A DNA stretch of 64,000 bases from a virus. Its lineage: Duplodnaviria > Caudoviricetes. How positions within the stretch are numbered: position 1 is the stretch's first letter; every line of letters begins with the position of its first letter. The notes under the pieces were generated by a model. It searched no databases and was not told where the DNA came from. It saw nothing but the letters and a program-made list of their open reading frames with translations. Both the position numbers and the translations under genes were made by a program. This document shows, one piece after another, positions 1 through 64,000 of this stretch. Location of the stretch: positions 407 through 64,406 of the IMG/VR virus record IMGVR_UViG_3300034104_004892. The stretch is one strand, 5' to 3'.

Positions 1-3000
1 CGCATTCAAGGCGACTAAATGCTCTGCGCCCTTTCTTCCCCCTGACTCTCTCCACCGATTCAAAAAGTCAGATGGATCCAACAGCATGCCCTGCTGTTCT
101 GCCGCATCAACTAAGGCCGCGTCTTGTGCGCGTTTTGCTGATTTAGATGACCGCCTGCCCTCAGATTCGCCTCGAACCTGTCTTGCTTCGCTATCCGCTC
201 TTCTAACGGAATCTTCGAGGCTTTTTGCACGGCCGCGAATCTCGCCGGAAGGTCGCCCAATCTCTTGTGGATCTCGGCCGCGTCCCGCTCCACTAAAGCG
301 AGCCTCTTCTCTAATGTCTCTTTGTCCATATTGTTCTTGATTTATAGATTCAGGAGCCGACTCCCCGCCGCTTTTCAGCGAGAACAACGCCTGCCCCTGA
401 CGCACAGATTCGGCCATTTCAGGCGTGATGTCAATCTTCCACAGAGCATTTCCGGATCCGGCGTTGTAAGTGAAGCTAGGCTCAGGCTTCACTCCCCATT
501 GACGCACATATTTGCCAATTTCAGATGGGAGAATCTCGTCGTAAAACACTTTCATCCCCCTGCCTCCAATTATTAAATCATCTCCGCTGAAGTAAGCGGC
601 AGCCGTGAACTGGTTTTCGGATTCTTTAAGTTTTTTAAGCGCAGACTCCGTTAGCTCTTTCCCAATTAGCTCTTTCAGTTCGTTTTCTTTGACGCCAGCC
701 TTATTAATAACCGCTGCGTCCCCCTTAGTTGCGCTCAGGTGGTATCCACCTTTGGCATATGTAACAACGATATTGTCTGCTGGTTTCTGTAGTCCGGGAT
801 ATCGGTCAGCTTGAATTTGCCCGGCAGGCCACCCAATGAAGTCCTTTTCGGAATCTACTGCATCTTTTAAGGCTCTTTTAAAAAGCTGCAACGCCCAGTC
901 TTTTGACAGCGGCGCCTCTGGCGAACCTTGCGGAAGACCTTGAGATGGCCTTAAGGCTGGAACCTCATTGTAAAGAAGCTCAAGTTGATCTCTTACAGCG
1001 TCAACCTTTGCGGTTGCTTTGTTCGCTTCATCATAGGACACGGTTTTGTGTCGAATGTAGCCATCAAAAGCCTCTACACGTTCATCTAAGGCTTTTTGCA
1101 GTTGTTCTTTCAAAGCCACGAGCCGATTAGCTTGCTCATTGGTGTAGTACCCTTTTTTACGGCCGGGCTGATGCAAATCGGATTGAGCCTCTTCTATGAT
1201 CAGACCATTTAAAAATTTATTAGTTCCGGGCTTTTTTACGTAAACGTCCTGAAGCCGCATGTGCGCAACGTAGTTTGACACATCTGGGTAGTGGTTTTCA
1301 GACACAAAATCCACAGAGGGATGAGTCAAAACTGTCTCTCTGTAGTTATCGTATATGCCATTCATTTGGTCGTCCCCCATTTTGTACCTTTTGCCGTACA
1401 CCTTTCCGGGGGAATCAACCTCCTCAAACTTTGCAGCATAGCCGTCTTGCAAAAAGTTCTGAATGTCCTGCTTGGTAACATTCCCTTTTTCGGACTGCAT
1501 CCGCTCAATGAATGGCATGATGCCACTCCAACGAATTTCATCTGCCTTTACGCCGCCTCCACGCAATATGTTGATAACTTGATTAGCCGAGGTTTTTGCT
1601 GGCATTTTTTGCAGCAATGTACGCCCAAGCTGAGAATACAGGCCGGGCTCAACCATTGTTTCTTCTAATCCCTGTTCGCTGCGTCTCAGTGAAAAACGAG
1701 GCCCGCCCGGGGTCTGCGTCATGCTTAGGCGCATCCCGCGAAGCATGTCGGACTCAGGCTCAACCACAGGCCGTTGTGCGCGGCTGTCCTCGTACACATT
1801 CAAGGACATGTTGTGCTTTGCCTTGTAGTAATCGACTGGAATTTTTTTCAGGTCGGATTCGACAAGATCCATGATTGAGTCGAGGCGAAGCGAGCGCACC
1901 ATCGTGTTTTGATCGCTGCTTTTTTCAGCTTTGCGCTGCTCTTTTGCGAGCTTCACAAGCCTCTCGTCCTCACGCTGCTCTCGGGTCAGCTTCAGCTTTG
2001 GCAGCTCGGTTCTGTCCGGGTTAGACTCGACCGTATTCGAGTCGTACATGTTCAGAAAGTCGTTAAAAATGTTCCGCTTTGTCTCGGCCTCTGCGGCGTT
2101 TCTTGCAAGCGGCTTTGCGCCCGGGACGACTTCCCCGGTTGATGGGTCAAACCCAGATCCCGGGAGGCCGTTCTGGTGGTTCTCAAGGTACGAGCCTACA
2201 AACTCCTCCATGAACGAGCCCTTTGAGCCATTCCAAGGCTTCAGGCGAATTGGCATGAACGCTTCCCAGCGATCCAGCTTGGACATCATCCGGCTGATGG
2301 AAACGGTCGTGACAAGGAAGTGCCCGTCACTCGAAAACATCATGCCGATAGGCACCACATCCTGAATTTTTGGCGAGAACGGAACGTACCGTCCCCGGGC
2401 GTCGATACGGGTAGCGTAGTCCAACAGCAGGCGTGTCCCATCGCCTTTTTTTAAGGCGTTGTTGACGTCGTACAGCTTCTTCTTGATGAAATACGGCACT
2501 ACGCGGTTTGGAAGCCTGCGAATAGCCTCAATTTGAGCGTCTGTGAGCGTTCCTCGATAGGTGTTTGATCCCGGGGCGACGGGGCGTAGCCTATCCGGGG
2601 CGCCAACGTCGCCAGAATTGTCGATTGCGTCACGGATTGCTTGCGACCGTCGCTCAACCACTTCTCGGGTTTCGCTATTGCTGTTTTCAATTGGTTTTCC
2701 GGAGGCGTCGCGAGCAAGCCTCACAACAGACATCAGGTGGCCACCCATTGGGATCTGCAAGTCGCCAAGCTCTGGAGGCATTTCGCCGTCGCCATGCCCC
2801 TGCGTGATTTGACTGCGCCCGTTTTCGTCTAGGTGATGGAACCACGATCCTTCTTTTGCTTCGGGATCCTGAAGCACAACTTCAGCAATGATCTTGCCGT
2901 CGTTGTCGTAAACAACTGCGGCCATCTCCGTTTTAAAGCGGCCTGAGTCTGTCAGGTAATAGTCAGACAGCTCTTTGTTCGCGATGAGGTCTTTTTTTGC

Positions 3001-6000
3001 CACCGGAGGCGTGTACGACTCTTCGGGATTATGCGGAGCCATGTTGCCTCGCAGCGACTTCATCTCGCGCATGTGTTGCTCAATCAAACGCTGCGCTTCG
3101 GGAGTAAATTCTGCGCCTGACCGCTCTCCAAATGCAGAGCCTTCTTCTCGCAATCCTGCGAGCCTGCGAGCCAGCCTTTTCACCACAGAGTTCTGATCTT
3201 TGATTGTGAGCCAATCCACAAGCGCGGCAGCGCCTCGAGGCTGATTGAAAAAGTAATTCCGATACAATCCGACCGCGTTGAAGTCTGCAAGCACCTCATC
3301 TCGCATCACTCGAACGATTCCGGGGATATCGTATTGCCCGGACGCCGCATCATACAGGCCCATGTTTTCAGCAACCTGCTCCGGGGTCAGGTTTGCATTT
3401 GATCGCCCGTATTTTTCCATGAACAAATCAACCAAGTGATTGTCGGAAAATATTCCCTCTGTTCGAGCGATCACGTTCCCCTGAGCGTCCTTTCGCTCCG
3501 TACCGAATAATTTTTCACGCAACCCAGAGGTTCGTTTCTTGTGCTCGTCAAAATTGTCTAACTGGTGACCAATCTCATGGGCATACACACTCAGGAATGC
3601 GTTGCCGTCGTGAATCATGTTTTTGATGATCACGTCCGAGTTTAGGGCGACAGTGCCCTTTTCCATTTTGGGATCCCAAACAACGTGCTCGCCAGTATTT
3701 CGGTCGATGCGTTGCCCGTCGGATTTGCGAACCGTATTTGTTTTTAAGTAGCTGGCGCCCTCAGCTTCCGACATGAACATTAGGCGCTGGTAATACTTTC
3801 GCTGCTCCGGAGACAGCATGTTGATTTCTTCAGGCCCCCATTGCGACATTGGCTTGGTTGGCAGCGGCCCGCCAAGTTCAGCCATCGTCCTCGAGTTTGA
3901 TTCTCCCAATTTGTCCAGCATTTCGCTGGTGGTCAGAAGTTCGACTTTTACGTTTTTGCCGGGCTCGAGAGAGCCTGATATGTGCGCGTCAATGTCCGCA
4001 AGACGATACCAAAATTGACGAGCAAACTCCTCTCGGCCTTCAGGGGTCGAAGCATTCTTTTTTGCAGCCTCGAGCCGGATCTGAGCCTTGTTTACCATCG
4101 CCTCATAAGCGCGAACCTCATCAGACTGCGTTTCAGACTCGCCCTGTTTTTCAACGGCCTTTTGGTAGTTCTGAGTGGCAGTTTCTAAATATTTTTCGGC
4201 AGCAGCAACTTCCGCTTCGATGTTTGCAAACACATCAAACCGCTGCGCAGCCTCCGGCGACATTGATGCCTTCAGCTTGTAAACTTGGTGGTCGTATTTT
4301 GACCGCTCGCGTTGCATCTGCGTTGGGTCTTTGCCAAGCGCCTTTTGAATAACTTGCGGCCCGGCAGCCCAAGCCCACCCTTCCATCATCGACTTAACAA
4401 ACCCTGCCGGGTCGTTTGAATCCATCAACCCAAGCGTGATGGCCATCGGAGTCGCATGCACAGCGTTCTTCGTGAAGTCTGACATGTGACCTGCAATCCA
4501 ATCAACGGCTTCCGGGCGAACGGTTGCAAGTCGAGACATCCACCCCCGGGTCGGGTCTTGAGCCAGTGCTCCAAACGTGCCAGTGATTCCTTTTGCGTTT
4601 CTGGCAGCCGCCCGGGATAAATCTGCAACAAATCGAGGGGATCCAAGCGCAATTGCTCCGAGGCCAGCGCCCATTGCTGCTCCCTTTACAGTGTCTTCAT
4701 CAAGAAAACTGCCAACCGTAGCGCCAGCGACTACTTTGCTGCCAAGGGATTTTGCGCCTTTTTGAAGCGCCCCCGGAACCCCGGCTTCCTCGAGAAATTC
4801 GCCAGTTCTTTCCGCCGCTTCTTTCAATACTCCAGCGCCGGGGATGTTTCCCAGTCCGCGCATAATTGCTCGCCCTGAGTCATCAATAACATTTGCCACT
4901 CGTTCGGCGCCGCGCCCAATCAGCCCCATTTGCGAAGCAGCTTGTGCTGATTTTTCTAATTTCTCGGCCCTTTTGGCAACCTGCGCTGCGGCCCACTGCT
5001 CTGCGGTCATGCCGCTCGCAAGCCTGCGAGTGACGTTTCCAAGTTCAAGCGTGCCTTTTATTGTTTTTTCGCCAAGGCTCCACAGGTTTGCAGCCCCAAT
5101 TCCCGGAATCGGAGTCAGTGCCGCCACCGCTTTTATGTCGGGATCCGCAGGATGATCCTTCATCCACTGCATGTAATCGGACATGACTTCATTTGTCCGA
5201 TCTTCAACCTGTTTTTCTTTAAACGCCTTGGCCTTTTCCCGATCTCCCTTGAACTCTGGGTGCAGATAGAGCAGCTCGTCAATCGACGGCCCGTTAAACG
5301 CCATAAGCGCCTTCACGGTCTCTTTTGATGCTGTCGCAAGCGAGCTTGGGTTTGTTAACGCATGACGAGCGTTTTCCATTTCGAGAGCGTCACGAGCCAT
5401 CCACCGCTCGCGACGTGTCTCTTCAGACATACCAAGGTTTGAAAGGATTCTGTCTACGTTGCTAAACCCGGTGGTTGTTCCTTTTTTGTAAAGATGCCCT
5501 ACTTCCGATGCAAGGTCTGTCCAGCCTTCAGCAAACGATCGAATATCGTTCAATTGCCGATTTTTCTGCGCTTCATTCAGTTCCTTTGCCCGTTCTGGGG
5601 TAGCGTTGTAAATTTCAGGATCAGGAGTGAAATCTCTAGCAAACTTGCCAACACCTTTGAGAAGTCCTTCAGATAGACCGCCAAAGCCAGCGGCCGCTTG
5701 CGCTACTCCGGTTCCAACATCGGACATTGTGATCGGACGCTTGGAGTATTCGTACGCGATCTCTTTTTGGCGCGGAGTTTTTTCGTGCCACGCAGGAAAC
5801 TGCGATATTTCCTCGGGGTCTTCAACCGAGTCAGCGATTGATTTTTGAGTATCGTTTATGTTTCCGTACCCAATTTCATTTAGCGCGGCCGCGACTGTGG
5901 TTGGCTTTTGTTGAACTCCAAGCGTCTCTTCAAGACTAGACTGCCATCCCCAATCGCGATCGAGAATTCCCGGCTTTTGCTCATCTGTTGCTTGAGCTTC

Positions 6001-6108
6001 TGGCTTTTGTTCTAGAGCAGCATTGTCGCCACCAATGTTTTTTAGCATCTCTTGGGATTCCCGAAGAGCTGCTGCAATGTCAAATTCACCAGTTGTTTCA
6101 GCAGTCAT
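1..6108 (-). CDS. Giant polyvalent internal virion/ejection protein, N-terminal part (2036 codons in window, runs off left edge)
   Basis: ATG at 6108 overlaps the upstream TAA (TAATG) and reads MTAETTGEFDIAAALRESQEM. No stop in the stretches translated by hand, and absence from the ORF track is consistent with no stop before the edge. Contains zincin HExxH (YAHEIGH ~3565-3585, downstream DEVLADF ~3280-3300), motifs typical of large polyvalent proteins (GLYSQL, GVKADEIRWSG, HMRLQD..IIEEAQSDLHQPGRKKGY, GGRGMKVFYDEILP) and a kinase-like start (GRKGAEHLV) at the edge. Confidence 0.85.
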   Translation of the reverse strand, partial: MTAETTGEFDIAAALRESQEMLKNIGGDNAALEQKPEAQATDEQKPGILDRDWGWQSSLEETLGVQQKPTTVAAALNEIGYGNINDTQKSIADSVEDPEEISQFPAWHEKTPRQKEIAYEYSKRPITMSDVGTGVAQAAAGFGGLSEGLLKGVGKFARDFTPDPEIYNATPERAKELNEAQKNRQLNDIRSFAEGWTDLASEVGHLYKKGTTTGFSNVDRILSNLGMSEETRRERWMARDALEMENARHALTNPSSLATASKETVKALMAFNGPSIDELLYLHPEFKGDREKAKAFKEKQVEDRTNEVMSDYMQWMKDHPADPDIKAVAALTPIPGIGAANLWSLGEKTIKGTLELGNVTRRLASGMTAEQWAAAQVAKRAEKLEKSAQAASQMGLIGRGAERVANVIDDSGRAIMRGLGNIPGAGVLKEAAERTGEFLEEAGVPGALQKGAKSLGSKVVAGATVGSFLDEDTVKGAAMGAGLGAIALGSPRFVADLSRAAARNAKGITGTFGALAQDPTRGWMSRLATVRPEAVDWIAGHMSDFTKNAVHATPMAITLGLMDSNDPAGFVKSMMEGWAWAAGPQVIQKALGKDPTQMQRERSKYDHQVYKLKASMSPEAAQRFDVFANIEAEVAAAEKYLETATQNYQKAVEKQGESETQSDEVRAYEAMVNKAQIRLEAAKKNASTPEGREEFARQFWYRLADIDAHISGSLEPGKNVKVELLTTSEMLDKLGESNSRTMAELGGPLPTKPMSQWGPEEINMLSPEQRKYYQRLMFMSEAEGASYLKTNTVRKSDGQRIDRNTGEHVVWDPKMEKGTVALNSDVIIKNMIHDGNAFLSVYAHEIGHQLDNFDEHKKRTSGLREKLFGTERKDAQGNVIARTEGIFSDNHLVDLFMEKYGRSNANLTPEQVAENMGLYDAASGQYDIPGIVRVMRDEVLADFNAVGLYRNYFFNQPRGAAALVDWLTIKDQNSVVKRLARRLAGLREEGSAFGERSGAEFTPEAQRLIEQHMREMKSLRGNMAPHNPEESYTPPVAKKDLIANKELSDYYLTDSGRFKTEMAAVVYDNDGKIIAEVVLQDPEAKEGSWFHHLDENGRSQITQGHGDGEMPPELGDLQIPMGGHLMSVVRLARDASGKPIENSNSETREVVERRSQAIRDAIDNSGDVGAPDRLRPVAPGSNTYRGTLTDAQIEAIRRLPNRVVPYFIKKKLYDVNNALKKGDGTRLLLDYATRIDARGRYVPFSPKIQDVVPIGMMFSSDGHFLVTTVSISRMMSKLDRWEAFMPIRLKPWNGSKGSFMEEFVGSYLENHQNGLPGSGFDPSTGEVVPGAKPLARNAAEAETKRNIFNDFLNMYDSNTVESNPDRTELPKLKLTREQREDERLVKLAKEQRKAEKSSDQNTMVRSLRLDSIMDLVESDLKKIPVDYYKAKHNMSLNVYEDSRAQRPVVEPESDMLRGMRLSMTQTPGGPRFSLRRSEQGLEETMVEPGLYSQLGRTLLQKMPAKTSANQVINILRGGGVKADEIRWSGIMPFIERMQSEKGNVTKQDIQNFLQDGYAAKFEEVDSPGKVYGKRYKMGDDQMNGIYDNYRETVLTHPSVDFVSENHYPDVSNYVAHMRLQDVYVKKPGTNKFLNGLIIEEAQSDLHQPGRKKGYYTNEQANRLVALKEQLQKALDERVEAFDGYIRHKTVSYDEANKATAKVDAVRDQLELLYNEVPALRPSQGLPQGSPEAPLSKDWALQLFKRALKDAVDSEKDFIGWPAGQIQADRYPGLQKPADNIVVTYAKGGYHLSATKGDAAVINKAGVKENELKELIGKELTESALKKLKESENQFTAAAYFSGDDLIIGGRGMKVFYDEILPSEIGKYVRQWGVKPEPSFTYNAGSGNALWKIDITPEMAESVRQGQALFSLKSGGESAPESINQEQYGQRDIREEARFSGAGRGRDPQEIGRPSGEIRGRAKSLEDSVRRADSEARQVRGESEGRRSSKSAKRAQDAALVDAAEQQGMLLDPSDFLNRWRESGGRKGAEHLVALNA
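111..329 (-). CDS. Overprinted 72-aa helical ORF nested in the polyvalent gene just upstream of the kinase domain (possible inhibitor/antitoxin)
   Basis: ATG with an A-rich leader and protein-like helical sequence; the host frame over the same interval is an R/G/S/E-rich low-complexity linker. Confidence 0.5.
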   Translation of the reverse strand: MDKETLEKRLALVERDAAEIHKRLGDLPARFAAVQKASKIPLEERIAKQDRFEANLRAGGHLNQQNAHKTRP

Positions 6109-8408
6109 TAATGCAAGGGTGTTTCGATAAATACGCCGCCTTGATCTCCTATTTGCGCCGCCTCTCTTAAGGCCTTAGCATATTCCTTTTCTGCTTCAAT
6201 GTCTTCTGCTGTTTTTGGCCGTGGATTTACTCTAAACTCTTGAATTAAATCAGCAAAATCTCGATCTGTCGGCCGTTCTGGCGGCAAATAAGCCTCCGGC
6301 CTGTCTTTATTTTTTGCAATTCTAGATGCAAGTATTTTTGCATCATGTTCAATTGTTTGTTTTTTGGACAGTAGTTTTTGCGCTTCAGCGGTAGGTGCCG
6401 ACTTTAACTGCGATTGAATCATCATCAATTCTGAGCCGAATTTTTTCATTTCTTCAGCCGCTTCTTTTTTAAGCATCATTTTTTGACCGATTTCTGTTCC
6501 GCCAGTAAAATAAGGATGCAGAGCGGCAGGATCTTCAAATCCTCGTTTATTAGCCCAGTACGTACGATATCGGGTGACTTCCTCGTTGGCTCTTTGAGCT
6601 TTTTCGTTGTAAACCTCGGCCCCAAGTCTGGCAATTTCATCGCGTTCTTCCTGAACAAGAATATCGCCCGTTAACTTGCCCTTGCTCCACGCTTCAGCTC
6701 GCGCCATCCACGGTCTTGATTTTTCAATTAAATGCAATTCTGCCTCGGTAGGAGTTGCACCCCGCGCCATTCGGGCAACAATTTGGAGCAAATCGTTATC
6801 AAAAAGAGTTTTGTTTTTGTTTTTTGGATCGCTGGCTTTTCCGTAAGACGCCAGCAAAAGTGGAATTGAAGCACTCGGGCCTCCTTTTTGCGCAAAATCT
6901 TGAACCAACGGGTTCCGGTTTACTTGCTGCTCGTGAGCCACAACAGCAGACTTCGCGACGCTTTCCTGCCGGAGCTTTAGCTGCTCGAGCTTAGGATCCA
7001 ATTTTGCTGGAGCGTCTTTGCGAATGTACTCCGGGTTTCGGTAAACTCCACGAGCGTCGGGCTTCCCGGGAGATACCATCCGGTATGGCATAGTAGGATC
7101 AGCTTCAATCATCTCAGCAAATCCAGCAGCGATGTTTCGATTTTTAAACGTAGCAGGCAAACTGGCAATCGACCCCGGTCTGTATTGAGGCGCAGCGACG
7201 GGTGCGGCAGCGGGTGCTGCGGCTGGCGCTGCGGCGTTCGGAGCTTGTTCTTGAGGTTGCGTCCGGCTTGACATTATTTGAGCCGCTTTAATTGCGTTTG
7301 CGCTTTTTGCGGTAACATCAGGTTCGCCGGGCGCAGGCATCGGCACTTGCGGCTGAGGCGCCTCCGAAGTTGCTGATGGAGGAGGCGTAAACGGCTCTAC
7401 CGGGGTCACGAATGAAGGCTCCATGCCCAACAGAATATTTTTAGGCGCAGCTACTGGCCGTCCTGCAAATAGTGATTGAGCCTCCGCTCTAAAATCTGGA
7501 GTTCCGGCTGTTTGCTGACCCGTAGTAATTGTTTGCGGAGGCAATAGCGCCCCCGGGCTCATTGTTGGTTGGCCGCCTCCCGGCTGCAATTGAGGTGGCT
7601 CGGGCGGTTTAATAAACGTAGCTCGCAACCCATCTAAAACTCCCGTTGCCGGAGACTCCAACGCGCCGGGTGCTGGCATCAATCCAAGTTCAAACTCGGG
7701 AACTTGTATTGAATCGAATTCTGGAATTTCTGAGAGTTGAGCAATTTGCTCATCTGTTGTCTTTGGAATTGCGAGATCTAAATCTTCAAAAATCGGAGGC
7801 GCCGTTAGCTGAGGAGTGGTGCGAATTGAAAATCCACTCGGAGACGCATCGCGGCCTTTCGCTTGATCAACGCTTGTTGGGGACGCATTTGCCCCGACGC
7901 CCGGAGCCTGCTCTTGAGCTGCTGCTGCTTTTTCAGCCGGGGTTGGCGCGTCGCTTGGTTTTTGATTTGTAGCGCCGCCGAAACGCTTCACCGTGTCATT
8001 CCAAGCATCGCCTACGTTGTCGTACCCATCCGGGCCGCCAGCTCGAGTTGCATCGATTCGAGCCTTGAGCATTTTCATGCGGTGCTCTTCCTTGGCCATT
8101 TGAAGACGCTCCTTGGCCTCATTCTCCCGGAAGGTTTGCTCGCGCTCCCATCGAGCCGCCGCTTCGGCGTCTTTTACGTCTTGCCGCTTGTCTCTGTAAT
8201 ACCCCTTGATGGCATCGGCAATTCCAGCCCCGGCAGCTAAAATGCCTTGAGAGTTGTCTCGAGGCGTCGGCACAACCCATGCGGGAAGCTCCCTAAATTG
8301 CAAAGGAGTTCCAACCCGGTACGGCTTAACCTGAGCCAGTGCCGGGAGATTTAAGTTTGGTGCAACTGCATTGAATTGCACCCCGCTCGGGTTGACGTAG
8401 GGAGGCAT
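6108..8408 (-). CDS. Internal virion / DNA ejection protein (766 aa)
   Basis: Long ORF with a Pro/Ala-rich disordered middle and helical C-terminus; lies between small ejection proteins and the giant protein. Confidence 0.75.
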   Translation of the reverse strand: MPPYVNPSGVQFNAVAPNLNLPALAQVKPYRVGTPLQFRELPAWVVPTPRDNSQGILAAGAGIADAIKGYYRDKRQDVKDAEAAARWEREQTFRENEAKERLQMAKEEHRMKMLKARIDATRAGGPDGYDNVGDAWNDTVKRFGGATNQKPSDAPTPAEKAAAAQEQAPGVGANASPTSVDQAKGRDASPSGFSIRTTPQLTAPPIFEDLDLAIPKTTDEQIAQLSEIPEFDSIQVPEFELGLMPAPGALESPATGVLDGLRATFIKPPEPPQLQPGGGQPTMSPGALLPPQTITTGQQTAGTPDFRAEAQSLFAGRPVAAPKNILLGMEPSFVTPVEPFTPPPSATSEAPQPQVPMPAPGEPDVTAKSANAIKAAQIMSSRTQPQEQAPNAAAPAAAPAAAPVAAPQYRPGSIASLPATFKNRNIAAGFAEMIEADPTMPYRMVSPGKPDARGVYRNPEYIRKDAPAKLDPKLEQLKLRQESVAKSAVVAHEQQVNRNPLVQDFAQKGGPSASIPLLLASYGKASDPKNKNKTLFDNDLLQIVARMARGATPTEAELHLIEKSRPWMARAEAWSKGKLTGDILVQEERDEIARLGAEVYNEKAQRANEEVTRYRTYWANKRGFEDPAALHPYFTGGTEIGQKMMLKKEAAEEMKKFGSELMMIQSQLKSAPTAEAQKLLSKKQTIEHDAKILASRIAKNKDRPEAYLPPERPTDRDFADLIQEFRVNPRPKTAEDIEAEKEYAKALREAAQIGDQGGVFIETPLH

Positions 8409-8411
8409 GGG

Positions 8412-9119
8412 TTAATAACCGCCAAATCTAAGGCCAGAAATACTCGGCATCAAATACTGACTGGCGCTCGTTACATTTTGATTGGAGCGTCGCGCTGCCG
8501 CCATTGCTGCCGCAGGGTTAATTCCAGCAGCCCCAACACCAGTCGATGGCCCAGTCTGAGGCGTGCTTGGAGTCTGATTGTACTGCGAAGTAGAGTCTCC
8601 GGCGTTGCTCGCGGTAGGTTTGGTTGCTGTCGTGCCCGTCGCAGACTGTGCCCCTGCTACAGATGATGTGGGCGTAAGCTGACCCACAGTAAGCTGTGAC
8701 TGCGGAGTAGTCTGAGCTGTCGCGGCCATTGCTGGATTCGGAGCTGTAGCTGTTAAACTTGGCGCTTGTTGTGTAGCGCCCGGCGTTGCGGCGCCAGTTG
8801 TATTTCCAGTGTCAGAAACATTAGTCTGCGTCTGACCAAGTTGACCCGACGGAGCAAGCTGAACCGCGCCAGTTAAATTTGCTTCCGGTATTGGTGGCGG
8901 TTTTGGCGCCTCCGGCTCCGCTGCTGTCGGAACAGTAGTTGTTACGGTTTTTGGCGGGTTGTTTTTGTTCCACTCAGAAATATAATCATCGTACCTGCGA
9001 CCCTTTGCCGGAGGTGGCGCCGTAGGATTTGCCCGTCGGAAACTTGCATATCTTTCCCTATCCGGAGAAAAAATAGTGCTGTTCCAGCCGCTAGAAAAAC
9101 TTCTTCGTCTTCCGCCCAT
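8412..9119 (-). CDS. Small ejection-type virion protein, MGG...SGLRFGGY
   Basis: 235-aa Thr/Ala/Pro-rich ORF tightly packed in the operon. Confidence 0.75.
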   Translation of the reverse strand: MGGRRRSFSSGWNSTIFSPDRERYASFRRANPTAPPPAKGRRYDDYISEWNKNNPPKTVTTTVPTAAEPEAPKPPPIPEANLTGAVQLAPSGQLGQTQTNVSDTGNTTGAATPGATQQAPSLTATAPNPAMAATAQTTPQSQLTVGQLTPTSSVAGAQSATGTTATKPTASNAGDSTSQYNQTPSTPQTGPSTGVGAAGINPAAAMAAARRSNQNVTSASQYLMPSISGLRFGGY

Positions 9120-9121
9120 AA

Positions 9122-9529
9122 TTAGGATCCTCCAAAGCGCAGCCCGGAAACAGACGGCGCCTGAAATGAGTTTGTGCTGCTGGTTTGTTGATTAGCAAGT
9201 GCTGCTGCCGCCGCTGATCCGCGAGGCCGCATTGTCGCTGCGTATGGCTTGTTCTTTGCCATGCCCATAACTTGGGGGCCGGATTCAGTTGCGGCTGGCC
9301 CTTCCGCCGTATTGATCGGCGCTGATGGCATTCCTTTAACGTCTGTTAAACTTGTATTTCCAGACATTGCATCGCCACCCCGAGGCCCGCTTTGAGGCGC
9401 ATCGAAAACAAGCCTGTTGCCTGTATCTACAGCGCGATTTGCAATCGTGTTTTGAACTGGTGGCGGCGGCGGCGGCACATACGGTGCAGGAGCCGGGGCG
9501 TCACCTCCTCTTCTTCCTCCTCCTCCCAT
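9122..9529 (-). CDS. Small ejection-type virion protein, MGGGG...SGLRFGGS
   Basis: ATG at 9529, 1 nt after the upstream stop, preferred over the TTG at 9544. Confidence 0.75.
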   Translation of the reverse strand: MGGGGRRGGDAPAPAPYVPPPPPPVQNTIANRAVDTGNRLVFDAPQSGPRGGDAMSGNTSLTDVKGMPSAPINTAEGPAATESGPQVMGMAKNKPYAATMRPRGSAAAAALANQQTSSTNSFQAPSVSGLRFGGS

Positions 9530-9530
9530 A

Positions 9531-10010
9531 TTATCGTCCTCCAAAGGTTATTCCCCCTACTTCTGGAAGGGAGAATTTGTTGCTTGTTGCTCTTTTTTCC
9601 ATAACAGGATTTTGCGTGGTTCCGCCAATCACATTTCCCATCGCAGGCGGAAGCATTGGGGCAGCAGCCCCAAGGTTGCCGTAGCGAACTTGGTTGGCTG
9701 CGTTGATATCATACCCTCCTCCGGTTACTCCAGAACCCATCCCCATAGACTCTTCTTGCGCCTGCGCGGCAGACTGAGCGTCGAGAGATTTTTGGTATTC
9801 TTGCATGCGTGCGAGGTCTTGCGATGCCGCCGTGTTGGCCTGCCTCATCCCAAGTTCGGCAGCGTTATTTTGAGCATCGACCATCGCTTTTCGCTGCGCT
9901 AAAGCGGCATCTTGAGCGGCTGTAGCCTGTTGCTCTCGCATTAACTCCATCGCCTTGATCATCGGAGTATAATCCGGTGGTGGCGGAGCTGATATTTTTG
10001 TGCCTCCCAT
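9531..10010 (-). CDS. Small ejection-type virion protein, MGGTKISAPPPPDY...GGITFGGR
   Basis: MGG..PPPPDY N-terminus and Gln/Ala-rich helix typical of podovirus ejection proteins. Confidence 0.8.
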   Translation of the reverse strand: MGGTKISAPPPPDYTPMIKAMELMREQQATAAQDAALAQRKAMVDAQNNAAELGMRQANTAASQDLARMQEYQKSLDAQSAAQAQEESMGMGSGVTGGGYDINAANQVRYGNLGAAAPMLPPAMGNVIGGTTQNPVMEKRATSNKFSLPEVGGITFGGR

Positions 10011-10028
10011 AATTTTAGTTTTTAATTG

Positions 10029-10901
10029 TTATTTTGGAACTGCGCCTTTTGCTGCTCCAGCGCCCTTTCCAGCACCACCTAAATACCCACCGAGAGCAGC
10101 GCCTCCAATCTGGGCGGCTGCTCCAATGTAAGCAGATTTCATTGCGTTTTTTTGATCAGCAGCATGTTGAGCGCCTTGGAACATGGCCTGCTGATAGTTT
10201 TGCCAGTCTTTCTTGTATTGTTCCGCCGCATTGTTTGCAGAGGCCATCATTTGATTGATCCAATCGGACGTGCCTTGCGCGGCGCCTTCGGTGCGCCCCA
10301 TGAGCGAATCTCGAAAGCCAGCGCGTTGCTGCATGCCCGATGCGGCAGCCTGTTGTTCGGCGCCAAGAATAGAACCAGTGTCCAGCCCGACATTGACCTG
10401 CGGGTTAGCCGCGAGCAATTGAGCGGCCGCTTGTTGGTTTGCGCGTTTCATCGCCATGCCTTCGATCGTGGATTGATCAAACAAGGCAGAGCGACCAATG
10501 GTTGAATCTTGCAGTCCGGATCCAAGATACTGAGCAATTCCTTTTGTTCTGGCCCACTCCTCCATCTGTTTTTGCCACCCACTGCCATTCAAGTCTTCGG
10601 CAATTTGCTCAGGAAGAATTTGCCGCAATTTAGCAAGCTGAGGGTTGTTTTGCTCCTCGAGTTTGCGCGTTTGAAAATCATTGATAGCCGCAATTTGAGC
10701 GGCTTTTGTGTTCATGCCGCTTTGCCCCCAAATGTCGGGAGACCAACTCTCCAGCGGCATTTGAGCGGCATACCCTAGCAGGCGCTGTTGTTGCTCCAAT
10801 TGCTGCCGCCCAAGTTCGGACTGCATCTTGAGCTGCGCCACCGACAACTGAGGGTCGGGACGACTAATAAAAGCTGATGGATCAACAGTTGATGCGCCCA
10901 T
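10029..10901 (-). CDS. DNA ejection/pilot-like protein (290 aa)
   Basis: Gln/Ala-rich helices and a C-terminal Gly/Ala hydrophobic segment (IGAAAQIGGAALGGYLGG). Confidence 0.75.
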   Translation of the reverse strand: MGASTVDPSAFISRPDPQLSVAQLKMQSELGRQQLEQQQRLLGYAAQMPLESWSPDIWGQSGMNTKAAQIAAINDFQTRKLEEQNNPQLAKLRQILPEQIAEDLNGSGWQKQMEEWARTKGIAQYLGSGLQDSTIGRSALFDQSTIEGMAMKRANQQAAAQLLAANPQVNVGLDTGSILGAEQQAAASGMQQRAGFRDSLMGRTEGAAQGTSDWINQMMASANNAAEQYKKDWQNYQQAMFQGAQHAADQKNAMKSAYIGAAAQIGGAALGGYLGGAGKGAGAAKGAVPK

Positions 10902-10902
10902 A

Positions 10903-11292
10903 TTAAGTTTTCGGCCAGTAAAGCTCTCGGTTGAGGCGGATTAAATTTAGCTTCTCCATGACCTCGTCGGTAAATTTGCCTTTGCCGTTGTCGTTGCTCG
11001 AAGGGACTGCAAGGTATCCGGGCGTCCCGGCAAGTTGAGTATGCGCACGCCAGTCCAGCATCACTCGCATGACGTCCCGGGGCGTCGTGTGCTCCGGATG
11101 GAAGCATGGATACACAGTCGGCACAAAAACGTGATCGCTGTATCCAAACAGCTTCTCGCCCTTGTAGTGAGCAAATACATTGATGGATGGATGCTCGATA
11201 ATAGTGTGGTCAAAAGTATCGGCAAAACGCTGTAGAGCTTCAAACTCTTCAGTGCCGTTATAGACTCGCTTGTAGGTGATCGATTGGCTCAT
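10903..11292 (-). CDS. Hypothetical 129-aa protein, possibly GNAT-like assembly factor
   Basis: Start MSQSITYKRV at 11292 (the track's 11910 start overlaps other genes); position between nozzle and ejection genes as for T7 gp13/P22 gp14. Confidence 0.55.
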   Translation of the reverse strand: MSQSITYKRVYNGTEEFEALQRFADTFDHTIIEHPSINVFAHYKGEKLFGYSDHVFVPTVYPCFHPEHTTPRDVMRVMLDWRAHTQLAGTPGYLAVPSSNDNGKGKFTDEVMEKLNLIRLNRELYWPKT

Positions 11293-11299
11293 TTGACGC

Positions 11300-11542
11300 T
11301 TAGAATAGTGTAACAGCCACCGAATCGTCAATTTTCGACTCAACCTTTGCGGCCTCGACCGCAATAATTTCAAGCCGGGTGTTCGAGTTGCCGCAAACAA
11401 CGCATGGCAGGCAAAGTCCGGTAGTGCGATTGTCGATTGGGATCGACGAGTACAGCGGGATGACGCCATCGTTTCCGTACGGGGAGACGAAAAGGTTTGG
11501 AAACTCCAAAACTGGCTCGGATGCTGTTTTGATGGAAGGCAT
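11300..11542 (-). CDS. Small Cys-containing protein (CLPCVVC)
   Basis: 80-aa ORF filling the gap after the nozzle gene. Confidence 0.65.
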   Translation of the reverse strand: MPSIKTASEPVLEFPNLFVSPYGNDGVIPLYSSIPIDNRTTGLCLPCVVCGNSNTRLEIIAVEAAKVESKIDDSVAVTLF

Positions 11543-11545
11543 ACC

Positions 11546-13690
11546 TTATGAGCTTGGGCCGCACGGGTTTGCGGATCTGTATTGAATAGCGGCAATACGG
11601 GCTTCTTCTTGAGCTTTTTGAAGCGCCAAATTGTCGGCTTCCGCTTGCGAAACGTAAGAGGTGGCGCTTGCCGTTGCCGTCGCCACGGCCGTCGGTTGCC
11701 CAAAACATGGCGATACGGCTTGGCTTGCCGTCTGAGTCGATTGCCAGACGGAAATCTCATTGCTTGGCTGCTCGATGCCCGCCGGGGGCAAATCGACCAA
11801 AATGCTCGCCCCGTCTTCTCCCAGAACGCAATATTGCGTTTCTGAAACAGTGACTCTCCCGGTCGATCTGTCTTGAAACGGCGTTTGGAACATTCGGACT
11901 GCTTCGACACCTAAACTGCCACACCACTCGATAAGAAGGCTAAACGCTTTGTCGATGTTGAGCAGAAAATCTGATTCGCAGCTTTTTTCTGCTGAATTTG
12001 GCTGAACAGCTTCTGTAATGAGACGTCGATATTGAGTCTGAATTATCCCAAGCGCCTTGATCTCATCATCAGAGTACGATGTGTCGTATTGGTACGGCTC
12101 TGTTGCCGCCAAAACGCGAGTGTTGAGAATGGGTTGATAGGTGCCCTTGGATCCTCGATACGATACCTTCATATCGACTGTTCCGGAAATTTGATTGCAA
12201 TCGACCTCAGCCCAATTCAATTGCTTGAGATCCATGCCATCGCCAAGCAATCCAGTTTCAGCTTGGCAATAAATGCGGTTTACGAATTCAGATGTTGATC
12301 CATCTTCTTTGATGGACAAGTAAGTGTCGTATCGCTGCGGGACAAATGCCTCCCAGATGTGGTTGTATGAGCCATCGTTCGTCTGCGCGTAATCAACTGA
12401 TGCGGCAAAAACTCGAGGCTGACCATTTACGACTCCAGACATCCATTCAATCGGCCTGATGCCAGTCCATACTCCGGCCCATGCAGGGCTTCGCGTCTGG
12501 TTCCATTCGGACGCCGCAGCGTAATCCAACACCATTGTGGCGCTATTTAAAGCCTCGTAATACGGAATGCTGCACAGTAAATAATTTTCAAACGAAATTG
12601 AGCAAATCCCTCCAATGCGAGACGACATCAGCCGCTTGGCTTTTGCCATTTCGACGTCCTTGTAAAGCACCTGTGACGATAAGTAGCTCGACGCTGCCAC
12701 GTCGGCGCTAACAAGGCCACCTTGTGAATACCACCACATCATTCCAGCTTGAAAACAAACAGATCTACCAGCAACGCATCCGATCGTCGGGTAAAGTACG
12801 TTTTGAAAGTTTGCGGTCGTTGCCCAAGCCGCTCTATCTAAGACTCCGCTGGCTAATGAGTAAGTTGCACGATCTGTAAAACAGTAAAGCCTACTGTCAT
12901 TGTTTTGGCCGACGTAGTCCTGCATGCAGGTTATCGGTCTAGGGAGACTGAAGTCTCCCCTGCCTGCTCCGGTAGTGCGTTCTTTCCATCCGAGAGGATC
13001 ACCAATATCGGACGCCGAAATGACGTTTCCATTTGCTACCCAAAGCCGATTCCCAGAATAAGCCATCCAATACCCGATCGGCATGTCTGTTGCTTGATAG
13101 CCTGTTTTGTCAGAACCATCCCAATAGCAAGGCTGATTGATTCCATCCTGCATCACAATCATCCGATAACTCGGAGTGATGGTTGTTCCCGTAGTCGTTG
13201 AAGTTTGCGCAGACCTTGTTGCTGTTGTGAAATTTACCATTTCAACGGTTGGATCCAGCTTTATTCCGACGAGCAAATAGTCGTTCCAATCTCGAGGTTG
13301 AGTTAATGGAAATGGAGAATAGTAAACCTTGCCGTTCACCGCAAAAACAAGGTACGACAACTCGAACTGCTCAGACTGATCCCCATCTACTGTATAGATC
13401 GTAGCTTTTTGCGTAATCCGAACTCCGGCTGCATTTTTCTCTGTTCCTGCGGCTGCATACTGCTTGTTCGCGTTAAACAAAATTGCGCCTTGGAAATTTC
13501 CAGCAGGCAAACTCAGCCGCATCGCAAAACCGGGGCGGGTCTGTGCAACTCCACCGCGCACGGTAATATTTTGAGCCCATTTAATTTGATCCTCTGGAAG
13601 CGTCCACGGATTTCGGATGCTGTTTACGCCATGCATCCATCCCGCAGACACTTTCTGGCTCATGCCAGAACTGATGTTCGGGCTTTTCAT
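11546..13690 (-). CDS. Tail nozzle / tail tubular protein B-like (P22 gp10/T7 gp12-like), 714 aa
   Basis: N-terminal GWMHGVN..QNITVRGG..TRPGF; propeller-like motifs (MAYSGNRLWVA..ISASDIGDP; WAGVWTGIRP); follows the adaptor gene. Confidence 0.75.
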   Translation of the reverse strand: MKSPNISSGMSQKVSAGWMHGVNSIRNPWTLPEDQIKWAQNITVRGGVAQTRPGFAMRLSLPAGNFQGAILFNANKQYAAAGTEKNAAGVRITQKATIYTVDGDQSEQFELSYLVFAVNGKVYYSPFPLTQPRDWNDYLLVGIKLDPTVEMVNFTTATRSAQTSTTTGTTITPSYRMIVMQDGINQPCYWDGSDKTGYQATDMPIGYWMAYSGNRLWVANGNVISASDIGDPLGWKERTTGAGRGDFSLPRPITCMQDYVGQNNDSRLYCFTDRATYSLASGVLDRAAWATTANFQNVLYPTIGCVAGRSVCFQAGMMWWYSQGGLVSADVAASSYLSSQVLYKDVEMAKAKRLMSSRIGGICSISFENYLLCSIPYYEALNSATMVLDYAAASEWNQTRSPAWAGVWTGIRPIEWMSGVVNGQPRVFAASVDYAQTNDGSYNHIWEAFVPQRYDTYLSIKEDGSTSEFVNRIYCQAETGLLGDGMDLKQLNWAEVDCNQISGTVDMKVSYRGSKGTYQPILNTRVLAATEPYQYDTSYSDDEIKALGIIQTQYRRLITEAVQPNSAEKSCESDFLLNIDKAFSLLIEWCGSLGVEAVRMFQTPFQDRSTGRVTVSETQYCVLGEDGASILVDLPPAGIEQPSNEISVWQSTQTASQAVSPCFGQPTAVATATASATSYVSQAEADNLALQKAQEEARIAAIQYRSANPCGPSS

Positions 13691-16600
13691 TAGAACATCA
13701 CCGGGTCAGTCCCGTCACCAAATGTTATGTTGTTGATCTGCGGCGGCTGCATTGCATGCCCGTCCATAGAATCGTTTTCGTTTTTGAGGTAAGTAACAGC
13801 AACCTGCCAATACTTTTGCGCCTGTTCCATGAAGTCTTTGTCCTCGAGATCGATTGCGTGAACTGCCGCGAGGATTGCTCTCGGAGACTCAAGCGGAATG
13901 TAGTCGTACTCGCTTGTAAAATTCGGGCTAGAAACTCGATACAATACCCTTGCCCATGCGCAAGGTTTGCCAAGTCGTATCCTGCGGTACTTTGGATTCG
14001 TCTCGCTTGGGTGGTACTGCCCGATTAGCGCCATATCGTTTGATCGGCCGTAGTCAAACGCATAAAGCGAAACATACCCGATTGTTTCCGGCTTTTCGAC
14101 GTGCGCAATTGATTTAACTAGTGTTGGCGGCCTAACCAAGTCGCAGAAAAAATAACTCTCAACAGTATTCCCTGTAGTGCCGAGTACAATCAGTCCATAA
14201 GGATCTGCGTTGATGGCATCGTCTTTAGTTTCGTAAAGCTCGAAACTGTTGACTTTAGTTTTTCTTACAAAATATGAAGCAGGATTGATCAGACTTGATT
14301 GCGCCAATGGGTATGGCAGCGAGTCGCCCGGAGACGGCCTGACAGAAATTTCATCTCCGGTTTCAAATACGCAATTTTGAGACTCAAATTCCGTTTGCGC
14401 TGCCGCAATAAAATCTCGAGACATCTCCATAGACACGTTCCCGTGTCCTAGTGATGTAATTTGAAGCACTGCGTTAGATGTGTACGTTCCGTACGCAGTC
14501 ATCATCGGGATTGCCCCCTGATACACCAAAATTTGATTTGGGGACGGAATGCTTGCCACAATAAATGAAGTGTTCCATTGAAGCGGGAGGCACCCTGAAA
14601 ATGTTACAGTTGTTCCAACGCTAACACTGTGGTCTGCACTAAACGTCAGCAACGCTCCTCCACCCGATAGACTCATTCCAACAATTGAGCCAATTTGAGA
14701 AACCGACATGTTCGGCCCATCCACAATTAACGAGTAGTCGGCAGTGGATACAAGTGGATCGGGAAGAACTTCATCAAGTGACGAAAAGCGAATCCTCATT
14801 CCAGAGGCCAAATACTGGCCCGTGTTTGGCCTGAACCAGTTGTTGTAAACAATTCCTACAGCCCTGCATCCAATTGCGTAGTAAGACTGACCAACTCCAA
14901 GTTGAGTCGGAATAATCTGAATTGTTCTTGCGTAATCCTTGTAAATTTTTGCGCTGCCACTGTTTATTTTTGTGATGTAATAGTTTGTGACATCGTCAGT
15001 AGCAGGTTCGGTAATCGGAAGCTGATAATCAGACTGCAATCGCACCCACGCAGTTGACCCTGTAAATGTGCCTCCAAAATTTCCGTTCCAAAGGCCAGTA
15101 AATCCAATTGAAAATGACCGGGACAACACAAGAAACAGGTTTCCCGATCCAGTTGAAGTCAGATTGATATCTGAAAAATCTGTGCCTTTTAGCGTAAATC
15201 CGCTTCCTGAGCTTGGATTCTCTGCGCGATACGTCTGACCCTGCACCAACGGCGAAGGCAAAACTCCGGTTGATGTAAATGATACAAAAACTCCAGTAGA
15301 TGGCGTCACTGTTGCAGTCGGAGTAAAGGTGTATCCGGTTCCTTCGGTGACAACATTCACGTTTGTGACAACGCCTGTGTAAGAAAACTCAATGACGGCT
15401 GCATTTAATCCGCTCGGAAGCGTTCCTCCGGCCGGGTCGATGAACGTAATTGCTGGCGCACTATACCCGCGCCCAAAATTCGTCATGGTGACCGCCACAA
15501 TTGTTCCGTTGGACACAACAACATTTGCCGACGCTCCTGTTCCAGTTCCGCCTGCGGAATCCGATATTGCGCACAATAAATTTGCAGGATACCCGGCGCC
15601 GCCTTTTATAACCGTGATGGAGCCTATTCCGTAGCGGTCGATAACAGCGGTTGCTGTGGCGCCGCTGCCGCCCCCGCTTGAAATGTTGATAGCAGGGGCT
15701 GTCGTGTATCCCTTTCCGGAAGATGCAACTTTGTAGCCAGTAATAAACGACGTTGTTATTGTCGAAGACGCTGTTGCTTGAATTGGAATCGAAGATTGAA
15801 GCTGAATTGCTGGAGACGGGCCTCCTGTAGTGACCGAAAATGAAGCAATGGATATCCCTGCCGGGGCGTAAACAATGATTGTGTCGTTTGCTGTTCCAGA
15901 TACTGCCGCTGTGTACCCGTTCGCAGTGATGAGCCCAGCAACTCCAGAAGCAACGGCCGTTACAGACGGAGATGCTCCGTTTGTAAAAGTGCCGCTTAGA
16001 ATGTTTGTAATGGTAGCGCCAGTTGACGTCCTTACCGAAATAGCGGTGATTGTTGCAGACCCGGCTCCAGCAGCAATCACTTGAAGCTGCGCATTCAACT
16101 GATTTGGAGCAGTGATTGAAACTCGCGGCGGATACAAGTAACCAGTCCCGGTTTGCGTAATAGAAACGCCATTTACAGCGCCGCTAATTGAATTGACGCT
16201 TATGGATGCTGTTGCCCCGGATCCATATGGAAGCAAGGCAACTCCACTAACCACTCCGGTAGTCGTAATTGGCGGGAAAACAGGCGATAAAATAATCCCG
16301 GCTAAAGTGAGAACCCCGGCCGTTACGGTAACGACGGTGCTTGTTACGGACGGGCTTGACGTCGCAAAATACGTCGTGCTTCCGTTGGTTGTCATCACAA
16401 GCGAATTGCAAAACACATTGAATGTTGGCTTGATCAACACAAGCGAGCCAACAGCGACCGCCGAAAATTGAGTTGCTACCGTATTCGCGTTAATTTTGGC
16501 AGCAATACTTGTCGCGAGCGCCGCCGGGGTAGAATCTCCGGCAACTAAAACGTAAGGGCTCGCAAATAACTCAATTGGCGATGATACGGCTCCGCTGTTT

Positions 16601-19455
16601 GCCCCCGAATTTGCAACTGTCGTGTACGTCAGTGAGCTAATGTTGGAGCCAACATTCCCAACCGACGTAATGTTTAAAGACAGACATGGCGTCGCATAAA
16701 CAGTAGTTCCAGAACTTGTTGCATGGAACCTCGAGTTTGAAGTGTTTGCATTGATCGCGTTTGCAATTGCCGTTGTTGCTCCGGCAGCGGTGGTGATCCC
16801 GGTAAGTGAGGATGCAAGAAGTTCAGTTCCAATTGTCGCTCCAGAAGAGAATACTTTGATCGAAGAAATTGAAACAGTCCCAGTGACTCCAGAAATTTGA
16901 ATTGGATTTGGATTCAATAAAACCCCAACAATCGAAGGAGCGGAATACCCAGATCCAGAACGCACAATCTGATATTGGCTGAATTTTGCGAATGTGTACG
17001 TTCCGTAACCCGTCATCGCGCCAAGTGCGGCCGAAGAGACTGTGATTTGCGTCGGGCTTACAACCGAAAGGACGAAGAAAGTGGTGTTCCATCCGGCTGG
17101 AGTGAATCCAGAAAGCGTGATCGAATCTCCAGAATTCAATCCGTGCGCACTCGAGAATGTTAACGTGCCAGTGCCGCCAGATACAGTTCCGGAGGTAATG
17201 GTATTGCCTGCTGCCGGATTGCTGACGGAAGGGGTCGTTATGTACCCCATCGCCCCGGATCCTCCGACAATTGTGTCGGAAAAAACAAGCTGTTGCCCAA
17301 CCACGAGATTTTGGCCAAGTGTAAGCGAATTGTATGTCCCCTTTGGAATTCCTCTGCCGATTGTCACGCTTGCATTTGGCACAAAACCGCCGCTTGCAAG
17401 TCCTCCAGAAAAAACAACTGTTGGCGGGTTGCTTGCATCGTAGCCTTGTCCTCCATCGGCTACAGTTAGGCTCGAGACATAACCTAAATTTGTTCCGGGA
17501 TCAGTCGCGATTGTGGCGTTAATTGTGGCAGGAACAATATAACTTCCATTTTGAAGCAGCACGGTAGGCGTGCCGACGTATTTGTATCCTCCAACATCGC
17601 TGATTGTGCATGTTGCCGACGAGTATCCACCTCCTGTCGCCACAATAGACATTGTGGTAATTGGCCCGGTAACTTGCGGAATGACTACGGCGCCAGTTCC
17701 AGATGCCGACGGTAAATTCAATCCGGATACCGAAATATTGTTTCGCGTTCCGGACGACGCGGTTGCCGGAAGCAGTCGCGCAATGGAATTTTGCCCGGTT
17801 CCAGTTGTGGTAAGCGAAATTGGGTTAAGCCCGGCAATTGCATCGGAGTACGTCTCGTGAAGCATCACCGCTACAGGCGTTTCATCTAGCACCGAAACGT
17901 AATAATTCTGACCTGCAATAAGCGGTTGAGGAAGTGTTCCGCCATTCGTTGATGCTGTAACCGTATCGCCTGTGGCGTACCCCGGATCAGCGGAAAACAC
18001 TAACTTGGTTTGCGGTGAAAGTTCTTTTCGGATGAAAATATTTGTGCTCCCGTTTGTTCCGGTCAAAGTGATTTCATTGATGTCGCTTTGAGCGTCATTT
18101 AAAGTTTTGTAAACCTTTAGAGCAACATCGTTTACGCTTCCTGAGTCAACTTGCCTTACAAAATAAGCTACGTTTTCTTCTAACGGGTTCGGCAACAAGC
18201 CAGACTCTACTTTTTGCCAACGCAAATCAAACCCGGGCGCACTTGTTACAAAGGTCAAAGACACAATTGCGTTTGCTTCTGGCCCTATAAGATCGACTGC
18301 ATTGTCGAAGCTGGAATAAGAGCTGGAAGTTGCACTGAAGCCGCTTACCTCAGTGTTATTATTTACTGACCCAAACAGGTTGATTTTGATCTCACTTGGC
18401 CCCCACCCCGGGTAAACCTCCAATGGATAACCGAGTAAATTCACGGATGAAGAGCCATCCTCAAAATTTGCAACAATTGATTCAAGAAGAGACCCCTCGT
18501 CTCCGACCGCATAAATCAACATCGTGATGATGTTTGAGCCATCCCGGCGAGCAAACGTGACTTGATTTGCTACAGCAATTTCAATTGGCGGAATTCCTCC
18601 GGGCAAACTCACCGCTGTGACCATGTTTATCGGACGTTTGTCAGTGAGCGTAATCGTTATACTGTCAAGGATGCTTTGCATCCGAATCGGATTAGTTGCT
18701 GTCTTGGCATCAATCTCAGTATTGTAAAGCCTTATTGTGGTGGAGCTTAAAACATTATCTACAATTGCTCCGATGTAATATTTTTGCTTGTCCGTTAACC
18801 CAGATGGAATTGTTCCAATGTGGGTTAAAACAGCTTGAACGCCGGAGATAAACTGATGCGCCTCGTTGTTTACGGTAAAAAAGTCAACAAACGGAAACGT
18901 CGTCGTGCTGCGCGTTACGATTGTAACGCCGTCTGGCGCGATTGTGCCGTATGGAAAATCGGATTGCGCGTGAATCGGAACTAGAATCCCGTCCAACCCA
19001 ATGCCTTCTTTTGTTTGAGATCGGAGTTCTCGGTTTGTGGAGTCGGTTCCAATCACCCGGATGATTTTTCCGGCATCAGCAGAATGTTCTGCGACCGCGA
19101 CAAGCTGCGACGGTTGCCGGATATCCATTTGCGTCGCCACCATGCCTCTGTCATCCCAAGCCCAGTGAACGGGATTATACATCCCGCCTTTATTGATGTG
19201 GTATTGAAAGAGGCGCCCGCGAAAATAAGTCGGAGACCCATCTACGTTGACTCCAAGCGGCACCTCGACGCCCCTCGGGAGCGTCAAGGTCATACCGTCC
19301 CATCCGGTGCAGATATCCGCTTCGGCGTTGATGTGGAAGTAGTGTCCGGACTGCATCAAGACCTGAACGGCCTGAGTCAGTTTACGAAACCCCTTGGCGC
19401 GGTCTGTCGTGCCAAGTATGTCCAACACCTCGTCGAAGATCTGCGATACAAACAT
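13690..19455 (-). CDS. Head-tail adaptor-like protein with a very large beta-domain insertion (1921 aa)
   Basis: Helical N-terminus (MFVSQIFDEVLDILG) and C-terminus (YRRIRL..YIPLES..AQKYWQVAVTYL) resemble a podovirus adaptor; ~1500 aa of repeated LPxPL..Y and GxGYxxxP modules lie between. Confidence 0.7.
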   Translation of the reverse strand: MFVSQIFDEVLDILGTTDRAKGFRKLTQAVQVLMQSGHYFHINAEADICTGWDGMTLTLPRGVEVPLGVNVDGSPTYFRGRLFQYHINKGGMYNPVHWAWDDRGMVATQMDIRQPSQLVAVAEHSADAGKIIRVIGTDSTNRELRSQTKEGIGLDGILVPIHAQSDFPYGTIAPDGVTIVTRSTTTFPFVDFFTVNNEAHQFISGVQAVLTHIGTIPSGLTDKQKYYIGAIVDNVLSSTTIRLYNTEIDAKTATNPIRMQSILDSITITLTDKRPINMVTAVSLPGGIPPIEIAVANQVTFARRDGSNIITMLIYAVGDEGSLLESIVANFEDGSSSVNLLGYPLEVYPGWGPSEIKINLFGSVNNNTEVSGFSATSSSYSSFDNAVDLIGPEANAIVSLTFVTSAPGFDLRWQKVESGLLPNPLEENVAYFVRQVDSGSVNDVALKVYKTLNDAQSDINEITLTGTNGSTNIFIRKELSPQTKLVFSADPGYATGDTVTASTNGGTLPQPLIAGQNYYVSVLDETPVAVMLHETYSDAIAGLNPISLTTTGTGQNSIARLLPATASSGTRNNISVSGLNLPSASGTGAVVIPQVTGPITTMSIVATGGGYSSATCTISDVGGYKYVGTPTVLLQNGSYIVPATINATIATDPGTNLGYVSSLTVADGGQGYDASNPPTVVFSGGLASGGFVPNASVTIGRGIPKGTYNSLTLGQNLVVGQQLVFSDTIVGGSGAMGYITTPSVSNPAAGNTITSGTVSGGTGTLTFSSAHGLNSGDSITLSGFTPAGWNTTFFVLSVVSPTQITVSSAALGAMTGYGTYTFAKFSQYQIVRSGSGYSAPSIVGVLLNPNPIQISGVTGTVSISSIKVFSSGATIGTELLASSLTGITTAAGATTAIANAINANTSNSRFHATSSGTTVYATPCLSLNITSVGNVGSNISSLTYTTVANSGANSGAVSSPIELFASPYVLVAGDSTPAALATSIAAKINANTVATQFSAVAVGSLVLIKPTFNVFCNSLVMTTNGSTTYFATSSPSVTSTVVTVTAGVLTLAGIILSPVFPPITTTGVVSGVALLPYGSGATASISVNSISGAVNGVSITQTGTGYLYPPRVSITAPNQLNAQLQVIAAGAGSATITAISVRTSTGATITNILSGTFTNGASPSVTAVASGVAGLITANGYTAAVSGTANDTIIVYAPAGISIASFSVTTGGPSPAIQLQSSIPIQATASSTITTSFITGYKVASSGKGYTTAPAINISSGGGSGATATAVIDRYGIGSITVIKGGAGYPANLLCAISDSAGGTGTGASANVVVSNGTIVAVTMTNFGRGYSAPAITFIDPAGGTLPSGLNAAVIEFSYTGVVTNVNVVTEGTGYTFTPTATVTPSTGVFVSFTSTGVLPSPLVQGQTYRAENPSSGSGFTLKGTDFSDINLTSTGSGNLFLVLSRSFSIGFTGLWNGNFGGTFTGSTAWVRLQSDYQLPITEPATDDVTNYYITKINSGSAKIYKDYARTIQIIPTQLGVGQSYYAIGCRAVGIVYNNWFRPNTGQYLASGMRIRFSSLDEVLPDPLVSTADYSLIVDGPNMSVSQIGSIVGMSLSGGGALLTFSADHSVSVGTTVTFSGCLPLQWNTSFIVASIPSPNQILVYQGAIPMMTAYGTYTSNAVLQITSLGHGNVSMEMSRDFIAAAQTEFESQNCVFETGDEISVRPSPGDSLPYPLAQSSLINPASYFVRKTKVNSFELYETKDDAINADPYGLIVLGTTGNTVESYFFCDLVRPPTLVKSIAHVEKPETIGYVSLYAFDYGRSNDMALIGQYHPSETNPKYRRIRLGKPCAWARVLYRVSSPNFTSEYDYIPLESPRAILAAVHAIDLEDKDFMEQAQKYWQVAVTYLKNENDSMDGHAMQPPQINNITFGDGTDPVMF

Positions 19456-19456
19456 A

Positions 19457-19828
19457 TCACCGAGTTTTGGCGTTTCCTTCAGCCATTAACGAGCGTAAAA
19501 ACTCTTCATCTTCCGGGGAAGCGCCTTCCATCTCGTCATCTTCCATTTCCATTTCCTCGCCGGGCATCATTGGAGGCTCTCCGGGGCCAGCTCCAGCGGC
19601 TTGAGCGTTAATTCCCTTTGATAGCTCGTCGAGGCTGCTGGCAAGTTCCATCACAACTTGATGCAGTTGATCGAAAGCGGATTTTGGAATGCTCATCATA
19701 ACTTCCCCGCCGTCTCCCGGGGGCATCCCGCCCGGGCCTCCGGGGGGCATTCCCGGGGGCATTCCGGGAGGCATGTCAGTTGGCATATCAGGAGGCATTG
19801 GAGGCATTGGAGGCATTGGAGGAGGCAT
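19457..19828 (-). CDS. Pro/Met-rich, acidic-tailed protein
   Basis: 123-aa ORF with (PPM)n repeats and an EEMEMEDDE tail. Confidence 0.7.
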   Translation of the reverse strand: MPPPMPPMPPMPPDMPTDMPPGMPPGMPPGGPGGMPPGDGGEVMMSIPKSAFDQLHQVVMELASSLDELSKGINAQAAGAGPGEPPMMPGEEMEMEDDEMEGASPEDEEFLRSLMAEGNAKTR

Positions 19829-19840
19829 ATTGTGTTTGGT

Positions 19841-21994
19841 TTAGGTTGCTCGAGTATAGAGGGTCGCTAAGACAGATGCAGAAACAGCAGTAGCGTCGGT
19901 ACTAGACCTGAATCTAGTTACGGCAATGTAGGCTTGGTAAAGCCCGGTAATTGCAATTGGACGATCAAATTGAAAGCTATTGTAAATCCGCGTGCCATCG
20001 CAAACGCACAGTGTCAAATTTGGAACAGTCACTCCAACTGTCGGCGAAGCCGATTGCGAAAACCAAATTTTTACGTACACCTGCTCGAGTCCGTATCCAG
20101 TGTCTGCGTTTTCAACAGAAAAATCAATTTTGTACAAATAAACCTGCGACAACGATGTCCCCTGAGGAGTCAGGCTTAATATAAAATTTTGAATCGATGC
20201 CTGCGATGACGCGCTGCTTGCCGATACAGGAATCGCGTTTCCAGCGTCGTTTGTGATTTCGACAGCCCCGCTGACTGAGACCGTCCCGCTTACTGCTTGG
20301 GTCGCTGGAAAGTTGGTTACGGTAACGCTGGATCCAGCCGATGCTGATCTGGCTGGAGCCTGAGATCTTCGGAACGTGACTTGGCCTTGCCCGGAATTGT
20401 AAGTAAAAACTCGGAACCGAATATTTGCCCAACCTACAGTCGAAAATTGATAAGCCTCACCAAGCGTAGAAATGACTGTAGCCAAATTGCCAGTCGTCAG
20501 GTTGAAGAGGTCAAGCTGTTTAAATGCAAGTCCATCAACTGAGCCTTCAACTACTATCGATCCGGAAAAATTCCAAGACGACGAAATGATCGCCGTGATG
20601 CTTTGGCACTGCACTACCGGAACTCCCGCAACCAAACCAGCAATTTGAATCACTGCAAATTGCGGAATGCCATTAAACGTAAACGTATTCTCGAGCCCCG
20701 GCTCAGATACATTTGTTCTGATGTTTGAAAGCGTCGATTCAGTAGCAACCCCAGAGACCGAAACTGTCCCGGACACAGGAATGGCGTTGCCAGCGTCATT
20801 GGTAATTTCGACGGATCCAGTAACCCCAACATTTCCTGAAACCCCAACATTTCCAGAAACCGGAATAGCGTTTCCGGCGTCGTTTGCAATTTCGACCGCT
20901 CCTATAATCCCAACATTCCCAATTGTATTGGATCCGGTTGCTAGAGGCGGCAACGAGCTTACAGATACGACATTGCTGGAAGTTGACCTTGCTGGAGTAG
21001 AAGACCTCTTGAAAACAAGAACTGCCGACCCGGAACTATACGCCGTAACGTAAAACCGAATGAACGCATACCCGGAGGTGTTCGCTTGATAAACCTCACC
21101 GAAGCTAGTTATTTGCGCAACAGTGGTGTTTGTCTGCGTATTGTAAAGAGGTATGTTTGAATAAGTTACGTTATCAAGAGACCCCTGTATCGCAATTGAT
21201 CCACCAAAAAAATAAGTTGCCGGAATTAATGCCGACAGCGACTCGCACACCACCTGACCACTTCCGGTGATTGGGATTACCTGATTTTGGTTGATTGCTG
21301 AAAAAACATTGGACGTCTCTGTGAGCTGCTCGGACAAGAGCGACTGCACGGTTGATAAAGTAGACTGCGTTGCAGCGCCTGCCGGAAGCGGCAACGATGC
21401 CGCGCTGATCGGGATGGCGTTTCCAGCATCGTTTGCAATTTCAACTGTGCCGACAACGCCTACATTCCCAATGGTGTTTGTCCCCGCTGGCAGCGCGGGA
21501 AGTGCGGTTACTTGCGTTTTTTGCGTTCCGTCTGTGAGGACTGCATCTGTTGCAGCTCCGACAGGCAACGGAAGCGAGGCTACTGAAACGGGAATTGCGT
21601 TTCCCGAATCATTTGTAATCTCGACTGTCCCAAGCGCGTTTGTTCCCGCCGGGAGCGATCCAGTCAGCTCAACGGTTCCCAATGCGTTTGTTCCGGCCGG
21701 AAGTGACCCCGTGATTCCAACAGTTGCAGCCGGGTCATCGTAAATTGCTATCAACGAATCGCCGCTTGCGTAGGTTGACGTATCAAAAGACAGCGTCAGG
21801 ATTTTTGTCGTTGGGTTGTAGAAAGAATACCCCTTTCCAGCTACGGTAGCACCATACATGATGGTGTTTCGCGTCTGGTTTAGAACCGCAAACAGCCTAT
21901 TCAGCGCAAACCCGGTTGTGGTCGAGAAATTAAGCGTTCCAACGCCAGCGGCGCCGGGAGTGAAAGATGGACTGTTTGTAAGTACCGTTTTCAT
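19841..21994 (-). CDS. Tail fibre/spike protein with VEIxNDxGNAIP repeats
   Basis: 717-aa Ser/Thr/Gly/Val-rich ORF with five copies of VEI[TA]ND[AS]GNAIP and LPAGTNxLG repeats. Confidence 0.75.
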   Translation of the reverse strand: MKTVLTNSPSFTPGAAGVGTLNFSTTTGFALNRLFAVLNQTRNTIMYGATVAGKGYSFYNPTTKILTLSFDTSTYASGDSLIAIYDDPAATVGITGSLPAGTNALGTVELTGSLPAGTNALGTVEITNDSGNAIPVSVASLPLPVGAATDAVLTDGTQKTQVTALPALPAGTNTIGNVGVVGTVEIANDAGNAIPISAASLPLPAGAATQSTLSTVQSLLSEQLTETSNVFSAINQNQVIPITGSGQVVCESLSALIPATYFFGGSIAIQGSLDNVTYSNIPLYNTQTNTTVAQITSFGEVYQANTSGYAFIRFYVTAYSSGSAVLVFKRSSTPARSTSSNVVSVSSLPPLATGSNTIGNVGIIGAVEIANDAGNAIPVSGNVGVSGNVGVTGSVEITNDAGNAIPVSGTVSVSGVATESTLSNIRTNVSEPGLENTFTFNGIPQFAVIQIAGLVAGVPVVQCQSITAIISSSWNFSGSIVVEGSVDGLAFKQLDLFNLTTGNLATVISTLGEAYQFSTVGWANIRFRVFTYNSGQGQVTFRRSQAPARSASAGSSVTVTNFPATQAVSGTVSVSGAVEITNDAGNAIPVSASSASSQASIQNFILSLTPQGTSLSQVYLYKIDFSVENADTGYGLEQVYVKIWFSQSASPTVGVTVPNLTLCVCDGTRIYNSFQFDRPIAITGLYQAYIAVTRFRSSTDATAVSASVLATLYTRAT

Positions 21995-22438
21995 TTAGCC
22001 AAAAATAAGTGCAGCAGCGATTGGGTCGAGCAAGTCCGACCAATAAGGCGAACTGGTGCCGCCGCTGAAAAGCACCTGACCAACATTTCCGGTTTGAACA
22101 AATCCCGTAACCGAAGGCGCTGTCTGATAAACAATCTGTCCAGCTTGACCGCCGGGAACTGAAACTGTCCCTTCAGACAGCGCCCTGATGAAATAACACA
22201 TCAACCCTTCTCCGGGATTTCTAGTGATCCCAAGGATTGTTGCCCCTAAGTTTGGATCGCACGGGATGTACCATGCCACGCGCCCATTCACTACGGTCTT
22301 TTGAATTGTTGCGCCGTAGAGAGCCGTCGTCAGATTGTCGATGAGCGACGGAACCGACTCGTTAGAAACGGACGGGTACGGAATGTCTTTCCGGCAGACA
22401 TCGACGTGGTTTGACATTGTTAAGGAGGTGTTGGCCAC
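21995..22438 (-). CDS. Short fibre-like protein paralogous to the N-terminus of 22772-23659
   Basis: Shares C..D.PYP.VS.ESVPSLI.NL...LYG..IQK.V.NG...W.IPCDPN..RN..GL.CY with the upstream gene. Confidence 0.75.
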   Translation of the reverse strand: MANTSLTMSNHVDVCRKDIPYPSVSNESVPSLIDNLTTALYGATIQKTVVNGRVAWYIPCDPNLGATILGITRNPGEGLMCYFIRALSEGTVSVPGGQAGQIVYQTAPSVTGFVQTGNVGQVLFSGGTSSPYWSDLLDPIAAALIFG

Positions 22439-22770
22439 ACAACGGAGGCCGGATCAGGATAGGTTTGAGGAAGGTCTCTCAACTGTTGCCTGTAGACCGC
22501 CCAATCCCATTTGCTCGGAAGGGAATTGTCAGGTAGTTGAGTCCAATCAGATTCGCTTAATTTCGCGTTTCTTTCAACACGCAAATCAGCCCAAGTTAAA
22601 GCAGGGCGAGGAATAAGCACTGGTTTCCCAAGCTCTTCGGAAATCATTAATCCGGAATTTTGACCTTGAATTAAGGCCGTATACTCCTGATCCGATATTT
22701 CAACTGCGTCCCAAGGTAAGTTTTTTGACGACTCATGGAAAAATCCCCGGGCTGAAGGCGAGTATTTCAT
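22420..22770 (-). CDS. Tail fibre assembly chaperone
   Basis: RVERNAKLSESDWTQLPD..WAVYRQQLRDLPQ..WPTPP signature. Confidence 0.85.
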   Translation of the reverse strand: MKYSPSARGFFHESSKNLPWDAVEISDQEYTALIQGQNSGLMISEELGKPVLIPRPALTWADLRVERNAKLSESDWTQLPDNSLPSKWDWAVYRQQLRDLPQTYPDPASVVWPTPP

Positions 22771-22771
22771 G

Positions 22772-23659
22772 TCAGTATCCGATTCCTAAGATGAATGCGG
22801 TGATGCTTGAGTTTGCGAGCCCGGAAAAAATAGATTTTTCGTACCCGGGAGATGGGACTGCTCTAGCGTTTACTGTCTGCCCCATACATATGGAGCCTAG
22901 CAGCATGTTCGGGAATGCAACTGGCCAAAAATTAGACGCTCCGGTTGGACTAAACGATGCAACGGCCCAATTTAAAACCAACCCATTTGGTAAAAACTGA
23001 AATCCTGCCGTAGATCCCCCAATAGATCTTACCCCGGCAAATTGAGATGTTGTCTCTAGAGTGGCATTTCCGGAAGCAAACCACGTCAAACTCGATGTGT
23101 CGTCCTGTGCAGTGAAAGTGACAGTATCATTTGACTGTAAGATGAAGGTGCTTTGAGATGGCAAGTTCCAAGCTGTTGAAACCGTGTTTGTGGGATCAAC
23201 TTGAACGGTCAAATTAAACTCCGTCGCGTTGTATAGCGTGATTGATTTTCGGCGCGAGTAATCGCTCCCCAATGCCAGTGTCGGAAGCGTAACTGAAGGC
23301 GTAGAAGTGGCTGAAATCAGCCATGTGGCGCCCATATCTGCTTCTGTAAATGTCTTTGGGGCGATAGCGGATCCGAGGGTGGTCGTCGGAACAACGCCTG
23401 CCGCTACTTCGAGCAAATAGCACAACAGGCCGGATCCATTCCGAGGAAACCCCGGAATTGAAAACGCACTGTTTGGATCGCATGGGATTACCCATTGAAC
23501 CGATCCGTTCGACACGTCCTTTTGAATTGTGCCGTACAGGCTTTTTACCAGATTCCCAATCAGCGAAGGCACTGATTCTGGAGAGACAATTGGGTACGGC
23601 GTATCAGCATTGCAAATGCTGTTATAAATGTTTCCTGAGTCGTCGCAGCCGCAGCTCAT
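22772..23659 (-). CDS. Tail fibre protein with gp53-like C-terminal domain
   Basis: C-terminal FQFLPNGLVLNW..WPVAFPN..ILGIGY; followed by a chaperone gene. Confidence 0.75.
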   Translation of the reverse strand: MSCGCDDSGNIYNSICNADTPYPIVSPESVPSLIGNLVKSLYGTIQKDVSNGSVQWVIPCDPNSAFSIPGFPRNGSGLLCYLLEVAAGVVPTTTLGSAIAPKTFTEADMGATWLISATSTPSVTLPTLALGSDYSRRKSITLYNATEFNLTVQVDPTNTVSTAWNLPSQSTFILQSNDTVTFTAQDDTSSLTWFASGNATLETTSQFAGVRSIGGSTAGFQFLPNGLVLNWAVASFSPTGASNFWPVAFPNMLLGSICMGQTVNARAVPSPGYEKSIFSGLANSSITAFILGIGY

Positions 23660-23660
23660 G

Positions 23661-23876
23661 TCAATGATTGGTTCGTTGTTTTAGGGCCGCCACAGCGTTT
23701 ATAGCGTCACGCTCGCATGCTTGGTATCGCTCATGCGAGTGCCACGTTTCATTTTTGGTCGCTTTGTACGTCTCCCCGGGGCTCAGGCGGAGGATCCCCG
23801 TGCTGCTGCGCGTAGGAGCTAATTGCGATGCCGGATGAGCGCAGCAGGCGGTCACGAAGGCGGTCGGCAAGATCAT
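23661..23876 (-). CDS. o-spanin (Rz1-like) lipoprotein
   Basis: MILPTAFVTAC lipobox-like start, overlapping the upstream membrane-anchored gene in another frame, within the lysis cassette. Confidence 0.55.
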   Translation of the reverse strand: MILPTAFVTACCAHPASQLAPTRSSTGILRLSPGETYKATKNETWHSHERYQACERDAINAVAALKQRTNH

Positions 23877-24036
23877 CGCCGTCAGCCGTGCCAGCAGCTC
23901 GAGCTTTTTGAATCCGGATTTCGATTTCATCGCAGTAGTCTGCAATATCACGCTCAAGCTCCCATTTTGCGCGGGTGTTCCTGATCGAGAAAAACGCCTC
24001 AAAGGTTTTGAGCAGGGACAGAAGCAGCGGGAGCAT
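23749..24036 (-). CDS. i-spanin (Rz-like)
   Basis: Hydrophobic N-terminus then coiled coil; downstream of endolysin and holin. Confidence 0.55.
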   Translation of the reverse strand: MLPLLLSLLKTFEAFFSIRNTRAKWELERDIADYCDEIEIRIQKARAAGTADGDDLADRLRDRLLRSSGIAISSYAQQHGDPPPEPRGDVQSDQK

Positions 24037-24205
24037 TTGGCTTTTCTTTTCGCAGAATGTTGATGATGCCTATCAGCGAAAGCCCGGCGCTGATGATTGC
24101 CTCGGCGAGGTCGGGCCGTAGCTTTACGCCAAGGCCAGTGAGAATTGAGATAATTCCACGCCACGTGGAGGTTTCATTTAAACGGTTTAAAATGTACTGG
24201 ATCAT
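23999..24205 (-). CDS. Holin-like two-TM protein
   Basis: RLNETSTWRGII..AIISAGLSLIGIINIL, two hydrophobic helices. Confidence 0.7.
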   Translation of the reverse strand: MIQYILNRLNETSTWRGIISILTGLGVKLRPDLAEAIISAGLSLIGIINILRKEKPNAPAASVPAQNL

Positions 24206-24738
24206 GCGAGGTATTCTTGAAGTTTTTCGATTCGGTTAAGCCATCCTTTTAAAAACCGTTTGTCGGTTTCATTTTTAGCGGCAAGTTGCTTATAAAAAAC
24301 GGTTCTCAGTTTAACAACTTCTTCCGCGATAGTTTCAGCACTGCGGGCGCTACACGCAGACACCACAGCAGCCAAAGTTTTTTTACCAAAAACACCATCG
24401 TCGTCGGCGCCTACCGCTCGTTGCAAAAATTTTGTGGCCTGCCCGATTCCGCAATTCACGCAACCGTCAAAATGCACAAGGCTTAACGGCCACTCGAGCT
24501 TGTCGCATTGTCCCTTGAGCCAGTATTCACGCTTGTAAATGTCTTTTGCTTCCAAAAGCGTCAACGCCTCAATATCAACGCCGGGATGCGATCGCTGATC
24601 GATTCCGTACTTTGTAAGGCCACCTCGATCTTCTTTGATGTTGGTTGAGATGACGTAGTCGTAGTTGCCGTGATGACCTTTTTTAAAAACGGTTTCACGA
24701 GCCAGCACAAACGCTACGGCATGTTCAAATTCAATCAT
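24202..24738 (-). CDS. Endolysin, glycoside hydrolase family 108 with peptidoglycan-binding domain
   Basis: DRGGLTKYGI, IYKREYW, HFDGCVNCG, LQRAVGADDDGVFGKKT and FLKGWLNR motifs; start at MIEFEH. Confidence 0.9.
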   Translation of the reverse strand: MIEFEHAVAFVLARETVFKKGHHGNYDYVISTNIKEDRGGLTKYGIDQRSHPGVDIEALTLLEAKDIYKREYWLKGQCDKLEWPLSLVHFDGCVNCGIGQATKFLQRAVGADDDGVFGKKTLAAVVSACSARSAETIAEEVVKLRTVFYKQLAAKNETDKRFLKGWLNRIEKLQEYLA

Positions 24739-24739
24739 T

Positions 24740-24982
24740 TTACGATCTTTCCAAGATCCGAGACCAAAGCTCTTTCCTGTCCCGTTCGCATTCAATAATC
24801 GCGTTGCGAAGTCCGTCAATTTGGTCACCAAGCGATTTAAGATGCTCATTGCGCTCTTCGTTTAGTTTTGTAATCAACCCCTTGTTCATGTTGTTCAAGA
24901 AGTAAATTGCAATGCAAAACATTGCAAAATAAGCACCTTGCCCTTTTGCTGTTTCGAGAAGCAGTTGTTCCATACTAGGCAT
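24740..24982 (-). CDS. BhlA-like holin/membrane protein
   Basis: N-terminal TM segment (GQGAYFAMFCIAIYFL) and coiled coil, directly upstream of the endolysin. Confidence 0.6.
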   Translation of the reverse strand: MPSMEQLLLETAKGQGAYFAMFCIAIYFLNNMNKGLITKLNEERNEHLKSLGDQIDGLRNAIIECERDRKELWSRILERS

Positions 24983-26006
24983 AAACCAAAGAAGCGGTCG
25001 CTGCGCTCGCTGTGTTAAGTGTAGTCCCGTCCGTTAGGCCGGGATTCTGGCTGATGAATATCTGCACTCCACTGGTGAACCTAAGGCCGATAGGTATAGG
25101 TATTGCAACATGCTGTCCTGCGGCAGCACCAACAACAAGTTTTGCATTTGTTCCAAACAGCGGCGGGTTTGCGGCCGAAGATGTTAACGTAGTTGCACTG
25201 TCAAAAAGTTTTACAAATGCTGTGGTGTTGTGAAGGTTCGAGATGTGAATAAGCCCAATATTCCCCGACACATTTTTAATTGAAGTGGTCGTGACAGCAA
25301 CGCCACTGGCGGCAGTAACATTTTGATAGTACGCAGAGTTGCTGTATCCAACATTGCTGTTGCCGCTTGTTATCGTAATGGGCTGTGCGCTATCGACTGA
25401 TCCAGTTGAAAGAGCTATTCCAAACACACATGTTCCGGCTGTGATTGCAGTGTTTTGAATAAGCCTGTACGAAACAAATCCAGAAGCATTTGCCCTATAA
25501 GCTCCCACTGCGGCTATAGCGGTGCTCATCACGCCAGTGCCAGAAGACACTTGAGTAGCAGTCAGTGAGGAAAAATTTGTTCCGTCATTAGACACCTGAA
25601 TAGATAAACTCATTCCAGATCCAATCGTAGAAATGACAAGTCCAATTGTTCTGTTCAGGTTGAGCGTGCCCGATGCAAGAATAGCTCCTGCCGCCATTGT
25701 AAACGATACTGTCTGGCCTACTACGGAGGCAGTGTTTGCCAAAGACAGTGAAATTGTATTTGTAGCCGTGCTGATTGAAATGACAGTTGCCCCCGGGTTA
25801 ATTCCAGTGCCCGATACTGTTTGGCCAACGCACACCCCGGAAAGGGAAGACACAACAATAAAAAATGCGCCTGCCGGGCCTGACGTCACAAAAGACGATG
25901 TTCCAAACGTGTATGCCCCAGTAACCGCCGTTGGCGAACTTCCTACGGGAATTGGGTTCCCGAGGTCGTTAGCAACCTCTAATGAATTGGAGAATTGGTT
26001 GATCAT
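24975..26006 (-). CDS. Virion fibre/decoration protein (343 aa)
   Basis: Beta-rich Ser/Thr ORF with LEVANDLGNPIPV and a C-terminal domain similar to that of 19841-21994. Confidence 0.7.
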   Translation of the reverse strand: MINQFSNSLEVANDLGNPIPVGSSPTAVTGAYTFGTSSFVTSGPAGAFFIVVSSLSGVCVGQTVSGTGINPGATVISISTATNTISLSLANTASVVGQTVSFTMAAGAILASGTLNLNRTIGLVISTIGSGMSLSIQVSNDGTNFSSLTATQVSSGTGVMSTAIAAVGAYRANASGFVSYRLIQNTAITAGTCVFGIALSTGSVDSAQPITITSGNSNVGYSNSAYYQNVTAASGVAVTTTSIKNVSGNIGLIHISNLHNTTAFVKLFDSATTLTSSAANPPLFGTNAKLVVGAAAGQHVAIPIPIGLRFTSGVQIFISQNPGLTDGTTLNTASAATASLVYA

Positions 26007-26007
26007 G

Positions 26008-26310
26008 TTATGCGCTACAAGTCATTATAGTGTAAGCCCCGACTGTGCCAGCGCCAGCAGCAATAGAGCCAGCTCCGAGTGGGATAATGTCGTTAAACTC
26101 CATTGACGCGCCCGGTTTTAGCAAAAAGCCTATGGCTGTGCCTGCCGCGCTGCCTGCATAAGAGATGGTTAAATCGCAATCGCCTCGATTCTGGATTAAA
26201 AAATAAACAGTTGCAGAGGTTAGCGTAAAGGCGGGCGTGAAGACTGAATTCGGCGAAATGCTGCTAGTGGTCTGGCTGCACTGCGCTTGGTTAACTGGAA
26301 GTGCTGGCAT
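26008..26310 (-). CDS. Small beta-rich virion protein (100 aa)
   Basis: LIQNRG..GFLLKPGAS motif seen in small phage decoration proteins. Confidence 0.65.
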   Translation of the reverse strand: MPALPVNQAQCSQTTSSISPNSVFTPAFTLTSATVYFLIQNRGDCDLTISYAGSAAGTAIGFLLKPGASMEFNDIIPLGAGSIAAGAGTVGAYTIMTCSA

Positions 26311-26311
26311 A

Positions 26312-28777
26312 TTAGGACATGGCCTCCTGACAGATTAAATGTGCGCCGACGTTTGCTCCGTTGGACAATACTGCTGTTCCAATAACAGTTGGCGAAGATG
26401 AGGCGGAAGTAAATGTAATGTCCGTTAGCGATGGTGTGGTTAGCACCGTGTAAGTGGCATTCAACCCACTCGGAGTAAAGCCTGCCAACGTAACAGAGTC
26501 TCCGGGATTAAGGCCGTGTCTTTCTATGAAGGAAAGAGTCGCAGTGCCACCGCTAACAATTAAAGAAGAAATCGGAGGCGATGATGTCTGTGTGGCTTTT
26601 GTCGTAATGGCAACTGTCAGAATGTCTGGCAACCCGCCTAAAATTGTATTGTAGAGCGGGAAAAAATTTTCCAAATCAATTGGAATTATACCGCTACCTC
26701 CTGCTGGCGACGTAAACGCAGAAACCACTTCGCCTCCAGATACTGCTGTTGCCGAAACGTCTCGAGTTGCAAATGAGTTGGGGCTACCTAGCGTTGCGAG
26801 TTGCTGGAATGCCGGGTTGGTCAACACAACCGGGTTCCCGGGCGTTGATGCAATCAGCTCAACAACGCACAAGGAATCAGATGATACCATCAACTGCAAT
26901 GGGAGCAATTGACCGCGATTGATTTGCCCAATGTAATAAGTAGGAGTGAATGTTATCGCAACACTTCCACCACTTGCGGTAGGCGCATTGCTAAGTACGA
27001 GCGTTCCAGACGATGTGCCTGTAATTGAAACAATCGTTGTTCCTGCCGCCAAAATGCCGCCAATAGCCGCTGTAACAGTCATCCCAACAAAAAATGATCC
27101 GGTTAGCCCGGAGTAGGACATCGTTGTAGATCCAGCAATAAAAGCTGCCGACGCGCTGCCCGTGCTCGTTAGCGGAGCCACAGCCATCGTGCCGCCCTGA
27201 ATTGGCTCAACAAAAGCTACAGCAGTCGAATTACTGGTTGTGATTCGAGCCATTTGAAACAGCCCGTTTGTCCCTTGGTAATAAAAAGATCTCCCTGCAA
27301 ACTGGTTGGTTCCAAAGTTTGCTCCAGAGAGCGTTGCAGTCCCAATAGTTGATGCAGCAGTTCCGTTTGTTATTGTTACGGTTGAAGGAGAAGTATATGT
27401 AGCTGTGTATGAGGCATTTATGCCCGATGGAAGAAATCCAGAAAGCGTAATTGGTGACGTTCCAGTTGGAAGTCCGTGCGCTCGCCTAAATTGAATTGTC
27501 GTTGTTGATCCAGAAACAATAAAACTCTGAATTCTCGGCAGTGTAACGGTGCCTGAAAAAGACGCAGAAGTTACGGTTGCTGAGGAAATGCCAATTGTAG
27601 TTTCACCAAGCGACCCGACATTTCCAACCTCTTGAATTCCCATTACTCGGGGCTGGATTGACAAGACCGGGAAGCGAGTGCTGTTTGGTGAAATGTAGCG
27701 GCGCGGAACCGCCGGATTCATTCCATAGGAATATGTAAAGCCGCGCTGTTCGTCCTTTTTGCCCTCCATCATCACGGACACACCGTAGTGGTACATGGTG
27801 TTTGCCACGGCCGAACCATTGTCTCTTTGCTCGTAACGAACGGGAAGATTGCCCGTGCGACTCCAAGCAACAACACCGTTTCCGGTGCCGGGCAAAACGC
27901 CGCCACCATACGTCCCGTTGTTTCCAGAGCCTACCTCGTGCAACACAAAAGGCTCGCCGTTGATGAGCACGCCCCAGCGCAAGGCTCCTGCGCCGTACCA
28001 AGCGTATTCCATCCAAAACATCTGAATTTTCGTCCAGTCAATCTGAGATTTAATGCCTTGAGGATCAGACCAATTTGCGTAGTCAAACCTTACGTCTATC
28101 GACAAGTACTGAAATTGAACCTGTGTGCTTGAAAGCGTGCCTGACGTTGGCGTGCTAATTGAAACAAAAGTTCCGGATACTGCCGTTACAAATGTATTGG
28201 CTGCAATTCCTCCAAACGGGCCAGTAACTCGTTGACCCGGGAAAATCCCAGTTGCGGTTGCTACGTTTAATACAGTGCTTCCAGTTCCAGCGGTTGCCGT
28301 TGTGGTTACAATGTAAGCGGGGGCAGTTGCGGTTGGAAAATAATTTGTGTCAGAGCGGATCACGCAATACATCCCGGAAGGATTGCCTGCGTTTGTCTGA
28401 CTCTGCTCAAAAAACATGCCGTTAGCATCGTCAAAAAAACCAAACCGTTGAATTTGGTTTGTGTTGGCCGCCCCAAGCTGAAGCGCAGTTGCCATAAACA
28501 GCGACTTCCCGGGCTGATAACGGTGATATGGGCGAGACTGCCGAATTGTGATCGCAGAAGGCGCATTTGCTGGCAGAAACATGGCGCATGCACCAACGCC
28601 CGGAAGATGCGTAATTGTGCCGCCGCCTGCCGTAAACTCCTCCCAACGCAATGGCTGTTTGCCATATTCAAAATCGGCGTCGTAGATGTTCTCGGACATC
28701 GACATCTTGATCCGACCCACCACGTCCTTGTCGCGTTTGACGACGTCTACACGTTGAATGTTTGAATTGATTGGCAT
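26312..28777 (-). CDS. Structural protein (head fibre/spike-like, 821 aa)
   Basis: IRQSRPYHRYQPGKS, QRFGFFDDANGMFFEQ, KIQMFWMEYAWYGAG and NLPVRYE motifs of a widespread phage structural family, with inserted small beta domains. Confidence 0.7.
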   Translation of the reverse strand: MPINSNIQRVDVVKRDKDVVGRIKMSMSENIYDADFEYGKQPLRWEEFTAGGGTITHLPGVGACAMFLPANAPSAITIRQSRPYHRYQPGKSLFMATALQLGAANTNQIQRFGFFDDANGMFFEQSQTNAGNPSGMYCVIRSDTNYFPTATAPAYIVTTTATAGTGSTVLNVATATGIFPGQRVTGPFGGIAANTFVTAVSGTFVSISTPTSGTLSSTQVQFQYLSIDVRFDYANWSDPQGIKSQIDWTKIQMFWMEYAWYGAGALRWGVLINGEPFVLHEVGSGNNGTYGGGVLPGTGNGVVAWSRTGNLPVRYEQRDNGSAVANTMYHYGVSVMMEGKKDEQRGFTYSYGMNPAVPRRYISPNSTRFPVLSIQPRVMGIQEVGNVGSLGETTIGISSATVTSASFSGTVTLPRIQSFIVSGSTTTIQFRRAHGLPTGTSPITLSGFLPSGINASYTATYTSPSTVTITNGTAASTIGTATLSGANFGTNQFAGRSFYYQGTNGLFQMARITTSNSTAVAFVEPIQGGTMAVAPLTSTGSASAAFIAGSTTMSYSGLTGSFFVGMTVTAAIGGILAAGTTIVSITGTSSGTLVLSNAPTASGGSVAITFTPTYYIGQINRGQLLPLQLMVSSDSLCVVELIASTPGNPVVLTNPAFQQLATLGSPNSFATRDVSATAVSGGEVVSAFTSPAGGSGIIPIDLENFFPLYNTILGGLPDILTVAITTKATQTSSPPISSLIVSGGTATLSFIERHGLNPGDSVTLAGFTPSGLNATYTVLTTPSLTDITFTSASSSPTVIGTAVLSNGANVGAHLICQEAMS

Positions 28778-28816
28778 GGCTAAAAATGGCGCTGAAAAAT
28801 TCGTTAGACCAGACGA

Positions 28817-28848
28817 AGCGGCACCCCGATGTTAATCAAGGTGCCGCT
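28817..28848 (-). terminator. Stem-loop after the major capsid gene (attenuator/terminator)
   Basis: AGCGGCACC/GGTGCCGCT inverted repeat with a weak U-tail. Confidence 0.5.
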
Positions 28849-28866
28849 GGGGTCTAGCCTAGCGGC

Positions 28867-30075
28867 TTACAGACCTGTTGCTGCGGTGCTGCAAGGAAGC
28901 GGCTGTCCATCAAACGGGCAGCGTTTGAATAGGATCGGCAGCACGTTCTGCGGACGCACGGGCTGAATGGCCCGGCTAATCTGGTAGATGTGCTGCCCAA
29001 AATCTCCGAAGAGGTTACAGTCGTTATCTCGAAACGCCGTCCACTCCAATTCGCCCATTGCAAGTTGCGGGGCAAATTTAAAACTGCCCTCCCCTGCATA
29101 GGACTCGGGCACAAGGCGTTTGAACCCTTCGCCCCCGATGACGAAACCCACCTCGTATGGGGCGTTGACCCAATCAGGATTGCGGCGCTGCGCAAACCCG
29201 TTGGTTACGGCCGTGGAGATGATGGGATTAACCAGAACGAGGTTGCCGTTGGAGTCAAACCCGGTGGATCTGAGCGGCTGCTGGTCGATCCCGAAAGCAA
29301 AACCACGATACCCCTGAAATTGGTAACCAGAGATGCTTTCTTCGCCGAGTTTGAACGAGCCAGCGGAGAGGTACAGAAGGTCTTCCTTGACGTCGGCGTC
29401 GTTGCGAATCTGTTCGATCGCATCGGCGCCAAGCATGACTTGGAAAAATTCTCCTTCTTTGCTGGAGAATGGTTCTGCCAACATTTCTTCCCGGAGGAAA
29501 GTTCCGCACCGATACAGGGTCTTGAAGTTCAAAGGCCCGTCAGGAAGCGTCTGCGCGAACTTCGTGTTGATGTTCTGCATGTCGCCCGTCAGGTTGGCGC
29601 CAAAGCTTGCGGTTGTGTTGACCACATACTTCACGCCGGATTGGATGAGATATTGGTAGCGAATGTCCGCGTTAATGATCTGCAAGATGGTCTTCTCGAG
29701 GGAGACCTGTGCTTGCAAGTACGAGCCCTTGAACGCCGTCCTCGCTTGTTTAACGCAAACGCGAGGGCCAGCCCCACGGAGCGTCTGCAAGCTGAACTGG
29801 TATTCAGTGCTGCCGACTTGGTCAGGAGCAGCCCCAACGCCGCACAGCGTCTGGTCTTCGACGAAAACGGGAGCTGCAAGTGATGCGACGGGAACCGCCA
29901 TTTCCTCGACGACGGAACGCACCACGTCGGAGACGTTTGGAATCGTTCCCCCATCGATCGAGTTAATGTAGGGTGATTTCCGGGCGAGGACTTTCGCGAT
30001 CTGCCCGATGATCCTGTTAACATCCTTGCTTGCAAAGTTTTGGATGGTTGCTAGTGGAATACAATCGTTTGCCAT
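28867..30075 (-). CDS. Major capsid protein (402 aa)
   Basis: Size, position downstream of the portal and scaffold, biased codon usage, AAACC-repeat leader and downstream hairpin. Confidence 0.8.
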   Translation of the reverse strand: MANDCIPLATIQNFASKDVNRIIGQIAKVLARKSPYINSIDGGTIPNVSDVVRSVVEEMAVPVASLAAPVFVEDQTLCGVGAAPDQVGSTEYQFSLQTLRGAGPRVCVKQARTAFKGSYLQAQVSLEKTILQIINADIRYQYLIQSGVKYVVNTTASFGANLTGDMQNINTKFAQTLPDGPLNFKTLYRCGTFLREEMLAEPFSSKEGEFFQVMLGADAIEQIRNDADVKEDLLYLSAGSFKLGEESISGYQFQGYRGFAFGIDQQPLRSTGFDSNGNLVLVNPIISTAVTNGFAQRRNPDWVNAPYEVGFVIGGEGFKRLVPESYAGEGSFKFAPQLAMGELEWTAFRDNDCNLFGDFGQHIYQISRAIQPVRPQNVLPILFKRCPFDGQPLPCSTAATGL

Positions 30076-30124
30076 AATAAGTTACAGTTTTGAGGGTTTG
30101 AGTTTGGTTTGGTTTGGTTTGGTT

Positions 30125-31102
30125 TTAGTTTGTTGCTGCCCGGAATCCGAATGCAGCCTCATTTTTGGCTGGATCCCGGTATCCGCGATTCATTGTGCGA
30201 CTGAGCCCGACTTCGGAACTCCAGCCGCCTCCGCGCACTCGGCGCCCGTAGAGCGGAGCCGCGTCGTCAAAGCACCATTCAGCCACGTTTCCGCTCATAT
30301 CGTAGAGCGACAGCTCGTTGGCAGTTTTTGTGCGAACAGGTTGGGCTCCAGCGTTGAGGCTTGGTTGATTTTCACGAGTCCAAGCAACGGCATTGGCAGT
30401 GTTGCTGCCAGCGTAGGTGTAAGAGCCGCTCGAAACGCCTCCCCACGCCGACCATTCCCATTCCTTTTCAGTTGGCAGGCGATATCCAGTGCCCCCGGCA
30501 TCAACGGTCGGCACAACTTCACCAGTAGTGTACCACACTTTGACGGCGGCAGTTGTAGCGGCGGCCGTGCCACTCACTACAGTGCTGTAAGTAAAGGTCG
30601 TTGCGCTTTTAACAGTGACGCTGCGAGTCAGGTTGTACCCGGCAACGCTCGCTCCGGAAACCGTTACCCAGTTTCCAGTAGCCAGCTTGTGGCCTGCGGG
30701 AACGGTAGCCGTTGCCACCGTTCCAGTGCTGGAGAGCGCGGTAATAGCGAGCGTCCCGGTGAAATACACGGGAGTTAGCGTGCCCTGCTGCAATGTCGCG
30801 GCATTGCACCACTTGAGCGCGTCGTACCAATCGACATTTTCGACAGGAGCAGTAGCGGATTTGCCAGAGCCAGCGTTAAGATCGAAGCCGTTTGCAATGG
30901 CGTACGTTCGGACGCTTTGCCATTCGGTGAAATTGACTTCGGTTTCTCCCATTTTCACGGCAGGCGCGGCCTGCCCTTTGAAGTTTGTCCCATTGCCGAA
31001 GGTTCCCCCGGCTACGGTGACAAACGTGTTCCAGACTGCATGCCCGTCATTTGCAAAGGCAATGGACAGGGCAACGGCTAAGATTCCTTTGAGGAATTTC
31101 AT
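30125..31102 (-). CDS. Secreted FGE-sulfatase (SUMF1/C-type-lectin fold) protein with an inserted beta domain
   Basis: Signal peptide MKFLKGILAVALSIAFANDGHA; PVENVDWYDALKWCN, YRLPTEKEWEWSA, NELSLYDMSGNVAEWCFD, RGGGW and GFR motifs. Confidence 0.85.
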   Translation of the reverse strand: MKFLKGILAVALSIAFANDGHAVWNTFVTVAGGTFGNGTNFKGQAAPAVKMGETEVNFTEWQSVRTYAIANGFDLNAGSGKSATAPVENVDWYDALKWCNAATLQQGTLTPVYFTGTLAITALSSTGTVATATVPAGHKLATGNWVTVSGASVAGYNLTRSVTVKSATTFTYSTVVSGTAAATTAAVKVWYTTGEVVPTVDAGGTGYRLPTEKEWEWSAWGGVSSGSYTYAGSNTANAVAWTRENQPSLNAGAQPVRTKTANELSLYDMSGNVAEWCFDDAAPLYGRRVRGGGWSSEVGLSRTMNRGYRDPAKNEAAFGFRAATN

Positions 31103-31157
31103 GTGTATGTGCTTGTTGGTTAAGGTGTTTTTGCTTGAACACAAACCAATCAAGACA

Positions 31158-31301
31158 TGGCTACGTTCAAGCGTGGTGCGTCTCCTGCGTGGAAACGCGA
31201 AACTTGTTCAGTAGCCCCCGTCGTCTGGGCCTTTGTTACGACCGTTCGGCAGTTTAGGTTTGCCAACCAACCTCATTCGGAGAGGTTGCCCCGTGACTGC
31301 C
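31158..31301 (-). ncRNA. Candidate structured 5' leader of the FGE/capsid operon
   Basis: Helices GGCAGT/ACTGCC, CAACCTC/GAGGTTG, GTCGT/ACGAC, GGCTAC/GTAGCC, GCGTTTCC/GGAGACGC. Confidence 0.4.
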
Positions 31302-31364
31302 TTTTATCATGCTGATTTTTCGTTGCAAGTTGTTTTTTAAAAAATTTACGGATATCGTGCTGCA

Positions 31365-31658
31365 ATGAATCAGCCAGACTATTCCAACACCGTCGGAGAC
31401 GTTGTCGCTTTTTGCGCTTCGGTCGCTATCGATCCGAAATTTAAGATTGCAAAACGAGTGTATAGGGTAGGACAAATCATGTCCTACACCCCGCACACGT
31501 CGTCCGAACAGGCTAAAAAAGTAGTGAAAACCCGGGGAGGATCCGAATTCACGCTTACCGACAACGAAGGCATCCGGTGGTCGTATGCCCAGTGGGACAA
31601 AAAACAGTACCCAAAACAAATGCAGCCCGGAATTCAGGCTGTAACGGAAGACCAATGA
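31365..31658 (+). CDS. Hypothetical 97-aa protein, lone plus-strand gene
   Basis: Fills the gap between the glycosyltransferase and an AT-rich intergenic region; ATG start. Confidence 0.55.
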   Translation: MNQPDYSNTVGDVVAFCASVAIDPKFKIAKRVYRVGQIMSYTPHTSSEQAKKVVKTRGGSEFTLTDNEGIRWSYAQWDKKQYPKQMQPGIQAVTEDQ

Positions 31659-32221
31659 TCTGCCATTTCAGATGACGATGACGGGGTAAGGTTACAGTGC
31701 AGCACACCCTCCAGCACAGTGTCCGGCAGAATAGACGCCAAGACAACTTTGTGTTCCGGTATTAACACGCCGTCTACCACTAGCTCATCGGCAATCATCT
31801 TGCGAATTGCGGCCAAGCAGTGTTCTGCCGTTGCGTAAACGAGATAGGCCGGGCCGTCGTTTGCGAGCAGTGTCTTCCCAGAGTCTTGCACCGCGTTCCA
31901 AGCGGCTTTTGGATCAAGCCCAACATTCAGAACGTCGTAATCTGACATCCACCCGCCTCCGGCGGCGTGCAACGCGCACCAACGGGTAAACCGTGCATGA
32001 TGCCACGCCGCCCGGGCAACGAGCCGTTGGTCGTGATGGAAGGTTGCTGCCAGCTTTTGCTGGAGCTTGTTATACATTTGACTGTTTTGCGCGTGACTTC
32101 GGTTGAGCATGACCGGGGTCCACCCGGCTTTTGTCCAACTTTCCTTCCAGTAGTTTGCGCACTGGAATTCCTCCGCCTGATTTGACGCCGGGATTGATTG
32201 ATAATAAGCGTAAATGTTCAT
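31634..32221 (-). CDS. DXD-type glycosyltransferase-like protein
   Basis: WKESWTKAGW..RWCALHAAGGGWMSDYDV pattern; start MNIYAYY at 32221. Confidence 0.7.
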   Translation of the reverse strand: MNIYAYYQSIPASNQAEEFQCANYWKESWTKAGWTPVMLNRSHAQNSQMYNKLQQKLAATFHHDQRLVARAAWHHARFTRWCALHAAGGGWMSDYDVLNVGLDPKAAWNAVQDSGKTLLANDGPAYLVYATAEHCLAAIRKMIADELVVDGVLIPEHKVVLASILPDTVLEGVLHCNLTPSSSSEMADHWSSVTA

Positions 32222-32222
32222 T

Positions 32223-33233
32223 CTAGTATGCCTTGTAGCCGATGTGCTTAACTGGCACTCCAAGATCGATATGCGGCTGATGTCCCGCTGATTTTGCAAG
32301 CGTGCAAAACGCGATATCTTCACTTGCCGTTGTAGTCGGCAGAAAATACGCCCCGTTAATCTTTGGGTTCTGTCTTTGGATATCCTCGAACACGCGACGA
32401 TGCACGAGCATGCACCCGCCGCCAATCCAATCAACCGGAGCAACCCGGTCAGTGTGCGTTCTGGCGGCCTGCGCGAGCGTCTGGTCACTGCAAATAAGCG
32501 GAGCCCCTTCTTGGCGGCCGAAATACGCACCTCCGACAAGCGTCTTGCCGGATCCAACGAGCCGATGAAGGACGTGCCGCATGAACGGTGCATCCGGAGT
32601 TGTCAGGCCAGCAACCCACGCCCGAAACCATTGCGCCCGGCCAATGCTAGGCACCATATCGTGATCGAGCATGAACAAGAACTTGGCGTCCGTCTCAAGG
32701 AACCTCGCCACCAACTGATTTCTGGCGGCATGCACCTCCGCGTTTGTCACGGCATCAAACCGGATCCGGTCTTTCCCGAAGTCGAGGGCCATCGCAATCA
32801 ATGCAAGCGTCGTGGTGACGTGACTGTCCCGGCGCCAAGGCAACCCGACAAATATGTCTCGGCCAACGAACTCGCAACGGTACGATGGCGCCCCGTTTTG
32901 ATCGTGCGTTTGAATAATGGCAGGAACTTCAATCGAAGCCGCCGGGATTGGCGCTGAAGGCTGCGGAAGTGTTGGCTGAATATCTTCCAGAGCAGCACGT
33001 TTGCGCAGTTTTTTAGGCGGCTCATCGACTGGCGCCGCGTCCTCGAGCGGCATGTTGGCCATATCGTCCTCGGTGTTTACTTTTTCTTTTATGGGATTCA
33101 GATTTTGCTCCGGAGCAACTTTTCGAGTTGGCTGCCCAAGAATTTTTTGAGGCCGAATTGGAGTGTTGAACGGATTTGCGGAATCAATTGCTTGCAGGCT
33201 TCTCTGCTCTAGCGGTGAGAGTTTTTGTTCCAT
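32223..33233 (-). CDS. Family 2 glycosyltransferase
   Basis: ARNQLVARFL..LFMLDHD, VDWIGGGCMLVHRRVFE, SEDIAFC..HIG. Confidence 0.85.
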   Translation of the reverse strand: MEQKLSPLEQRSLQAIDSANPFNTPIRPQKILGQPTRKVAPEQNLNPIKEKVNTEDDMANMPLEDAAPVDEPPKKLRKRAALEDIQPTLPQPSAPIPAASIEVPAIIQTHDQNGAPSYRCEFVGRDIFVGLPWRRDSHVTTTLALIAMALDFGKDRIRFDAVTNAEVHAARNQLVARFLETDAKFLFMLDHDMVPSIGRAQWFRAWVAGLTTPDAPFMRHVLHRLVGSGKTLVGGAYFGRQEGAPLICSDQTLAQAARTHTDRVAPVDWIGGGCMLVHRRVFEDIQRQNPKINGAYFLPTTTASEDIAFCTLAKSAGHQPHIDLGVPVKHIGYKAY

Positions 33234-33236
33234 ACA

Positions 33237-34496
33237 TTACATGCCAGCTTCCTGAAGACCGAGGTCAATTGCGTCCATTGGGCTCATGTTCAGTCGATTT
33301 GACAGGTTGCCTCCGGCTGGCATCTGACCAGCAACTTGATTGCGCGGCATGCGTCCCGCTCCTTTAATTGCAGCCAATTCTTTTTGCATGCGAGCCAGTT
33401 CACCTTGAAGTTTGGCGTTTTGCTTTTGCTCGTACTGTAGCTGCGGCACTAGTACATGTGACAATGTTGCTGCGGCAGCCACAGAGGCCCGATCCATTGC
33501 ACTGTGAGCGGCAAGCGCGGAGTTGTATTTGGTTTCCAAATCTTGAACTCCTGCGTTGTGAGCTTGAATACGCTGAATTTGCTCAGGTGTTGCCCCGGCT
33601 GGAATGTCTTGATATCGAGCCCAAGGAATATCTTTGGTGATGTTTTCAACGTAGCTTGAGATGTCGTTCGATTCCCTTTCCCAAACCTGCCGCATTTCTT
33701 GCTCTTGCGCCTGCAACCATTCCTGTTGGTTTTGAGATGCGTTGCTCAATTCTTTTTGACGCGCCTGCTCGAGGTCGTCCATTTCCATAAGGGCTGTTTC
33801 AAGCCGTTTTGCGTCGAGACCGTTTGTTTTTTGCAGGCGGTTGATAGCATTTGAATACCACCAGTCTGCGGGTACTTTTGCCGGGCCTCCAGCGTCTTCA
33901 ATTGCCTTAATCACGTCCTCCCCGGCCTTGTGCTTGCGCAGCAAGTCGTAGACGCGCTCTTTGCGTTCTGAGATTGGCTTTTCAAATTTGCTCTTAAACC
34001 CGGGATCATTTTGCATGTCCCAAATTTGGCGGAATCTGCGCAGCTCTTCGTAGTCCTGCGGAAGTTGCTGACGCTGCTCGGCCATTGCAAGCTGCTGACG
34101 TAAAACAGCGGCTTCTGCGGCTTCTTTTTTAACGGCAGCGTACCTATCCGAGAGTTTGCGCCAATTTGACTGCTGCTTTTCCGACATGTTCGGAGGCATG
34201 GCAAGGTCAGGGTCAAAATCATCCTGTCTTGCGACGGAATTTGTTCCGAAATTTGCCGGGAACTCTTGGCCCGCATCTTGTTTTTGTTGAGGCTGTTTTT
34301 GCTCAACATTCCTCGTGTACATCGGATTGACGTCCGAAGAAGCGTCTCCGCCACTGGTTTCGTTTTCAGCAGCATTTAACGCGCTGTCAATAGAGTCGCT
34401 CAGAGATGGAGTTATCGGATCTGCATTTAGATCTGCCGCGCCGCCATCACGATTTGCCGCATTGATTTCAGGTACTACCGATTCGTCGTCGTTCAT
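33237..34496 (-). CDS. Capsid scaffolding protein
   Basis: Acidic disordered N-terminus and long coiled coils, downstream of the portal. Confidence 0.7.
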   Translation of the reverse strand: MNDDESVVPEINAANRDGGAADLNADPITPSLSDSIDSALNAAENETSGGDASSDVNPMYTRNVEQKQPQQKQDAGQEFPANFGTNSVARQDDFDPDLAMPPNMSEKQQSNWRKLSDRYAAVKKEAAEAAVLRQQLAMAEQRQQLPQDYEELRRFRQIWDMQNDPGFKSKFEKPISERKERVYDLLRKHKAGEDVIKAIEDAGGPAKVPADWWYSNAINRLQKTNGLDAKRLETALMEMDDLEQARQKELSNASQNQQEWLQAQEQEMRQVWERESNDISSYVENITKDIPWARYQDIPAGATPEQIQRIQAHNAGVQDLETKYNSALAAHSAMDRASVAAAATLSHVLVPQLQYEQKQNAKLQGELARMQKELAAIKGAGRMPRNQVAGQMPAGGNLSNRLNMSPMDAIDLGLQEAGM

Positions 34497-34498
34497 AA

Positions 34499-34741
34499 TT
34501 ACATTGAGGAGTAGTTGCCGGAGGAAGAGTCGTCCGCTTGTTGATTGTCTTGCAGGATTGCTTCGATGGTTTTGATGATGCGCTCGCAGCCTTCTTTGTG
34601 TTTAGCTTCAAGCGCAACTGATTCGATTGTTGTGCCAAGCAGTGGAGGAACTTGCTCTCGCAAATACCTCAGCAGCTTGCCACCCGTTTGTTGATAATAC
34701 GCCCGGAATCGGGCACTGTCTGATTGATCCCAAACATCCAT
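34499..34741 (-). CDS. Small head-associated protein
   Basis: 80-aa ORF between portal and scaffold. Confidence 0.65.
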   Translation of the reverse strand: MDVWDQSDSARFRAYYQQTGGKLLRYLREQVPPLLGTTIESVALEAKHKEGCERIIKTIEAILQDNQQADDSSSGNYSSM

Positions 34742-34744
34742 AAA

Positions 34745-37144
34745 TTAAGCAGCGGTTGGCGGTCGAGGCGGTGTAGCGACCGATGAAATCATTTCGTTTT
34801 GACCCACGTTCTGCGAGCTGTACGTTTCGCCCATTTCCCGTTGTCCTGCGGCAGTAATTTTTGCGCCGGAACGAGGAGGTGGCGCGGCTGCTGGTTGAAT
34901 TTCCGGTGGAGGAGCGGCGGCCATCCCTTTCGTAAGGTGATCGTGCGCCATCTTGTAAAGCTGCTTGTATTTTGCAACTGCATCCGATGGCATTCCTTTT
35001 GCCTGAGCCGCCTGAATGTGGTTTGCAAAGTGCTCCATTGCCGACGTGAGAGGCGCAACAAATTCTGGAGTGAGCCCTCCTTCTGGCGCTGACTCCATAA
35101 GCGGCATGAGCTTTTGAACAAGCGTATCGAGATGCACTTGATCGTTGTCCCGGGGCGACACGGGCACCTGCTGCCCGGCGATGATAGATTGCAACTCGAT
35201 GATCTGCTGGCGCGTTGCCTCAATCGCAATTGCTTCAACAGCGTCTTTCGGCAAGATAACTTCGTTTGCCGTAGTCTCTCCAAGTTTGCGCACCCAATCC
35301 AGTTTCATCAGCGCGTCCTGATTAATGGATGGGTTGCCCATGTAACGCTGCACCATCAAGTCGAGGATTTGATTGTCCTGCGCCGCCATGTCAGGAACTA
35401 ATTCAGCCGCCGGGCTGTAAGCCATCAGCAACACGTCTGCCGGGGCGACGTTCTTGTCGTACATGGCCAACACGCACGCAATTGCATCTTCATCGAGGTG
35501 TTCCGGCACTTCAAACGGAATTAAAAATGGAGGCAACTCCATCATCGAACGATCAAAGGCATCCACAACTTCGCGGCGAGCCCAGATCGCGTTTTTCTCC
35601 GTAAGCCTAGCGATATCCAATTTGCCTTTGAGATCGGCTGCGGCCTTGAGGTGCTCAGGGTGACAAATGCCGCGCTGCATGCGCTCTACGCCCTTGGAAA
35701 ATTGCCGGGAGAATCGCATCAAGACTCCTTGCCGGAGTTGATTCTCGATAGCTGCGACGCGATTAACTTCAGACGCCGTTTTTTTGCCCTGCGTCTCCAC
35801 AGGGGCGCCGGGAAGAAATGTGCCAACTTGAATTTCAGCAAGCTGAGTAATAAAGCGATCCAGCATCAACGAATCCTGAATGTCTGCCGGAACGCTCTGC
35901 GGGATTACCTCGAACCCTTCGGATACAGTCGCGACCGGATGCATCACCGTTAACGGCGTTACGTTTGGTTTTGCCGTCGGCCCCTTTTTAAGAAGCAAAA
36001 GATTTTTGATGTAGGCGTTGTCCACCACAAGGTTGCGAGCCTTGTCCACGGCCACATGGGTGTTATACAAATCTCGCCCGGCGCCCCTGCTGCTCATTAG
36101 CGCCCCGGATCCGATGTCTACCGCGAACAAGCAGAGCGTTTCCGACATTCGGTTGTAGCGATCGATCTGCGTGCAAATCTCGTCGCCCGACTTGTCGTCG
36201 AAGAGGTAGCGAGAAATTTTCCCGTGCGGTTCTTTCACGAGAATCTCGCCCAACTCAACATACTTCGCATCGTTTTCGTACGACGCCCCGTAGGATCCCT
36301 CGCGCATCCAGTCTTCGTACCGCCGCGCATCGTCATCGGAATCCAACGTGCGTCCGGCCGGGATTGCGTTGTTGATTGCCTTGATCAGATTTTTGATGTG
36401 CCACCCTGCAAGAATCGACGAGTCTTGCCGCTCGAGAATCGGCAGCAATTCCGCAATTTGATACCTCCGTTTGCGAGCCCAAATTGGAGTTGCATCTGAC
36501 ACCATTGGCGTCTCGATAGAGAAAAAAGTGTAATCTTGCCTGAGGAACTCAGGCTTCCAGTCGCGTGGATCGTCCCAACACCACCCGCAAAATCCGAACG
36601 TGGTGTTTTCATGCACTGTCTGCGCGACGAGGTCGTCAAATCCGTTCCAGCCGCGAATGCATTTTGTGATCTCTTCCCGAAAAACTTTTGTTTTGTGCTC
36701 TGAGTCGAGACCTTCAACTGGATATTTTGCAAAAGTCAGGACTGGCGCTTGTTCGACAACCTCTCGGAACGGAGGTTGAATACGAGACACCATAGTGCTG
36801 AGAAAGCCAGTAGGGCGGTTGCTGCGCCAATTTTGGCCCATAGATTCGAGCTTCTTGGGCTGATACGGTGGTTCATTGTTGAGCTTCTTTTGAATTAATT
36901 GATTTTTTCTATTCCTCTCGACGTTTTGCTGCTTGAGCCTCCTGTACGCTGAGTGCGCTTGCTGCGCGTCTTTAAACGTGCGCCGCACCTGCATCGTGTT
37001 TGGGTCAACCGTTTCGGTATTCCCGGCGTCAGGATCCTGAATATCAAGGTCGAGGATGCGCGGCTTTTCGTGAGAATCGCTAATCCGGGGCGCCTTGTCG
37101 GCAAACTTGTCTGTGATTTCGGGGTCAAGGGGCTTGGTGGCCAT
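34745..37144 (-). CDS. Portal protein (P22-like, 799 aa)
   Basis: Size, position after TerL, KKTASEV motif of podovirus portals and C-terminal DNDQVH helices. Confidence 0.8.
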   Translation of the reverse strand: MATKPLDPEITDKFADKAPRISDSHEKPRILDLDIQDPDAGNTETVDPNTMQVRRTFKDAQQAHSAYRRLKQQNVERNRKNQLIQKKLNNEPPYQPKKLESMGQNWRSNRPTGFLSTMVSRIQPPFREVVEQAPVLTFAKYPVEGLDSEHKTKVFREEITKCIRGWNGFDDLVAQTVHENTTFGFCGWCWDDPRDWKPEFLRQDYTFFSIETPMVSDATPIWARKRRYQIAELLPILERQDSSILAGWHIKNLIKAINNAIPAGRTLDSDDDARRYEDWMREGSYGASYENDAKYVELGEILVKEPHGKISRYLFDDKSGDEICTQIDRYNRMSETLCLFAVDIGSGALMSSRGAGRDLYNTHVAVDKARNLVVDNAYIKNLLLLKKGPTAKPNVTPLTVMHPVATVSEGFEVIPQSVPADIQDSLMLDRFITQLAEIQVGTFLPGAPVETQGKKTASEVNRVAAIENQLRQGVLMRFSRQFSKGVERMQRGICHPEHLKAAADLKGKLDIARLTEKNAIWARREVVDAFDRSMMELPPFLIPFEVPEHLDEDAIACVLAMYDKNVAPADVLLMAYSPAAELVPDMAAQDNQILDLMVQRYMGNPSINQDALMKLDWVRKLGETTANEVILPKDAVEAIAIEATRQQIIELQSIIAGQQVPVSPRDNDQVHLDTLVQKLMPLMESAPEGGLTPEFVAPLTSAMEHFANHIQAAQAKGMPSDAVAKYKQLYKMAHDHLTKGMAAAPPPEIQPAAAPPPRSGAKITAAGQREMGETYSSQNVGQNEMISSVATPPRPPTAA

Positions 37145-37148
37145 AGGT

Positions 37149-37727
37149 CTACAGGTTCACCCAACAATTGCTGGGAAGGTTAATTGCTTTCTGGAGTACC
37201 GATCGATCCATGAAAATCGCCGCACGATTATCGTGCCGCATCAGCGAACACCCGCCAAGCACTGCACTGGAGGCCGTGTCCCGGGCTTGCCGCACGCTCG
37301 CGCACAGGCGGTCGGTAGACGCCACGCACGCACTGCACCCGCCGCGCCAGTTGATGTTGTTCGGACAGGCCCGGCAAACCTTTGCACGCTGTTCTGCCAA
37401 ATCGTCAATGACAAGCGGATGCGCTTCGGTTGAATGCAGAATGTTTTTGGCCCACGCCTGAATGTCGTTTAACAGGTCGCCGGACGCTGTCTGGGGGCGC
37501 ACGCTAACAATCGCAACCATGTCGGCGCCGTGACAGAAGTTCGGCCAATTTGAGCAGATATAGCTGTTGACGTCGCCTTCAACGTCGCCCCCGGACAGGT
37601 GGTTTTCGGCGCGGTAATGTTCCACCACGCGCAACAGATCAGGATAGCTGTACCCCGTCAGCTTAACGTCAGACTGATAATAATGCCACCCGCCCGGGGG
37701 CACCATGCCTAGAATCGGTTTAGCCAT
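37149..37727 (-). CDS. Cys-rich hypothetical protein (192 aa)
   Basis: Start MAKPILGMVPPGGW; ICSNWPNFC, CRAC, CSAC and GGC motifs. Confidence 0.7.
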   Translation of the reverse strand: MAKPILGMVPPGGWHYYQSDVKLTGYSYPDLLRVVEHYRAENHLSGGDVEGDVNSYICSNWPNFCHGADMVAIVSVRPQTASGDLLNDIQAWAKNILHSTEAHPLVIDDLAEQRAKVCRACPNNINWRGGCSACVASTDRLCASVRQARDTASSAVLGGCSLMRHDNRAAIFMDRSVLQKAINLPSNCWVNL

Positions 37728-37728
37728 A

Positions 37729-38253
37729 TCAGAGAACGAACTCGTGGTGACACTTGGGGCAGATTGTTGTGTCGCTGTCAGGTTTTTTGGCTTCCTCGTC
37801 AGGAATTTCAGGGGGCGCGTCAGGGGATCCAAGCAATTCGTCAAGCTCCTTGCCGCTGAACCCAAGCGTCTCGAGCGAGAACCCCTCGTCGCGCAACTCT
37901 TCAATTTCCACTGCGAGCACATCGTATTGCCAACTCGCCATTGCCGGGAGCTGATTGTCTGCAATTGTGTAGGCCCGGAGTTTGACCTCGTCGAGGTGGT
38001 CGAGCGAGATGCACGGCACCTGCTCGAGCCCGGCCTTCTTGGCCGCCAACACCCGGCCATGCCCTGCAATGATGCGTCCGGACGAGTGGATAAGCACCGG
38101 GTTGGTGAACCCGAAGGTGCGAATGCTTTCGGCGAGAGCCTTGATCTGAACGTCGGAATGCTCCCGGGCATTGCGAGCGTACGGTTCCAGCTCGCCCACA
38201 GGCCGCATGGTGACCTCGAGACGCTGCTCAGGAATGTTGATGCTCTTTTTCAT
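37729..38253 (-). CDS. ParB/Srx N-terminal domain protein
   Basis: LEPYARNAREHS..SIRTFGFTNPVLI..IIAGHGRVLAA..IADNQL; C-terminal CPKC. Confidence 0.9.
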   Translation of the reverse strand: MKKSINIPEQRLEVTMRPVGELEPYARNAREHSDVQIKALAESIRTFGFTNPVLIHSSGRIIAGHGRVLAAKKAGLEQVPCISLDHLDEVKLRAYTIADNQLPAMASWQYDVLAVEIEELRDEGFSLETLGFSGKELDELLGSPDAPPEIPDEEAKKPDSDTTICPKCHHEFVL

Positions 38254-38431
38254 GGCTAGGGCAAATGTATGCGTTGCGACCGTCTTTGAGCTTCATCTTC
38301 CGGGAGGTCAACGTCATGCACTTATCAAAGTGGCGCGAGCCTTCACGCATCGTCACGATCACGTGGTCGCATTTATGCAATTTTGCTGGTTTGCTTACGC
38401 GCTCCGGCTTTTCAGGTTTATAGTCTCGCAC
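38228..38431 (-). CDS. Small Cys/His protein
   Basis: 67-aa ORF fitting the gene tiling. Confidence 0.5.
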   Translation of the reverse strand: MRDYKPEKPERVSKPAKLHKCDHVIVTMREGSRHFDKCMTLTSRKMKLKDGRNAYICPSHEKEHQHS

Positions 38432-38438
38432 GTTAAGT

Positions 38439-38891
38439 TTATGACACAGCGTTTGCTAAAGTGACAGTTTTCTTTTGCCGGATTTCAACGGCAAGTTGCT
38501 CGCCGCATTTTTTACAGTCGTCGAAAGCATCGAAGTGCTGCATCGATCTGGAGTTCACTCCGCTAACAGCGCCGCATTTGGTGCAGTGCTTCTCATGCGC
38601 CTGCACAAACGCTTTGGCCTGCTCGCGCTTGAGTCTTGTCATCGTGCCGACTGCTATCTTTGGCAAATGTATCGGCCCAAACCAGACCATAACATCATCA
38701 GCGTAAATGGGATGCTCCCAATCTGCTTTATTGCTGGTCATCTTGATGTCGGTAATTGTTTGCGGGATCCCGTGCTCCGGGTAGTACAGACATCCGATTA
38801 TGTAGTGCCCGGGGCGTGATGGCTTTTCCGTGGACATAAGCGTCCATCTCAATCGATTGCGTTTTTTCATAAAAAATCGCCTTTGTTTCAT
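38439..38891 (-). CDS. Hypothetical protein with a C-terminal zinc ribbon
   Basis: CTKC...CKKC. Confidence 0.6.
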   Translation of the reverse strand: MKQRRFFMKKRNRLRWTLMSTEKPSRPGHYIIGCLYYPEHGIPQTITDIKMTSNKADWEHPIYADDVMVWFGPIHLPKIAVGTMTRLKREQAKAFVQAHEKHCTKCGAVSGVNSRSMQHFDAFDDCKKCGEQLAVEIRQKKTVTLANAVS

Positions 38892-39038
38892 TTCCGAAAG
38901 CTGGAAGTTCCGGAATCTCCCCGGACACCATGCGGCGTAATTTTTGATTATGACACAGGAAAAGTTTAAGCAAGAAAAAAGGGGGGCCGCGCAACCGGGG
39001 GTAATCCTGTATGTCCCCCGGAGGGGGATCGATTTTTT

Positions 39039-40913
39039 TTATTCCGAGAAATCCACGAAGATCGGCGCCCCGTCCACAACCGAAACCAGTTCCTTGCCCG
39101 GCGGCTCGGGCCGCTGCTCCGTCATGGTCGCCACGTTCCCGCCCCGCTGCCTCAACAGATGCACCAGCATCGAGAGCGAGTCCAACGCATCCGGGCTCCC
39201 TAATCGCGTGCGCTTAATGTAATCTTTCTTTGATTCAACTCGCACTAACCCCTTGCCCTTCTGCATGTAACGCCGGGAGATCGCCTGCTTTGTAAGCTCG
39301 TCGTTCCGGAACCCGGGAGATATTTTGAGCCACTCGAATTCTAAATACTTACCCAACGCAAACAGCAGCTCGGTCACCAACCCGTTGTACAACTCGTTGG
39401 CTTTCTGGGAGTCGTCGCCCATGATCGGAGTCTCTGTCGCCGCCCACGAGTAGTTGAGCCCCATCACTTCCTTGCCAAACGTCGAGCACAGCACGTCGTG
39501 GATCCCGGCGCCGTTCCCCGTCCGGTCAACACAAAGCCAATTTGCGCTGATCTTCATCTGCTTGCAGAACCGAACAATCGCCTGAGCCTGTTCCATCGTC
39601 GCCGCCTTTGGAAACGGCATCTGCGAGTCCAACTGCAACATCGTCCGGGGGCGCTTGAACTCGTGGAACTTCCCTCCCCGGTCTGTCCAGCCATCGCTCA
39701 GGCCGAACCTCCCGTACGAGCACAGCACCTGATCGACGCCCTCCAAAGCCAAGTCAAACGCGGCCAGCGGCACAACAGGCCCAACAAACCGCACGATCCC
39801 CATCGCGTTGTCCATCATGGACGGCGTGATAATCGACATCGCAATCCCCTCGTCCGGAAACCACCCCCGGGCCATCGTGGACGCCTCCGCCGTACGCCCC
39901 TTCGAGACGTAGGCCATATACCCCTCGTACGTCTGGAGCCCGTGGTAAATGACCCGGCGCTCCTCCACGTTCTCACACTGCGCCGCATCCAACCTGATGA
40001 CCTGCCAGTCGTCCCGGCTGTGCCAGTCGTGATCCAACTCAATGTCGATGCTGCCCCAGCCGAATTTTGGCTCGCACCGCTGCCCAAACTGACTCGTCCG
40101 GTCTCGAGGGTTCGATGCCGCAAACACCTTGATCCGCCCCGGGGTACTCGAGTCGGCCGCCGTCAGACAGTTCATCACGCCAGCCCACACGCCATCCGGC
40201 ACCTCCTCAGCCTCGTCCAACACAATGTGCGTCCGGCTCACCTTACCCCACCGGGGATGCGCCGGGCCAAACCGAGGCGACGGATGGAACCCACGCAGGC
40301 TCCCATGTCCCGACTCGCCCTTGGGGATCGCCACGAGGTGGATGCCTTGCTTCGAGTCCGTCGTGCTCTGGATGCTGGTGGCCAAGTCCTCGTCCATCCC
40401 CTCCGGCTTCACGAGCGCAGTCCTGTGAAAGGTCTTGATCGATGCGAAGATGTTCCGGGTGGCGTGCTGGGCGGTCAACGAGACCACCTTGATGCACGTC
40501 CAATCCGGATCCCTGTACCAGTCGAGGTAAAACCACGCGGCCGCCCCGTACGACTTGCCCATCGACCCGGCGCCCTGCACCAACAGCTTGTCCGTGCCCA
40601 TCAGCCCCTCCCATACCCGGCGACACGACCGGGGGCGCCAGTCAAACGCTCCCGGCCCCCAAAGCAGCGTCGCGGCCGCCTCGAACAGGTCGGCGTCGAG
40701 CAGCGCCCGGACGTACTGCCGGATGACCGCCCGGGCCGACTCCTCGGTGAACGTCAGCTTGCCCGTCGTCTGCCCGGCGTTCCGGGCAAGGAACGCGGCG
40801 CACCGTAGCAGCCCGCGCTCCTCACTCGAATCGGCCAGCTCCCGGGCCTCGGTCGCAATGGCGATGGCCCGGGCCACGGACGGTGGCAGCGTTGCAAGCA
40901 GCTCGTCACTCAT
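39039..40913 (-). CDS. terL: Terminase large subunit
   Basis: Walker A GAGSMGKS, Walker B IVLDEAEE, ASNP coupling motif, RNase H acidic motifs (AFDLA, VDRTGNGAG, SPDALDS). Confidence 0.92.
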   Translation of the reverse strand: MSDELLATLPPSVARAIAIATEARELADSSEERGLLRCAAFLARNAGQTTGKLTFTEESARAVIRQYVRALLDADLFEAAATLLWGPGAFDWRPRSCRRVWEGLMGTDKLLVQGAGSMGKSYGAAAWFYLDWYRDPDWTCIKVVSLTAQHATRNIFASIKTFHRTALVKPEGMDEDLATSIQSTTDSKQGIHLVAIPKGESGHGSLRGFHPSPRFGPAHPRWGKVSRTHIVLDEAEEVPDGVWAGVMNCLTAADSSTPGRIKVFAASNPRDRTSQFGQRCEPKFGWGSIDIELDHDWHSRDDWQVIRLDAAQCENVEERRVIYHGLQTYEGYMAYVSKGRTAEASTMARGWFPDEGIAMSIITPSMMDNAMGIVRFVGPVVPLAAFDLALEGVDQVLCSYGRFGLSDGWTDRGGKFHEFKRPRTMLQLDSQMPFPKAATMEQAQAIVRFCKQMKISANWLCVDRTGNGAGIHDVLCSTFGKEVMGLNYSWAATETPIMGDDSQKANELYNGLVTELLFALGKYLEFEWLKISPGFRNDELTKQAISRRYMQKGKGLVRVESKKDYIKRTRLGSPDALDSLSMLVHLLRQRGGNVATMTEQRPEPPGKELVSVVDGAPIFVDFSE

Positions 40914-41020
40914 CTCCACGGATCAGCCCAACGCCACAACAGCGCCATCCCAAAGACCATCCCGGCAAGCGCCCCGGCAAGCTGCACGTCGGCCAGCGAC
41001 GCTGCGTTGTGGATGATCAT
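40910..41020 (-). CDS. 36-aa membrane peptide
   Basis: MIIHNAASLADVQLAGALAGMVFGMALLWRWADPWR; ATGA overlaps on both sides. Confidence 0.45.
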   Translation of the reverse strand: MIIHNAASLADVQLAGALAGMVFGMALLWRWADPWR

Positions 41021-41757
41021 AGAGTCAGCTTGAACTTGAGCGGCCCGGTAAGCGCCGTCACGTTTGTCACCTTGAACCCGATGACGCTGGTCGCAGCCAC
41101 TCCGGCAGGCAGCGGCGGGGCGCTAAACACAGCCGAGGCCAGAGCGATCGTGCCGTCGGTAACCGACGTAAGCACCGTATCGTTCCATGTCATCTCGAAC
41201 GCCCCCGTGATCGTCACGCCGATGACGCTGATGGCGTCCATCACAATTTTCGGCACCACGGCGGCCTCAGTATCGTTGTAGATGCATGTCGTGAGCGTGT
41301 AGAGGCCGTAGTCGTTCCAAGTGTCCGGGGCGTTGTAGCCCATCAACACCTGCGTCCAAGGCACAAAGGACGTGCCAAAGCCGTACATCCACCTTTTCAC
41401 CTGACCATCCTCGAACCGCTGCGTGAACGTGCTCGTGAAAGCGTTGTCGAGATTCCCGACGGTCACGGCGCCAGTAGGCGAGCAGGCGTTGCCCCAGAAC
41501 GGATCGAGCGGCGGCACTGGCGGCACTGGCACCATCCCGGGCTGCCCGGTGGCGCGGCCGTACGGGTAGACCTGAGGCCCGGCTGTGTCCGGGTAGTTCC
41601 GGAGCCGCACCTTCGTGCCGGGCGTCAAGGGGCCAGTGTTGGCGCCCCGGACGATGAACTCCGAGAACGTCCGGGTGTTGCGGACGTTGAGCAGCTTGAT
41701 GGTCGGGTTGGCGCCTACGGTGTAGAGCGTGCCGGGCGTGTAGTAGGTTGCGCTCAT
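41017..41757 (-). CDS. Hypothetical beta-rich protein (246 aa)
   Basis: Strong GC3 codon bias; tiles between TerS and TerL. Confidence 0.7.
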   Translation of the reverse strand: MSATYYTPGTLYTVGANPTIKLLNVRNTRTFSEFIVRGANTGPLTPGTKVRLRNYPDTAGPQVYPYGRATGQPGMVPVPPVPPLDPFWGNACSPTGAVTVGNLDNAFTSTFTQRFEDGQVKRWMYGFGTSFVPWTQVLMGYNAPDTWNDYGLYTLTTCIYNDTEAAVVPKIVMDAISVIGVTITGAFEMTWNDTVLTSVTDGTIALASAVFSAPPLPAGVAATSVIGFKVTNVTALTGPLKFKLTL

Positions 41758-41760
41758 AGG

Positions 41761-42063
41761 TTAGGGACGGATGATGACCATGCCACGGCTCCGACCCAGA
41801 GGGGACACATAGATCCCGGTGGCATCCCGGCGAATCGGCAGGCGCAATGTCTCGCCAAGCAGGACGCCGGGATTGGCGGTGCCGCCGCTTCCGGTAGGCC
41901 GGGTGCGCTTGAACACGGCGCTGGTGTTGGTGACGGCTTGGCACTGGAAGGTGACGTCCGGCATCGAGGCGGCCTCGGTGTTGTCCTGCTCATCGTAGGG
42001 TCGCAGCCCGTAAGCGGTGGCGGAGTTGGTGTAGTTGTTGCCGGGAATGAAGTAGGAAGGCAT
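41761..42063 (-). CDS. Hypothetical protein (100 aa)
   Basis: Codon bias and 3-nt spacing to the next gene. Confidence 0.65.
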   Translation of the reverse strand: MPSYFIPGNNYTNSATAYGLRPYDEQDNTEAASMPDVTFQCQAVTNTSAVFKRTRPTGSGGTANPGVLLGETLRLPIRRDATGIYVSPLGRSRGMVIIRP

Positions 42064-42168
42064 AGGTCAGGCGGGTGTTGGTTGTGTAAGTGCTTCAGAG
42101 TGAACAAAGCTAATTCTGGAATTCCACTCCATATGACTACGTTTGTATTGTGTTATGGGGTAAGTTGC

Positions 42169-42726
42169 TTAGTCCCTGGGACTTACGCCGATCAGACTTT
42201 TCGGCGTCTTGAGTACGTCCTCGAGGCCGGGGCCGTCGAGCTTGAGTGGAACGTCCGGGGCAGGCTCCGGGGCGACCAGCACGGCCTCCATCCACGCCTT
42301 GGGCGGGTTAGGATGGTTCCGGTGATAGACCTCGAAAGTCAGGCGCACGTCGCCCCCGGCAGTCTGCTGCGGAGACTCGGTCAACTCCCCGGCGAGCTTG
42401 GCATCGGCCATCAGGGCGCCAAGGCGGTCGAATACGGCCTCCACGCTCCCATTGGGCCGTTTAACGACTTTGGTCGGAATGGTGCCCTCGATCATCTGGC
42501 GGAGCAGGTCGCGCTTGCTATCTAGGGCCATCAGGCTCCGGCAATGCACTTCGGTCTGGATCTCGGCGATCCGGGCCTTGATCTCCGGCTTCTTGTAGAG
42601 CTGATAACCGACCTGTCCCGGGTTCTTGATGTGCGGCGCCACCTGAGCGTAAGCGGCTTGGCGGTCGAGCCCTTCGGCGACCAACCAACAGAAGCGTTCG
42701 TGGAGTCGGTTGGCGAGGCGCGGCAT
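42169..42726 (-). CDS. terS: Terminase small subunit
   Basis: HERFC..AAY..KPEIKARIAE pattern of Terminase_2-like proteins, upstream of TerL. Confidence 0.8.
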   Translation of the reverse strand: MPRLANRLHERFCWLVAEGLDRQAAYAQVAPHIKNPGQVGYQLYKKPEIKARIAEIQTEVHCRSLMALDSKRDLLRQMIEGTIPTKVVKRPNGSVEAVFDRLGALMADAKLAGELTESPQQTAGGDVRLTFEVYHRNHPNPPKAWMEAVLVAPEPAPDVPLKLDGPGLEDVLKTPKSLIGVSPRD

Positions 42727-42795
42727 GGCGGCGGCGGAAGGGGGTGGGCGGTTCTCTCTGGTGAAGGTTCCTACTGTTGAAGTAGATTTAAGCTA

Positions 42796-42824
42796 TTTAT
42801 GACACAAGTTGTTGTTGTGGTCAA
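42796..42824 (-). promoter_or_regulatory. Sigma70-like promoter upstream of terS
   Basis: TTGACC-17 nt-CATAAA with a TGTG extended -10. Confidence 0.5.
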
Positions 42825-42930
42825 ACGATGAATATCGGTGGTTGAAGTGGTTTTTGGCCGGATGAAGCGGTTTTTGTGTCATTCCGCTTGATTTGGCTTG
42901 ACGGTTTTGAGTACCCTTTCCGTGGAACAG

Positions 42931-43149
42931 CTAGTGGTCTTGATGTTCTCGGCTGTGGTGGATGTTGGCGGCTTGGGTGGCGAGAGTGGCCTGTATGTGT
43001 TGCTGGAGCCGGGCGGCCTCGCGTCTGGGGTAGCCGAACTTTTCGATGTGCTCCCGGAAGCGGCCGGGGTCGTCTGCGATGTACATGATCAGCAGGTCGT
43101 ACTCGCGCCAGTTGAGGCTGGGCTGATTGGGGTCATTCGTATTCATCAT
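42931..43149 (-). CDS. Hypothetical protein
   Basis: 72-aa ORF overlapping the upstream stop region. Confidence 0.5.
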   Translation of the reverse strand: MMNTNDPNQPSLNWREYDLLIMYIADDPGRFREHIEKFGYPRREAARLQQHIQATLATQAANIHHSREHQDH

Positions 43150-43456
43150 TCGGTATCACTTGATACTCAAACAGGCCATTGCTGATATGGCGCCTGTTGA
43201 CTGTATGGGTGCCGAACTTGGGCTTTCTGAGGTGCCGCAGTTGAGCTGATACAGATGGTTCTGGAGCCCCGGTGAGTTCAGCTATTCTGGGCAGGGTTCG
43301 CCACTGTCTGTCCTTCATTAGGTTGAAGATTTGATTGAGCTGCGACTTGAGGCGTGAATGATCCCTGCTTGGCTTGTACTCCGGGCCGTTGAACGGTGAG
43401 TCTGGTAGCTTTTTGGGTTCCCGGGGCGTTGTGAAGTCAAATTCGTCTTGTGTCAT
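43133..43456 (-). CDS. Winged-helix DNA-binding protein
   Basis: WRTLPRIAELTGAPEPSVSAQLRHLRKPKFG..GLFEY. Confidence 0.75.
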   Translation of the reverse strand: MTQDEFDFTTPREPKKLPDSPFNGPEYKPSRDHSRLKSQLNQIFNLMKDRQWRTLPRIAELTGAPEPSVSAQLRHLRKPKFGTHTVNRRHISNGLFEYQVIPNDEYE

Positions 43457-43515
43457 AGATGAATGAATGTAGATTTTCGCTGCCTTTCGACCTCTTCGGG
43501 GGCGGCATATGCAAT

Positions 43516-43587
43516 CGCGGGTTGGAGAAGAGGCATCTCGTCACGCTCATAACGTGAAGACCGACGGTTCGAGTCCGTCACCCGCAA
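43516..43587 (+). tRNA. trnM: tRNA-Met(CAT), initiator-like
   Basis: Cloverleaf with C1:A72 mismatch, D-stem GAGA/TCTC (A11-U24), anticodon arm TCACG-CTCATAA-CGTGA and T-arm GACGG-TTCGAGT-CCGTC; no encoded CCA. Confidence 0.88.
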
Positions 43588-43588
43588 T

Positions 43589-43663
43589 GCCGGAATAGCT
43601 CAGTGGTAGAGCAGGGCTTTTGTAAAGCTCAGGTCGTCGGTTCAATCCCGACTTCCGGCTCCA
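43589..43663 (+). tRNA. trnT: tRNA-Thr(TGT)
   Basis: GCCGGAA/TTCCGGC acceptor stem, TAGCTCAGTGGTAGAGC D-arm, loop TTTGTAA, GGTTCAATCC and encoded CCA. Confidence 0.92.
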
Positions 43664-43973
43664 TTCCCGGGCTGTCGCCTAGCGGTTGGTTGTGACTGAA
43701 TAGCTTGGCAGGGATTATCTCTAGGAACATGGGCGTTGCCGGGCCGACGTAGGCGCACTCGGTGTTGAATGCGAAGTACTCGATGGCTTCCTCCCGGGTC
43801 ATGCTGCGGGCGAGGATGTCGATGCACTTATCGCGGTCGTACACGGCGACCGGGTTGCTGTTTGCTTGGGTGGCGATGCCGAGGAACGCCTCGTCAAAAC
43901 CGTCCGCTTTCAGGATTTCTACGTCGGGCCAAAAGGCGTCAACGTACTCGTCGATGGTCATTTGTTCATTCAT
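43629..43973 (-). CDS. Conserved phage hypothetical protein; C-terminus runs antisense into tRNA-Thr
   Basis: ADGFDEAFLG..VAVYD..EEAIEYFAFN..AYVG..TP family motif. Confidence 0.8.
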   Translation of the reverse strand: MNEQMTIDEYVDAFWPDVEILKADGFDEAFLGIATQANSNPVAVYDRDKCIDILARSMTREEAIEYFAFNTECAYVGPATPMFLEIIPAKLFSHNQPLGDSPGMEPEVGIEPTT

Positions 43974-44580
43974 TTAGAGCCTCCCGGGCAATTTCACGCA
44001 CAGCATCCATGCGATCCGGCAGCGTAATCACGAAGTCCAAGTGCGCGATCTTGGTGAGCGCGAACTCGTACCTCGCAACAAGCCGTTTCAGCTCGTTAAT
44101 GTCGTCAGGAGGCTCGCAGTGCGGGCAACTAAACCCGAACGTGCTCATCTCCTGCAAACGGCCGCAGTATTCGCATCGGCCCATGTCAGAAACGTCGAGG
44201 CGTGGAGACTTTCTGTCACCCAGCAAAGCATCGAGTTTGCCTCGTGAGACCGCACCGCGCTTAACGATTCTGACGAGCCGCTGGGCAGTTTCTTTTCCGT
44301 CGGACCCCTCGCCAATCAGTTCCACAAATGACTTGCCTTGTGCAACCGTGCGATCAAGCGCCTGAGGTGTTGGCTTGAAGCCCGTCTCGGCAAACACATG
44401 GGCAGCGGCGGCCAATTGCACGAGCTTGCCTTGATGCTGCTCCTTGGGAACTTCGCCGGAAAGCCAGTTGTAGAGTGTTTGGCGCGAAACGCCGAACACT
44501 GCGGGGAGGTGCGACATAGTGCGGCCGAAGCCAGCTTTTACTTCTTTCATCAGGTCTTTCACATTAGGGACGTCGCTCAT
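43966..44580 (-). CDS. HTH (Xre/antitoxin-like) protein fused to a zinc-finger tail
   Basis: LPAVFGVSRQTLYNWLSGE HTH; CEYC..CPHC. Confidence 0.65.
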   Translation of the reverse strand: MSDVPNVKDLMKEVKAGFGRTMSHLPAVFGVSRQTLYNWLSGEVPKEQHQGKLVQLAAAAHVFAETGFKPTPQALDRTVAQGKSFVELIGEGSDGKETAQRLVRIVKRGAVSRGKLDALLGDRKSPRLDVSDMGRCEYCGRLQEMSTFGFSCPHCEPPDDINELKRLVARYEFALTKIAHLDFVITLPDRMDAVREIAREALNE

Positions 44581-45040
44581 TCCACACCTCCTTTGCTGCT
44601 GCAATGAGTGCGTCTGCTTGTGCTAATGCCCACCGCATCTGATCCGATGCGCGCATTTCACTTATTTGCCTGTTCTGCCAAGCGGACTCAGCAAAGTGCA
44701 CCGCAATCTCCAGCCGCGAAGGCTCAGGTCGAACAGTCAAGGATTCCTTGACGGTTGCCTTGTCGCGTTGAACCTGCTGCCACAGGTCGCGCTCTTGCTT
44801 TAATAGCTCTACCTCACCCAGTGCCTCATCGCGTTTCTTTGCAACTCGATGCGTCTCTGCTTTCCAGTAATCTACTTCTTCTTTCAGAATTCCGTAGTCG
44901 TGCGGCGTGCGCTCCACAATGGCTTGTTTAAGTTGCTTGTTTAACCGCTCCACCTCAGCGCGGGCTTCGTCGCGCTCTTTGGCTGCTTTTCGATAAAGCA
45001 CGCCTTGAAGATACTCGTTTGTGATGTGCAATTCTTCCAT
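44564..45040 (-). CDS. Coiled-coil hypothetical protein
   Basis: ERDEARAEVERL repeats and an ALAQADALIAA tail. Confidence 0.7.
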   Translation of the reverse strand: MEELHITNEYLQGVLYRKAAKERDEARAEVERLNKQLKQAIVERTPHDYGILKEEVDYWKAETHRVAKKRDEALGEVELLKQERDLWQQVQRDKATVKESLTVRPEPSRLEIAVHFAESAWQNRQISEMRASDQMRWALAQADALIAAAKEVWNERRP

Positions 45041-45502
45041 TTAAACCTCCTTTACGAATACGCCCCCGGGCATGAGCTTGCCCTTGCGGTGCTTGATTTC
45101 GTTGTACGCCCCCTCGAGACACTTCGAGATGCTCATGCCCTGCAACTCGCAGAAGTTGATGAGGCAAACGACAATGTCCCCGACCGCGTCTTCGATCTCG
45201 GGCTTGTTGAGTTTGTTGGTGGCGTCGGCCAGCTCTCCCATCTCGCTCACGGCCTTCAGAAGTTGCGATGTCGGCGTCGCGTTGGGAATGATTCCCCGGT
45301 CACGCGCCCAACCGATCACCGACCGCTCGAGCCGATCAAACTCCGACTCGGTCTGCATGGTGGCGATGACGCCCTTGAGGCGCCGGATCTCCGCTTCGGC
45401 CTGCTCGAGGGCGTCGTCCTCGTCCATCGGCCGGGGCGCCCCGGCGCCGTACCCGGCAGCGTCAATGTGCCGGACAAAGGTTGGGTCGTTTTTGCTTCTC
45501 AT
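45041..45502 (-). CDS. mazG: MazG-like nucleotide pyrophosphohydrolase
   Basis: WARDRGI..QLLKAVSEMGELA..DAVGDIVV..AYNEIKHRKG..FVKE. Confidence 0.85.
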   Translation of the reverse strand: MRSKNDPTFVRHIDAAGYGAGAPRPMDEDDALEQAEAEIRRLKGVIATMQTESEFDRLERSVIGWARDRGIIPNATPTSQLLKAVSEMGELADATNKLNKPEIEDAVGDIVVCLINFCELQGMSISKCLEGAYNEIKHRKGKLMPGGVFVKEV

Positions 45503-46386
45503 AAGAAAATGATCCTTTCGATGAATTTGCGCACAGCGGCCAATGCCGAAGCTATACGCCCCTTTTTAGGCGGCTTCTGCTTGATTGGCGGCGGTAGTGC
45601 CGGGACTGTGATTGCGGGCTGTAATTGGGGCTCTGGACGCACGCGCTTTACCACAACCTCGAGGCCAAACGGGAACCCGAGTTCCATGAACCGGGCTTCA
45701 ATCCACGGGAGCAGGTCTTTTTGCTGTATGAATTGCACTGCGATGCTGTCGCGCTCGTCCACGATGAGTTGCGCGGCGGTTGGCGACAGTTGGTTGAATT
45801 GAATGAGGTCAAACCACATTGAGATGAGCGGTTTTTTGCTGCGCACGCACGCAATGAACTCCGCCCACGGGTCACGGGGCTTGGGCGCCTCTTTGAGCGG
45901 AACTGTTTTTGCCGCCTGCACTGGCAGCGCGGGCTGCTTTGGTCGGGCTAGGTTTTTCGGCCGCACCCCGCACGTGGTGATGCGCTGCCCGGGGGCGGGA
46001 GCGTTTTTGTGCAGGAAGATTCTGGCTTGCGTTGCGTAGAAATACGACGGGTAAAGCCAGATGGCCATGTTGATTTGGCGTTCCGTATACCGCGTCTTTG
46101 ATTTCAGACGAGTGCGCCCAAATCCCCTCACCTTCGCGTCCGGGTTTTGCTCGAACATCGCCAGCAAATGATCGCGTATAAATTCGCTCAGGCGACTGTA
46201 CGTCACCTCGTGGTGAGCGTTGGTGTACGTGTACGGAAACGCCGCTTTGAGTTCGGCTGTTTTGTAAAACGTCCGTCCAATAATCTTAGGCGCGTTTGGA
46301 AAACGTACCTGAAGTTTGCGCCGGGTTACCCCGGCAACCCGGCATGCGTTTTCGGCGGTTACTACGAATTTTTTATTCTTCTTCAT
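45499..46386 (-). CDS. Hypothetical protein with a DnaX/DnaA-N-like C-terminal domain
   Basis: Start MKKNKK at 46386; DPWAEFIACVRSKKPLISMWF segment. Confidence 0.6.
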   Translation of the reverse strand: MKKNKKFVVTAENACRVAGVTRRKLQVRFPNAPKIIGRTFYKTAELKAAFPYTYTNAHHEVTYSRLSEFIRDHLLAMFEQNPDAKVRGFGRTRLKSKTRYTERQINMAIWLYPSYFYATQARIFLHKNAPAPGQRITTCGVRPKNLARPKQPALPVQAAKTVPLKEAPKPRDPWAEFIACVRSKKPLISMWFDLIQFNQLSPTAAQLIVDERDSIAVQFIQQKDLLPWIEARFMELGFPFGLEVVVKRVRPEPQLQPAITVPALPPPIKQKPPKKGRIASALAAVRKFIERIIFL

Positions 46387-46762
46387 CGATTGTGGCTCCT
46401 TCTTGGATTGCTTGAATGATCTCCTCACCGGACAACCCGGAAAGCAGCATGTCGTCGATTTGACGGCGGTGCTGTAACATGGCGCCAACAATCGAGTGCA
46501 ACCTTTCGAGGCTGGACAAATGATGCTCGATTGCCGCGAGGAGAGTTATTTCGTACAGGTCGCCCGGGCCGCTCGAGGCCATGACCTGCAATTGCGAGAC
46601 AAATGCCGCTGCGAGCATCTGTGTAACTTCTAGGTTCGATGGCTCGCCTTTGAACGCAGTTACGTTGAACGCCGATCCCGAATCGGTGTTCACGCGCAAA
46701 ATTGCCAGCGCCGTGTGCGCCTCAGGCGGCGCCTCCATGATGTATCGATTGATTTGTTTCAT
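46373..46762 (-). CDS. Hypothetical protein
   Basis: 129-aa ORF with ATGA coupling. Confidence 0.65.
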   Translation of the reverse strand: MKQINRYIMEAPPEAHTALAILRVNTDSGSAFNVTAFKGEPSNLEVTQMLAAAFVSQLQVMASSGPGDLYEITLLAAIEHHLSSLERLHSIVGAMLQHRRQIDDMLLSGLSGEEIIQAIQEGATIDEEE

Positions 46763-47097
46763 TTTGTTTTTTTCCTGCTCACAAAAATTGTGTCCAAGGT
46801 CAGCCGTTGCGTTGAATCGACTGCGAACCGCGTGACGTTTTTATCGGTCGCAAAATAACTGCTTACACCGATTCCGCGCTCGAGCAATTCGGCAGCCGCT
46901 TGCACCACGTAATGCACGCCGCTGTGCTCTACGGTCAGGCTTCGCCTGTTGCGATAATTCATCTTCACGCGGGCAGGACGCTTTTTCGTTGGCCTGAGAT
47001 AGCGCACCTGTATTTCCTCGTGCTCCGGCAGCTTGGCTGCAATGGCGAGGGAAAGCTCGCCGACTTGTATTGGTTCTGGTTTTTGTTTTGTTTGCAT
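46759..47097 (-). CDS. Hypothetical protein
   Basis: VRYLRPTKKRPARVK motif seen in small phage early proteins. Confidence 0.7.
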   Translation of the reverse strand: MQTKQKPEPIQVGELSLAIAAKLPEHEEIQVRYLRPTKKRPARVKMNYRNRRSLTVEHSGVHYVVQAAAELLERGIGVSSYFATDKNVTRFAVDSTQRLTLDTIFVSRKKTK

Positions 47098-47104
47098 AAA
47101 AAAT

Positions 47105-47270
47105 TTTCCCCCGCTGCGGTTTGGCCGGACGATGGGGGCGACGTCCTATGAAAGGCCCAAAGATCACTAGGCCCGACCGAACACTCGCAGCTTATCCCCG
47201 GTCTTTCCCGGGCGTCGCCTACCCAACAGGCAATTCCCGACCGCCTCCCGAGTAGGTGGGAGGCGGCCGT
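47105..47270 (-). ncRNA. Candidate structured intergenic RNA
   Basis: GCCGCCTCCC/GGGAGGCGGT hairpin; GGCGACG/CGTCGCC helix enclosing CCCGG-GAAAGA-CCGGG and a GGCC-containing stem. Confidence 0.4.
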
Positions 47271-47277
47271 TGTAAAT

Positions 47278-48066
47278 TTACTCTCTATAAAATATGTTCA
47301 GCAGTTCCTCTAAGCGAGCGTTGTAGGCCTTGCTGTTTTTCCGGCCCTCCCACTTGGCAAGAATCTCGAGGACGATGTACAGCCCCCTGCCGCGCAACCA
47401 CGAGCCTTGCGCAAGGTCGCGAGCAATGCTTTGCAGGAAAGGGCCAGCCTCGCCTTTGTACCATGCGTCAAATGAAGGCTCCCCAATCTCCCGCCGGAGA
47501 GCCGCTATGCGGTTTTCCTTGGCTTTGGCAGCCGCTTCCCGCTCAGGTGCCAAAATCGCATTCGCGAACACCTGCGTGCGTGCGTAGTCTGTGCCTTCTT
47601 TGAAATACTGGTTGCAGAACCAATCGAGGTAGCCGGGATCTTCGGCGTGTACTGCCGCGACGGATTTGCCAGCGTGCTTGCCAGCCTGAAACACCGAAAA
47701 ATCGGTGGAAGCAACCCGGGCTGCTTCTGCCGCCCGACGGGCTTCAGCCTGCTCCCGGGAGATGCGGTGGATCTCGTCGAGGTCAAAATTAACCACGCCA
47801 GAAAACGGCGTAGACGGATAGTGCTTGGTCAGGTAATCCCGGGCGGACTCGAGCGCCTGTTCCTTGTCCGTGGACAAGTTGCGAATGTACACTGATGTGT
47901 CGTCGGATTCGGCGGTCGTGTTGCCGTCGTCGTCCCGTACGTGACGGACGCGGACGCCGTACGCCCGGAGCGTGTAAAATGCTGATTTATCTCCGGTGCT
48001 GATGCCGAAGTGCGAAACGTAAACGAGGTTACCGTATATGTCGGATAGAATGGTCTGATTTTTCAT
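47278..48066 (-). CDS. Early protein with a DUF3820/ExoX-C-like motif
   Basis: FQAGKHAGKSVAAVHAEDPGYLDWF. Confidence 0.75.
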   Translation of the reverse strand: MKNQTILSDIYGNLVYVSHFGISTGDKSAFYTLRAYGVRVRHVRDDDGNTTAESDDTSVYIRNLSTDKEQALESARDYLTKHYPSTPFSGVVNFDLDEIHRISREQAEARRAAEAARVASTDFSVFQAGKHAGKSVAAVHAEDPGYLDWFCNQYFKEGTDYARTQVFANAILAPEREAAAKAKENRIAALRREIGEPSFDAWYKGEAGPFLQSIARDLAQGSWLRGRGLYIVLEILAKWEGRKNSKAYNARLEELLNIFYRE

Positions 48067-48100
48067 GGATTTATCGATTAATGGTTAACTGACGGCACTC

Positions 48101-48128
48101 ACTGTATCCGGCCGACGCCGGAGCACAA
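48101..48128 (-). promoter_or_regulatory. Putative early promoter
   Basis: TTGTGC-16 nt-TACAGT after an A-tract; aligns with the promoter at 56449-56477. Confidence 0.4.
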
Positions 48129-48138
48129 CTATTTTTTT

Positions 48139-48186
48139 AAAAAAGAATAACCCGCCTTGCAAATTGGTGACGCAAAGCGGGTTATA
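48139..48186 (-). terminator. Rho-independent terminator
   Basis: ATAACCCGC...GCGGGTTAT followed by TCTTTTTT. Confidence 0.7.
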
Positions 48187-48201
48187 TCGGGTCAAAAGCG
48201 G

Positions 48202-48522
48202 TCAAATTGCTTTGAGCGCGGCCTCCAGCGCCCGGCGGGCGTTGTTTTTTGCGGATTCGGCGTCGCGTAACGCTACCCGCAGGATCTGATCGGCCTCGGC
48301 TGACACTTTTTTGTAGTGCGCCTCGGCTTCGTTACGGGCTTTTGCCGCAACGTATTCGGCCCTTTGCCGGGCCTCTGCCAGCGTGATGACCGGGATAAAG
48401 TCGGACTGCAAATCGCGGCCGAGTTCATCGATGATGCTGGTCAACCAAGGCCCGAGATAACTGTCCCGGCCGAGGTCGGAGGCTGCTTTTGATAGGATGG
48501 CGAGTTCTTGCTGTTTGTTCAT
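48202..48522 (-). CDS. Hypothetical early protein
   Basis: Start MNKQQEL after an AATCGATCC leader. Confidence 0.7.
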   Translation of the reverse strand: MNKQQELAILSKAASDLGRDSYLGPWLTSIIDELGRDLQSDFIPVITLAEARQRAEYVAAKARNEAEAHYKKVSAEADQILRVALRDAESAKNNARRALEAALKAI

Positions 48523-48563
48523 GGATCGATTTTTGGTTGAGGTTTTCGGCGCCCGGGATGGGG

Positions 48564-48770
48564 TCAGCCGCGAATGTTGTTTCGTTTGGCCCACTTCGCA
48601 AGTTCCCGTTGCGTCATAGTCGGCTGGATGTTTTTGCGCTCATCCACAATCCACAAGTGACGAGGGAGCGGCTGCAATTCCGGGGCTTGTCGGCGCCAAT
48701 ACGCCCGGCTTTCGACGTCGGGCGTATTTGTATCGCGCCGCACAGCAATCTGTCTGTATTCGGTGCTCAT
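48564..48770 (-). CDS. Hypothetical early protein
   Basis: 68-aa ORF with ATGA coupling. Confidence 0.55.
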   Translation of the reverse strand: MSTEYRQIAVRRDTNTPDVESRAYWRRQAPELQPLPRHLWIVDERKNIQPTMTQRELAKWAKRNNIRG

Positions 48771-49051
48771 TGTGCGTTTGTAGCGTTTGTAGCGTTTGTA
48801 GCGTTTGCGCGGGCGACGAGTTCATACACCTCGTCGTCGGAATAGGCTTGGAAGACGATTCCGCCGCCGTACTGCTTGTTGTGGAACTTGCGACCGCCTA
48901 GTTTGCGGGCCTTTTTCAAGGCAAACTCGTACAGGTCAACGAGCGTAAGCGTTCCCCGTTCCTCCGGCGTGATGAACGCGAGAAAGTGAATTACTCTTCT
49001 CGAGTTTCCGTTCACATCGTTTTTTATTCTAGTAATAGTGTATTCGCTCAT
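48767..49051 (-). CDS. Conserved small phage early protein
   Basis: RIKNDVNGNSRRVIHF..GGRKFHNKQYGGGIVFQ. Confidence 0.75.
   Translation of the reverse strand: MSEYTITRIKNDVNGNSRRVIHFLAFITPEERGTLTLVDLYEFALKKARKLGGRKFHNKQYGGGIVFQAYSDDEVYELVARANATNATNATNAQ
48774..48807. repeat. 9-bp tandem repeat GCGTTTGTA (about 3.8 copies)
   Basis: Seen directly; encodes the NATNATNAT tail. Confidence 0.85.
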
Positions 49052-49058
49052 AAATCGA

Positions 49059-49577
49059 TTATGCTAAAAGCTCTGATGCGTACCCGCTGAAGTATTCTCC
49101 CCGGGCGTTGTTAAGTAGGTCGGAAAAGTTCCGGAATTCAAATTGCGAACGGTGCTCGCGGATGTATTTGATGCGCTCTGTGGGCGTGTAGCAGTCCGCC
49201 CAGACTCTTTGAGCCTCTTCCTCCTCGCGCTTCGACCAGTCTTCCTCGTCGAGCACCGGGTAATCCTCAAGCGACTGCTGGATCTCAACGGCGGAATCGT
49301 ATTCCGGCGTGCCTTCACGCACGCCAAGGTATTCGATCCACCCGCAAGCCCAATGCCCGATGCGGACAACCTCCACGTTTTCGCCTTCCCCTCCGAGTTG
49401 CTCAAGGGCCGTCTCGAAGTTGGAATTTGAGAGCAGGTCAGCATCCCGGTTTCTTGCAACGAGGACGCCCCATCCCTCGTCTGGTAGTTGTCCGGCGAAG
49501 TTTGCCAGCGAATCTAATCCAGTCGGGCTGGAAACGGCGTTTCTGAGCGATGGTAACGATGATTTATTTTTATTCAT
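49059..49577 (-). CDS. Conserved phage early protein
   Basis: SNFE..GHWACGWIE..LEDYPVLDEED motif. Confidence 0.8.
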   Translation of the reverse strand: MNKNKSSLPSLRNAVSSPTGLDSLANFAGQLPDEGWGVLVARNRDADLLSNSNFETALEQLGGEGENVEVVRIGHWACGWIEYLGVREGTPEYDSAVEIQQSLEDYPVLDEEDWSKREEEEAQRVWADCYTPTERIKYIREHRSQFEFRNFSDLLNNARGEYFSGYASELLA

Positions 49578-49660
49578 GGATTTATCAATGTTGATGTGGT
49601 TTGAGCGGAGCGAAACTGCTCCCTGCTACGCCCCGGCCTCCGGGGCGCAGACGGGAACGG

Positions 49661-49870
49661 TTAGTTGTCGAAATCGGCGCAATCTTCGCACCATCCGGCT
49701 GCGTTAAGATCCCGAACCGGGAGTTCAACGCGGCATTCGGTGCATTCGACCCGAAATCCTGAGATTCTGTGGTCGGTGCAGAGCGCCGCAATGCCTAGCG
49801 GCAGTATTGAGCCGTTTACGCGCAATGCGCGTTCGCCTGTAGTTTTGTGGGTAATTGCTGTGACTTTCAT
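49661..49870 (-). CDS. Small zinc-finger protein
   Basis: CTEC..CEDC; follows hammerhead C. Confidence 0.6.
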   Translation of the reverse strand: MKVTAITHKTTGERALRVNGSILPLGIAALCTDHRISGFRVECTECRVELPVRDLNAAGWCEDCADFDN

Positions 49871-49904
49871 GTTTGTGTATTAGTTTGGTTGGTTGGTTGG
49901 TTCT

Positions 49905-49959
49905 CTGACGGCCTCGTCAGGTAGCGCGTGACGCTATGACGCCCGAAGGCGTTTCGGCC
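49905..49959 (-). ncRNA. Type II hammerhead ribozyme (copy C)
   Basis: GGCC-GAAAC-GCC-UUCG-GGC-GUC^A-UAGCGU-CAC-GCGCUA-C-CUGACGA-GGCC; predicted cut 49938/49937; A-C mismatch at the base of stem I. Confidence 0.8.
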
Positions 49960-50112
49960 TTAGCGAGTTGAAAGAACGTAGCGAATCAATTGCTTTATAA
50001 CTGGAAGCGTTTTCCTATTTTTCAACACCCACAAAAGGTTTTCGGTGAGCCAATCTCCGTAGAGATTGGTTGCCACTTGTTTATCGATGTCTGTTAGTGC
50101 TGTTTTTTTCAT
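49960..50112 (-). CDS. Small early protein
   Basis: MKKTALTD...; its stop abuts hammerhead C. Confidence 0.55.
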   Translation of the reverse strand: MKKTALTDIDKQVATNLYGDWLTENLLWVLKNRKTLPVIKQLIRYVLSTR

Positions 50113-50243
50113 TGGATCAGGTTTGGTTGGTTGGTTGGACTGACGGGAGCGATCCAATACTACACCGAAGCTGGCGTCACGTTATTTTTTCGATTCTTTT
50201 TTTAACTCTTAGATAAATGCCGCAATCCCAGGGTTTTACGAGC

Positions 50244-50555
50244 TTACATTTTTTTAATTTTTGCAAGCTCGTCTGCTGCTTCGGCCGCTAGTTTTTTCAG
50301 CTCATCGAACTTATTTTTTGTAACCTTCTTGTTCACAATGAATTCTGATATTCCAGCAGAGTTGCTTTTCGCTAAATTTTGAGTTCCTTTTCCGCGCTCG
50401 AGCAAATAAGAAACTCCTGCACGCCTAGACTTTACAACAGCCCGGTAATACAGCGAGCGAGCGTGTTTTTCGCTACACTTTAACTTTCGGCAAATCTGTT
50501 CGTACGAGTATCCGGCGGCCCGGTGCCAGTATACAAACGCCTCCTTCTGATTCAT
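50244..50555 (-). CDS. HTH protein (sigma region 4-like)
   Basis: AGYSYEQICRKLKCSEKHARSLY; ATGA coupling. Confidence 0.65.
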   Translation of the reverse strand: MNQKEAFVYWHRAAGYSYEQICRKLKCSEKHARSLYYRAVVKSRRAGVSYLLERGKGTQNLAKSNSAGISEFIVNKKVTKNKFDELKKLAAEAADELAKIKKM

Positions 50556-51214
50556 TTCCGGTACGACTCCCAATCGCAAACGGCCACGCCCCCTGCTTCA
50601 ACGATACGGCTTGAAATGCTGTCCCCGATTGCCGCAAGAAACGCCTCCCGGTTTTGGTTGCTGATCAGGATGGTGTCCTTCTGGGCCTGATATCGACGAT
50701 CGACCAGATGCGTCAGCAGACGATCCTCCCAAGCCGTCTCTCCACGCTCCTGCACCTCGTCGAGCACGAGCAGGGCCGGGACAACGTAGGATTCAATCAC
50801 CCGCCGCTCGGATCCGCCTGTCTCCCGGTAGGACTCTTTGATCGCCAAGAAAAACTCCATCGCCGTCGAGTACAGCGGCCGTTTCCCGGCCATTGCAGCA
50901 GCCTTGGCCACCTCCACTGCCAATTGCGTTTTCCCGGCGCCCCGGCGCCCCACAAGCGCGACAATGATGCCGTCGCCAAGTCTGTTTACGACTTTCGTCT
51001 TCAGCTTCAGCCACGGGGCTCCCGTCAACTCTTGCGGCGGGACGTTCCGGTGACGCGCCGGGATGTTCGATTTTGAGAGGTATTCGACTCCCTTCTCCCG
51101 GAGCGCCCGGGCGGCCTGCTCGCGTTCCCAAGCCTTCCACTCCTCCTCATTCAAAGTCTGGAACGACGATTTTTTCAACAAACTCTCTGCTACGTTTTTC
51201 GCTTCGGTGATCAT
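50552..51214 (-). CDS. DnaC/IstB-like helicase loader ATPase
   Basis: GRRGAGKT, LLVLDE, LVDRRY..TILISN, ISSRI. Confidence 0.9.
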   Translation of the reverse strand: MITEAKNVAESLLKKSSFQTLNEEEWKAWEREQAARALREKGVEYLSKSNIPARHRNVPPQELTGAPWLKLKTKVVNRLGDGIIVALVGRRGAGKTQLAVEVAKAAAMAGKRPLYSTAMEFFLAIKESYRETGGSERRVIESYVVPALLVLDEVQERGETAWEDRLLTHLVDRRYQAQKDTILISNQNREAFLAAIGDSISSRIVEAGGVAVCDWESYRK

Positions 51215-51938
51215 TCGGTTTGGTTGTTTTATTGTTGTGGTCGTGACCCTGCCATCCGTTGATGATGGCCCGGTCGATATCCTCAATGGTGCGCTGGACG
51301 CCGTTCTTGACCGCCCTAACCCACGTCCGGGGGAGCGAGACAGGGTTGACTGGCTTCTTGCTGCGATTGCGGTACTCCACCCAATCCAACCACGCCTGCC
51401 GAAACTCCGGGACATCCAACTCGCCCGGGAGCCCGGCAAACCAATCCACGCCCGCGTTAGCGGGCTTCCCCCGCTTGCGGGGGTTAGGGGGTATAGTTTG
51501 GTTATTGGTTTCTGGTTTATGGTTATTGGTTGGCATGCCGCTTGGTTGGCATGCCGTCGGCAGGTTATTCGCTGCCGTCGGCAGTGTTTGAGCTGCCGAC
51601 GGCATGCCGTCGGTAGATTTGGCATACCGCTTCAACGCTCGTTCCCGCTGCGCCTCGCCGAACGCCCGGTACTTCGCTAACACCTCGTCGCACCGTTTGT
51701 TTGTGAGCAGGCCAGCCTCTGAGCGCCCAAAGAACTCGGCGACCACGGCCTCCACGGCGGCTTTCTCGTCAGCCGACCGGGCTCCCAGTTTGCGGCACAG
51801 CCCGGGAATGTCGCCCGGGATGGGGCCGTCGTTAAGGTAGTAGAGATCGAGCAGGCGGCCGTAAATGCCGTGCTCAAGCAACGACAGGTGCCCCGTGTCG
51901 CGGAGGTAGTCCCCAATGTGGCGGGGGTAAGAATTCAT
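51147..51938 (-). CDS. Replication initiator (DUF1376/YdaU family)
   Basis: YPRHIGDYLRDTGHLSLLEHGIYGRLLDLYY; C-terminal AWLDWVEYR..AIINGWQG. Confidence 0.85.
   Translation of the reverse strand: MNSYPRHIGDYLRDTGHLSLLEHGIYGRLLDLYYLNDGPIPGDIPGLCRKLGARSADEKAAVEAVVAEFFGRSEAGLLTNKRCDEVLAKYRAFGEAQRERALKRYAKSTDGMPSAAQTLPTAANNLPTACQPSGMPTNNHKPETNNQTIPPNPRKRGKPANAGVDWFAGLPGELDVPEFRQAWLDWVEYRNRSKKPVNPVSLPRTWVRAVKNGVQRTIEDIDRAIINGWQGHDHNNKTTKPNDHRSEKRSREFVEKIVVPDFE
51530..51615. repeat. Iteron-like repeats (probable replication origin) inside the initiator gene
   Basis: TGCCGTCGG x3 plus one inverted copy and GGCATGCC palindrome x3, next to a strand-biased (GGTT/TTATT) tract. Confidence 0.6.
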
Positions 51939-52353
51939 CGATAGTGAAAATTGAAATTTGAATTGATGGCGTCTCGCCTTTAGCTGCGTAGATTTTTTGA
52001 ATACGGGCATCGCAGATCTGCCCGTCGTCCGCCCAAAAGCCTGCCAGAGCATCCTGTAGCCCTTTAAGCAGGTTATCGTGGTCGGGGCGCAAATCCATCC
52101 AGAGTCGTCCAGCCGGGTCTTTCTTCCGCTGCAAACGAGACGGCCGGGCCATCACAAATAGGACTTCAATCCCAAGAGGCCCGGCCAGTGCTTGTTTTGG
52201 TGTATGCGCTCTCGCGAAGAGCCGGATTGCATCCAGATACCGCGTCGTGCGTTTGTCTTTAAAAAAGATCGGCTTCCCGCCTTTCACAAACATTCGCTTG
52301 CCTCCCGTTTGCACCGGGATGGCTTCGATCGGTATCTGGAACACAATCCTCAT
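51874..52353 (-). CDS. rusA: RusA-family Holliday junction resolvase
   Basis: RPDHDNLLKGLQDALAGFWADDGQI..KIY. Confidence 0.88.
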   Translation of the reverse strand: MRIVFQIPIEAIPVQTGGKRMFVKGGKPIFFKDKRTTRYLDAIRLFARAHTPKQALAGPLGIEVLFVMARPSRLQRKKDPAGRLWMDLRPDHDNLLKGLQDALAGFWADDGQICDARIQKIYAAKGETPSIQISIFTIDEFLPPPHWGLPPRHGAPVVA

Positions 52354-52356
52354 CGC

Positions 52357-52956
52357 TTAGAAGGGGATGTCGTCACCCTCCAATTGCTCCTCGATGGGTC
52401 GATCCGCATACACGGTCGGCTGCGGACGCCGGGCGGGCGCCGGGGCTGCCGCCGGAGATCCAACCTCAGCTTTGACAGACGCTGTTAGCGCCTTGAGTTT
52501 GCGCACGAGGCTCGCGGCCTTGTTTTGTGAGAGCACAGCCACAGCCCTGACTTTATCGGGGTCGTTGAGCCAGCTCACCTCATAGATCGGATCCCCGTTT
52601 TTTGCGTAGCGCAATGATCTCGTTCCGTTCTCGTTTGCGCGAGTTGCTTGCTCCACCGTGATTGACACGGGCCTACCTTCGAGGAACGGACTGCCGGATG
52701 ACAGCAGCTCAAACCAATTGTCCGGCACATGCAGTGCTTCCACAAGCATGCGCGTTGTTCGGTCGATGACTTTGTCGCTGCTGAGAAATCCGTTCCACGT
52801 TATTTCGCAGCCGCTTTGTTCGCCTTCATCCTCGGCAATGACTAACGGGAGTCTCACGAACGGTGAACCGTTGTCAGTTTCACTTAGCCATCCTCCTGTT
52901 TTTGGCCGTTCGATGTATGCCCGGTAACGTCCGGGCGCCGATACGTATTTGCTCAT
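52357..52956 (-). CDS. Single-stranded DNA-binding protein (DUF669-like)
   Basis: Start MSKYVSAPGRY; acidic tail GDDIPF; follows the Sak4-like gene. Confidence 0.75.
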   Translation of the reverse strand: MSKYVSAPGRYRAYIERPKTGGWLSETDNGSPFVRLPLVIAEDEGEQSGCEITWNGFLSSDKVIDRTTRMLVEALHVPDNWFELLSSGSPFLEGRPVSITVEQATRANENGTRSLRYAKNGDPIYEVSWLNDPDKVRAVAVLSQNKAASLVRKLKALTASVKAEVGSPAAAPAPARRPQPTVYADRPIEEQLEGDDIPF

Positions 52957-52973
52957 TTTGTTTCTCCGATTTT

Positions 52974-53852
52974 TTACTGCAAGGACTGTAGTTTGGTGAT
53001 GCCCGCTTTGACGCGATCTGCTGACAGCGTCTCGAGCGGCGTTTTTGTGTACCGCGCTTTCTCTTCCGGCGTCAACTTCGCGGTCGCGAGTAGTGCCCGA
53101 AATTCGTCGCGTAGCTTCGCAGGATTGTTCGCGTCTACAGCGGCCGCGAATTCTTCCCACGAAAGGTTGAGAACCTCTGGCAGGTTCAAACGATTTTTTG
53201 CGTCCCACCCCGGGCTCCATGTTGTTTGGATGATGCGGCCGCCACCAATTGTTTTTTCGGTGCGCCCCCCGGCAGCCTTCGTCTTGAAGACCTCGTACGT
53301 CGCAAAAAGGCACGCATCAGGCCATTCCCGGAGGATCCCGGTAAAGCCTTTGTGACCCTTCATTTCGTATCGCTCCCAAGCGTCACCGCCCGGGGCAGTG
53401 AACGTCCGAATCTGAACGTGCGACAATAAGATGATGCCGATTTTCTGGCGCTCGCGAAGAGTGTCGAGTTTATTGAGCAGCGCGGACAGCTCGAACTCGG
53501 CAACTTTGTACCCCTTTCCAAACCCGTAGCCTTCAATGTTGGGCTGGCCGTCCCTTTTGCAAATGAACGAATGAATGCTGCGCTCGAGCCAGTCGGTCGT
53601 ATCGACCACGAGCGTCTTGTATCCTTCCGACTTTGCCGTCAGTGCTTCAACGGTAGCAACGACGTCAGCGTAAGATTCTGGAGCGATGCGGGCAACGTGA
53701 TCGAGCCCGGTGAGCCCCTGTTCCTGCGATATAAACAAGGGCTCCGGCGCTGCCGCTGCAAACGTAGATTTACCTATGCCTTCCGGGCCTGAGAGAAGAA
53801 CCCGGGGCGGCAGGCTTTCCCCGCCGCGTTTGATTTTTTGAAGTATGCTCAT
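52974..53852 (-). CDS. AAA_24 / Sak4-like single-strand annealing ATPase
   Basis: GPEGIGKST, TLVVDTTDWLE, GYGFGKGY, ILLSH, AKNR. Confidence 0.88.
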   Translation of the reverse strand: MSILQKIKRGGESLPPRVLLSGPEGIGKSTFAAAAPEPLFISQEQGLTGLDHVARIAPESYADVVATVEALTAKSEGYKTLVVDTTDWLERSIHSFICKRDGQPNIEGYGFGKGYKVAEFELSALLNKLDTLRERQKIGIILLSHVQIRTFTAPGGDAWERYEMKGHKGFTGILREWPDACLFATYEVFKTKAAGGRTEKTIGGGRIIQTTWSPGWDAKNRLNLPEVLNLSWEEFAAAVDANNPAKLRDEFRALLATAKLTPEEKARYTKTPLETLSADRVKAGITKLQSLQ

Positions 53853-53864
53853 TGGATTTATTTT

Positions 53865-54923
53865 TTACTGATTGCTGATAACGAAATGACGGAGGAACTC
53901 CTCTGCCATCGAGTGAAACCCACTGCCGATGGCGAGGGCTTCATCCGTTTCTCCCAGCCGCTTAGTCGGCTGTTCGTACCGGAGAAAATGATACCTGCTG
54001 CACTTGCGCAGTGCGCTCAGGCGTGAGTTGGTCAGGAACTCTTTTTCGGTCTCCCGGGACTCGAGTTCGGCGTGCTTGGTGCCGCTGGTAAACCGGATGT
54101 TGTCCACGGTTGCTCGGCCGGAGCACAAGTCAAAGAATTCGCATGTGCCAAATGCAGTGCATGCCGATGGGTTCCGGGGCCACAGGTTCCTGTTCCGAAA
54201 ATATAGGATCTGCTGCGACTGCGCCCACGCGTCGTTCATATACTCGAGGAGGTCGCTGTCAGTGCGGCCGACCTCCCGGACGGCGAAGTAGTCTTCGGGC
54301 CGGGAACTAATTTCAGCGAACGTCCGGGACGACAGCTCCTCAAAGGTTTCCGGCCTGCTCTGCACCACGTATGCTAATTCGGCATCGCCAGTCTGCCGCC
54401 ACTTCTTGCCGTCCTTTGTGGTGACCCGATTGCCGAACCCATCCACTACAATCTTCAGGCCATTCTCGTCGAGGATCGGGATATTCCCTAACTTGTACCC
54501 GGGCTTCCGGACAACGTCGTAAACAACGGTGTTCGCATCGATACCGCGATTGCGAAGCGAAAGAATGTACTTGCTGATTTGCGTGTCCATGCCAAGGCGC
54601 CCCCAGTAATTGGAGTCAGTGTCGATGGAGTCGCTCGTGGTCTTGTGCTCAAGAACTTTGAGCACCCCGGTGCGCTTGTCGCGCAGCACGCCGTCGATTT
54701 TCCCGGCCTCCAAAAACGTCCGGGACGGCGCCTCGGTTTCCGGGTTTAACAACGGAAAGCTGAACTCGCTCTCGACCTCGAGGACGTCGTGCGACTCGAG
54801 GATCGGGTAGAACGACTCGACCCATCCCTTGTACAGTCCCCGGGCCTTGGCGGTGGCGACGTCGGTCAAAGGGCACTTCTCGAGCCCGGCTGTGACGGCT
54901 GCAATGAATTGTGGTGATTCCAT
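53865..54923 (-). CDS. PD-(D/E)XK Cas4/RecB-like exonuclease, circularly permuted
   Basis: GKIDGV..EHKTT, QISKY and Cx5Cx5C; the LTNSRL..C..Y..GSGFH segment that is normally N-terminal lies at the C-terminus. Confidence 0.85.
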   Translation of the reverse strand: MESPQFIAAVTAGLEKCPLTDVATAKARGLYKGWVESFYPILESHDVLEVESEFSFPLLNPETEAPSRTFLEAGKIDGVLRDKRTGVLKVLEHKTTSDSIDTDSNYWGRLGMDTQISKYILSLRNRGIDANTVVYDVVRKPGYKLGNIPILDENGLKIVVDGFGNRVTTKDGKKWRQTGDAELAYVVQSRPETFEELSSRTFAEISSRPEDYFAVREVGRTDSDLLEYMNDAWAQSQQILYFRNRNLWPRNPSACTAFGTCEFFDLCSGRATVDNIRFTSGTKHAELESRETEKEFLTNSRLSALRKCSRYHFLRYEQPTKRLGETDEALAIGSGFHSMAEEFLRHFVISNQ

Positions 54924-54924
54924 A

Positions 54925-55146
54925 TTAGATTCTGCTGAGTGCTTCTAAAGCGGCAAAGAACGTGATTCCGGTGAGGGCAAGGATCGCAAGAAACTCGTAC
55001 GGAGTTTCTGCGAGTCGGTACAGGAACCCAACATCGGCCGCAGCCAGAAGCAAGCTGGCCACTGCATATGGTAAAGGGTTTTCCGGACGAGGCTCCGAGG
55101 GCAGTAAAACACTCGGCCGATAATTGCGGTTGCGGTTACGATTCAT
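54925..55146 (-). CDS. Two-TM membrane protein
   Basis: Two hydrophobic segments. Confidence 0.65.
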   Translation of the reverse strand: MNRNRNRNYRPSVLLPSEPRPENPLPYAVASLLLAAADVGFLYRLAETPYEFLAILALTGITFFAALEALSRI

Positions 55147-55373
55147 TTGGAAAGCTCAAGTAAGATGTGGGGATTGTCGTTTTTAAAAGAATCGACAAGT
55201 TGGTGATGGGCGCGTTCGGCGCTTTCTTTCGATCCGGAATACGTCGCTTCGCCAATTTGATTTCGATTCAAATCTTTGAGTTGAGTGACGTACTGCCGAC
55301 AGCTCGGATTGTACCACGTATCCACGAAGAACGCTTCCGGGTCGTTATAGGTTGGTTTGATGTATGTATGCAT
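55143..55373 (-). CDS. Hypothetical early protein
   Basis: Start MHTYIKP at 55373. Confidence 0.6.
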   Translation of the reverse strand: MHTYIKPTYNDPEAFFVDTWYNPSCRQYVTQLKDLNRNQIGEATYSGSKESAERAHHQLVDSFKNDNPHILLELSK

Positions 55374-55383
55374 GGCTCGGTAA

Positions 55384-55662
55384 TTAAAAAGTGCAGCAGC
55401 CGCAGCAGGGCGCGTCTTGACACTTTCCGGCGCGGTTGCGGTAACCAACCCACCCGGTGCTGGTGACGACGCCGTAGGACGTCTTGTTGCCCCGGGAGAT
55501 GCGCTGTGCTGTTGGCTCGTCAGTGATCTTGCCTCCGGCGCAGGGCTCGCAGGCCACGAGCCAGAATGTGCGGCCGTAGCGGCGGGTCTTGTGGAGGGTT
55601 CCATCGCCTGCCGGGACGTGCGTCCGGCAGGTGTTGCAGTTGGCGTCGTAGCGATTTTTCAT
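55384..55662 (-). CDS. Cys-rich early protein
   Basis: CNTC, CEPC and RNRAGKCQDAPCCGCC motif typical of small phage proteins. Confidence 0.8.
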   Translation of the reverse strand: MKNRYDANCNTCRTHVPAGDGTLHKTRRYGRTFWLVACEPCAGGKITDEPTAQRISRGNKTSYGVVTSTGWVGYRNRAGKCQDAPCCGCCTF

Positions 55663-55693
55663 GGATAGATCGATTGATTAATTGTTACACACT

Positions 55694-55755
55694 CTAACGA
55701 TTGGCCATCGTCAGCACCAGCATTACTGGTGGACGCCCCGAAGGGCGTTTCGGCC
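55694..55755 (-). ncRNA. Type II hammerhead ribozyme (copy B)
   Basis: GGCC-GAAAC-GCCC-UUCG-GGGC-GUC^CACCAGU-AAU-GCUGGUG-CUGACGA-U-GGCC; predicted cut 55732/55731. Confidence 0.85.
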
Positions 55756-56060
55756 TAGATGTAGTCGGCGTTGCTCGAGATCGTGGATCCAAGCGTCCCG
55801 GTACGGAATGCCGGGAGCACCCATGCGTGCGGCGCTGCGATGCCGCCGTATCGAGGGGCGCCCCACTCGTTGATCACCGCGTCCGGGTCGTTGAAAACGA
55901 TCCAGCAGGTGACAAGGGAGGATTTTTTTGCTCCGACTTTGATGAGGTTGTATGCCGCCTCGTAAAGGCTTTTGCCCCTCGCCCAGCGCCCGGACACACC
56001 GGAGGTGGTAAGAAGGAACACTACGTTTTCTGAGTTGGGTATTATGTTTGATAGGGTCAT
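55755..56060 (-). CDS. Hypothetical early protein flanked by two hammerheads
   Basis: 101-aa ORF with an AATCGATAAATAT leader; its TAG overlaps hammerhead B. Confidence 0.7.
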   Translation of the reverse strand: MTLSNIIPNSENVVFLLTTSGVSGRWARGKSLYEAAYNLIKVGAKKSSLVTCWIVFNDPDAVINEWGAPRYGGIAAPHAWVLPAFRTGTLGSTISSNADYI

Positions 56061-56081
56061 ATATTTATCGATTTGAAATTA

Positions 56082-56140
56082 CTGACGGCCATCGTCAGGC
56101 AGGGCACACACCCTACGACGCCCCGAAGGGCGTTTCGGCC
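56082..56140 (-). ncRNA. Type II hammerhead ribozyme (copy A)
   Basis: GGCC-GAAAC-GCCC-UUCG-GGGC-GUC^GUAGGGU-GUGU-GCCCUGC-CUGACGA-U-GGCC; predicted cut 56117/56116. Confidence 0.85.
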
Positions 56141-56144
56141 TTTG

Positions 56145-56399
56145 TTAGGCTTGAGCGGCTTTGGCGTAACCAATGCGCTCTGCCAAGCTCAACAATTCAA
56201 GCTCTTCTAACGCAGCTCGTTTGTCGGCATCTTTGCGATCAAAAATAAGATCGAGAATGAGATCAGAATCGTTAGCTTCGTAAGCCGCTTTTAGATCAGC
56301 TTTAACCTTTGCCAGAGCTGTTTTTGCGGCTGTGACTCGGGTGAACTGGTTAACATAACGGGCGGCAAGTTCTTTAGCAGAAGGAATGTGCGTGTTCAT
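56145..56399 (-). CDS. First early gene, helical protein
   Basis: 84-aa ORF with an AATCGATCCA leader. Confidence 0.7.
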   Translation of the reverse strand: MNTHIPSAKELAARYVNQFTRVTAAKTALAKVKADLKAAYEANDSDLILDLIFDRKDADKRAALEELELLSLAERIGYAKAAQA

Positions 56400-56448
56400 T
56401 GGATCGATTGATTTGGTTTCGTTGGCCGCTCATCGACCAACTGCCGTC

Positions 56449-56477
56449 AATATGACCTGCCCACGCCCCGACCGCAA
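56449..56477 (-). promoter_or_regulatory. Putative early promoter
   Basis: TTGCGG-17 nt-CATATT with an upstream A-rich tract and a downstream hairpin GTTGGTCG/CGGCCAAC. Confidence 0.5.
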
Positions 56478-56485
56478 CTAAATTT

Positions 56486-56701
56486 TCATTTATTTTTACG
56501 ACTGTTTGTAAAACCCTGGGAATGAGCAGAATAAGTGTAGGTAATTTTCCCGTTTTTTTGCCGAATTGGCTTACCGGAGACGCTTCCAAACCCGGAGATG
56601 AGGTCAAAATTCTTCCTGAATTTCGCCCGGTCGATCGGACGCTCCTCCGGGCCTTTTCCGGCACCGTGACTAAATTGGTTGCTCGGAATGTGTTGTGCCA
56701 T
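56486..56701 (-). CDS. Small basic protein
   Basis: GAGKG..RP....F..NFD.I motif. Confidence 0.65.
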   Translation of the reverse strand: MAQHIPSNQFSHGAGKGPEERPIDRAKFRKNFDLISGFGSVSGKPIRQKNGKITYTYSAHSQGFTNSRKNK

Positions 56702-56888
56702 ATGGATTTATGTTGAAGGTAGCGTTTTTCTCGACGCGAACCTGATCTGTTCTGAAGTGCCGAACCTTCCCGGTTTCCAAAACCACAGTCCAAACGTCGT
56801 TAGCAAAAGTGCCTGAGTTTGAGGCGTATATAGCCATGCCCCGCCCTAAGTCGGTTAAAACCGGAACAGGTTTTGCAAACTCAAGCAT
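56670..56888 (-). CDS. Small conserved phage protein
   Basis: MLEFAKPVPVLTDLGRG..NDVWTVVL..N.TF. Confidence 0.7.
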   Translation of the reverse strand: MLEFAKPVPVLTDLGRGMAIYASNSGTFANDVWTVVLETGKVRHFRTDQVRVEKNATFNINPYGTTHSEQPI

Positions 56889-57042
56889 GCGAACATTTTT
56901 TGCATGGCAGCCCTTTTTTAAGGCCGCCAATTTTTGAATTCAGCCGCTTTTTAGTTTTCGGGTGAAGGCGGCTGTTTTGCAGTTCCTGTTGCGCTTCAGT
57001 AATCTGAATATGCCGCTGAAGATGAGGGTTTTTTGACTTCAT
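56881..57042 (-). CDS. 53-aa basic protein
   Basis: Hand translation MKSKNPHLQRH...CKKCSHA; tiles the gap. Confidence 0.5.
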   Translation of the reverse strand: MKSKNPHLQRHIQITEAQQELQNSRLHPKTKKRLNSKIGGLKKGLPCKKCSHA

Positions 57043-57206
57043 TGGTCTTTTTTCCGGGTTGAAAGCATATGCCGCCGAATGATGTCGTTCCGGCGGGGAC
57101 GGCCTTTCATATCGGCTCGAGGAGCAGCATGCTCTCTCGGCGCGAGAGCTTGTTCAGCGCCCTTAATTGTAGTTTCTGCCCGGATAAATTTAATTTTGGA
57201 TTTCAC
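57039..57206 (-). CDS. 55-aa basic protein
   Basis: GTGA/ATGA overlaps with both neighbours. Confidence 0.45.
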   Translation of the reverse strand: MKSKIKFIRAETTIKGAEQALAPREHAAPRADMKGRPRRNDIIRRHMLSTRKKDQ

Positions 57207-57406
57207 GGCACAGCAACGTGATCTGAAGGTTGCGCCCCCACATCAGGCTTCGCGGCATCAGCTCGCAGCAGATCTAATAGCGTGGAGGCAACGGACATGC
57301 GCACAGCAAATTGCCGGGACTGCTCAACGATATCCAGCAGCACTTCGTCTTCTGTCACTTTCGACAGATCGACATTCCGAAGCGCCTCAATCACGGGATT
57401 ATCCAT
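57203..57406 (-). CDS. Hypothetical protein
   Basis: Start MDNPVIEAL. Confidence 0.55.
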   Translation of the reverse strand: MDNPVIEALRNVDLSKVTEDEVLLDIVEQSRQFAVRMSVASTLLDLLRADAAKPDVGAQPSDHVAVP

Positions 57407-57650
57407 TGCGTTGACGTTTCGGCATGCGTTTGCCGGGTTTCCCAAATATCATTTTCTTATTGCTCTCCATTAGCGACTTAGGCATGGAGGCCTTTGCTGT
57501 AGACGGCGCGGATCCCGCCTTTTTTGCGGATTTTGCGGATTTTGCAGGCGCTGCTTTTGGCGCTTTTGCTGACCGGGCGGCGTCTAAACCGACCTTAATT
57601 TCGGGCGAGCTGAACTTCAACGTCGCCCCGGAGCTTGTTTGAGGTTTCAT
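57399..57650 (-). CDS. Lys/Ala-rich basic protein
   Basis: 83-aa histone-like composition. Confidence 0.6.
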   Translation of the reverse strand: MKPQTSSGATLKFSSPEIKVGLDAARSAKAPKAAPAKSAKSAKKAGSAPSTAKASMPKSLMESNKKMIFGKPGKRMPKRQRNG

Positions 57651-57877
57651 CGGAAAATTTCGTCGTAGAATTCGTCTGCAATGTCGAACGCATCAGGAAC
57701 AGCCTGAGAGGGATTGACAAAGTATTTTGGGTTTGAGAGCAGCGCATGAAGAATGATCATCGCACTCATTTCGCGAATGCCGATTCCTGTGTTGCCTTTC
57801 ACCGGGGGGTTTTGTTCGTCTCCTCGGTAAGGGGCAACAGGAAAGACAGGGTAATTTTTAGGGATAAATCCAGCCAT
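57647..57877 (-). CDS. Conserved small phage protein
   Basis: PVFPV..GIGIRE..A..IADE pattern. Confidence 0.7.
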   Translation of the reverse strand: MAGFIPKNYPVFPVAPYRGDEQNPPVKGNTGIGIREMSAMIILHALLSNPKYFVNPSQAVPDAFDIADEFYDEIFR

Positions 57878-57885
57878 AATATCGA

Positions 57886-58602
57886 TTAGAATGTTCGAGT
57901 TTCCCACAGTTTGCGTGCGTCCGCAACACCTATCACCTTTTTGCCGATGCGCTCGTTAACAGCATTATGCAAATGCACGCCCCACGCAAAAAACGATCCA
58001 AAATCAGGCGGGTTTAATGCGACGTACTCTTTCAGATGCGCCTCGCACGGACAGCCATCAAACGGGAGCGCGGCAATCCATGCATCGAGCCAGTATCGCA
58101 AATCGCCAAATGGCAGACAGGTCTCGTCAGCCCGCAGGCTGTAGAGGTGCAATTCAGACCAGTACCGGGCTCCATGCATTAAAATTTTACTCTTCTGCAA
58201 TTCGCCGCGCTGCTCGATTCGCTCAACCTCGTTGCCAGCGTCCATCACCCATTTGTCGTGTGTTGCCCAATCCGTGGATGTGGCGATGGCGGCTTCGCGC
58301 TCTAGCGCCATTGCAACCACGTGTTGTCGGTGGTACGGCGCCCGGGGATCGTCTCCGGGCTCGTCGAGTTTCGGGTTCTCGACGTCAAACCGGGTGACCT
58401 GCTCGTCGGTCACTCCGTCGCGTTTGCAAAGGTACGCCTCGATCATCTCGTGGATGGCCACCAACAGCACGGAAACGTCACGGCCGCCGTATTCCGGCAC
58501 CTTGAGCATCAAAGCGCCGTCTGGCAGCCATTCCCAGTCCCCGGCGGTGGGGTATCGCATTGCGGCAGGGTCGACAGTCTTAATCTCCACTCTCATTCTC
58601 AA
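57886..58602 (-). CDS. Fusion of a zincin-like HExxE domain and an Erv1/Alr-like sulfhydryl oxidase
   Basis: N-half: RYPTAGDW, AIHEMIEAYLC, HRQHVVAMALE. C-half: WSELH..LPFDGCPCEAH..FFAWGVHLHNAVNERIGK. Confidence 0.75.
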   Translation of the reverse strand: MRMRVEIKTVDPAAMRYPTAGDWEWLPDGALMLKVPEYGGRDVSVLLVAIHEMIEAYLCKRDGVTDEQVTRFDVENPKLDEPGDDPRAPYHRQHVVAMALEREAAIATSTDWATHDKWVMDAGNEVERIEQRGELQKSKILMHGARYWSELHLYSLRADETCLPFGDLRYWLDAWIAALPFDGCPCEAHLKEYVALNPPDFGSFFAWGVHLHNAVNERIGKKVIGVADARKLWETRTF

Positions 58603-59860
58603 AAGTCGATAAACCGATTTCTTTCATCTTCTCAATCTGCTCGCGCACCTTCTCAATCGCGCTGCTCTTTGGTTCGAGGTAATACCCATCAATCTGCTCC
58701 GCGTTTTCAAGCGCATGCTCGAAAGCACCCTCCAGCGTGTCTCCGAGGCCGATTACGGCGCCGATCTCCGGCAGCCCGCACGATTGCGGCACCACGAAGT
58801 AGCCACGGTCGTCCTTGTAAATATTGCGGAGCTTTACGAAGTCCCGGATCTCTTCCGGGAAGTCGAGCGGCTGCCAGTTCTTGTCGGCAAAGCTCGAGTG
58901 CAGCATAATTTCCGCGCCGTACTTTGCAACAGGCTCGGGATCTATCACCTCTCCGTTTGCCCCGGCCCAAATACACTCGGCGAGGTTTTTGTACTGTTCT
59001 TGGTACAGCTCGTTTGGAGGCGAGGGCGCCCGGGCGCAAAAGTCGATCATGTAGGGCTCGTGGTCGGCCCCAATTCGGATCTCGGATGAGAAAAATCCAC
59101 GGTATCCATACGCCTCGAAGACAGGCACCATCCGGTCATTGAACCGTCGCAGCGGCTCCGGAATTTCGTCGTAGCGTTTGAATACGCTGGCAAACCCAGC
59201 GTCCTTCACTTCAATCCCGGAGATAAGCGTTTGAGGGAACTTTCCATCAATCGTCCATGCGTCTGTTCCGAACTCAATTTTGTTATCCAACGCGGCCTCA
59301 ACGGTGAATTCGATCAGCTCCTTAAATCGGCCGAGACTCCACTCAACCTCGTCGAGCTTGGGCTCAACAAGATTGTAGTTTTTCGAGTGAAACGTCTCGA
59401 AGGTTCCACGGAACTTGTCCGTCTTGACGTAGACGTTTTCGTGGTCGCGTAAAAACTCCCGCAATTCGCTCATGCCTTTGATGTGCCAATATTGACCAAC
59501 AGGCAAATCAAGAGCCCTTAAGATTTCTTTCATGCCCCTGCGGTTAAGCTCGAGACACTCTCCGGCCCGCGAGCCCCAAACGGTCTTCCCGTCCTTCAGC
59601 AGGTGCATCTGCTCGGGGCCGTAGTAAATGTCCGGGAAACAAAACAAATCGATCTCATCGTAGTGCGATCCAAAAATTGAATCCACCAGATGTAGGCCAT
59701 CAATCCCGTGTCCAATGCGGGCTTGATTCATGCGCGGAAAAGCATCCTGCCAAGCGACGTAGTAATACACCTTCTTGAACGTCCGGGCCAATTTGATGGC
59801 CAACTCGCAAAACAGCCCGTTGTCTACAACAAGGCACACTACGTCTTTTGGATCCTTCAT
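58580..59860 (-). CDS. ATP-grasp ligase, PurD (phosphoribosylamine-glycine ligase)-like
   Basis: VWGS..LELNR..K, VYVK, GYRGFFSSEIR..YMIDFCAR..P, GLGDTLEGA. Confidence 0.8.
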   Translation of the reverse strand: MKDPKDVVCLVVDNGLFCELAIKLARTFKKVYYYVAWQDAFPRMNQARIGHGIDGLHLVDSIFGSHYDEIDLFCFPDIYYGPEQMHLLKDGKTVWGSRAGECLELNRRGMKEILRALDLPVGQYWHIKGMSELREFLRDHENVYVKTDKFRGTFETFHSKNYNLVEPKLDEVEWSLGRFKELIEFTVEAALDNKIEFGTDAWTIDGKFPQTLISGIEVKDAGFASVFKRYDEIPEPLRRFNDRMVPVFEAYGYRGFFSSEIRIGADHEPYMIDFCARAPSPPNELYQEQYKNLAECIWAGANGEVIDPEPVAKYGAEIMLHSSFADKNWQPLDFPEEIRDFVKLRNIYKDDRGYFVVPQSCGLPEIGAVIGLGDTLEGAFEHALENAEQIDGYYLEPKSSAIEKVREQIEKMKEIGLSTFENESGD

Positions 59861-60012
59861 TTCTTTTTGGGTGGCTTTGCGGTCTTGGCGCTCTGCTTGA
59901 ATGCCTTTGCGGTTGGAGCCCCCTTAGTTCCCGGCTTCCGCATTTTCTCGCCGCTCCCGGCGGCAATGCGTTTCCGCTTGGCGTTGATGTTTGCGTAGAG
60001 TCCGTCTTTCAT
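59857..60012 (-). CDS. 51-aa basic conserved phage protein
   Basis: MKDGLYANINAKRKRIAAGSGEKMRKPGTKGAPTAKAFKQSAKTAK; ATGA overlaps on both sides. Confidence 0.75.
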   Translation of the reverse strand: MKDGLYANINAKRKRIAAGSGEKMRKPGTKGAPTAKAFKQSAKTAKPPKKK

Positions 60013-60278
60013 TTGCAGTTCCACCGTTTGAGGCTGGCGGCCTTTCTTGTGGGGCGTCCCTTCTCGTCCTTCATCGGCCCGGGCATGCCGCTCATCCTTG
60101 CGCAGAACGATTTTTTGCGGGCGGCGTCTTTTTTGGTTTTTGGGTTAGGCGCGGGCGCTTTCAAGTTCGAGCCTGTGGCCTTGTTATATTTTGCGCGGCC
60201 CTTGGCCGTGAGGCCAGCGCCCTGACTTACGGGCAATTTGTCGCCCTTTGATACGGACAGTTTGACTGATTTTGGCAT
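60009..60278 (-). CDS. DUF6321-like basic protein
   Basis: GLTAKGRAKYN..GSNLKAP..RKKSFCARM..LKRWNC. Confidence 0.8.
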   Translation of the reverse strand: MPKSVKLSVSKGDKLPVSQGAGLTAKGRAKYNKATGSNLKAPAPNPKTKKDAARKKSFCARMSGMPGPMKDEKGRPTRKAASLKRWNCK

Positions 60279-60279
60279 A

Positions 60280-60504
60280 TTATTCGTCGTTGGTGATTTC
60301 TTCTTTTGCTTGTCCAGCAGCGATACCCAGCGTCAACAAAGAGCCAGTAGAACCGAGGTCATTCAAAAGGCCAAAGCCTTCCGAAGGAACCTCAAGCCCT
60401 ATGTCTCGGAACAGTTGACGAATCTGTTCATCTTGGTCTTTGATTACGTCTGGATTCAGTGGGGCTGCTTGATGTGTTGGATTTGTTTTATTCATCGGAT
60501 TCAT
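60280..60504 (-). CDS. Small acidic protein overlapping the end of the polyvalent gene
   Basis: 74-aa ORF with a 17-nt overlap. Confidence 0.55.
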   Translation of the reverse strand: MNPMNKTNPTHQAAPLNPDVIKDQDEQIRQLFRDIGLEVPSEGFGLLNDLGSTGSLLTLGIAAGQAKEEITNDE

Positions 60505-63500
60505 CGGATTCTTCCTTGCCCGGCTTTGCGTAGCCGTACTCTATCATCAGTTCTTTGTAGCGATCTTTGGATATTTCGTCCCGAAGCACTGCTGCCAGTA
60601 GCTCGGACTTCAACTCAGTATGAGCCTGAGTTTGTTTTGTTGCACTAGCAATTTGAGGAGCATTGGCTTTTGCTTTTTTGATCTGCGCCTTTGTTCTGAT
60701 TGGATATTGCTCAATTGCAGCATTTAACGAATCTGCTCGTCCGCGCCATAGCGTTTCAAAATTAACAGTCTGCGGGAAAGGGGCTGCGCTCGGAGTTGCA
60801 GACAACCTGCTTGCGATGTGGTCGTAAATTGCTTTAGCAAAAGGAGATGTGGTTGTTTTTGATGGATCTTGACCTCTGTAAAAAGTGTCAATTATTGCCT
60901 TTTCAACTGCCATTTTTGGAATGCTGTACTTTGACGTAAGTGCCTGTAGCTGTTGTTGATTTAAAGAAATAGCAGCTTTAAAATCACCTTCATAAAATTG
61001 GTTTCCGACAGCAAGTCCGGCTTCTGTTTCAGTGAAGCCTGTCAGGAACGGATTGCCGTTTGCATCAGTCAGCTTTGCGGCCTCCAAGAAAAAGTTGTTT
61101 CTGTCGCCCGGAGACAGATGAGTTGTGTCAAAAGTCAAAACTAAGTTTTTGACTTTTTGAACATCATTCAACTCTCGAACGCTTGGTTTTCTGATAATGT
61201 TTCCACCATCTTGATCTAGCGCACGGGACAGCGACTCGAGCACCTGATACGTCCGCGCCGGATCCCCTCGCAGCACAATACGCATGTTTGGAGCAATGTT
61301 GAGTTGATTAGCTTCCGTGTACCCTCCTTCGCCGACGGCGACTCTGTCTGCCGTAACTTTCAAACCGTACTTATCGGCAAGCGTGTTAATTACGTTGTGA
61401 AGCCCGTCTGCAACTGAGTCAGTCAAAGTTTTTGCTGCGTTTACGTCTCCCGCTGCTTGCAAGTCTGCAATTCTTTGTTGGATGCGTTTTGCTTCGACGG
61501 AAGTTCCGCTCGATACGACTTCAAGCGGCATCACTTGCCGCGCCATCTCGCCGTACGTTCGATCCATTGCGCCTAGCACGTTTCTTCCAAGGTGACTCCG
61601 CGCTGCGGTAGGTATGCCTCGCAGGGCCATAATCTCGTCCATGAACGGATCAAAGGACGCTTTAAACAGGCTCAGGTCGTTGTTTCGTTTAATCGGATTG
61701 TCGAGTTTTTCAAGCGCCCATAAAATCTCCTGAGCGTTTCGAGCTTTGAGCTTTTCTTTACCAAACATTTTTGCAAACCCAAGCTCGTTCAGGCGGTCAG
61801 CCAGCATGCCGTCGATTGCTTGCTGCGCATCATATAGCGGGCCACCGCCGCCGGGACTAAGCCCTGCCTCTGTAGCTTTGGTGTAGTACGAAAATGGAGT
61901 CGTATCCGGGAATGGCTGTTTTTTACGCGCTTCCCAAGACACTTCATCCCATGCCGCATTTCCGTCAATTTTTAAGGCTCTAGCCTGTTGGTAACGCAAA
62001 TCTTGCGGCCCGGAAATATTCAGTTCTTTCAACACTTTCTGCCATTGAGGAGTGGCCAGTGAGGATTTCTTTTCAAACTTGTCTTGCGACCACTGGAACG
62101 GTTCAGTCTTTTTGTTCCGCTCACTCATCGTCATTAGGTATCCCGGCCACGCCTCGCCTTTCGCCGCCATGTCCCACATGTCAACGGTTGCCTTGCCGTC
62201 TAAAAGCCTCTGCACTTCTTTGATTCCAGCGTCGCTTAATTCTGTTTGAGATGGCTCAAATACGCGCATGGATTTCCCGGCGCGAAGCATGAGTTCCTTC
62301 ACGGCGGCAGCGTCACCTTCTTTTTGCGCCAGCTCAATCAACTCAGCGAGGCCGTTCAAATAAAACGATCTTACCTTGTCCTGCACGCCCGGCAGACTCA
62401 AATCAAAGTGCTCTCCACGCTTCCACGCTTTTTGTGTCGTTGCGGCCCCTATCGCCTGTTCACCCATTCCGATTTTAAATCCGGCCGCAAAGTCGCTTGC
62501 AGATCCAGCGACGGACGAGCCCGATTTTGTGGCATTGGCAGCCACTGCGCTCTTTGGAGATCCCAGCGCCAAGAAACGCATATTCAGCTCGGCAGACAGC
62601 CATTTTTCCATGCCGGAAACATCAGGCTTAATTGCGTCTGCCAGCTTCAACGCAGAGTCAGCCATGTCCGAGTAGAAAGAGGCCGCCTCCAACGCAAACT
62701 GAGGATCTCGAGATGCCACGTTGGTTAGCCGAGTGACCAGACCGTTAAGCAAAGTCTGCACGTCTTTAAATGATTTCGGCATTCCAACGATGTTGGCGTT
62801 TACGAGCCCGTAGCGCGGCGGCAAGGTGACGGAGTCGGCGTTTGGATTAACAGGGTATGGAAGCGTGTCTGCATCGACCTGTTTGGCCTTTTTGTCGGCA
62901 AGTGCATCGAGCTTTCTCATCTCCTCTTCGGAAGTGAGAGATTTTTTGGCGTTCAGGCTAAACTGAACTCCAGACAAGGCATCTTTAGAGAGCAGGCGTT
63001 CTTTTTCTTTAGGATCCATCTGGATGCCCTCCAGCACCCCGGGCGAACCTTCATTGGTAAGGCTGAACCGAACGTCGCCAGTGCCCGAGTTGAACCGTTC
63101 TGAAAGCGGAATCAGATTGCCTTCGTTGTCGTACGTGAACGGATCAGCGGATTTAATTTGAGACGGGTCAAACACAACTGCGACCTCAATATCTCCCCTT
63201 TCCGCTGCTGCTTTTCCTCCGTGCGCACCAATCACACCATCATATCCCTGCTCTCGTAATTGTCTGTCGTAATATTCCCACCCTTGAGCATCCGTTATGC
63301 GATCTGGAATCCACGGATTCTCCATTTTTAAATACACATCGTAAACAGCGCCAGAATCAGGAGACGACGATGACCTCCAACCGTATGCGTAGTTTTCTGC
63401 TTTTTGTTTATCAGAGGTAAAATATGTTTCGTCCGCTTTTTCAAAAACGTACGCATTGCCTTTGAGGTAATCATTTTCAACACCTCGATACATTTTGTAT

Positions 63501-64000
63501 TTGTATCCGGCAGCCCTAGCAGCTTCATCAACCAACCCACGGGCCTGCTCTTCGTCCTTGGCCTCGAAAGCTGCTTTGTATTCGGAGTCGAGCTTCTCAG
63601 GGTTTCTGAGGCTGAATTTAGGTTCACCTTCCCAATATTCTAAAGCCGTCGGATCAGTCAAAAATGGCTTCAGCTCGGCGTACCTCTCTTGGCTGATTTT
63701 GCCGTTTATCAGCTTGCCTCTCATCAGCCTGTTGAACTGCTCAATCGTCGCAGCGTCCGCTTCTGTAGCAAAACGAAACGGTGTATCAATCAGAAAAATA
63801 TTTTCAGCTCCGTTTGCGTCAAATCCGGAAACAACATTCCCAGAATGAGCATCTTGAAGAAACACCCTTCCTTTAGGGTTGTAGTATTCTAAGTGCCTAT
63901 AAGAAGGTATCTTAAAAAAGTTTCTTTCTGCCAAAAAATCACTGATTTGCTCTTGGGACAAGGGCGCCTCGCTGATGTCAATATATGGCTGTCTTGTAAC
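60488..64000 (-). CDS. Giant polyvalent protein, C-terminal part: kinase-like, ADP-ribosyltransferase-like and HhH-glycosylase-like domains
   Basis: Frame open to the right edge (VTRQPYI..). Kinase DAHSGNV; ART-PolyVal pattern YRG..YFT..VYLKMENP..GYDGVI..VVFDPSQIKSA; glycosylase-like SPK..KVRSFYLN..TVDMW..AQEILW. Confidence 0.85.
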   Translation of the reverse strand, partial: VTRQPYIDISEAPLSQEQISDFLAERNFFKIPSYRHLEYYNPKGRVFLQDAHSGNVVSGFDANGAENIFLIDTPFRFATEADAATIEQFNRLMRGKLINGKISQERYAELKPFLTDPTALEYWEGEPKFSLRNPEKLDSEYKAAFEAKDEEQARGLVDEAARAAGYKYKMYRGVENDYLKGNAYVFEKADETYFTSDKQKAENYAYGWRSSSSPDSGAVYDVYLKMENPWIPDRITDAQGWEYYDRQLREQGYDGVIGAHGGKAAAERGDIEVAVVFDPSQIKSADPFTYDNEGNLIPLSERFNSGTGDVRFSLTNEGSPGVLEGIQMDPKEKERLLSKDALSGVQFSLNAKKSLTSEEEMRKLDALADKKAKQVDADTLPYPVNPNADSVTLPPRYGLVNANIVGMPKSFKDVQTLLNGLVTRLTNVASRDPQFALEAASFYSDMADSALKLADAIKPDVSGMEKWLSAELNMRFLALGSPKSAVAANATKSGSSVAGSASDFAAGFKIGMGEQAIGAATTQKAWKRGEHFDLSLPGVQDKVRSFYLNGLAELIELAQKEGDAAAVKELMLRAGKSMRVFEPSQTELSDAGIKEVQRLLDGKATVDMWDMAAKGEAWPGYLMTMSERNKKTEPFQWSQDKFEKKSSLATPQWQKVLKELNISGPQDLRYQQARALKIDGNAAWDEVSWEARKKQPFPDTTPFSYYTKATEAGLSPGGGGPLYDAQQAIDGMLADRLNELGFAKMFGKEKLKARNAQEILWALEKLDNPIKRNNDLSLFKASFDPFMDEIMALRGIPTAARSHLGRNVLGAMDRTYGEMARQVMPLEVVSSGTSVEAKRIQQRIADLQAAGDVNAAKTLTDSVADGLHNVINTLADKYGLKVTADRVAVGEGGYTEANQLNIAPNMRIVLRGDPARTYQVLESLSRALDQDGGNIIRKPSVRELNDVQKVKNLVLTFDTTHLSPGDRNNFFLEAAKLTDANGNPFLTGFTETEAGLAVGNQFYEGDFKAAISLNQQQLQALTSKYSIPKMAVEKAIIDTFYRGQDPSKTTTSPFAKAIYDHIASRLSATPSAAPFPQTVNFETLWRGRADSLNAAIEQYPIRTKAQIKKAKANAPQIASATKQTQAHTELKSELLAAVLRDEISKDRYKELMIEYGYAKPGKEESDESDE

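What the first reader, a model, noticed from the sequence alone, without database searches (positions are those of the whole stretch)
8412..10010. Three consecutive ejection proteins begin MGG and end with a shared ubiquitin/Atg8-like tail, ...P-x-[VI]-x-G-[LI]-x-F-G-G-X-stop
Seen: the C-termini are QYLMPSISGLRFGGY, SFQAPSVSGLRFGGS and KFSLPEVGGITFGGR, while the rest of the proteins are unrelated low-complexity sequence. All three start Met-Gly-Gly. Established: GG-X or FG-X ends are the precursor form of ubiquitin-like modifiers, trimmed by one residue before conjugation. Inference: this is a processing, conjugation or packaging/ejection signal. Caveat: in two genes GG is encoded GGAGGA and could double as an SD for the next gene. 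The third uses GGCGGT, and the motif extends about 10 residues upstream.
Basis: partly seen in the sequence, partly recalled or inferred. Interest (0 to 1): 0.75.

Follow-up and report, generated by a model that had tools for sequence, protein, structure and literature searches.

The report
Shared end-tags on phage ejection proteins
Three neighbouring small, floppy proteins of an uncultured short-tailed phage carry the same 16-residue tail and the same Met-Gly-Gly start, a signature kept across well over a hundred related phage fragments, and it most likely acts as a shared address label for proteins that ride inside the virus particle rather than as a ubiquitin-like tag.

Summary
The three minus-strand genes (9531-10010, 9122-9529, 8412-9119) start MGG and end N/S-x-[FY]-x-x-P-x-x-x-G-[LI]-x-F-G-G-X-stop. 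Without the tail they are unrelated low-complexity sequence.

- **Spread:** the tail recurs at the C-terminus of 1-4 tandem genes in relatives found through a neighbouring gene and in 119+ viral contigs found by pattern. It is never internal.
- **Shine-Dalgarno (SD) caveat:** GG is kept with all four Gly codons. GGAGG is enriched only where the next start codon is close, so this is a protein motif with an SD overlay.
- **Context:** a T7/P22-type internal-virion-protein module. The order is nozzle-like gene, GNAT-fold IVP-A-like gene, a 290-aa protein, the three tagged genes, a 766-aa protein, then a giant protein.
- **Ubiquitin/Atg8 reading:** not supported. I found no fold, no E1/E2/ligase, and the candidate ATP-grasp gene is in only 4 of 10 complete tag-bearing genomes.
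- **Best reading (about 0.4):** a shared C-terminal docking peptide for small ejection proteins. The partner is unknown.

The family has no Pfam or PHROG entry and no informative name. The scan flagged the same tags on other genomes (e1-6285547, e1-6277053).

The parts
9531..10010 (-). Gene A, 159 aa. It has an MGG start, then SAPPPP, a Q/A-rich probably helical middle, and the C-terminal tag NKFSLPEVGGITFGGR.
   Evidence: Homologues at 31-85% identity appear and in all 4 distant complete genomes (32-41% identity).
9122..9529 (-). Gene B, 135 aa. It has an MGGGGRRGG start, a P/A/G-rich low-complexity body, and the tag NSFQAPSVSGLRFGGS.
8412..9119 (-). Gene C, 235 aa. It has an MGGRRRS start, an A/T/P/S-rich low-complexity body, and the tag SQYLMPSISGLRFGGY.
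9531..9581 (-). C-terminal 16-residue tag of A plus its stop codon. The GGAGGA Gly codons lie 8 nt before the ATG of B.
9122..9172 (-). C-terminal tag of B plus its stop codon. The GGAGGA Gly codons lie before the ATG of C.
8412..8462 (-). C-terminal tag of C plus its stop codon. The Gly codons are GGCGGT, and the next gene (766 aa) starts 3 nt after the stop.
10903..11292 (-). 129-aa GNAT-fold protein. It is the positional and fold equivalent of T7 gp13 / IVP-A, and it lacks the usual Q/R-x-x-G-x-G/A CoA motif.
   Evidence: 97 distinct homologues in the fetched loci. Invariant H29, Y51, H65, D73, R122, E123. AF2 pLDDT 86. Every row of the listing I saw from Foldseek on PDB (ranks 1-50) is a GNAT-fold protein; the best is 4crz_B, E 4.9e-4, TM 0.61. 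PMC4819975 section 9 reports that T7 IVP-A matches an acetyltransferase.
10029..10901 (-). 290-aa protein in the IVP-B position. It starts MGA here and MGG in relatives. It has a G/A-rich C-terminus here; 3 of 4 distant relatives end in a hydrophobic G/A/I tail.
   Evidence: The IVP-B assignment rests on synteny only.
11546..13690 (-). 714-aa nozzle-like (tubular tail B) protein, immediately upstream of the module.
   Evidence: 54-61% identity in distant genomes. An Atlas look-alike cluster (score 0.95) has 17% of members carrying PF11134, the P22 gp10 family; this is a lead only. The name is inferred from that lead and from synteny.
6108..8408 (-). 766-aa protein in the IVP-C position. Its start codon lies 3 nt after the stop of gene C.
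   Evidence: tblastn found no homologue in 4 distant genomes, although a 582-587 aa gene occupies the same place there.
1..6108 (-). Giant protein of more than 2035 aa in the IVP-D position. It runs off the window.
   Evidence: 26-28% identity over 949-1445 aa in distant genomes.
28867..30075 (-). Major capsid protein (HK97 fold). It is the most conserved protein of the clade and one candidate receptor for the tag.
   Evidence: 73-81% identity. AF2 pLDDT 80. Foldseek best hit is the N4 capsid 9e99_A, E 9.3e-12, with 334 PDB matches at E<=0.001.

Best explanation
A, B and C are small, largely unstructured internal-virion (ejection) proteins of a divergent podovirus. They sit inside a T7/P22-type IVP module. 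Their only conserved parts are two short terminal signals.

The C-terminal 16-mer is N-x-F-x-[LMV]-P-x-x-x-G-[LI]-x-F-G-G-X-COOH. I read it as a shared docking or targeting peptide. Its two hydrophobic pairs (F-x-L and L-x-F) flank a P-x-x-x-G turn, and a fixed GG-X-carboxylate end would plug into one conserved site on a conserved virion component. That component could be the portal/core, the nozzle-adaptor channel, the capsid interior, or the IVP-A assembly factor. Docking there would bring one to four different paralogues into the particle and position them to leave first.

Because several paralogues must fit one site, the signal would be evolutionarily frozen while the bodies drift. The GG codons are secondarily recruited as the SD of the next gene when that gene starts within a few bases.

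The MGG start is a separate, module-wide mark. It is also present on the IVP-B-like protein and on another small protein that lack the tail.

**Shown:** the motif, its strict terminal position, its protein-level selection, its spread, and the synteny.

**Inferred:** that the proteins are virion-borne, that the tail binds something, and what it binds.
For: 1. **Protein-level selection.** In 188 tag-bearing ORFs, N(-16) is 85% conserved although the search pattern did not ask for it, and 153 of 188 start MGG. In alignment A1 the mean major-residue frequency is 0.64 in the tail, 0.96 in the first three columns and 0.36 in the middle.
2. **Strict position.** 167 of 171 distinct matches have exactly one residue after GG, 2 have none, 2 have two, and none is internal. 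In the set found through the neighbouring gene rather than by pattern, the counts are 26, 2 and 2 of 30.
3. **Not an SD artefact.** GG is invariant. GGAGG occurs in 97 of 147 tails whose next ATG lies within 6 nt, but in only 7 of 32 tails where it lies further away. In the 32 rows printed for the far set, many of the downstream genes are preceded by a GAAAGGA-like stretch (my reading of the list, not a count). Only 5 of 40 window genes have any SD-like 4-mer upstream, and two of those are B and C.
4. **Variable copy number.** 1-4 tandem genes per genome carry one invariant tail on unrelated bodies. This is the pattern expected of a shared address label.
5. **Context.** The order is nozzle-like gene, GNAT-fold IVP-A-like gene, 290-aa protein, tagged genes, 766-aa protein, giant protein. 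This matches the T7 IVP operon as described in PMC4819975 section 9. The nearest named Atlas clusters to A are P22_gp7 (0.80) and T7 gp6.7 (0.77). These are leads only.
6. **Structural precedent.** T7 gp7.3 is 99 aa, starts MGKK and is basic and disordered. It is held by its C-terminal loop (residues 84-98) between two nozzle subunits. gp6.7 loops glue the portal barrel, gp14 and gp15 together (PMC11784390, passages and Discussion read).
7. **T7 gp6.7 family.** It keeps ...S-[AV]-F-G-G-K-K at its C-terminus. 44 of 70 members have [FLIVMY]GG within 4 residues of the end.
8. **Restricted to phages.** Of 41 pattern hits in 185,579 species' genomes, 1 is a clear family member, on a 4.3-kb MAG contig.
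Against: - No partner has been identified and no direct evidence of binding exists.
- No virion proteomics or structure exists for this clade, so 'virion-borne' rests on synteny and weak look-alikes.
- The tail does not match the T7 gp7.3 anchor sequence, and A, B and C do not hit PF17570.
- In T7 the C-terminal 29 residues of gp6.7, which include AFGGKK, were not resolved in either state. That parallel therefore says nothing about function.
- A fixed single, freely variable last residue is also what a leaving group in trimming or transpeptidation would look like.
- Near-invariance across phages whose capsid proteins differ by 20-27% could equally reflect an enzyme or a conserved host target.
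- 83 of 117 pattern-found loci carry a PAPS-reductase-like PP-loop gene, and 84 of 117 carry a CxxCxxCC gene. In the two loci I inspected, L116 and L123, these genes lie between the IVP-B-like gene and the first tagged gene. This hints at chemistry rather than mere docking, although the window and G008 lack both genes.
Confidence: 0.4

Rival explanations
1. The tail is a host-directed short linear motif. After ejection, the floppy proteins thread into the envelope and the tail binds a conserved host envelope component. This would resemble the binding epitopes in the disordered translocation domains of colicins (that comparison is recalled, not tested).
For: The motif is near-invariant while every phage protein drifts. 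The bodies are disordered and rich in A, Q, G, S, T and N, with no Cys, His or Trp. T7 gp6.7 and gp14 re-assemble into an outer-membrane channel after ejection.
Against: The host is unknown. The only hints are a Chitinophagaceae-binned contig and sparse SD use. No host partner is proposed and none was tested. Several paralogues sharing one phage site would explain the invariance equally well.
Confidence: 0.15
2. The tail is the recognition handle for the adjacent GNAT-fold IVP-A-like factor. That factor is an assembly chaperone or modifying enzyme that loads or modifies the small IVPs but is not itself kept in the virion.
For: The IVP-A-like gene is conserved (53-57% identity in distant genomes) and lies within a few kb of the tagged genes in the loci I examined, where 97 distinct homologues were found. 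It has invariant His, Asp, Tyr, Arg and Glu residues suggestive of an active or binding site and a GNAT fold. [quoted passage not shown]
Against: IVP-A-like genes also exist in T7, P22 and epsilon15. I checked only some T7 proteins for the tail and did not check P22 or epsilon15. The IVP-B-like protein shares the MGG start but lacks the tail, so MGG fits a module-wide enzyme mark better than the tail does. Binding was not tested.
Confidence: 0.12
3. The tail is a processing or ligation substrate. A protease or transpeptidase acts at GG|X, with X as the leaving group. The N-terminal Gly-Gly exposed after Met removal, or a lysine, may be the acceptor, giving trimmed or covalently joined ejection proteins.
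For: Exactly one variable residue follows GG in 167 of 171 cases. N-terminal MGG and C-terminal GG-X occur together in 153 of 188 proteins. MGG starts are concentrated in this block: 5 of 5, 5 of 6, 4 of 6, 4 of 5 and 3 of 3 MGG-start ORFs in five genomes. Many relatives place an adenylating-type PP-loop protein and a CxxCxxCC protein in the block.
Against: No protease or transpeptidase was found that is common to the clade. The PP-loop and CxxCxxCC genes are absent from the window and from G008, where the motif is intact. The LPxTxG-like stretch lacks the membrane anchor of sortase substrates. The three genes lie in three different reading frames, so there is no read-through polyprotein.
Confidence: 0.1
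4. The tail is a ubiquitin/Atg8/Pup-like modifier tail. X is trimmed and the exposed GG is conjugated to targets by a phage ATP-grasp or ligase system.
For: The GG-X terminus is present. Pup shows that a disordered modifier is possible (recalled).
Against: There is no Ubl family or fold. Q at the last position is only 5%, and E is not among the six commonest residues there, so the Pup end GGQ/GGE does not fit. No E1, E2, DUB or Pup-ligase family appears among 40 scanned window proteins. The 426-aa gene is in 4 of 10 complete tag-bearing genomes. Thirteen further conserved residues upstream of GG have no Ubl counterpart.
Confidence: 0.04
5. The tail is a by-product of translational coupling. 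The conserved tail merely encodes the SD and spacer for the next gene.
For: GGAGG lies 7-8 nt before the next ATG in A to B and B to C. It is enriched when the next start is close (97 of 147).
Against: GG is kept with non-SD codons (GGCGGG in 31 tails, GGTGGA in 17) and also when the next gene is far away. The conserved residues extend 13 positions upstream of GG. The window phage rarely uses SD at all (5 of 40 genes).
Confidence: 0.02

Closest known systems
T7 gp7.3 (small ejected protein with a C-terminal anchor loop)
   Same: Small size, a Met-Gly start, a basic and disordered N-terminal part, and a structured contact made only by the last ~15 residues. That contact docks in the nozzle/adaptor channel, and the protein is ejected first.
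   Different: The anchor sequences are not similar (KKSLSVARSSGGGINI versus NxFxxPxxxGLxFGGx). The gene lies elsewhere in T7. It is a single gene rather than 1-4 paralogues. Docking of the present tail is not shown.
T7 gp6.7 family (PF17570, fourth core protein)
   Same: A small, mostly unstructured internal protein that glues the core and then lines the ejected channel. Its family keeps a C-terminal ...S-[AV]-F-G-G-K-K. It is the second-nearest named Atlas cluster to A, at 0.77, which is a lead only.
   Different: A, B and C give no PF17570 hit. The gp6.7 tail lacks the N-x-F-x-x-P-x-x-x-G-L part and ends in 2-3 basic residues. gp6.7 starts MCF, not MGG. The role of its tail is unknown because it is unresolved in the cryo-EM maps.
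Encapsulin cargo targeting peptides
   Same: A short C-terminal peptide shared by several unrelated cargo proteins. It has hydrophobic residues spaced by Gly or small residues (native PLTVGSLRRGG, NTGGDLGIRK; consensus DGSLGIGSLKG) and binds the inner face of an HK97-fold shell (PMC7925596, passages read). The phage capsid protein here also has the HK97 fold.
   Different: The motif is different: there is no GSL and no basic end. Here the distance to the carboxylate is fixed. Binding to the capsid protein is not shown.
T4 internal proteins with a shared capsid-targeting sequence
   Same: Tandem genes for small internal proteins share one terminal targeting peptide and are ejected with the DNA.
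   Different: The T4 signal is N-terminal and is cleaved by the prohead protease. No such protease was identified here.
Ubiquitin-like modifier precursors (Ub, Atg8, Pup)
   Same: They end in GG or FG plus a short dispensable extension.
   Different: There is no beta-grasp fold, no conjugation enzymes and no Pup-type GGQ/GGE end. A long conserved motif upstream of GG has no counterpart.

Membership tests
Ubiquitin/Atg8-like modifiers | Beta-grasp fold or a family match | tested here: not met
   No Pfam family at E<=0.1 apart from two sub-threshold chance hits. The Atlas model of A has pTM 0.33 and none of its 10 listed structural neighbours is a ubiquitin-like family. The bodies are low-complexity sequence.
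Ubiquitin/Atg8-like modifiers | C-terminal GG (or FG) followed by a short removable extension | tested here: met
   FGG-X in A, B and C. 167 of 171 relatives have exactly one residue after GG. Removal of X is not testable here.
Ubiquitin/Atg8-like modifiers | Cognate activating/conjugating/deconjugating enzymes that are encoded or co-occur | tested here: not met
   Forty window proteins scanned with Pfam gave no E1, E2, JAB or Ulp match. The 426-aa 'ATP-grasp' candidate is in 4 of 10 complete tag-bearing genomes.
Pup (prokaryotic ubiquitin-like protein) | A disordered protein ending in GGQ or GGE, with a PafA/Dop ligase | tested here: not met
   The last residue is A 20%, S 20%, V 19%, T 14%, Q 5%. 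No Pup-ligase family was found.
T7-like gp6.7 (PF17570) | Match to the family profile | tested here: not met
   No PF17570 hit for A, B or C at E<=0.1. There is only an Atlas feature score of 0.77, below the level the tool treats as more than a lead.
Podovirus internal-virion-protein (IVP) module, T7 gp13-gp16 type | A gene block directly downstream of the tubular-tail-B/nozzle gene, opened by a small acetyltransferase-like IVP-A gene | tested here: met
   The GNAT-fold 129-aa gene follows the 714-aa nozzle-like gene. The criterion is taken from PMC4819975 section 9. The nozzle identity itself is only a lead.
Podovirus internal-virion-protein (IVP) module, T7 gp13-gp16 type | Sequence homology of IVP-B, -C and -D to the T7/P22 proteins | not tested
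   No PHROG or Pfam hit for the 290-aa, 766-aa and giant proteins. No profile-profile comparison with T7 gp14-16 was run. The assignment rests on size and order.
Podovirus internal-virion-protein (IVP) module, T7 gp13-gp16 type | Proteins present in the virion and ejected on infection | not testable with these tools
   This needs virion proteomics of a cultured relative. tblastn found none among 50,697 phage records.
Encapsulin-type cargo targeting peptide | A C-terminal peptide shared by unrelated cargo proteins | tested here: met
Encapsulin-type cargo targeting peptide | Binds the luminal face of the HK97-fold shell protein | not testable with these tools
   This needs a loading assay or cryo-EM. 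No usable computational result was obtained.
Sortase substrates (LPXTG sorting signal) | LPXTG followed by a hydrophobic segment and a basic tail | tested here: not met
   The tail reads [LMV]-P-x-x-x-G, one residue longer than LPXTG. It ends 7 residues later with no hydrophobic segment.

The most novel reading that the evidence does not exclude
The MGG start and the GG-X end are the two handles of a virion-protein chemistry system carried in the ejection module. The conserved GNAT-fold IVP-A-like protein would act on the N-terminal glycine exposed after Met removal, for example by acylation. This would be analogous to N-myristoylated internal entry proteins such as picornavirus VP4, and N-myristoyltransferase is itself a GNAT (both points recalled). 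The GG-X carboxyl end would be trimmed or activated, and in most relatives the in-block PP-loop ATPase and CxxCxxCC protein would help. The result would be lipid-modified or covalently head-to-tail-joined ejection proteins that build the trans-envelope conduit.
Probability: 0.07. Interest if true: 0.9.

Novelty: new variant of a known kind. Interest (0 to 1): 0.55.

Why it matters
How podoviruses recruit their small, disordered ejection proteins into the particle, and in what order they release them, is poorly understood. In T7 these proteins were placed in cryo-EM maps only in 2024.

This finding gives a sharply defined, experimentally tractable signal. It is 16 residues long, strictly terminal, and shared by 1-4 paralogues. 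It is spread through a large uncultured clade of roughly 60-65-kb phages with terminal repeats. It is paired with a second, module-wide Met-Gly-Gly mark and with the enigmatic GNAT-fold IVP-A.

If the tail is a loading or docking peptide, it would be a natural handle for packaging foreign cargo into phage heads. It would also be a phage-side parallel to encapsulin cargo loading. If it is instead a substrate for trimming or ligation, it would be a new kind of virion-protein chemistry.

The finding also draws attention to the conserved but unexplained ...AFGGKK end of the T7 gp6.7 family.

Tried and rejected
**Family and database searches**
- PHROGs and Pfam on A, B, C and neighbours gave no family. 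PHROGs on ten larger tag-bearing proteins from relatives gave only weak hits to families of unknown function.
- megablast of window 8000-20000 against 50,697 phage records found nothing. tblastn of the 714-aa protein, A and a typical relative (L103) against the same records also found nothing, so I found no cultured relative there.
- A PDB sequence search with the portal-sized 799-aa, the 402-aa, the 714-aa and the 129-aa proteins gave nothing significant.
- BLASTP of the 129-aa protein against T7 gp13 gave E 0.022 over 21 residues, which is not evidence of homology.
- A profile search of 5.8 billion proteins with alignment A1 returned 78 hits among 8000 scored candidates. All are unnamed or 'hypothetical protein', and none has a Pfam domain. 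A cluster look-up of four NCBI-sourced hits gave no names or accessions.

**Literature**
- I found no description of this motif. My searches were by topic and protein name: gp6.7/gp7.3, ejection proteins/podophage, encapsulin targeting peptides and gp13/acetyltransferase.
- I ran no literature search on the motif itself, so 'not in print' is not established.
Fig. S8 of PMC11784390, which shows the gp7.3-nozzle contacts, could bear on the comparison.

**Genome-contig pattern scan**
- The scan gave 41 hits, and 30 tail-like frames were listed. By my own hand estimate (not a tool result), a 34-bit pattern in about 6e11 bases should give some 70 chance hits, so 41 is about chance level.
- Only L281 is a clear family member.
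- One further 306-aa frame, in L285 (...FGIPEPPGLDFGGS), was not followed up.

**Complex prediction**
- I ran one job: the capsid protein (alignment A3) with the last 50 residues of A (alignment A1, residues 110-159).
- The verdict was 'no answer' (score 0.00, mark 0.32, controls not run).
Portal, nozzle, IVP-A, scaffold and self-association could not be tried because the cap is one job.

**Ideas considered and dropped**
- Outer-membrane beta-signal: the spacing of G and aromatic residues does not fit.
- PDZ-type C-terminal ligand: the last residue is not conserved.
- Read-through polyprotein: the three genes are in three different frames.


Full report
**What is there.** The window is almost all of a 64,406-bp virus record with direct terminal repeats. 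All long ORFs lie on the minus strand.
- A: 9531-10010, 159 aa, MGGTKIS...NKFSLPEVGGITFGGR.
- B: 9122-9529, 135 aa from its ATG, MGGGGRR...NSFQAPSVSGLRFGGS.
- C: 8412-9119, 235 aa, MGGRRRS...SQYLMPSISGLRFGGY.

Among 1251 stop-to-stop frames of at least 30 aa, only these three end in FGG-x. From the phage's own composition, the chance of P-x4-G-[LI]-x-F-G-G-x at a given end is about 1e-7. The bodies are rich in A, G, P, T, S and Q. Once the last 16 residues are removed they are not detectably related to each other: the best E is 0.22, against 4e-5 for B/C with tails.

**Is it conserved, and at which level?** I fetched 39 related viral loci through the neighbouring 714-aa gene (59-76% identity). 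This route does not depend on the motif. Downstream of that gene, 1-4 tandem ORFs per locus end in the same way.

In this unbiased set (window plus 39 loci), 23 of 40 sources hold at least one such ORF. I did not check why the other 17 show none; several of them are short contigs. The set contains 30 distinct tagged ORFs, of which 26 have exactly one residue after GG, 2 have none and 2 have two.

Many contigs held two or three hits a few hundred bases apart. The same pattern in 596 Gb of bacterial and archaeal genomes gave 41 hits. Only one of these is a clear family member, on a 4.3-kb contig binned to a Chitinophagaceae MAG. The motif is therefore a phage feature.

Over 188 distinct tagged proteins the consensus is N-x-F-x-[LMV]-P-[SNK]-x-x-G-[LI]-x-F-G-G-X. 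N(-16) is 85% conserved even though the pattern did not specify it. The last residue is free (A, S, V, T, Q, M and others). The median length is 171 aa, and Cys, His and Trp are virtually absent. With a relaxed expression, all 171 distinct matches lie within two residues of the stop, and none is internal.

**The SD caveat.** GG is invariant but is written with all four Gly codons. The commonest pairs are GGAGGA (70), GGCGGG (31), GGAGGC (18) and GGTGGA (17). GGAGG occurs in 97 of 147 tails whose next ATG is within 6 nt of the stop, but in only 7 of 32 where the next gene is further off. In the 32 rows printed for that far set, many downstream genes are preceded by a GAAAGGA-like stretch (my reading of the list, not a count).

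In the window itself only 5 of 40 genes have any SD-like 4-mer upstream, and two of those are B and C. The amino acids are therefore the selected feature. Codon choice is tuned for translational coupling where that is useful.

**The N-terminal mark.** 153 of 188 tagged proteins start MGG. In five whole genomes the ORFs that start MGG are concentrated in this block: 5 of 5, 5 of 6, 4 of 6, 4 of 5 and 3 of 3. They include proteins without the tail:
- the 290-aa protein's homologues, which start MGG in relatives and MGA in the window;
- another protein of 137-167 aa.

MGG is therefore a second, module-wide signal that is partly independent of the tail. One caution: the public gene call for A starts at Met17 (143 aa). 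However, residues 1-16 are conserved as protein in the 157-160-aa homologues.

**Context.** In transcription order the block is:
- the 714-aa protein;
- a small 80-aa ORF;
- a 129-aa protein;
- a 290-aa protein;
- A, B and C;
- a 766-aa protein;
- a giant protein of more than 2035 aa.

The 714-aa protein's Atlas look-alikes include a cluster in which 17% of members carry the P22 gp10 family PF11134. This is a lead only.

The 129-aa protein has 97 distinct homologues in the fetched loci and invariant His, Tyr, Asp, Arg and Glu residues. It folds with pLDDT 86. Every row of the Foldseek PDB listing I saw (ranks 1-50) is a GNAT-fold protein, and the best is PanZ 4crz_B at E 4.9e-4 and TM 0.61. 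I do not see the usual CoA-binding Q/R-x-x-G-x-G/A motif in the alignment.

Hardies et al. (PMC4819975, section 9 read in full) describe exactly this layout. The T7 IVP operon A-B-C-D lies directly downstream of tubular tail B. IVP-A (gp13) is acetyltransferase-like by HHpred, is required for morphogenesis and is not kept in the virion. IVP-C and IVP-D are too divergent to recognise by sequence. That matches what I see:
- The 766-aa protein has no tblastn match in four distant complete genomes, although a gene of 582-587 aa sits in its place.
- The 402-aa protein is 73-81% identical across those genomes. It has the HK97 fold (best hit N4 capsid, E 9e-12) and is the major capsid protein.

The nearest named Atlas clusters to A are P22_gp7 (0.80) and T7 gp6.7 (0.77). 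Both are below the level that counts as more than a lead. 'Ejection proteins' is therefore a reasonable label based on synteny. It is not shown.

**The ubiquitin-like reading.**
- A, B and C match no family.
- The Atlas model of A is non-globular (pTM 0.33).
- The last residue is rarely Q, and E is not among its six commonest residues, so Pup does not fit.
- Forty window proteins scanned with Pfam gave no E1, E2, JAB, Ulp or Pup-ligase match.
It is present in only 4 of 10 complete (96-100%) tag-bearing genomes.
- Its 238-aa neighbour matches Erv1/Alr (E 2e-6), not a peptidase.

I therefore rate conjugation as unlikely.

**What else sits in the block in relatives.** In 83 of 117 pattern-found loci there is a PAPS-reductase-like PP-loop protein with an SGGKDS motif (PF01507, 22.3 bits against a cutoff of 22.5). 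In 84 of 117 there is a CxxCxxCC protein (PF03692, E 1e-7). In the two loci I inspected, L116 and L123, both lie between the 290-aa homologue and the first tagged gene.

Seven of the 39 loci found through the 714-aa gene carry the PP-loop gene, and three of the 39 carry the CxxCxxCC gene. The window and G008 have neither gene, yet keep the tail. These enzymes therefore cannot be required for whatever the tail does. They do keep a chemical reading alive.

Two earlier notes of this scan on other genomes (e1-6285547, e1-6277053) flagged the same tags together with these enzymes. I confirmed the genes and the GNAT fold, not their proposed function.

**Best mechanism.** The pattern is one frozen terminal peptide on a variable number of otherwise unrelated, disordered paralogues inside an IVP module. 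This is what a shared address or docking peptide looks like.

T7 offers direct structural precedents (PMC11784390, passages and Discussion read):
- gp7.3 is 99 aa, starts MGKK, and is basic and disordered. It is held only by its C-terminal loop (residues 84-98), wedged between two nozzle subunits.
- gp6.7 uses short loops to tie the portal barrel, gp14 and gp15 together.

The gp6.7 family also keeps a C-terminal ...S-[AV]-F-G-G-K-K. 44 of 70 members have [FLIVMY]GG within four residues of the end. That stretch is unresolved in the maps, so it is a parallel and not an explanation.

Encapsulin targeting peptides are the analogue on an HK97-fold shell: native PLTVGSLRRGG and NTGGDLGIRK, and consensus DGSLGIGSLKG (PMC7925596 passages).

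I put docking or targeting at about 0.4. The partner is open, with the portal/core, the nozzle-adaptor channel, the capsid interior and IVP-A all possible. The rivals are:
- a host-directed linear motif (0.15);
- a handle for IVP-A (0.12);
- trimming or transpeptidation with X as the leaving group (0.10);
- Ubl-like conjugation (0.04);
- a pure SD artefact (0.02).

**Limits.**
- I found no cultured relative, virion proteome or structure for this clade.
- The pattern-found loci are biased toward the positions written into the pattern and toward a TAA stop. I therefore give the unbiased counts separately.
- The names portal (799 aa), scaffold (419 aa; Q/E/A-rich and helical by eye), nozzle and IVP-B/C/D are inferred from order, size and conservation. 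They are not from family matches.
- The chance estimates for the DNA pattern are my own arithmetic.

Noticed in passing
window 10903-11292 (-): A 129-aa protein with a GNAT fold (AF2 pLDDT 86; every row of the Foldseek PDB listing seen, ranks 1-50, is a GNAT-fold protein). It lacks the usual CoA motif and has invariant H29, Y51, H65, D73, R122 and E123. It is the positional and fold equivalent of T7 gp13 / IVP-A. It is a candidate enzyme or chaperone for the MGG-tagged proteins downstream.
   Followed up: partly
window 10029-10901 (-); G001, G003, G004, G008: ORFs that start MGG are concentrated in the ejection module. They include proteins without the C-terminal tag: the 290-aa protein's homologues, three of four of which end in a hydrophobic G/A/I stretch, and a 137-167-aa protein that ends ...GVGKMYGM in two of the genomes.
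   Followed up: partly
L123 3389-4514 (-); L116 1939-3552 (+): In 83-84 of 117 pattern-found loci there is a PAPS-reductase-like PP-loop protein (SGGKDS) and a CxxCxxCC (PF03692) protein. In L116 and L123 they lie between the 290-aa homologue and the first tagged gene. Both genes are absent from the window.
   Followed up: partly
L159 565-831 (T7 gene 6.7); P0236-P0304: The T7 gp6.7 family keeps a C-terminal ...SIRKS[AV]FGGKK. T7 gp13 ends ...ITKGG, and gp7.3 starts MGKK and ends ...SSGGGINI. Glycine-rich ends recur on small T7 internal proteins.
   Followed up: partly
window 10011-10035: Gene A has no SD. It is preceded by an A-rich leader ...AAAAACTAAAATT-ATG. Similar ...CTAAC..ACTAAAATT/ACTACGATT leaders precede the first MGG gene in several relatives.
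   Followed up: no
window 9531-10010 (-): The public gene call for the window's own protein A is 143 aa and starts at Met17 (P0011). Conservation of residues 1-16 in homologues favours the upstream MGG start.
   Followed up: partly
window 57886-58602 (-): The C-terminal half of the 238-aa protein matches Erv1/Alr sulfhydryl oxidase (PF04777, E 2e-6, above cutoff). No peptidase family was found for it.
   Followed up: partly
window 11300-11542 (-): An 80-aa ORF between the nozzle-like gene and the GNAT-fold gene carries C-x-x-C-x-x-C (CLPCVVCG). It has homologues in nearly all the fetched loci (p134 query).
   Followed up: no
window 40001-42000: A stretch of 65% G+C against roughly 50-55% elsewhere. 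It overlaps the 626-aa ORF 39039-40919, which is 63-65% identical in distant relatives and by size and conservation may be the large terminase. That assignment was not tested.
   Followed up: no
L281 (4.3-kb contig binned to a Chitinophagaceae MAG): This is the only clear family member among 41 pattern hits in prokaryote genomes. Together with the rarity of SD sequences (5 of 40 genes), it is a weak hint at a Bacteroidota host.
   Followed up: no
window 33237-34496 and 34745-37144 (-); The scaffold-like protein's C-terminus is conserved (...DRLKMNSxDAIDxGLDEALGG in relatives). The portal-sized protein ends in a conserved ...[IV]A[TA]P[PG][RK]P[PV]TA[AGR]. These may be further terminal docking motifs.
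   Followed up: no
window 32223-33233 (-): A 336-aa protein lies between the scaffold-like gene and the capsid region. It is conserved at 36-46% identity in distant genomes and has a DHD motif and a GGGCMLVHRR stretch reminiscent of GT-A glycosyltransferases (recalled). It has no Pfam hit.
   Followed up: no

Follow-up and report, generated by a model that had tools for sequence, protein, structure and literature searches.

Three short segments on the minus strand of an uncultured lake phage, each lying directly behind a stop codon, raise the question of whether they are self-cleaving ribozymes and, if so, what they would do to the message that contains them. Reviews still treat what hammerheads do for the bacteria and phages that carry them as an open question (PMC6765202; PMC6155905). 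The DNA analysed here, a stretch of 64,000 nucleotides (the window), comes from a complete 64-kb phage and contributes three clean examples. The best explanation overall, to which we assign a probability of about three in four, is that the segments are self-cleaving type II hammerheads with a short stem I that process the minus-strand RNA of the phage.

Three hammerhead copies and their detection

The first-pass annotation had placed three type II hammerheads on the minus strand, and reading of the sequence bears out all of them at the coordinates below. Scores are given for R1, a covariance model derived from 113 independent hammerheads on phage contigs, none of them from the window, and for the Rfam model RF02276.

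56140 to 56087, minus strand: HH1, type II hammerhead (R1 56.0 bits; RF02276 26.7 bits)
55755 to 55703, minus strand: HH2, type II hammerhead (R1 63.7 bits; RF02276 30.8 bits)
49959 to 49910, minus strand: HH3, type II hammerhead (R1 64.9 bits; RF02276 20.1 bits)

The elements follow one another in the order stem II 5' strand, GAAA, stem III, cut site, stem I, CUGANGA and stem II 3' strand, and the topology is that of type II, with loops closing stems I and III and stem II open. HH1 reads GGCC, GAAA, CGCCC-UUCG-GGGCG and UC up to the predicted cut, and GUAGGG-UGUGUG-CCCUGC, CUGACGA, U and GGCC beyond it. Its parts, and the landmarks of the other two copies, are as follows.

56140 to 56137 with 56090 to 56087, minus strand: HH1 stem II
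56136 to 56133, minus strand: HH1 GAAA
56133 to 56118, minus strand: HH1 stem III hairpin
56117, minus strand: HH1 C17, predicted cut 56117/56116
56116 to 56099, minus strand: HH1 stem I hairpin
56098 to 56092, minus strand: HH1 CUGACGA, with the extra U at 56091
55732, minus strand: HH2 C17, predicted cut 55732/55731
55731 to 55715, minus strand: HH2 stem I
55714 to 55708, minus strand: HH2 CUGACGA, with the extra U at 55707 and the stem II 3' strand at 55706 to 55703
49938, minus strand: HH3 C17, predicted cut 49938/49937
49937 to 49921, minus strand: HH3 stem I, with an A.C mismatch at the core-adjacent pair and 5 pairs left
49920 to 49914, minus strand: HH3 CUGACGA, with the stem II 3' strand at 49913 to 49910

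As had been claimed, a complete core, a UUCG-capped stem III and a GGCC/GGCC stem II are present in all three copies, and counting along the sequence returns the same three cut sites that had been predicted. The core C3-U4-G5-A6-N7-G8-A9 is CUGACGA in three of three, and GAAA...GUC, likewise in three of three, supplies G12-A13-A14, the A15.1-U16.1 pair and, at the cut site, C17 (H17, not G). Stem III of HH2 is identical to that of HH1, and that of HH3 is CGCC-UUCG-GGCG. Stem I is CACCAG-UAAUG-CUGGUG in HH2 and (A)UAGCG-UCACG-CGCUA(C) in HH3; the claim that this stem is unrelated in sequence and still pairs holds across the copies, except that in HH3 it is interrupted by the mismatch next to the core. 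HH1 and HH2 share one additional U between A9 and stem II, an optional base likewise present in 39 of the 68 pseudoknot-class (long-class) matches.

Within the window, GGCCGAAAC occurs three times on the minus strand and not once on the plus strand, and a loose core pattern retrieves exactly the three copies where 0.42 matches would be expected (a count of three was attained in 1 of 100 shuffles). Under R1, whose E-values are rough, the copies score 56-65 bits and the next best match in the window 11.3 bits. The check suggested at first pass, a search with Rfam hammerhead models, gave 30.8, 26.7 and 20.1 bits (HH2, HH1 and HH3), below the gathering score of 37 bits (RF02276, Hammerhead_II); at the gathering threshold Rfam called two tRNAs in the window and no ribozyme. 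Taken by itself the Rfam result carries little weight, since 11 of 14 control genomes likewise yield sub-threshold matches to the type II model. The subclass described below falls beneath the current Rfam threshold, and this matters for annotation. A megablast search of the 8-kb region against the GenBank phage collection returned no match. An apparent joint from 49920 to 55732 in sequencing run X3 was considered as a deletion and rejected, 18 other letters lying between its sides; it is read as a different hammerhead of another phage, matched via the shared core.

A short-stem-I subclass and its covariation

Judged from their sequences, all three copies fall within the short-stem-I phage type II subclass that R1 defines. 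Hammerheads of this subclass are borne by phages and combine a stem I of 6 bp with an open stem II of 4 bp, and their loop I forms no pseudoknot with the tail. The search pattern behind the comparison set fixed both the core and the sequence of stem III, so conservation of these two parts within the set is by construction. In the 113-member family, whose counts are inflated by related sequences, standard pairs fill 96.0% of 1808 pair cells versus 71.7% in shuffles (0 of 500 as high), double-sided changes affect all six stem I pairs and three of the four stem II pairs, and pairing falls to 32-50% when the partners are slid. Four contiguous stem II pairs are found in 114 of 125 short-class matches, in 31 sequence combinations. 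The identity of the copies as type II hammerheads, asserted at first pass, is thus supported by the core, the topology and the family-wide covariation of stems I and II. From the alignment used here (A2), 6 of 119 unique short-class rows are left out (L003, L134, L142, two in L233, and L234); all six read CUGAGGA with atypical stems, and we take them for another subtype. HH3 has a positional counterpart in a related phage (G001) in which the core is kept, and the neighbouring hammerhead of that phage has a different, compensated stem III.

A loop I/tail pseudoknot, reported to be critical for fast cleavage by type II hammerheads, was not detected in the window copies, the best pairing being 2, 3 and 2 bp for HH1 to HH3 under a criterion of at least 4 bp. 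Such pairing occurs in 4 of 125 short-class versus 55 of 68 pseudoknot-class matches. Of the 113 members, 104 have A immediately ahead of stem II and U as the first base of loop I, 5 have the converse (U/A) and 4 some other combination. This pattern suggests that the conserved A is probably in contact with the U that starts loop I, a contact that would stand in for the missing pseudoknot. This conserved A, just 5' of stem II, is often a base of the stop codon.

A tail complementary to the core

At its 3' end each copy has a short tail that is complementary to CUGANG of the core and can form a masking hairpin with it.

56098 to 56082, minus strand: HH1 masking hairpin, core CUGACG with CGUCAG
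55714 to 55694, minus strand: HH2 masking hairpin, longer variant, CUGACGAU with AUCGUUAG
49920 to 49905, minus strand: HH3 masking hairpin, CUGACG with CGUCAG (tail GUCAG at 49909 to 49905)

The 6-bp form of this tail, in which CUGANG faces C-N'-UCAG directly after stem II, is exact in HH1 and HH3. In HH1 the CGUCAG consists of the last C of stem II and the tail GUCAG (56086-56082), and its pairing with the core excludes the active fold; the hairpin of HH2 has eight pairs, one of them G.U, and holds the GGCC of stem II in its loop. Pairing of the tail with the stretch containing the stop codon was considered as well and set aside, as inspection by eye showed no complementarity between the two. 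The masked structure is the predicted minimum-energy fold of all three copies, by a margin of 1.7-3.2 kcal/mol over the hammerhead fold: -29.6 versus -27.9 kcal/mol for HH1, -29.8 versus -26.6 for HH2, and -22.5 versus -19.9 for HH3, where blocking the 5' strand gives -22.3. As the masked fold is predicted to be stabler than the active secondary structure in three of three copies, cleavage could be slow or conditional. The first-pass annotation had located the ribozymes and had omitted this tail, together with the absence of the pseudoknot, the weakened stem I of HH3 and the extra U of HH1 and HH2.

The full 6-bp masking hairpin stands in register in 34 of the 113 family members, and N7, the sole free base of the core, covaries with the tail in these related hammerheads: N7:N' is C:G in 24, U:A in 9 and U:G in 1, with no mismatches (Fisher p 2e-7, a statistic that ignores relatedness). 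Both N7 states are found in the same stem II contexts (UGGCC, UGGUC and GACC). In the 34 carriers the masked fold is favoured by a median of 2.2 kcal/mol (range 0.5-4.5), and the tail motif NNUCAG is present in 51 of 125 short-class versus 2 of 68 pseudoknot-class matches. A masking helix was not seen as a general trait of the 113 members (57.1% of cells paired versus 55.9% in shuffles). The window copies and the 34 related cases point to a subset of phage hammerheads in which selection maintains a hairpin in competition with the active fold; this tail, along with the stop-codon-adjacent A that covaries with loop I, is directly testable on short transcripts.

That the predicted minimum-energy structure is a masked fold of three hairpins (stem III, stem I and the masking hairpin) would also suit inactive relics or structured spacers, that is, recognition sites for RNases or proteins, or stabilising hairpins, in which the core is a leftover; the absent pseudoknot, the Rfam scores, every one of them under the cut-off, and the stem I mismatch of HH3 agree with such a reading. 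We nevertheless find it very improbable, as every catalytic core base is intact in three paralogues although stem I has wholly diverged and still pairs, stem II, which the active fold alone needs, covaries across the family, and in G001 the counterpart keeps its core beside a neighbour with compensated stem III.

Gene context, proposed transcript processing and known systems

The earlier observation that each copy starts within about 4 nt of a stop codon was confirmed, the distance being 0-4 nt. HH1 is preceded by TAA (56147-56145), 4 nt before stem II; HH2 by TAG (55757-55755), whose G opens stem II; and HH3 by TAA (49962-49960), which abuts stem II. Likewise, the stop codon ends at most 8 nt from G12 in 141 of the 166 family members that have an upstream ORF. 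The adjoining ORFs are these.

56145 to 56399, minus strand: 84-aa ORF, stop 4 nt ahead of HH1, no family match
55755 to 56060, minus strand: 101-aa ORF between HH1 and HH2
55384 to 55662, minus strand: 92-aa ORF downstream of HH2, leader without a Shine-Dalgarno motif
49960 to 50157, minus strand: 65-aa ORF whose TAA abuts HH3
49661 to 49870, minus strand: 69-aa ORF downstream of HH3, CA-rich leader without a Shine-Dalgarno motif

The 101-aa ORF has only three homologues, all hypothetical proteins; no relative was found among the viral contigs and no Pfam or PHROG family, and the protein atlas gave nothing usable. In the related contig L254, a homologue of the 65-aa ORF lies downstream of a hammerhead, not upstream.

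The minus strand carries all genes of the region, the replication/recombination module included, and the scan called neither promoter-like nor terminator-like sites on it beside the copies. Among the sequencing runs, none of RNA was listed as containing this DNA; four DNA runs were examined as contigs, and these bear on sequence, not on expression. Could the copies be transcription terminators, or DNA-level repeats at recombination or cassette boundaries? Hammerheads do occupy variable accessory-gene slots, being present in 3 of 15 related loci, and in the corresponding slot of the closest relative (L252) a terminator-like hairpin overlaps a stop codon. Even so, no U-run follows any of the hairpins in the window, the scan called no minus-strand terminator-like site at the copies, and conservation resides in the RNA catalytic core and in compensated helices, not in the DNA sequence of the arms, which makes this alternative extremely improbable. 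A sigma-70-like promoter in L252 near 11329 was rejected, having the wrong spacing and not being called by the scan.

With all genes on the minus strand and no promoter- or terminator-like site beside the copies, the gene layout fits the processing role proposed at first pass, in which the ribozymes would divide a polycistronic early/middle transcript into RNAs the size of single genes, each starting flush with a 5' hairpin; taken as a whole, the first-pass interpretation is partly supported. In this scheme, transcription of the minus strand across the early/replication region would give one long RNA, in which each ribozyme would fold and cut after its C17 (56117, 55732 and 49938). The upstream RNA would then extend 22-24 nt past its stop codon and close with the UUCG hairpin of stem III and a 2',3'-cyclic phosphate, and the downstream RNA would begin flush in the stem I hairpin, carrying a 5'-OH; cutting at both HH1 and HH2 would free a 385-nt single-gene RNA (56116-55732). 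Because stem II alone (4 bp) holds the products together, they would separate. The freed core CUGACG(A) would subsequently pair with the conserved tail, so that the downstream message would open with two adjacent hairpins and continue into a CA-rich leader that is free of structure. In the uncut RNA this tail would compete with the active fold, which would make the ribozyme damped or bistable, not simply constitutive.

We further suggest, tentatively and as a rather doubtful proposition, that the tail is a two-state device by which cutting between genes is set by ribosome occupancy of the upstream stop codon. The active fold would depend on two elements at or after that codon, the conserved A and the 5' strand of stem II, and the inactive fold would bury the catalytic core in a hairpin of near-equal stability. 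Taken as an alternative in its own right, a translation-gated switch holds that the ribozymes are real and that the tail and the stop codon at stem II make cleavage conditional: a ribosome terminating there would sit over the conserved A and the 5' side of stem II, the core would drop into the masked hairpin, and cutting would occur mainly when the upstream ORF is untranslated, or in a short interval before masking. Such gating accords with the stop codons that overlap or abut stem II in the window and lie near it in those 141 of 166 members, with the masked fold predicted for all three copies when the 5' GGCC is blocked, with the mere 0.5-4.5 kcal/mol between the folds of the 34 carriers and with the N7-tail covariation. 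However, a stop codon within 8 nt is found in 61 of 76 non-carriers versus 27 of 29 tail carriers, so that tail and stop proximity are not specifically linked, and a short 3' UTR suffices to explain a ribozyme near a stop codon. Moreover, Shine-Dalgarno leaders accompany 6 of 34 tail carriers versus 41 of 83 others, a difference that may reflect one phage/host lineage only. We thus consider the switch unlikely as the explanation of the locus; for natural hammerheads, we found no description of translation-gated self-cleavage in the literature listings searched.

The competing tail and the covarying A beside the stop codon would, if confirmed, sharpen the statement that "phage hammerheads cut messages" to a specific mechanism joining cleavage, RNA end protection and possibly translation. 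In phage T7, the polycistronic early transcript is processed at RNase III sites lying between genes, and the ends so produced carry hairpins. Compared with these sites, the cutting proposed here would be RNA-catalysed and independent of a host enzyme, and would produce 5'-OH and 2',3'-cyclic phosphate ends.

The arrangement itself is already published, and the three copies add to the known clustered phage hammerheads. Clusters that flank small phage genes and probably cut long transcripts were described in 2011 (PMC3088659), and transcript cutting is the standard hypothesis for them (Perreault 2011, PMC3088659); for clusters around single phage genes, cleavage has been shown in vitro and, for one set, in E. 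coli as well (PMC3088659). The supplementary alignments and figures S1-S8 of Perreault 2011 may already contain pseudoknot-less members or such tails. As described in that article, the prophage clusters (the Agrobacterium tumefaciens ardA triple, Clostridium scindens and Azorhizobium caulinodans) likewise bracket small non-conserved genes, one or a few within a long transcript as in the window; their cleavage was shown in vitro (PMC3088659), whereas that of the window copies is predicted from sequence. Unlike that set, the flanked 101-aa gene has its three hypothetical relatives only. In Desulfovibrio vulgaris, cyPhyRNA-seq detected cleavage in cells by three type II hammerheads that adjoin phage-like genes, with about 300 nt between two of the ribozymes (PMC8782182); there the ends were mapped in vivo, and the window copies are likened to them by description and position.

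In type I and III hammerheads stabilised by loop-loop contacts, a conserved reverse Hoogsteen A.U pair is described (PMC6155905), and the A of the window family, equivalent to the last base of loop II, could make a similar contact with the U of loop I. Unlike types I and III, the window family has no loop II, the A standing unpaired before an open stem II and often belonging to the stop codon. With bacterial and prophage type II hammerheads (PMC3088659; RF02276) the window copies share the catalytic core, the permuted topology and the intergenic phage position; they differ from the RF02276 hammerheads in their short stem I (6 bp, loop of 5-6 nt), a stem II of 4 bp and not 2-3, the lack of a loop I/tail pseudoknot, scores under the Rfam cut-off and a tail complementary to the core.

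Three hammerhead modules and their family

The first-pass annotation had claimed three minus-strand modules, here HH1, HH2 and HH3, with the parts of a type II hammerhead ribozyme, and reading that strand recovers all of them in the order stem II 5' strand GGCC, GAAA, UUCG-capped stem III, GUC, stem I hairpin, CUGACGA and GGCC. Counting along the sequence leads to the same predicted cut positions (C17, the base before the cut site).

Hammerhead modules located by sequence reading
56140-56087, minus strand: HH1, C17 at 56117
55755-55703, minus strand: HH2, C17 at 55732
49959-49910, minus strand: HH3, C17 at 49938

The upstream ORFs end at TAA 56147-56145 (HH1), TAG 55757-55755 (HH2) and TAA 49962-49960 (HH3), which places the start of stem II 4, -1 and 0 nt past the stop codon and bears out the claim of a start within about 4 nt. 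An alignment of the three copies shows no variation in the core, in stem II or over most of stem III; stem I is unrelated in sequence yet paired, again as had been said. The structure proposed earlier stands, with three points of difference: an additional U separating A9 from stem II in HH1 and HH2, an A.C mismatch as the first stem I pair of HH3, and, in all three copies, a tail complementary to the core.

The proposed search with Rfam hammerhead models found no ribozyme in the window at the gathering threshold; under permissive thresholds RF02276 (Hammerhead_II) did match all three modules, at 30.8 (HH2), 26.7 (HH1) and 20.1 bits (HH3), all under the cut-off of 37, and sub-threshold matches to it also occurred in 11 of 14 control genomes. 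Rfam support for HH1-HH3 is weak, and an independent test was therefore built. Two pattern scans of IMG/VR, with no constraint beyond the core and a CGCC/GGCG stem III, returned at least 123 stretches each, and at least 193 distinct hammerheads were left after duplicates and matches too close to locus ends had been dropped. Among the matches listed, the stem I region was long in 68 and short (19 nt or less) in 125; the window copies fall in the short group. Stem II formed four uninterrupted pairs in 114 of these 125 listed short-class hammerheads, with 31 different sequence combinations.

The alignment comprised 113 of the 119 unique short-class rows among the matches listed; six atypical rows, all with CUGAGGA, and the window were kept out. 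On it, the hammerhead structure paired 96.0% of 1808 cells, against 71.7% in shuffles, a level reached by 0 of 500 shuffles, and slid partners were 32-50% paired. Changes on both sides of a pair were seen at 6/6 stem I and 3/4 stem II pairs, stem III being invariant by construction of the search pattern. The short-stem-I class is a real hammerhead family. A covariance model made from these 113 sequences (R1), run with filters off, gave exactly three matches in the window, at 64.9, 63.7 and 56.0 bits, with the next at 11.3 bits; its E-values are rough and the score gap is large. On these scores and the gap, HH1-HH3 genuinely belong to a subclass of phage hammerheads that the Rfam model under-scores. 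Their identity as ribozymes is very likely.

The masking tail and a possible loop I contact

Once a few bases on the 3' side are added, HH1 and HH3 are predicted to adopt, as their minimum-free-energy fold, a row of three hairpins and not the hammerhead. In the third hairpin the core CUGACG pairs with CGUCAG, made up of the last stem II base and the tail GUCAG; the masking hairpin of HH2 is longer, CUGACGAU with AUCGUUAG.

Predicted fold energies (kcal/mol), tertiary energy excluded
HH1: masked fold -29.6, hammerhead fold -27.9
HH2: masked fold -29.8, hammerhead fold -26.6
HH3: masked fold -22.5 (-22.3 with the 5' strand blocked), hammerhead fold -19.9

Among the matches listed, the full 6-bp masking hairpin recurs in the same register in 34 of the 113 aligned members (carriers). 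In these, the only free base of the core CUGANGA (N7) faces its tail partner as C:G 24 times, U:A 9 times and U:G once, with no mismatch, and both states are found inside identical stem II contexts, which suggests several independent changes. Within the family, the masking tail is under selection. Its motif occurs in 2 of the 68 pseudoknot-class hammerheads among the matches listed, and across all 113 members the masking helix pairs 57.1% of cells against 55.9% in shuffles; it is a subclass trait, not general in the family. In the predicted folds of the carriers the masked form is favoured by a median of 2.2 kcal/mol (range 0.5-4.5), so that masked and active folds would lie in near-balance. 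No description of such a tail was found in the literature searched, and the supplements of the 2011 paper (PMC3088659) may contain such sequences.

Might ribosomes at the upstream stop codon sense this balance and so use it as a switch? Of the 193 hammerheads among the matches listed, 166 have an upstream ORF of 40 codons or more, and in 141 of these the end of the stop codon is no more than 8 nt from G12, but such proximity is equally common in hammerheads without the tail, and we regard the switch as unlikely.

In type II hammerheads, loop I and the tail are described as typically forming a pseudoknot that matters for cleavage speed (PMC3088659). This pseudoknot is absent from the window copies, where the best pairing is 2-3 bp; among the matches listed, 55 of 68 long-class hammerheads can form at least 4 bp, compared with 4 of 125 in the short class. 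Two non-core positions hardly vary in the short-class rows among those listed, which have A directly 5' of stem II (105/113) and U as the first base of loop I (104/113). The two positions are linked: together they read A/U in 104 rows, U/A in 5 and otherwise in 4, with a single sequence of the 113 having that A without the U. HH1-HH3 all carry both bases, and in HH2 and HH3 the A belongs to the stop codon. In type I and III hammerheads a conserved reverse Hoogsteen A.U pair is reported to join the loops (PMC6155905), and the short-class A takes the position of their last loop II base. By this analogy we infer that the A and the loop I U may make a similar contact, an argument built on few swaps. 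A contact by a stop-codon A was not found described in the literature searched, and the 2011 supplements might include such sequences.

Genomic setting and proposed RNA processing

The window is nearly the whole of a 64,406-bp record with direct terminal repeats, the DNA of which is found in lake-water DNA sequencing runs. From 63961 down to 6108 nearly all genes lie on the minus strand, and the hammerheads surround a replication/recombination module at 50.5-55 kb (exonuclease, Sak4-like annealing protein, RusA, primosomal/O-like protein and DnaC-like loader).

Other features of the window
60488-63961, minus strand: 1157-aa polyvalent protein with an ART-PolyVal ADP-ribosyltransferase domain, upstream of the hammerheads
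57886-58602, minus strand: 238-aa protein with an Erv1/Alr thiol oxidase family match
51541-51615, plus strand: long near-perfect hairpin with a chance microRNA-model match (33.6 bits, cut-off 88)
43516-43587 and 43589-43660, plus strand: a pair of neighbouring tRNA genes (57.7 and 68.6 bits), within a block of minus-strand genes
30125-31153, minus strand: 342-aa protein with an FGE-sulfatase domain

Most structural genes lack family matches. In the lake runs contig depth rises to 46-64 in bins 51468-51688 and 55225-55445, with loose contig ends at about 51498/51533 and 55384/55422, which suggests short segments common to many other genomes.

Beside HH1-HH3, no promoter-like or terminator-like sites were called on the minus strand, and from this and the gene layout an early or middle polycistronic transcript may reasonably be inferred. 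We consider it probable, at about three chances in four, that the ribozymes cut this long minus-strand RNA after C17, leaving an upstream message whose short 3' end finishes in the stem III hairpin and a downstream message with a 5'-OH and a flush start in the stem I hairpin. Before cleavage the tail would compete with the active fold and damp it; afterwards the freed core would pair with the tail. Double cleavage at HH1 and HH2 would free a 385-nt single-gene RNA, the one ORF between them (101 aa) having been assigned no function by homologue and family searches. That the modules are relics or plain hairpin spacers is very improbable, and that they are terminators or DNA repeats slighter still: both fit poorly with an intact core and with a stem II that covaries though only the active fold needs it. 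An RNA-processing role is plausible.

The leaders between tail and next start (49870-49905, 55662-55694 and 56060-56082, minus strand) are A/C-rich and without a Shine-Dalgarno motif. Among the matches listed, such a motif precedes the next gene in 6 of 34 carriers against 41 of 83 non-carriers; this scarcity may be the signature of a single phage or host lineage, and hints at a host not reliant on Shine-Dalgarno pairing.

Related phages and known systems

Fifteen loci code for an exonuclease with 60-82% identity, and R1 found four matches in three of them; these phages are syntenic, and their hammerheads are only sporadic. In the 49.7-kb relative G001 (locus L249) a counterpart of HH3 follows the helicase-loader gene, its tail and leader nearly identical and its stem I different. 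A second hammerhead 300 nt further (L249 7926-7997, minus strand; R1 46.9 bits) retains the GUCAG masking tail, and in its stem III the strands CGCC/GGCG are replaced by a compensated CAGGG/CCCUG around a 7-nt loop. The HH1/HH2 block is missing from G001, and its slot is variable, between conserved genes. Furthermore, a 65-aa ORF upstream of HH3 in the window has its homologue downstream of a hammerhead in another related locus, L254. It thus looks as though hammerheads and small accessory ORFs have been reshuffled among the slots. L252, the closest relative found (77% identity in the exonuclease), is free of hammerheads within 6 kb; in its slot matching HH1/HH2 a 10-bp terminator-like hairpin starts on a stop codon (4862-4884, plus strand). 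Additionally, a contig of the lake run X3 matches the conserved halves of HH3 (49920) and HH2 (55732) with 18 different letters where stem I would be, evidently, to judge from this pattern, another hammerhead of the subclass from a co-occurring phage.

The apparent shuffling matches published descriptions in which the genes flanked by phage hammerheads are small and not conserved (PMC3088659; PMC6155905). Cleavage by type II hammerheads has been demonstrated in vitro and in E. coli (PMC3088659), and in vivo hammerhead ends have been mapped in Desulfovibrio vulgaris (PMC8782182). The masking tail is the part of the finding that merits experiment. The type II hammerheads themselves, their abundance in prophages and their clustering around single genes were published in 2011, when the processing of long phage transcripts was already proposed (PMC3088659), and the arrangement in the window is therefore already known in kind.
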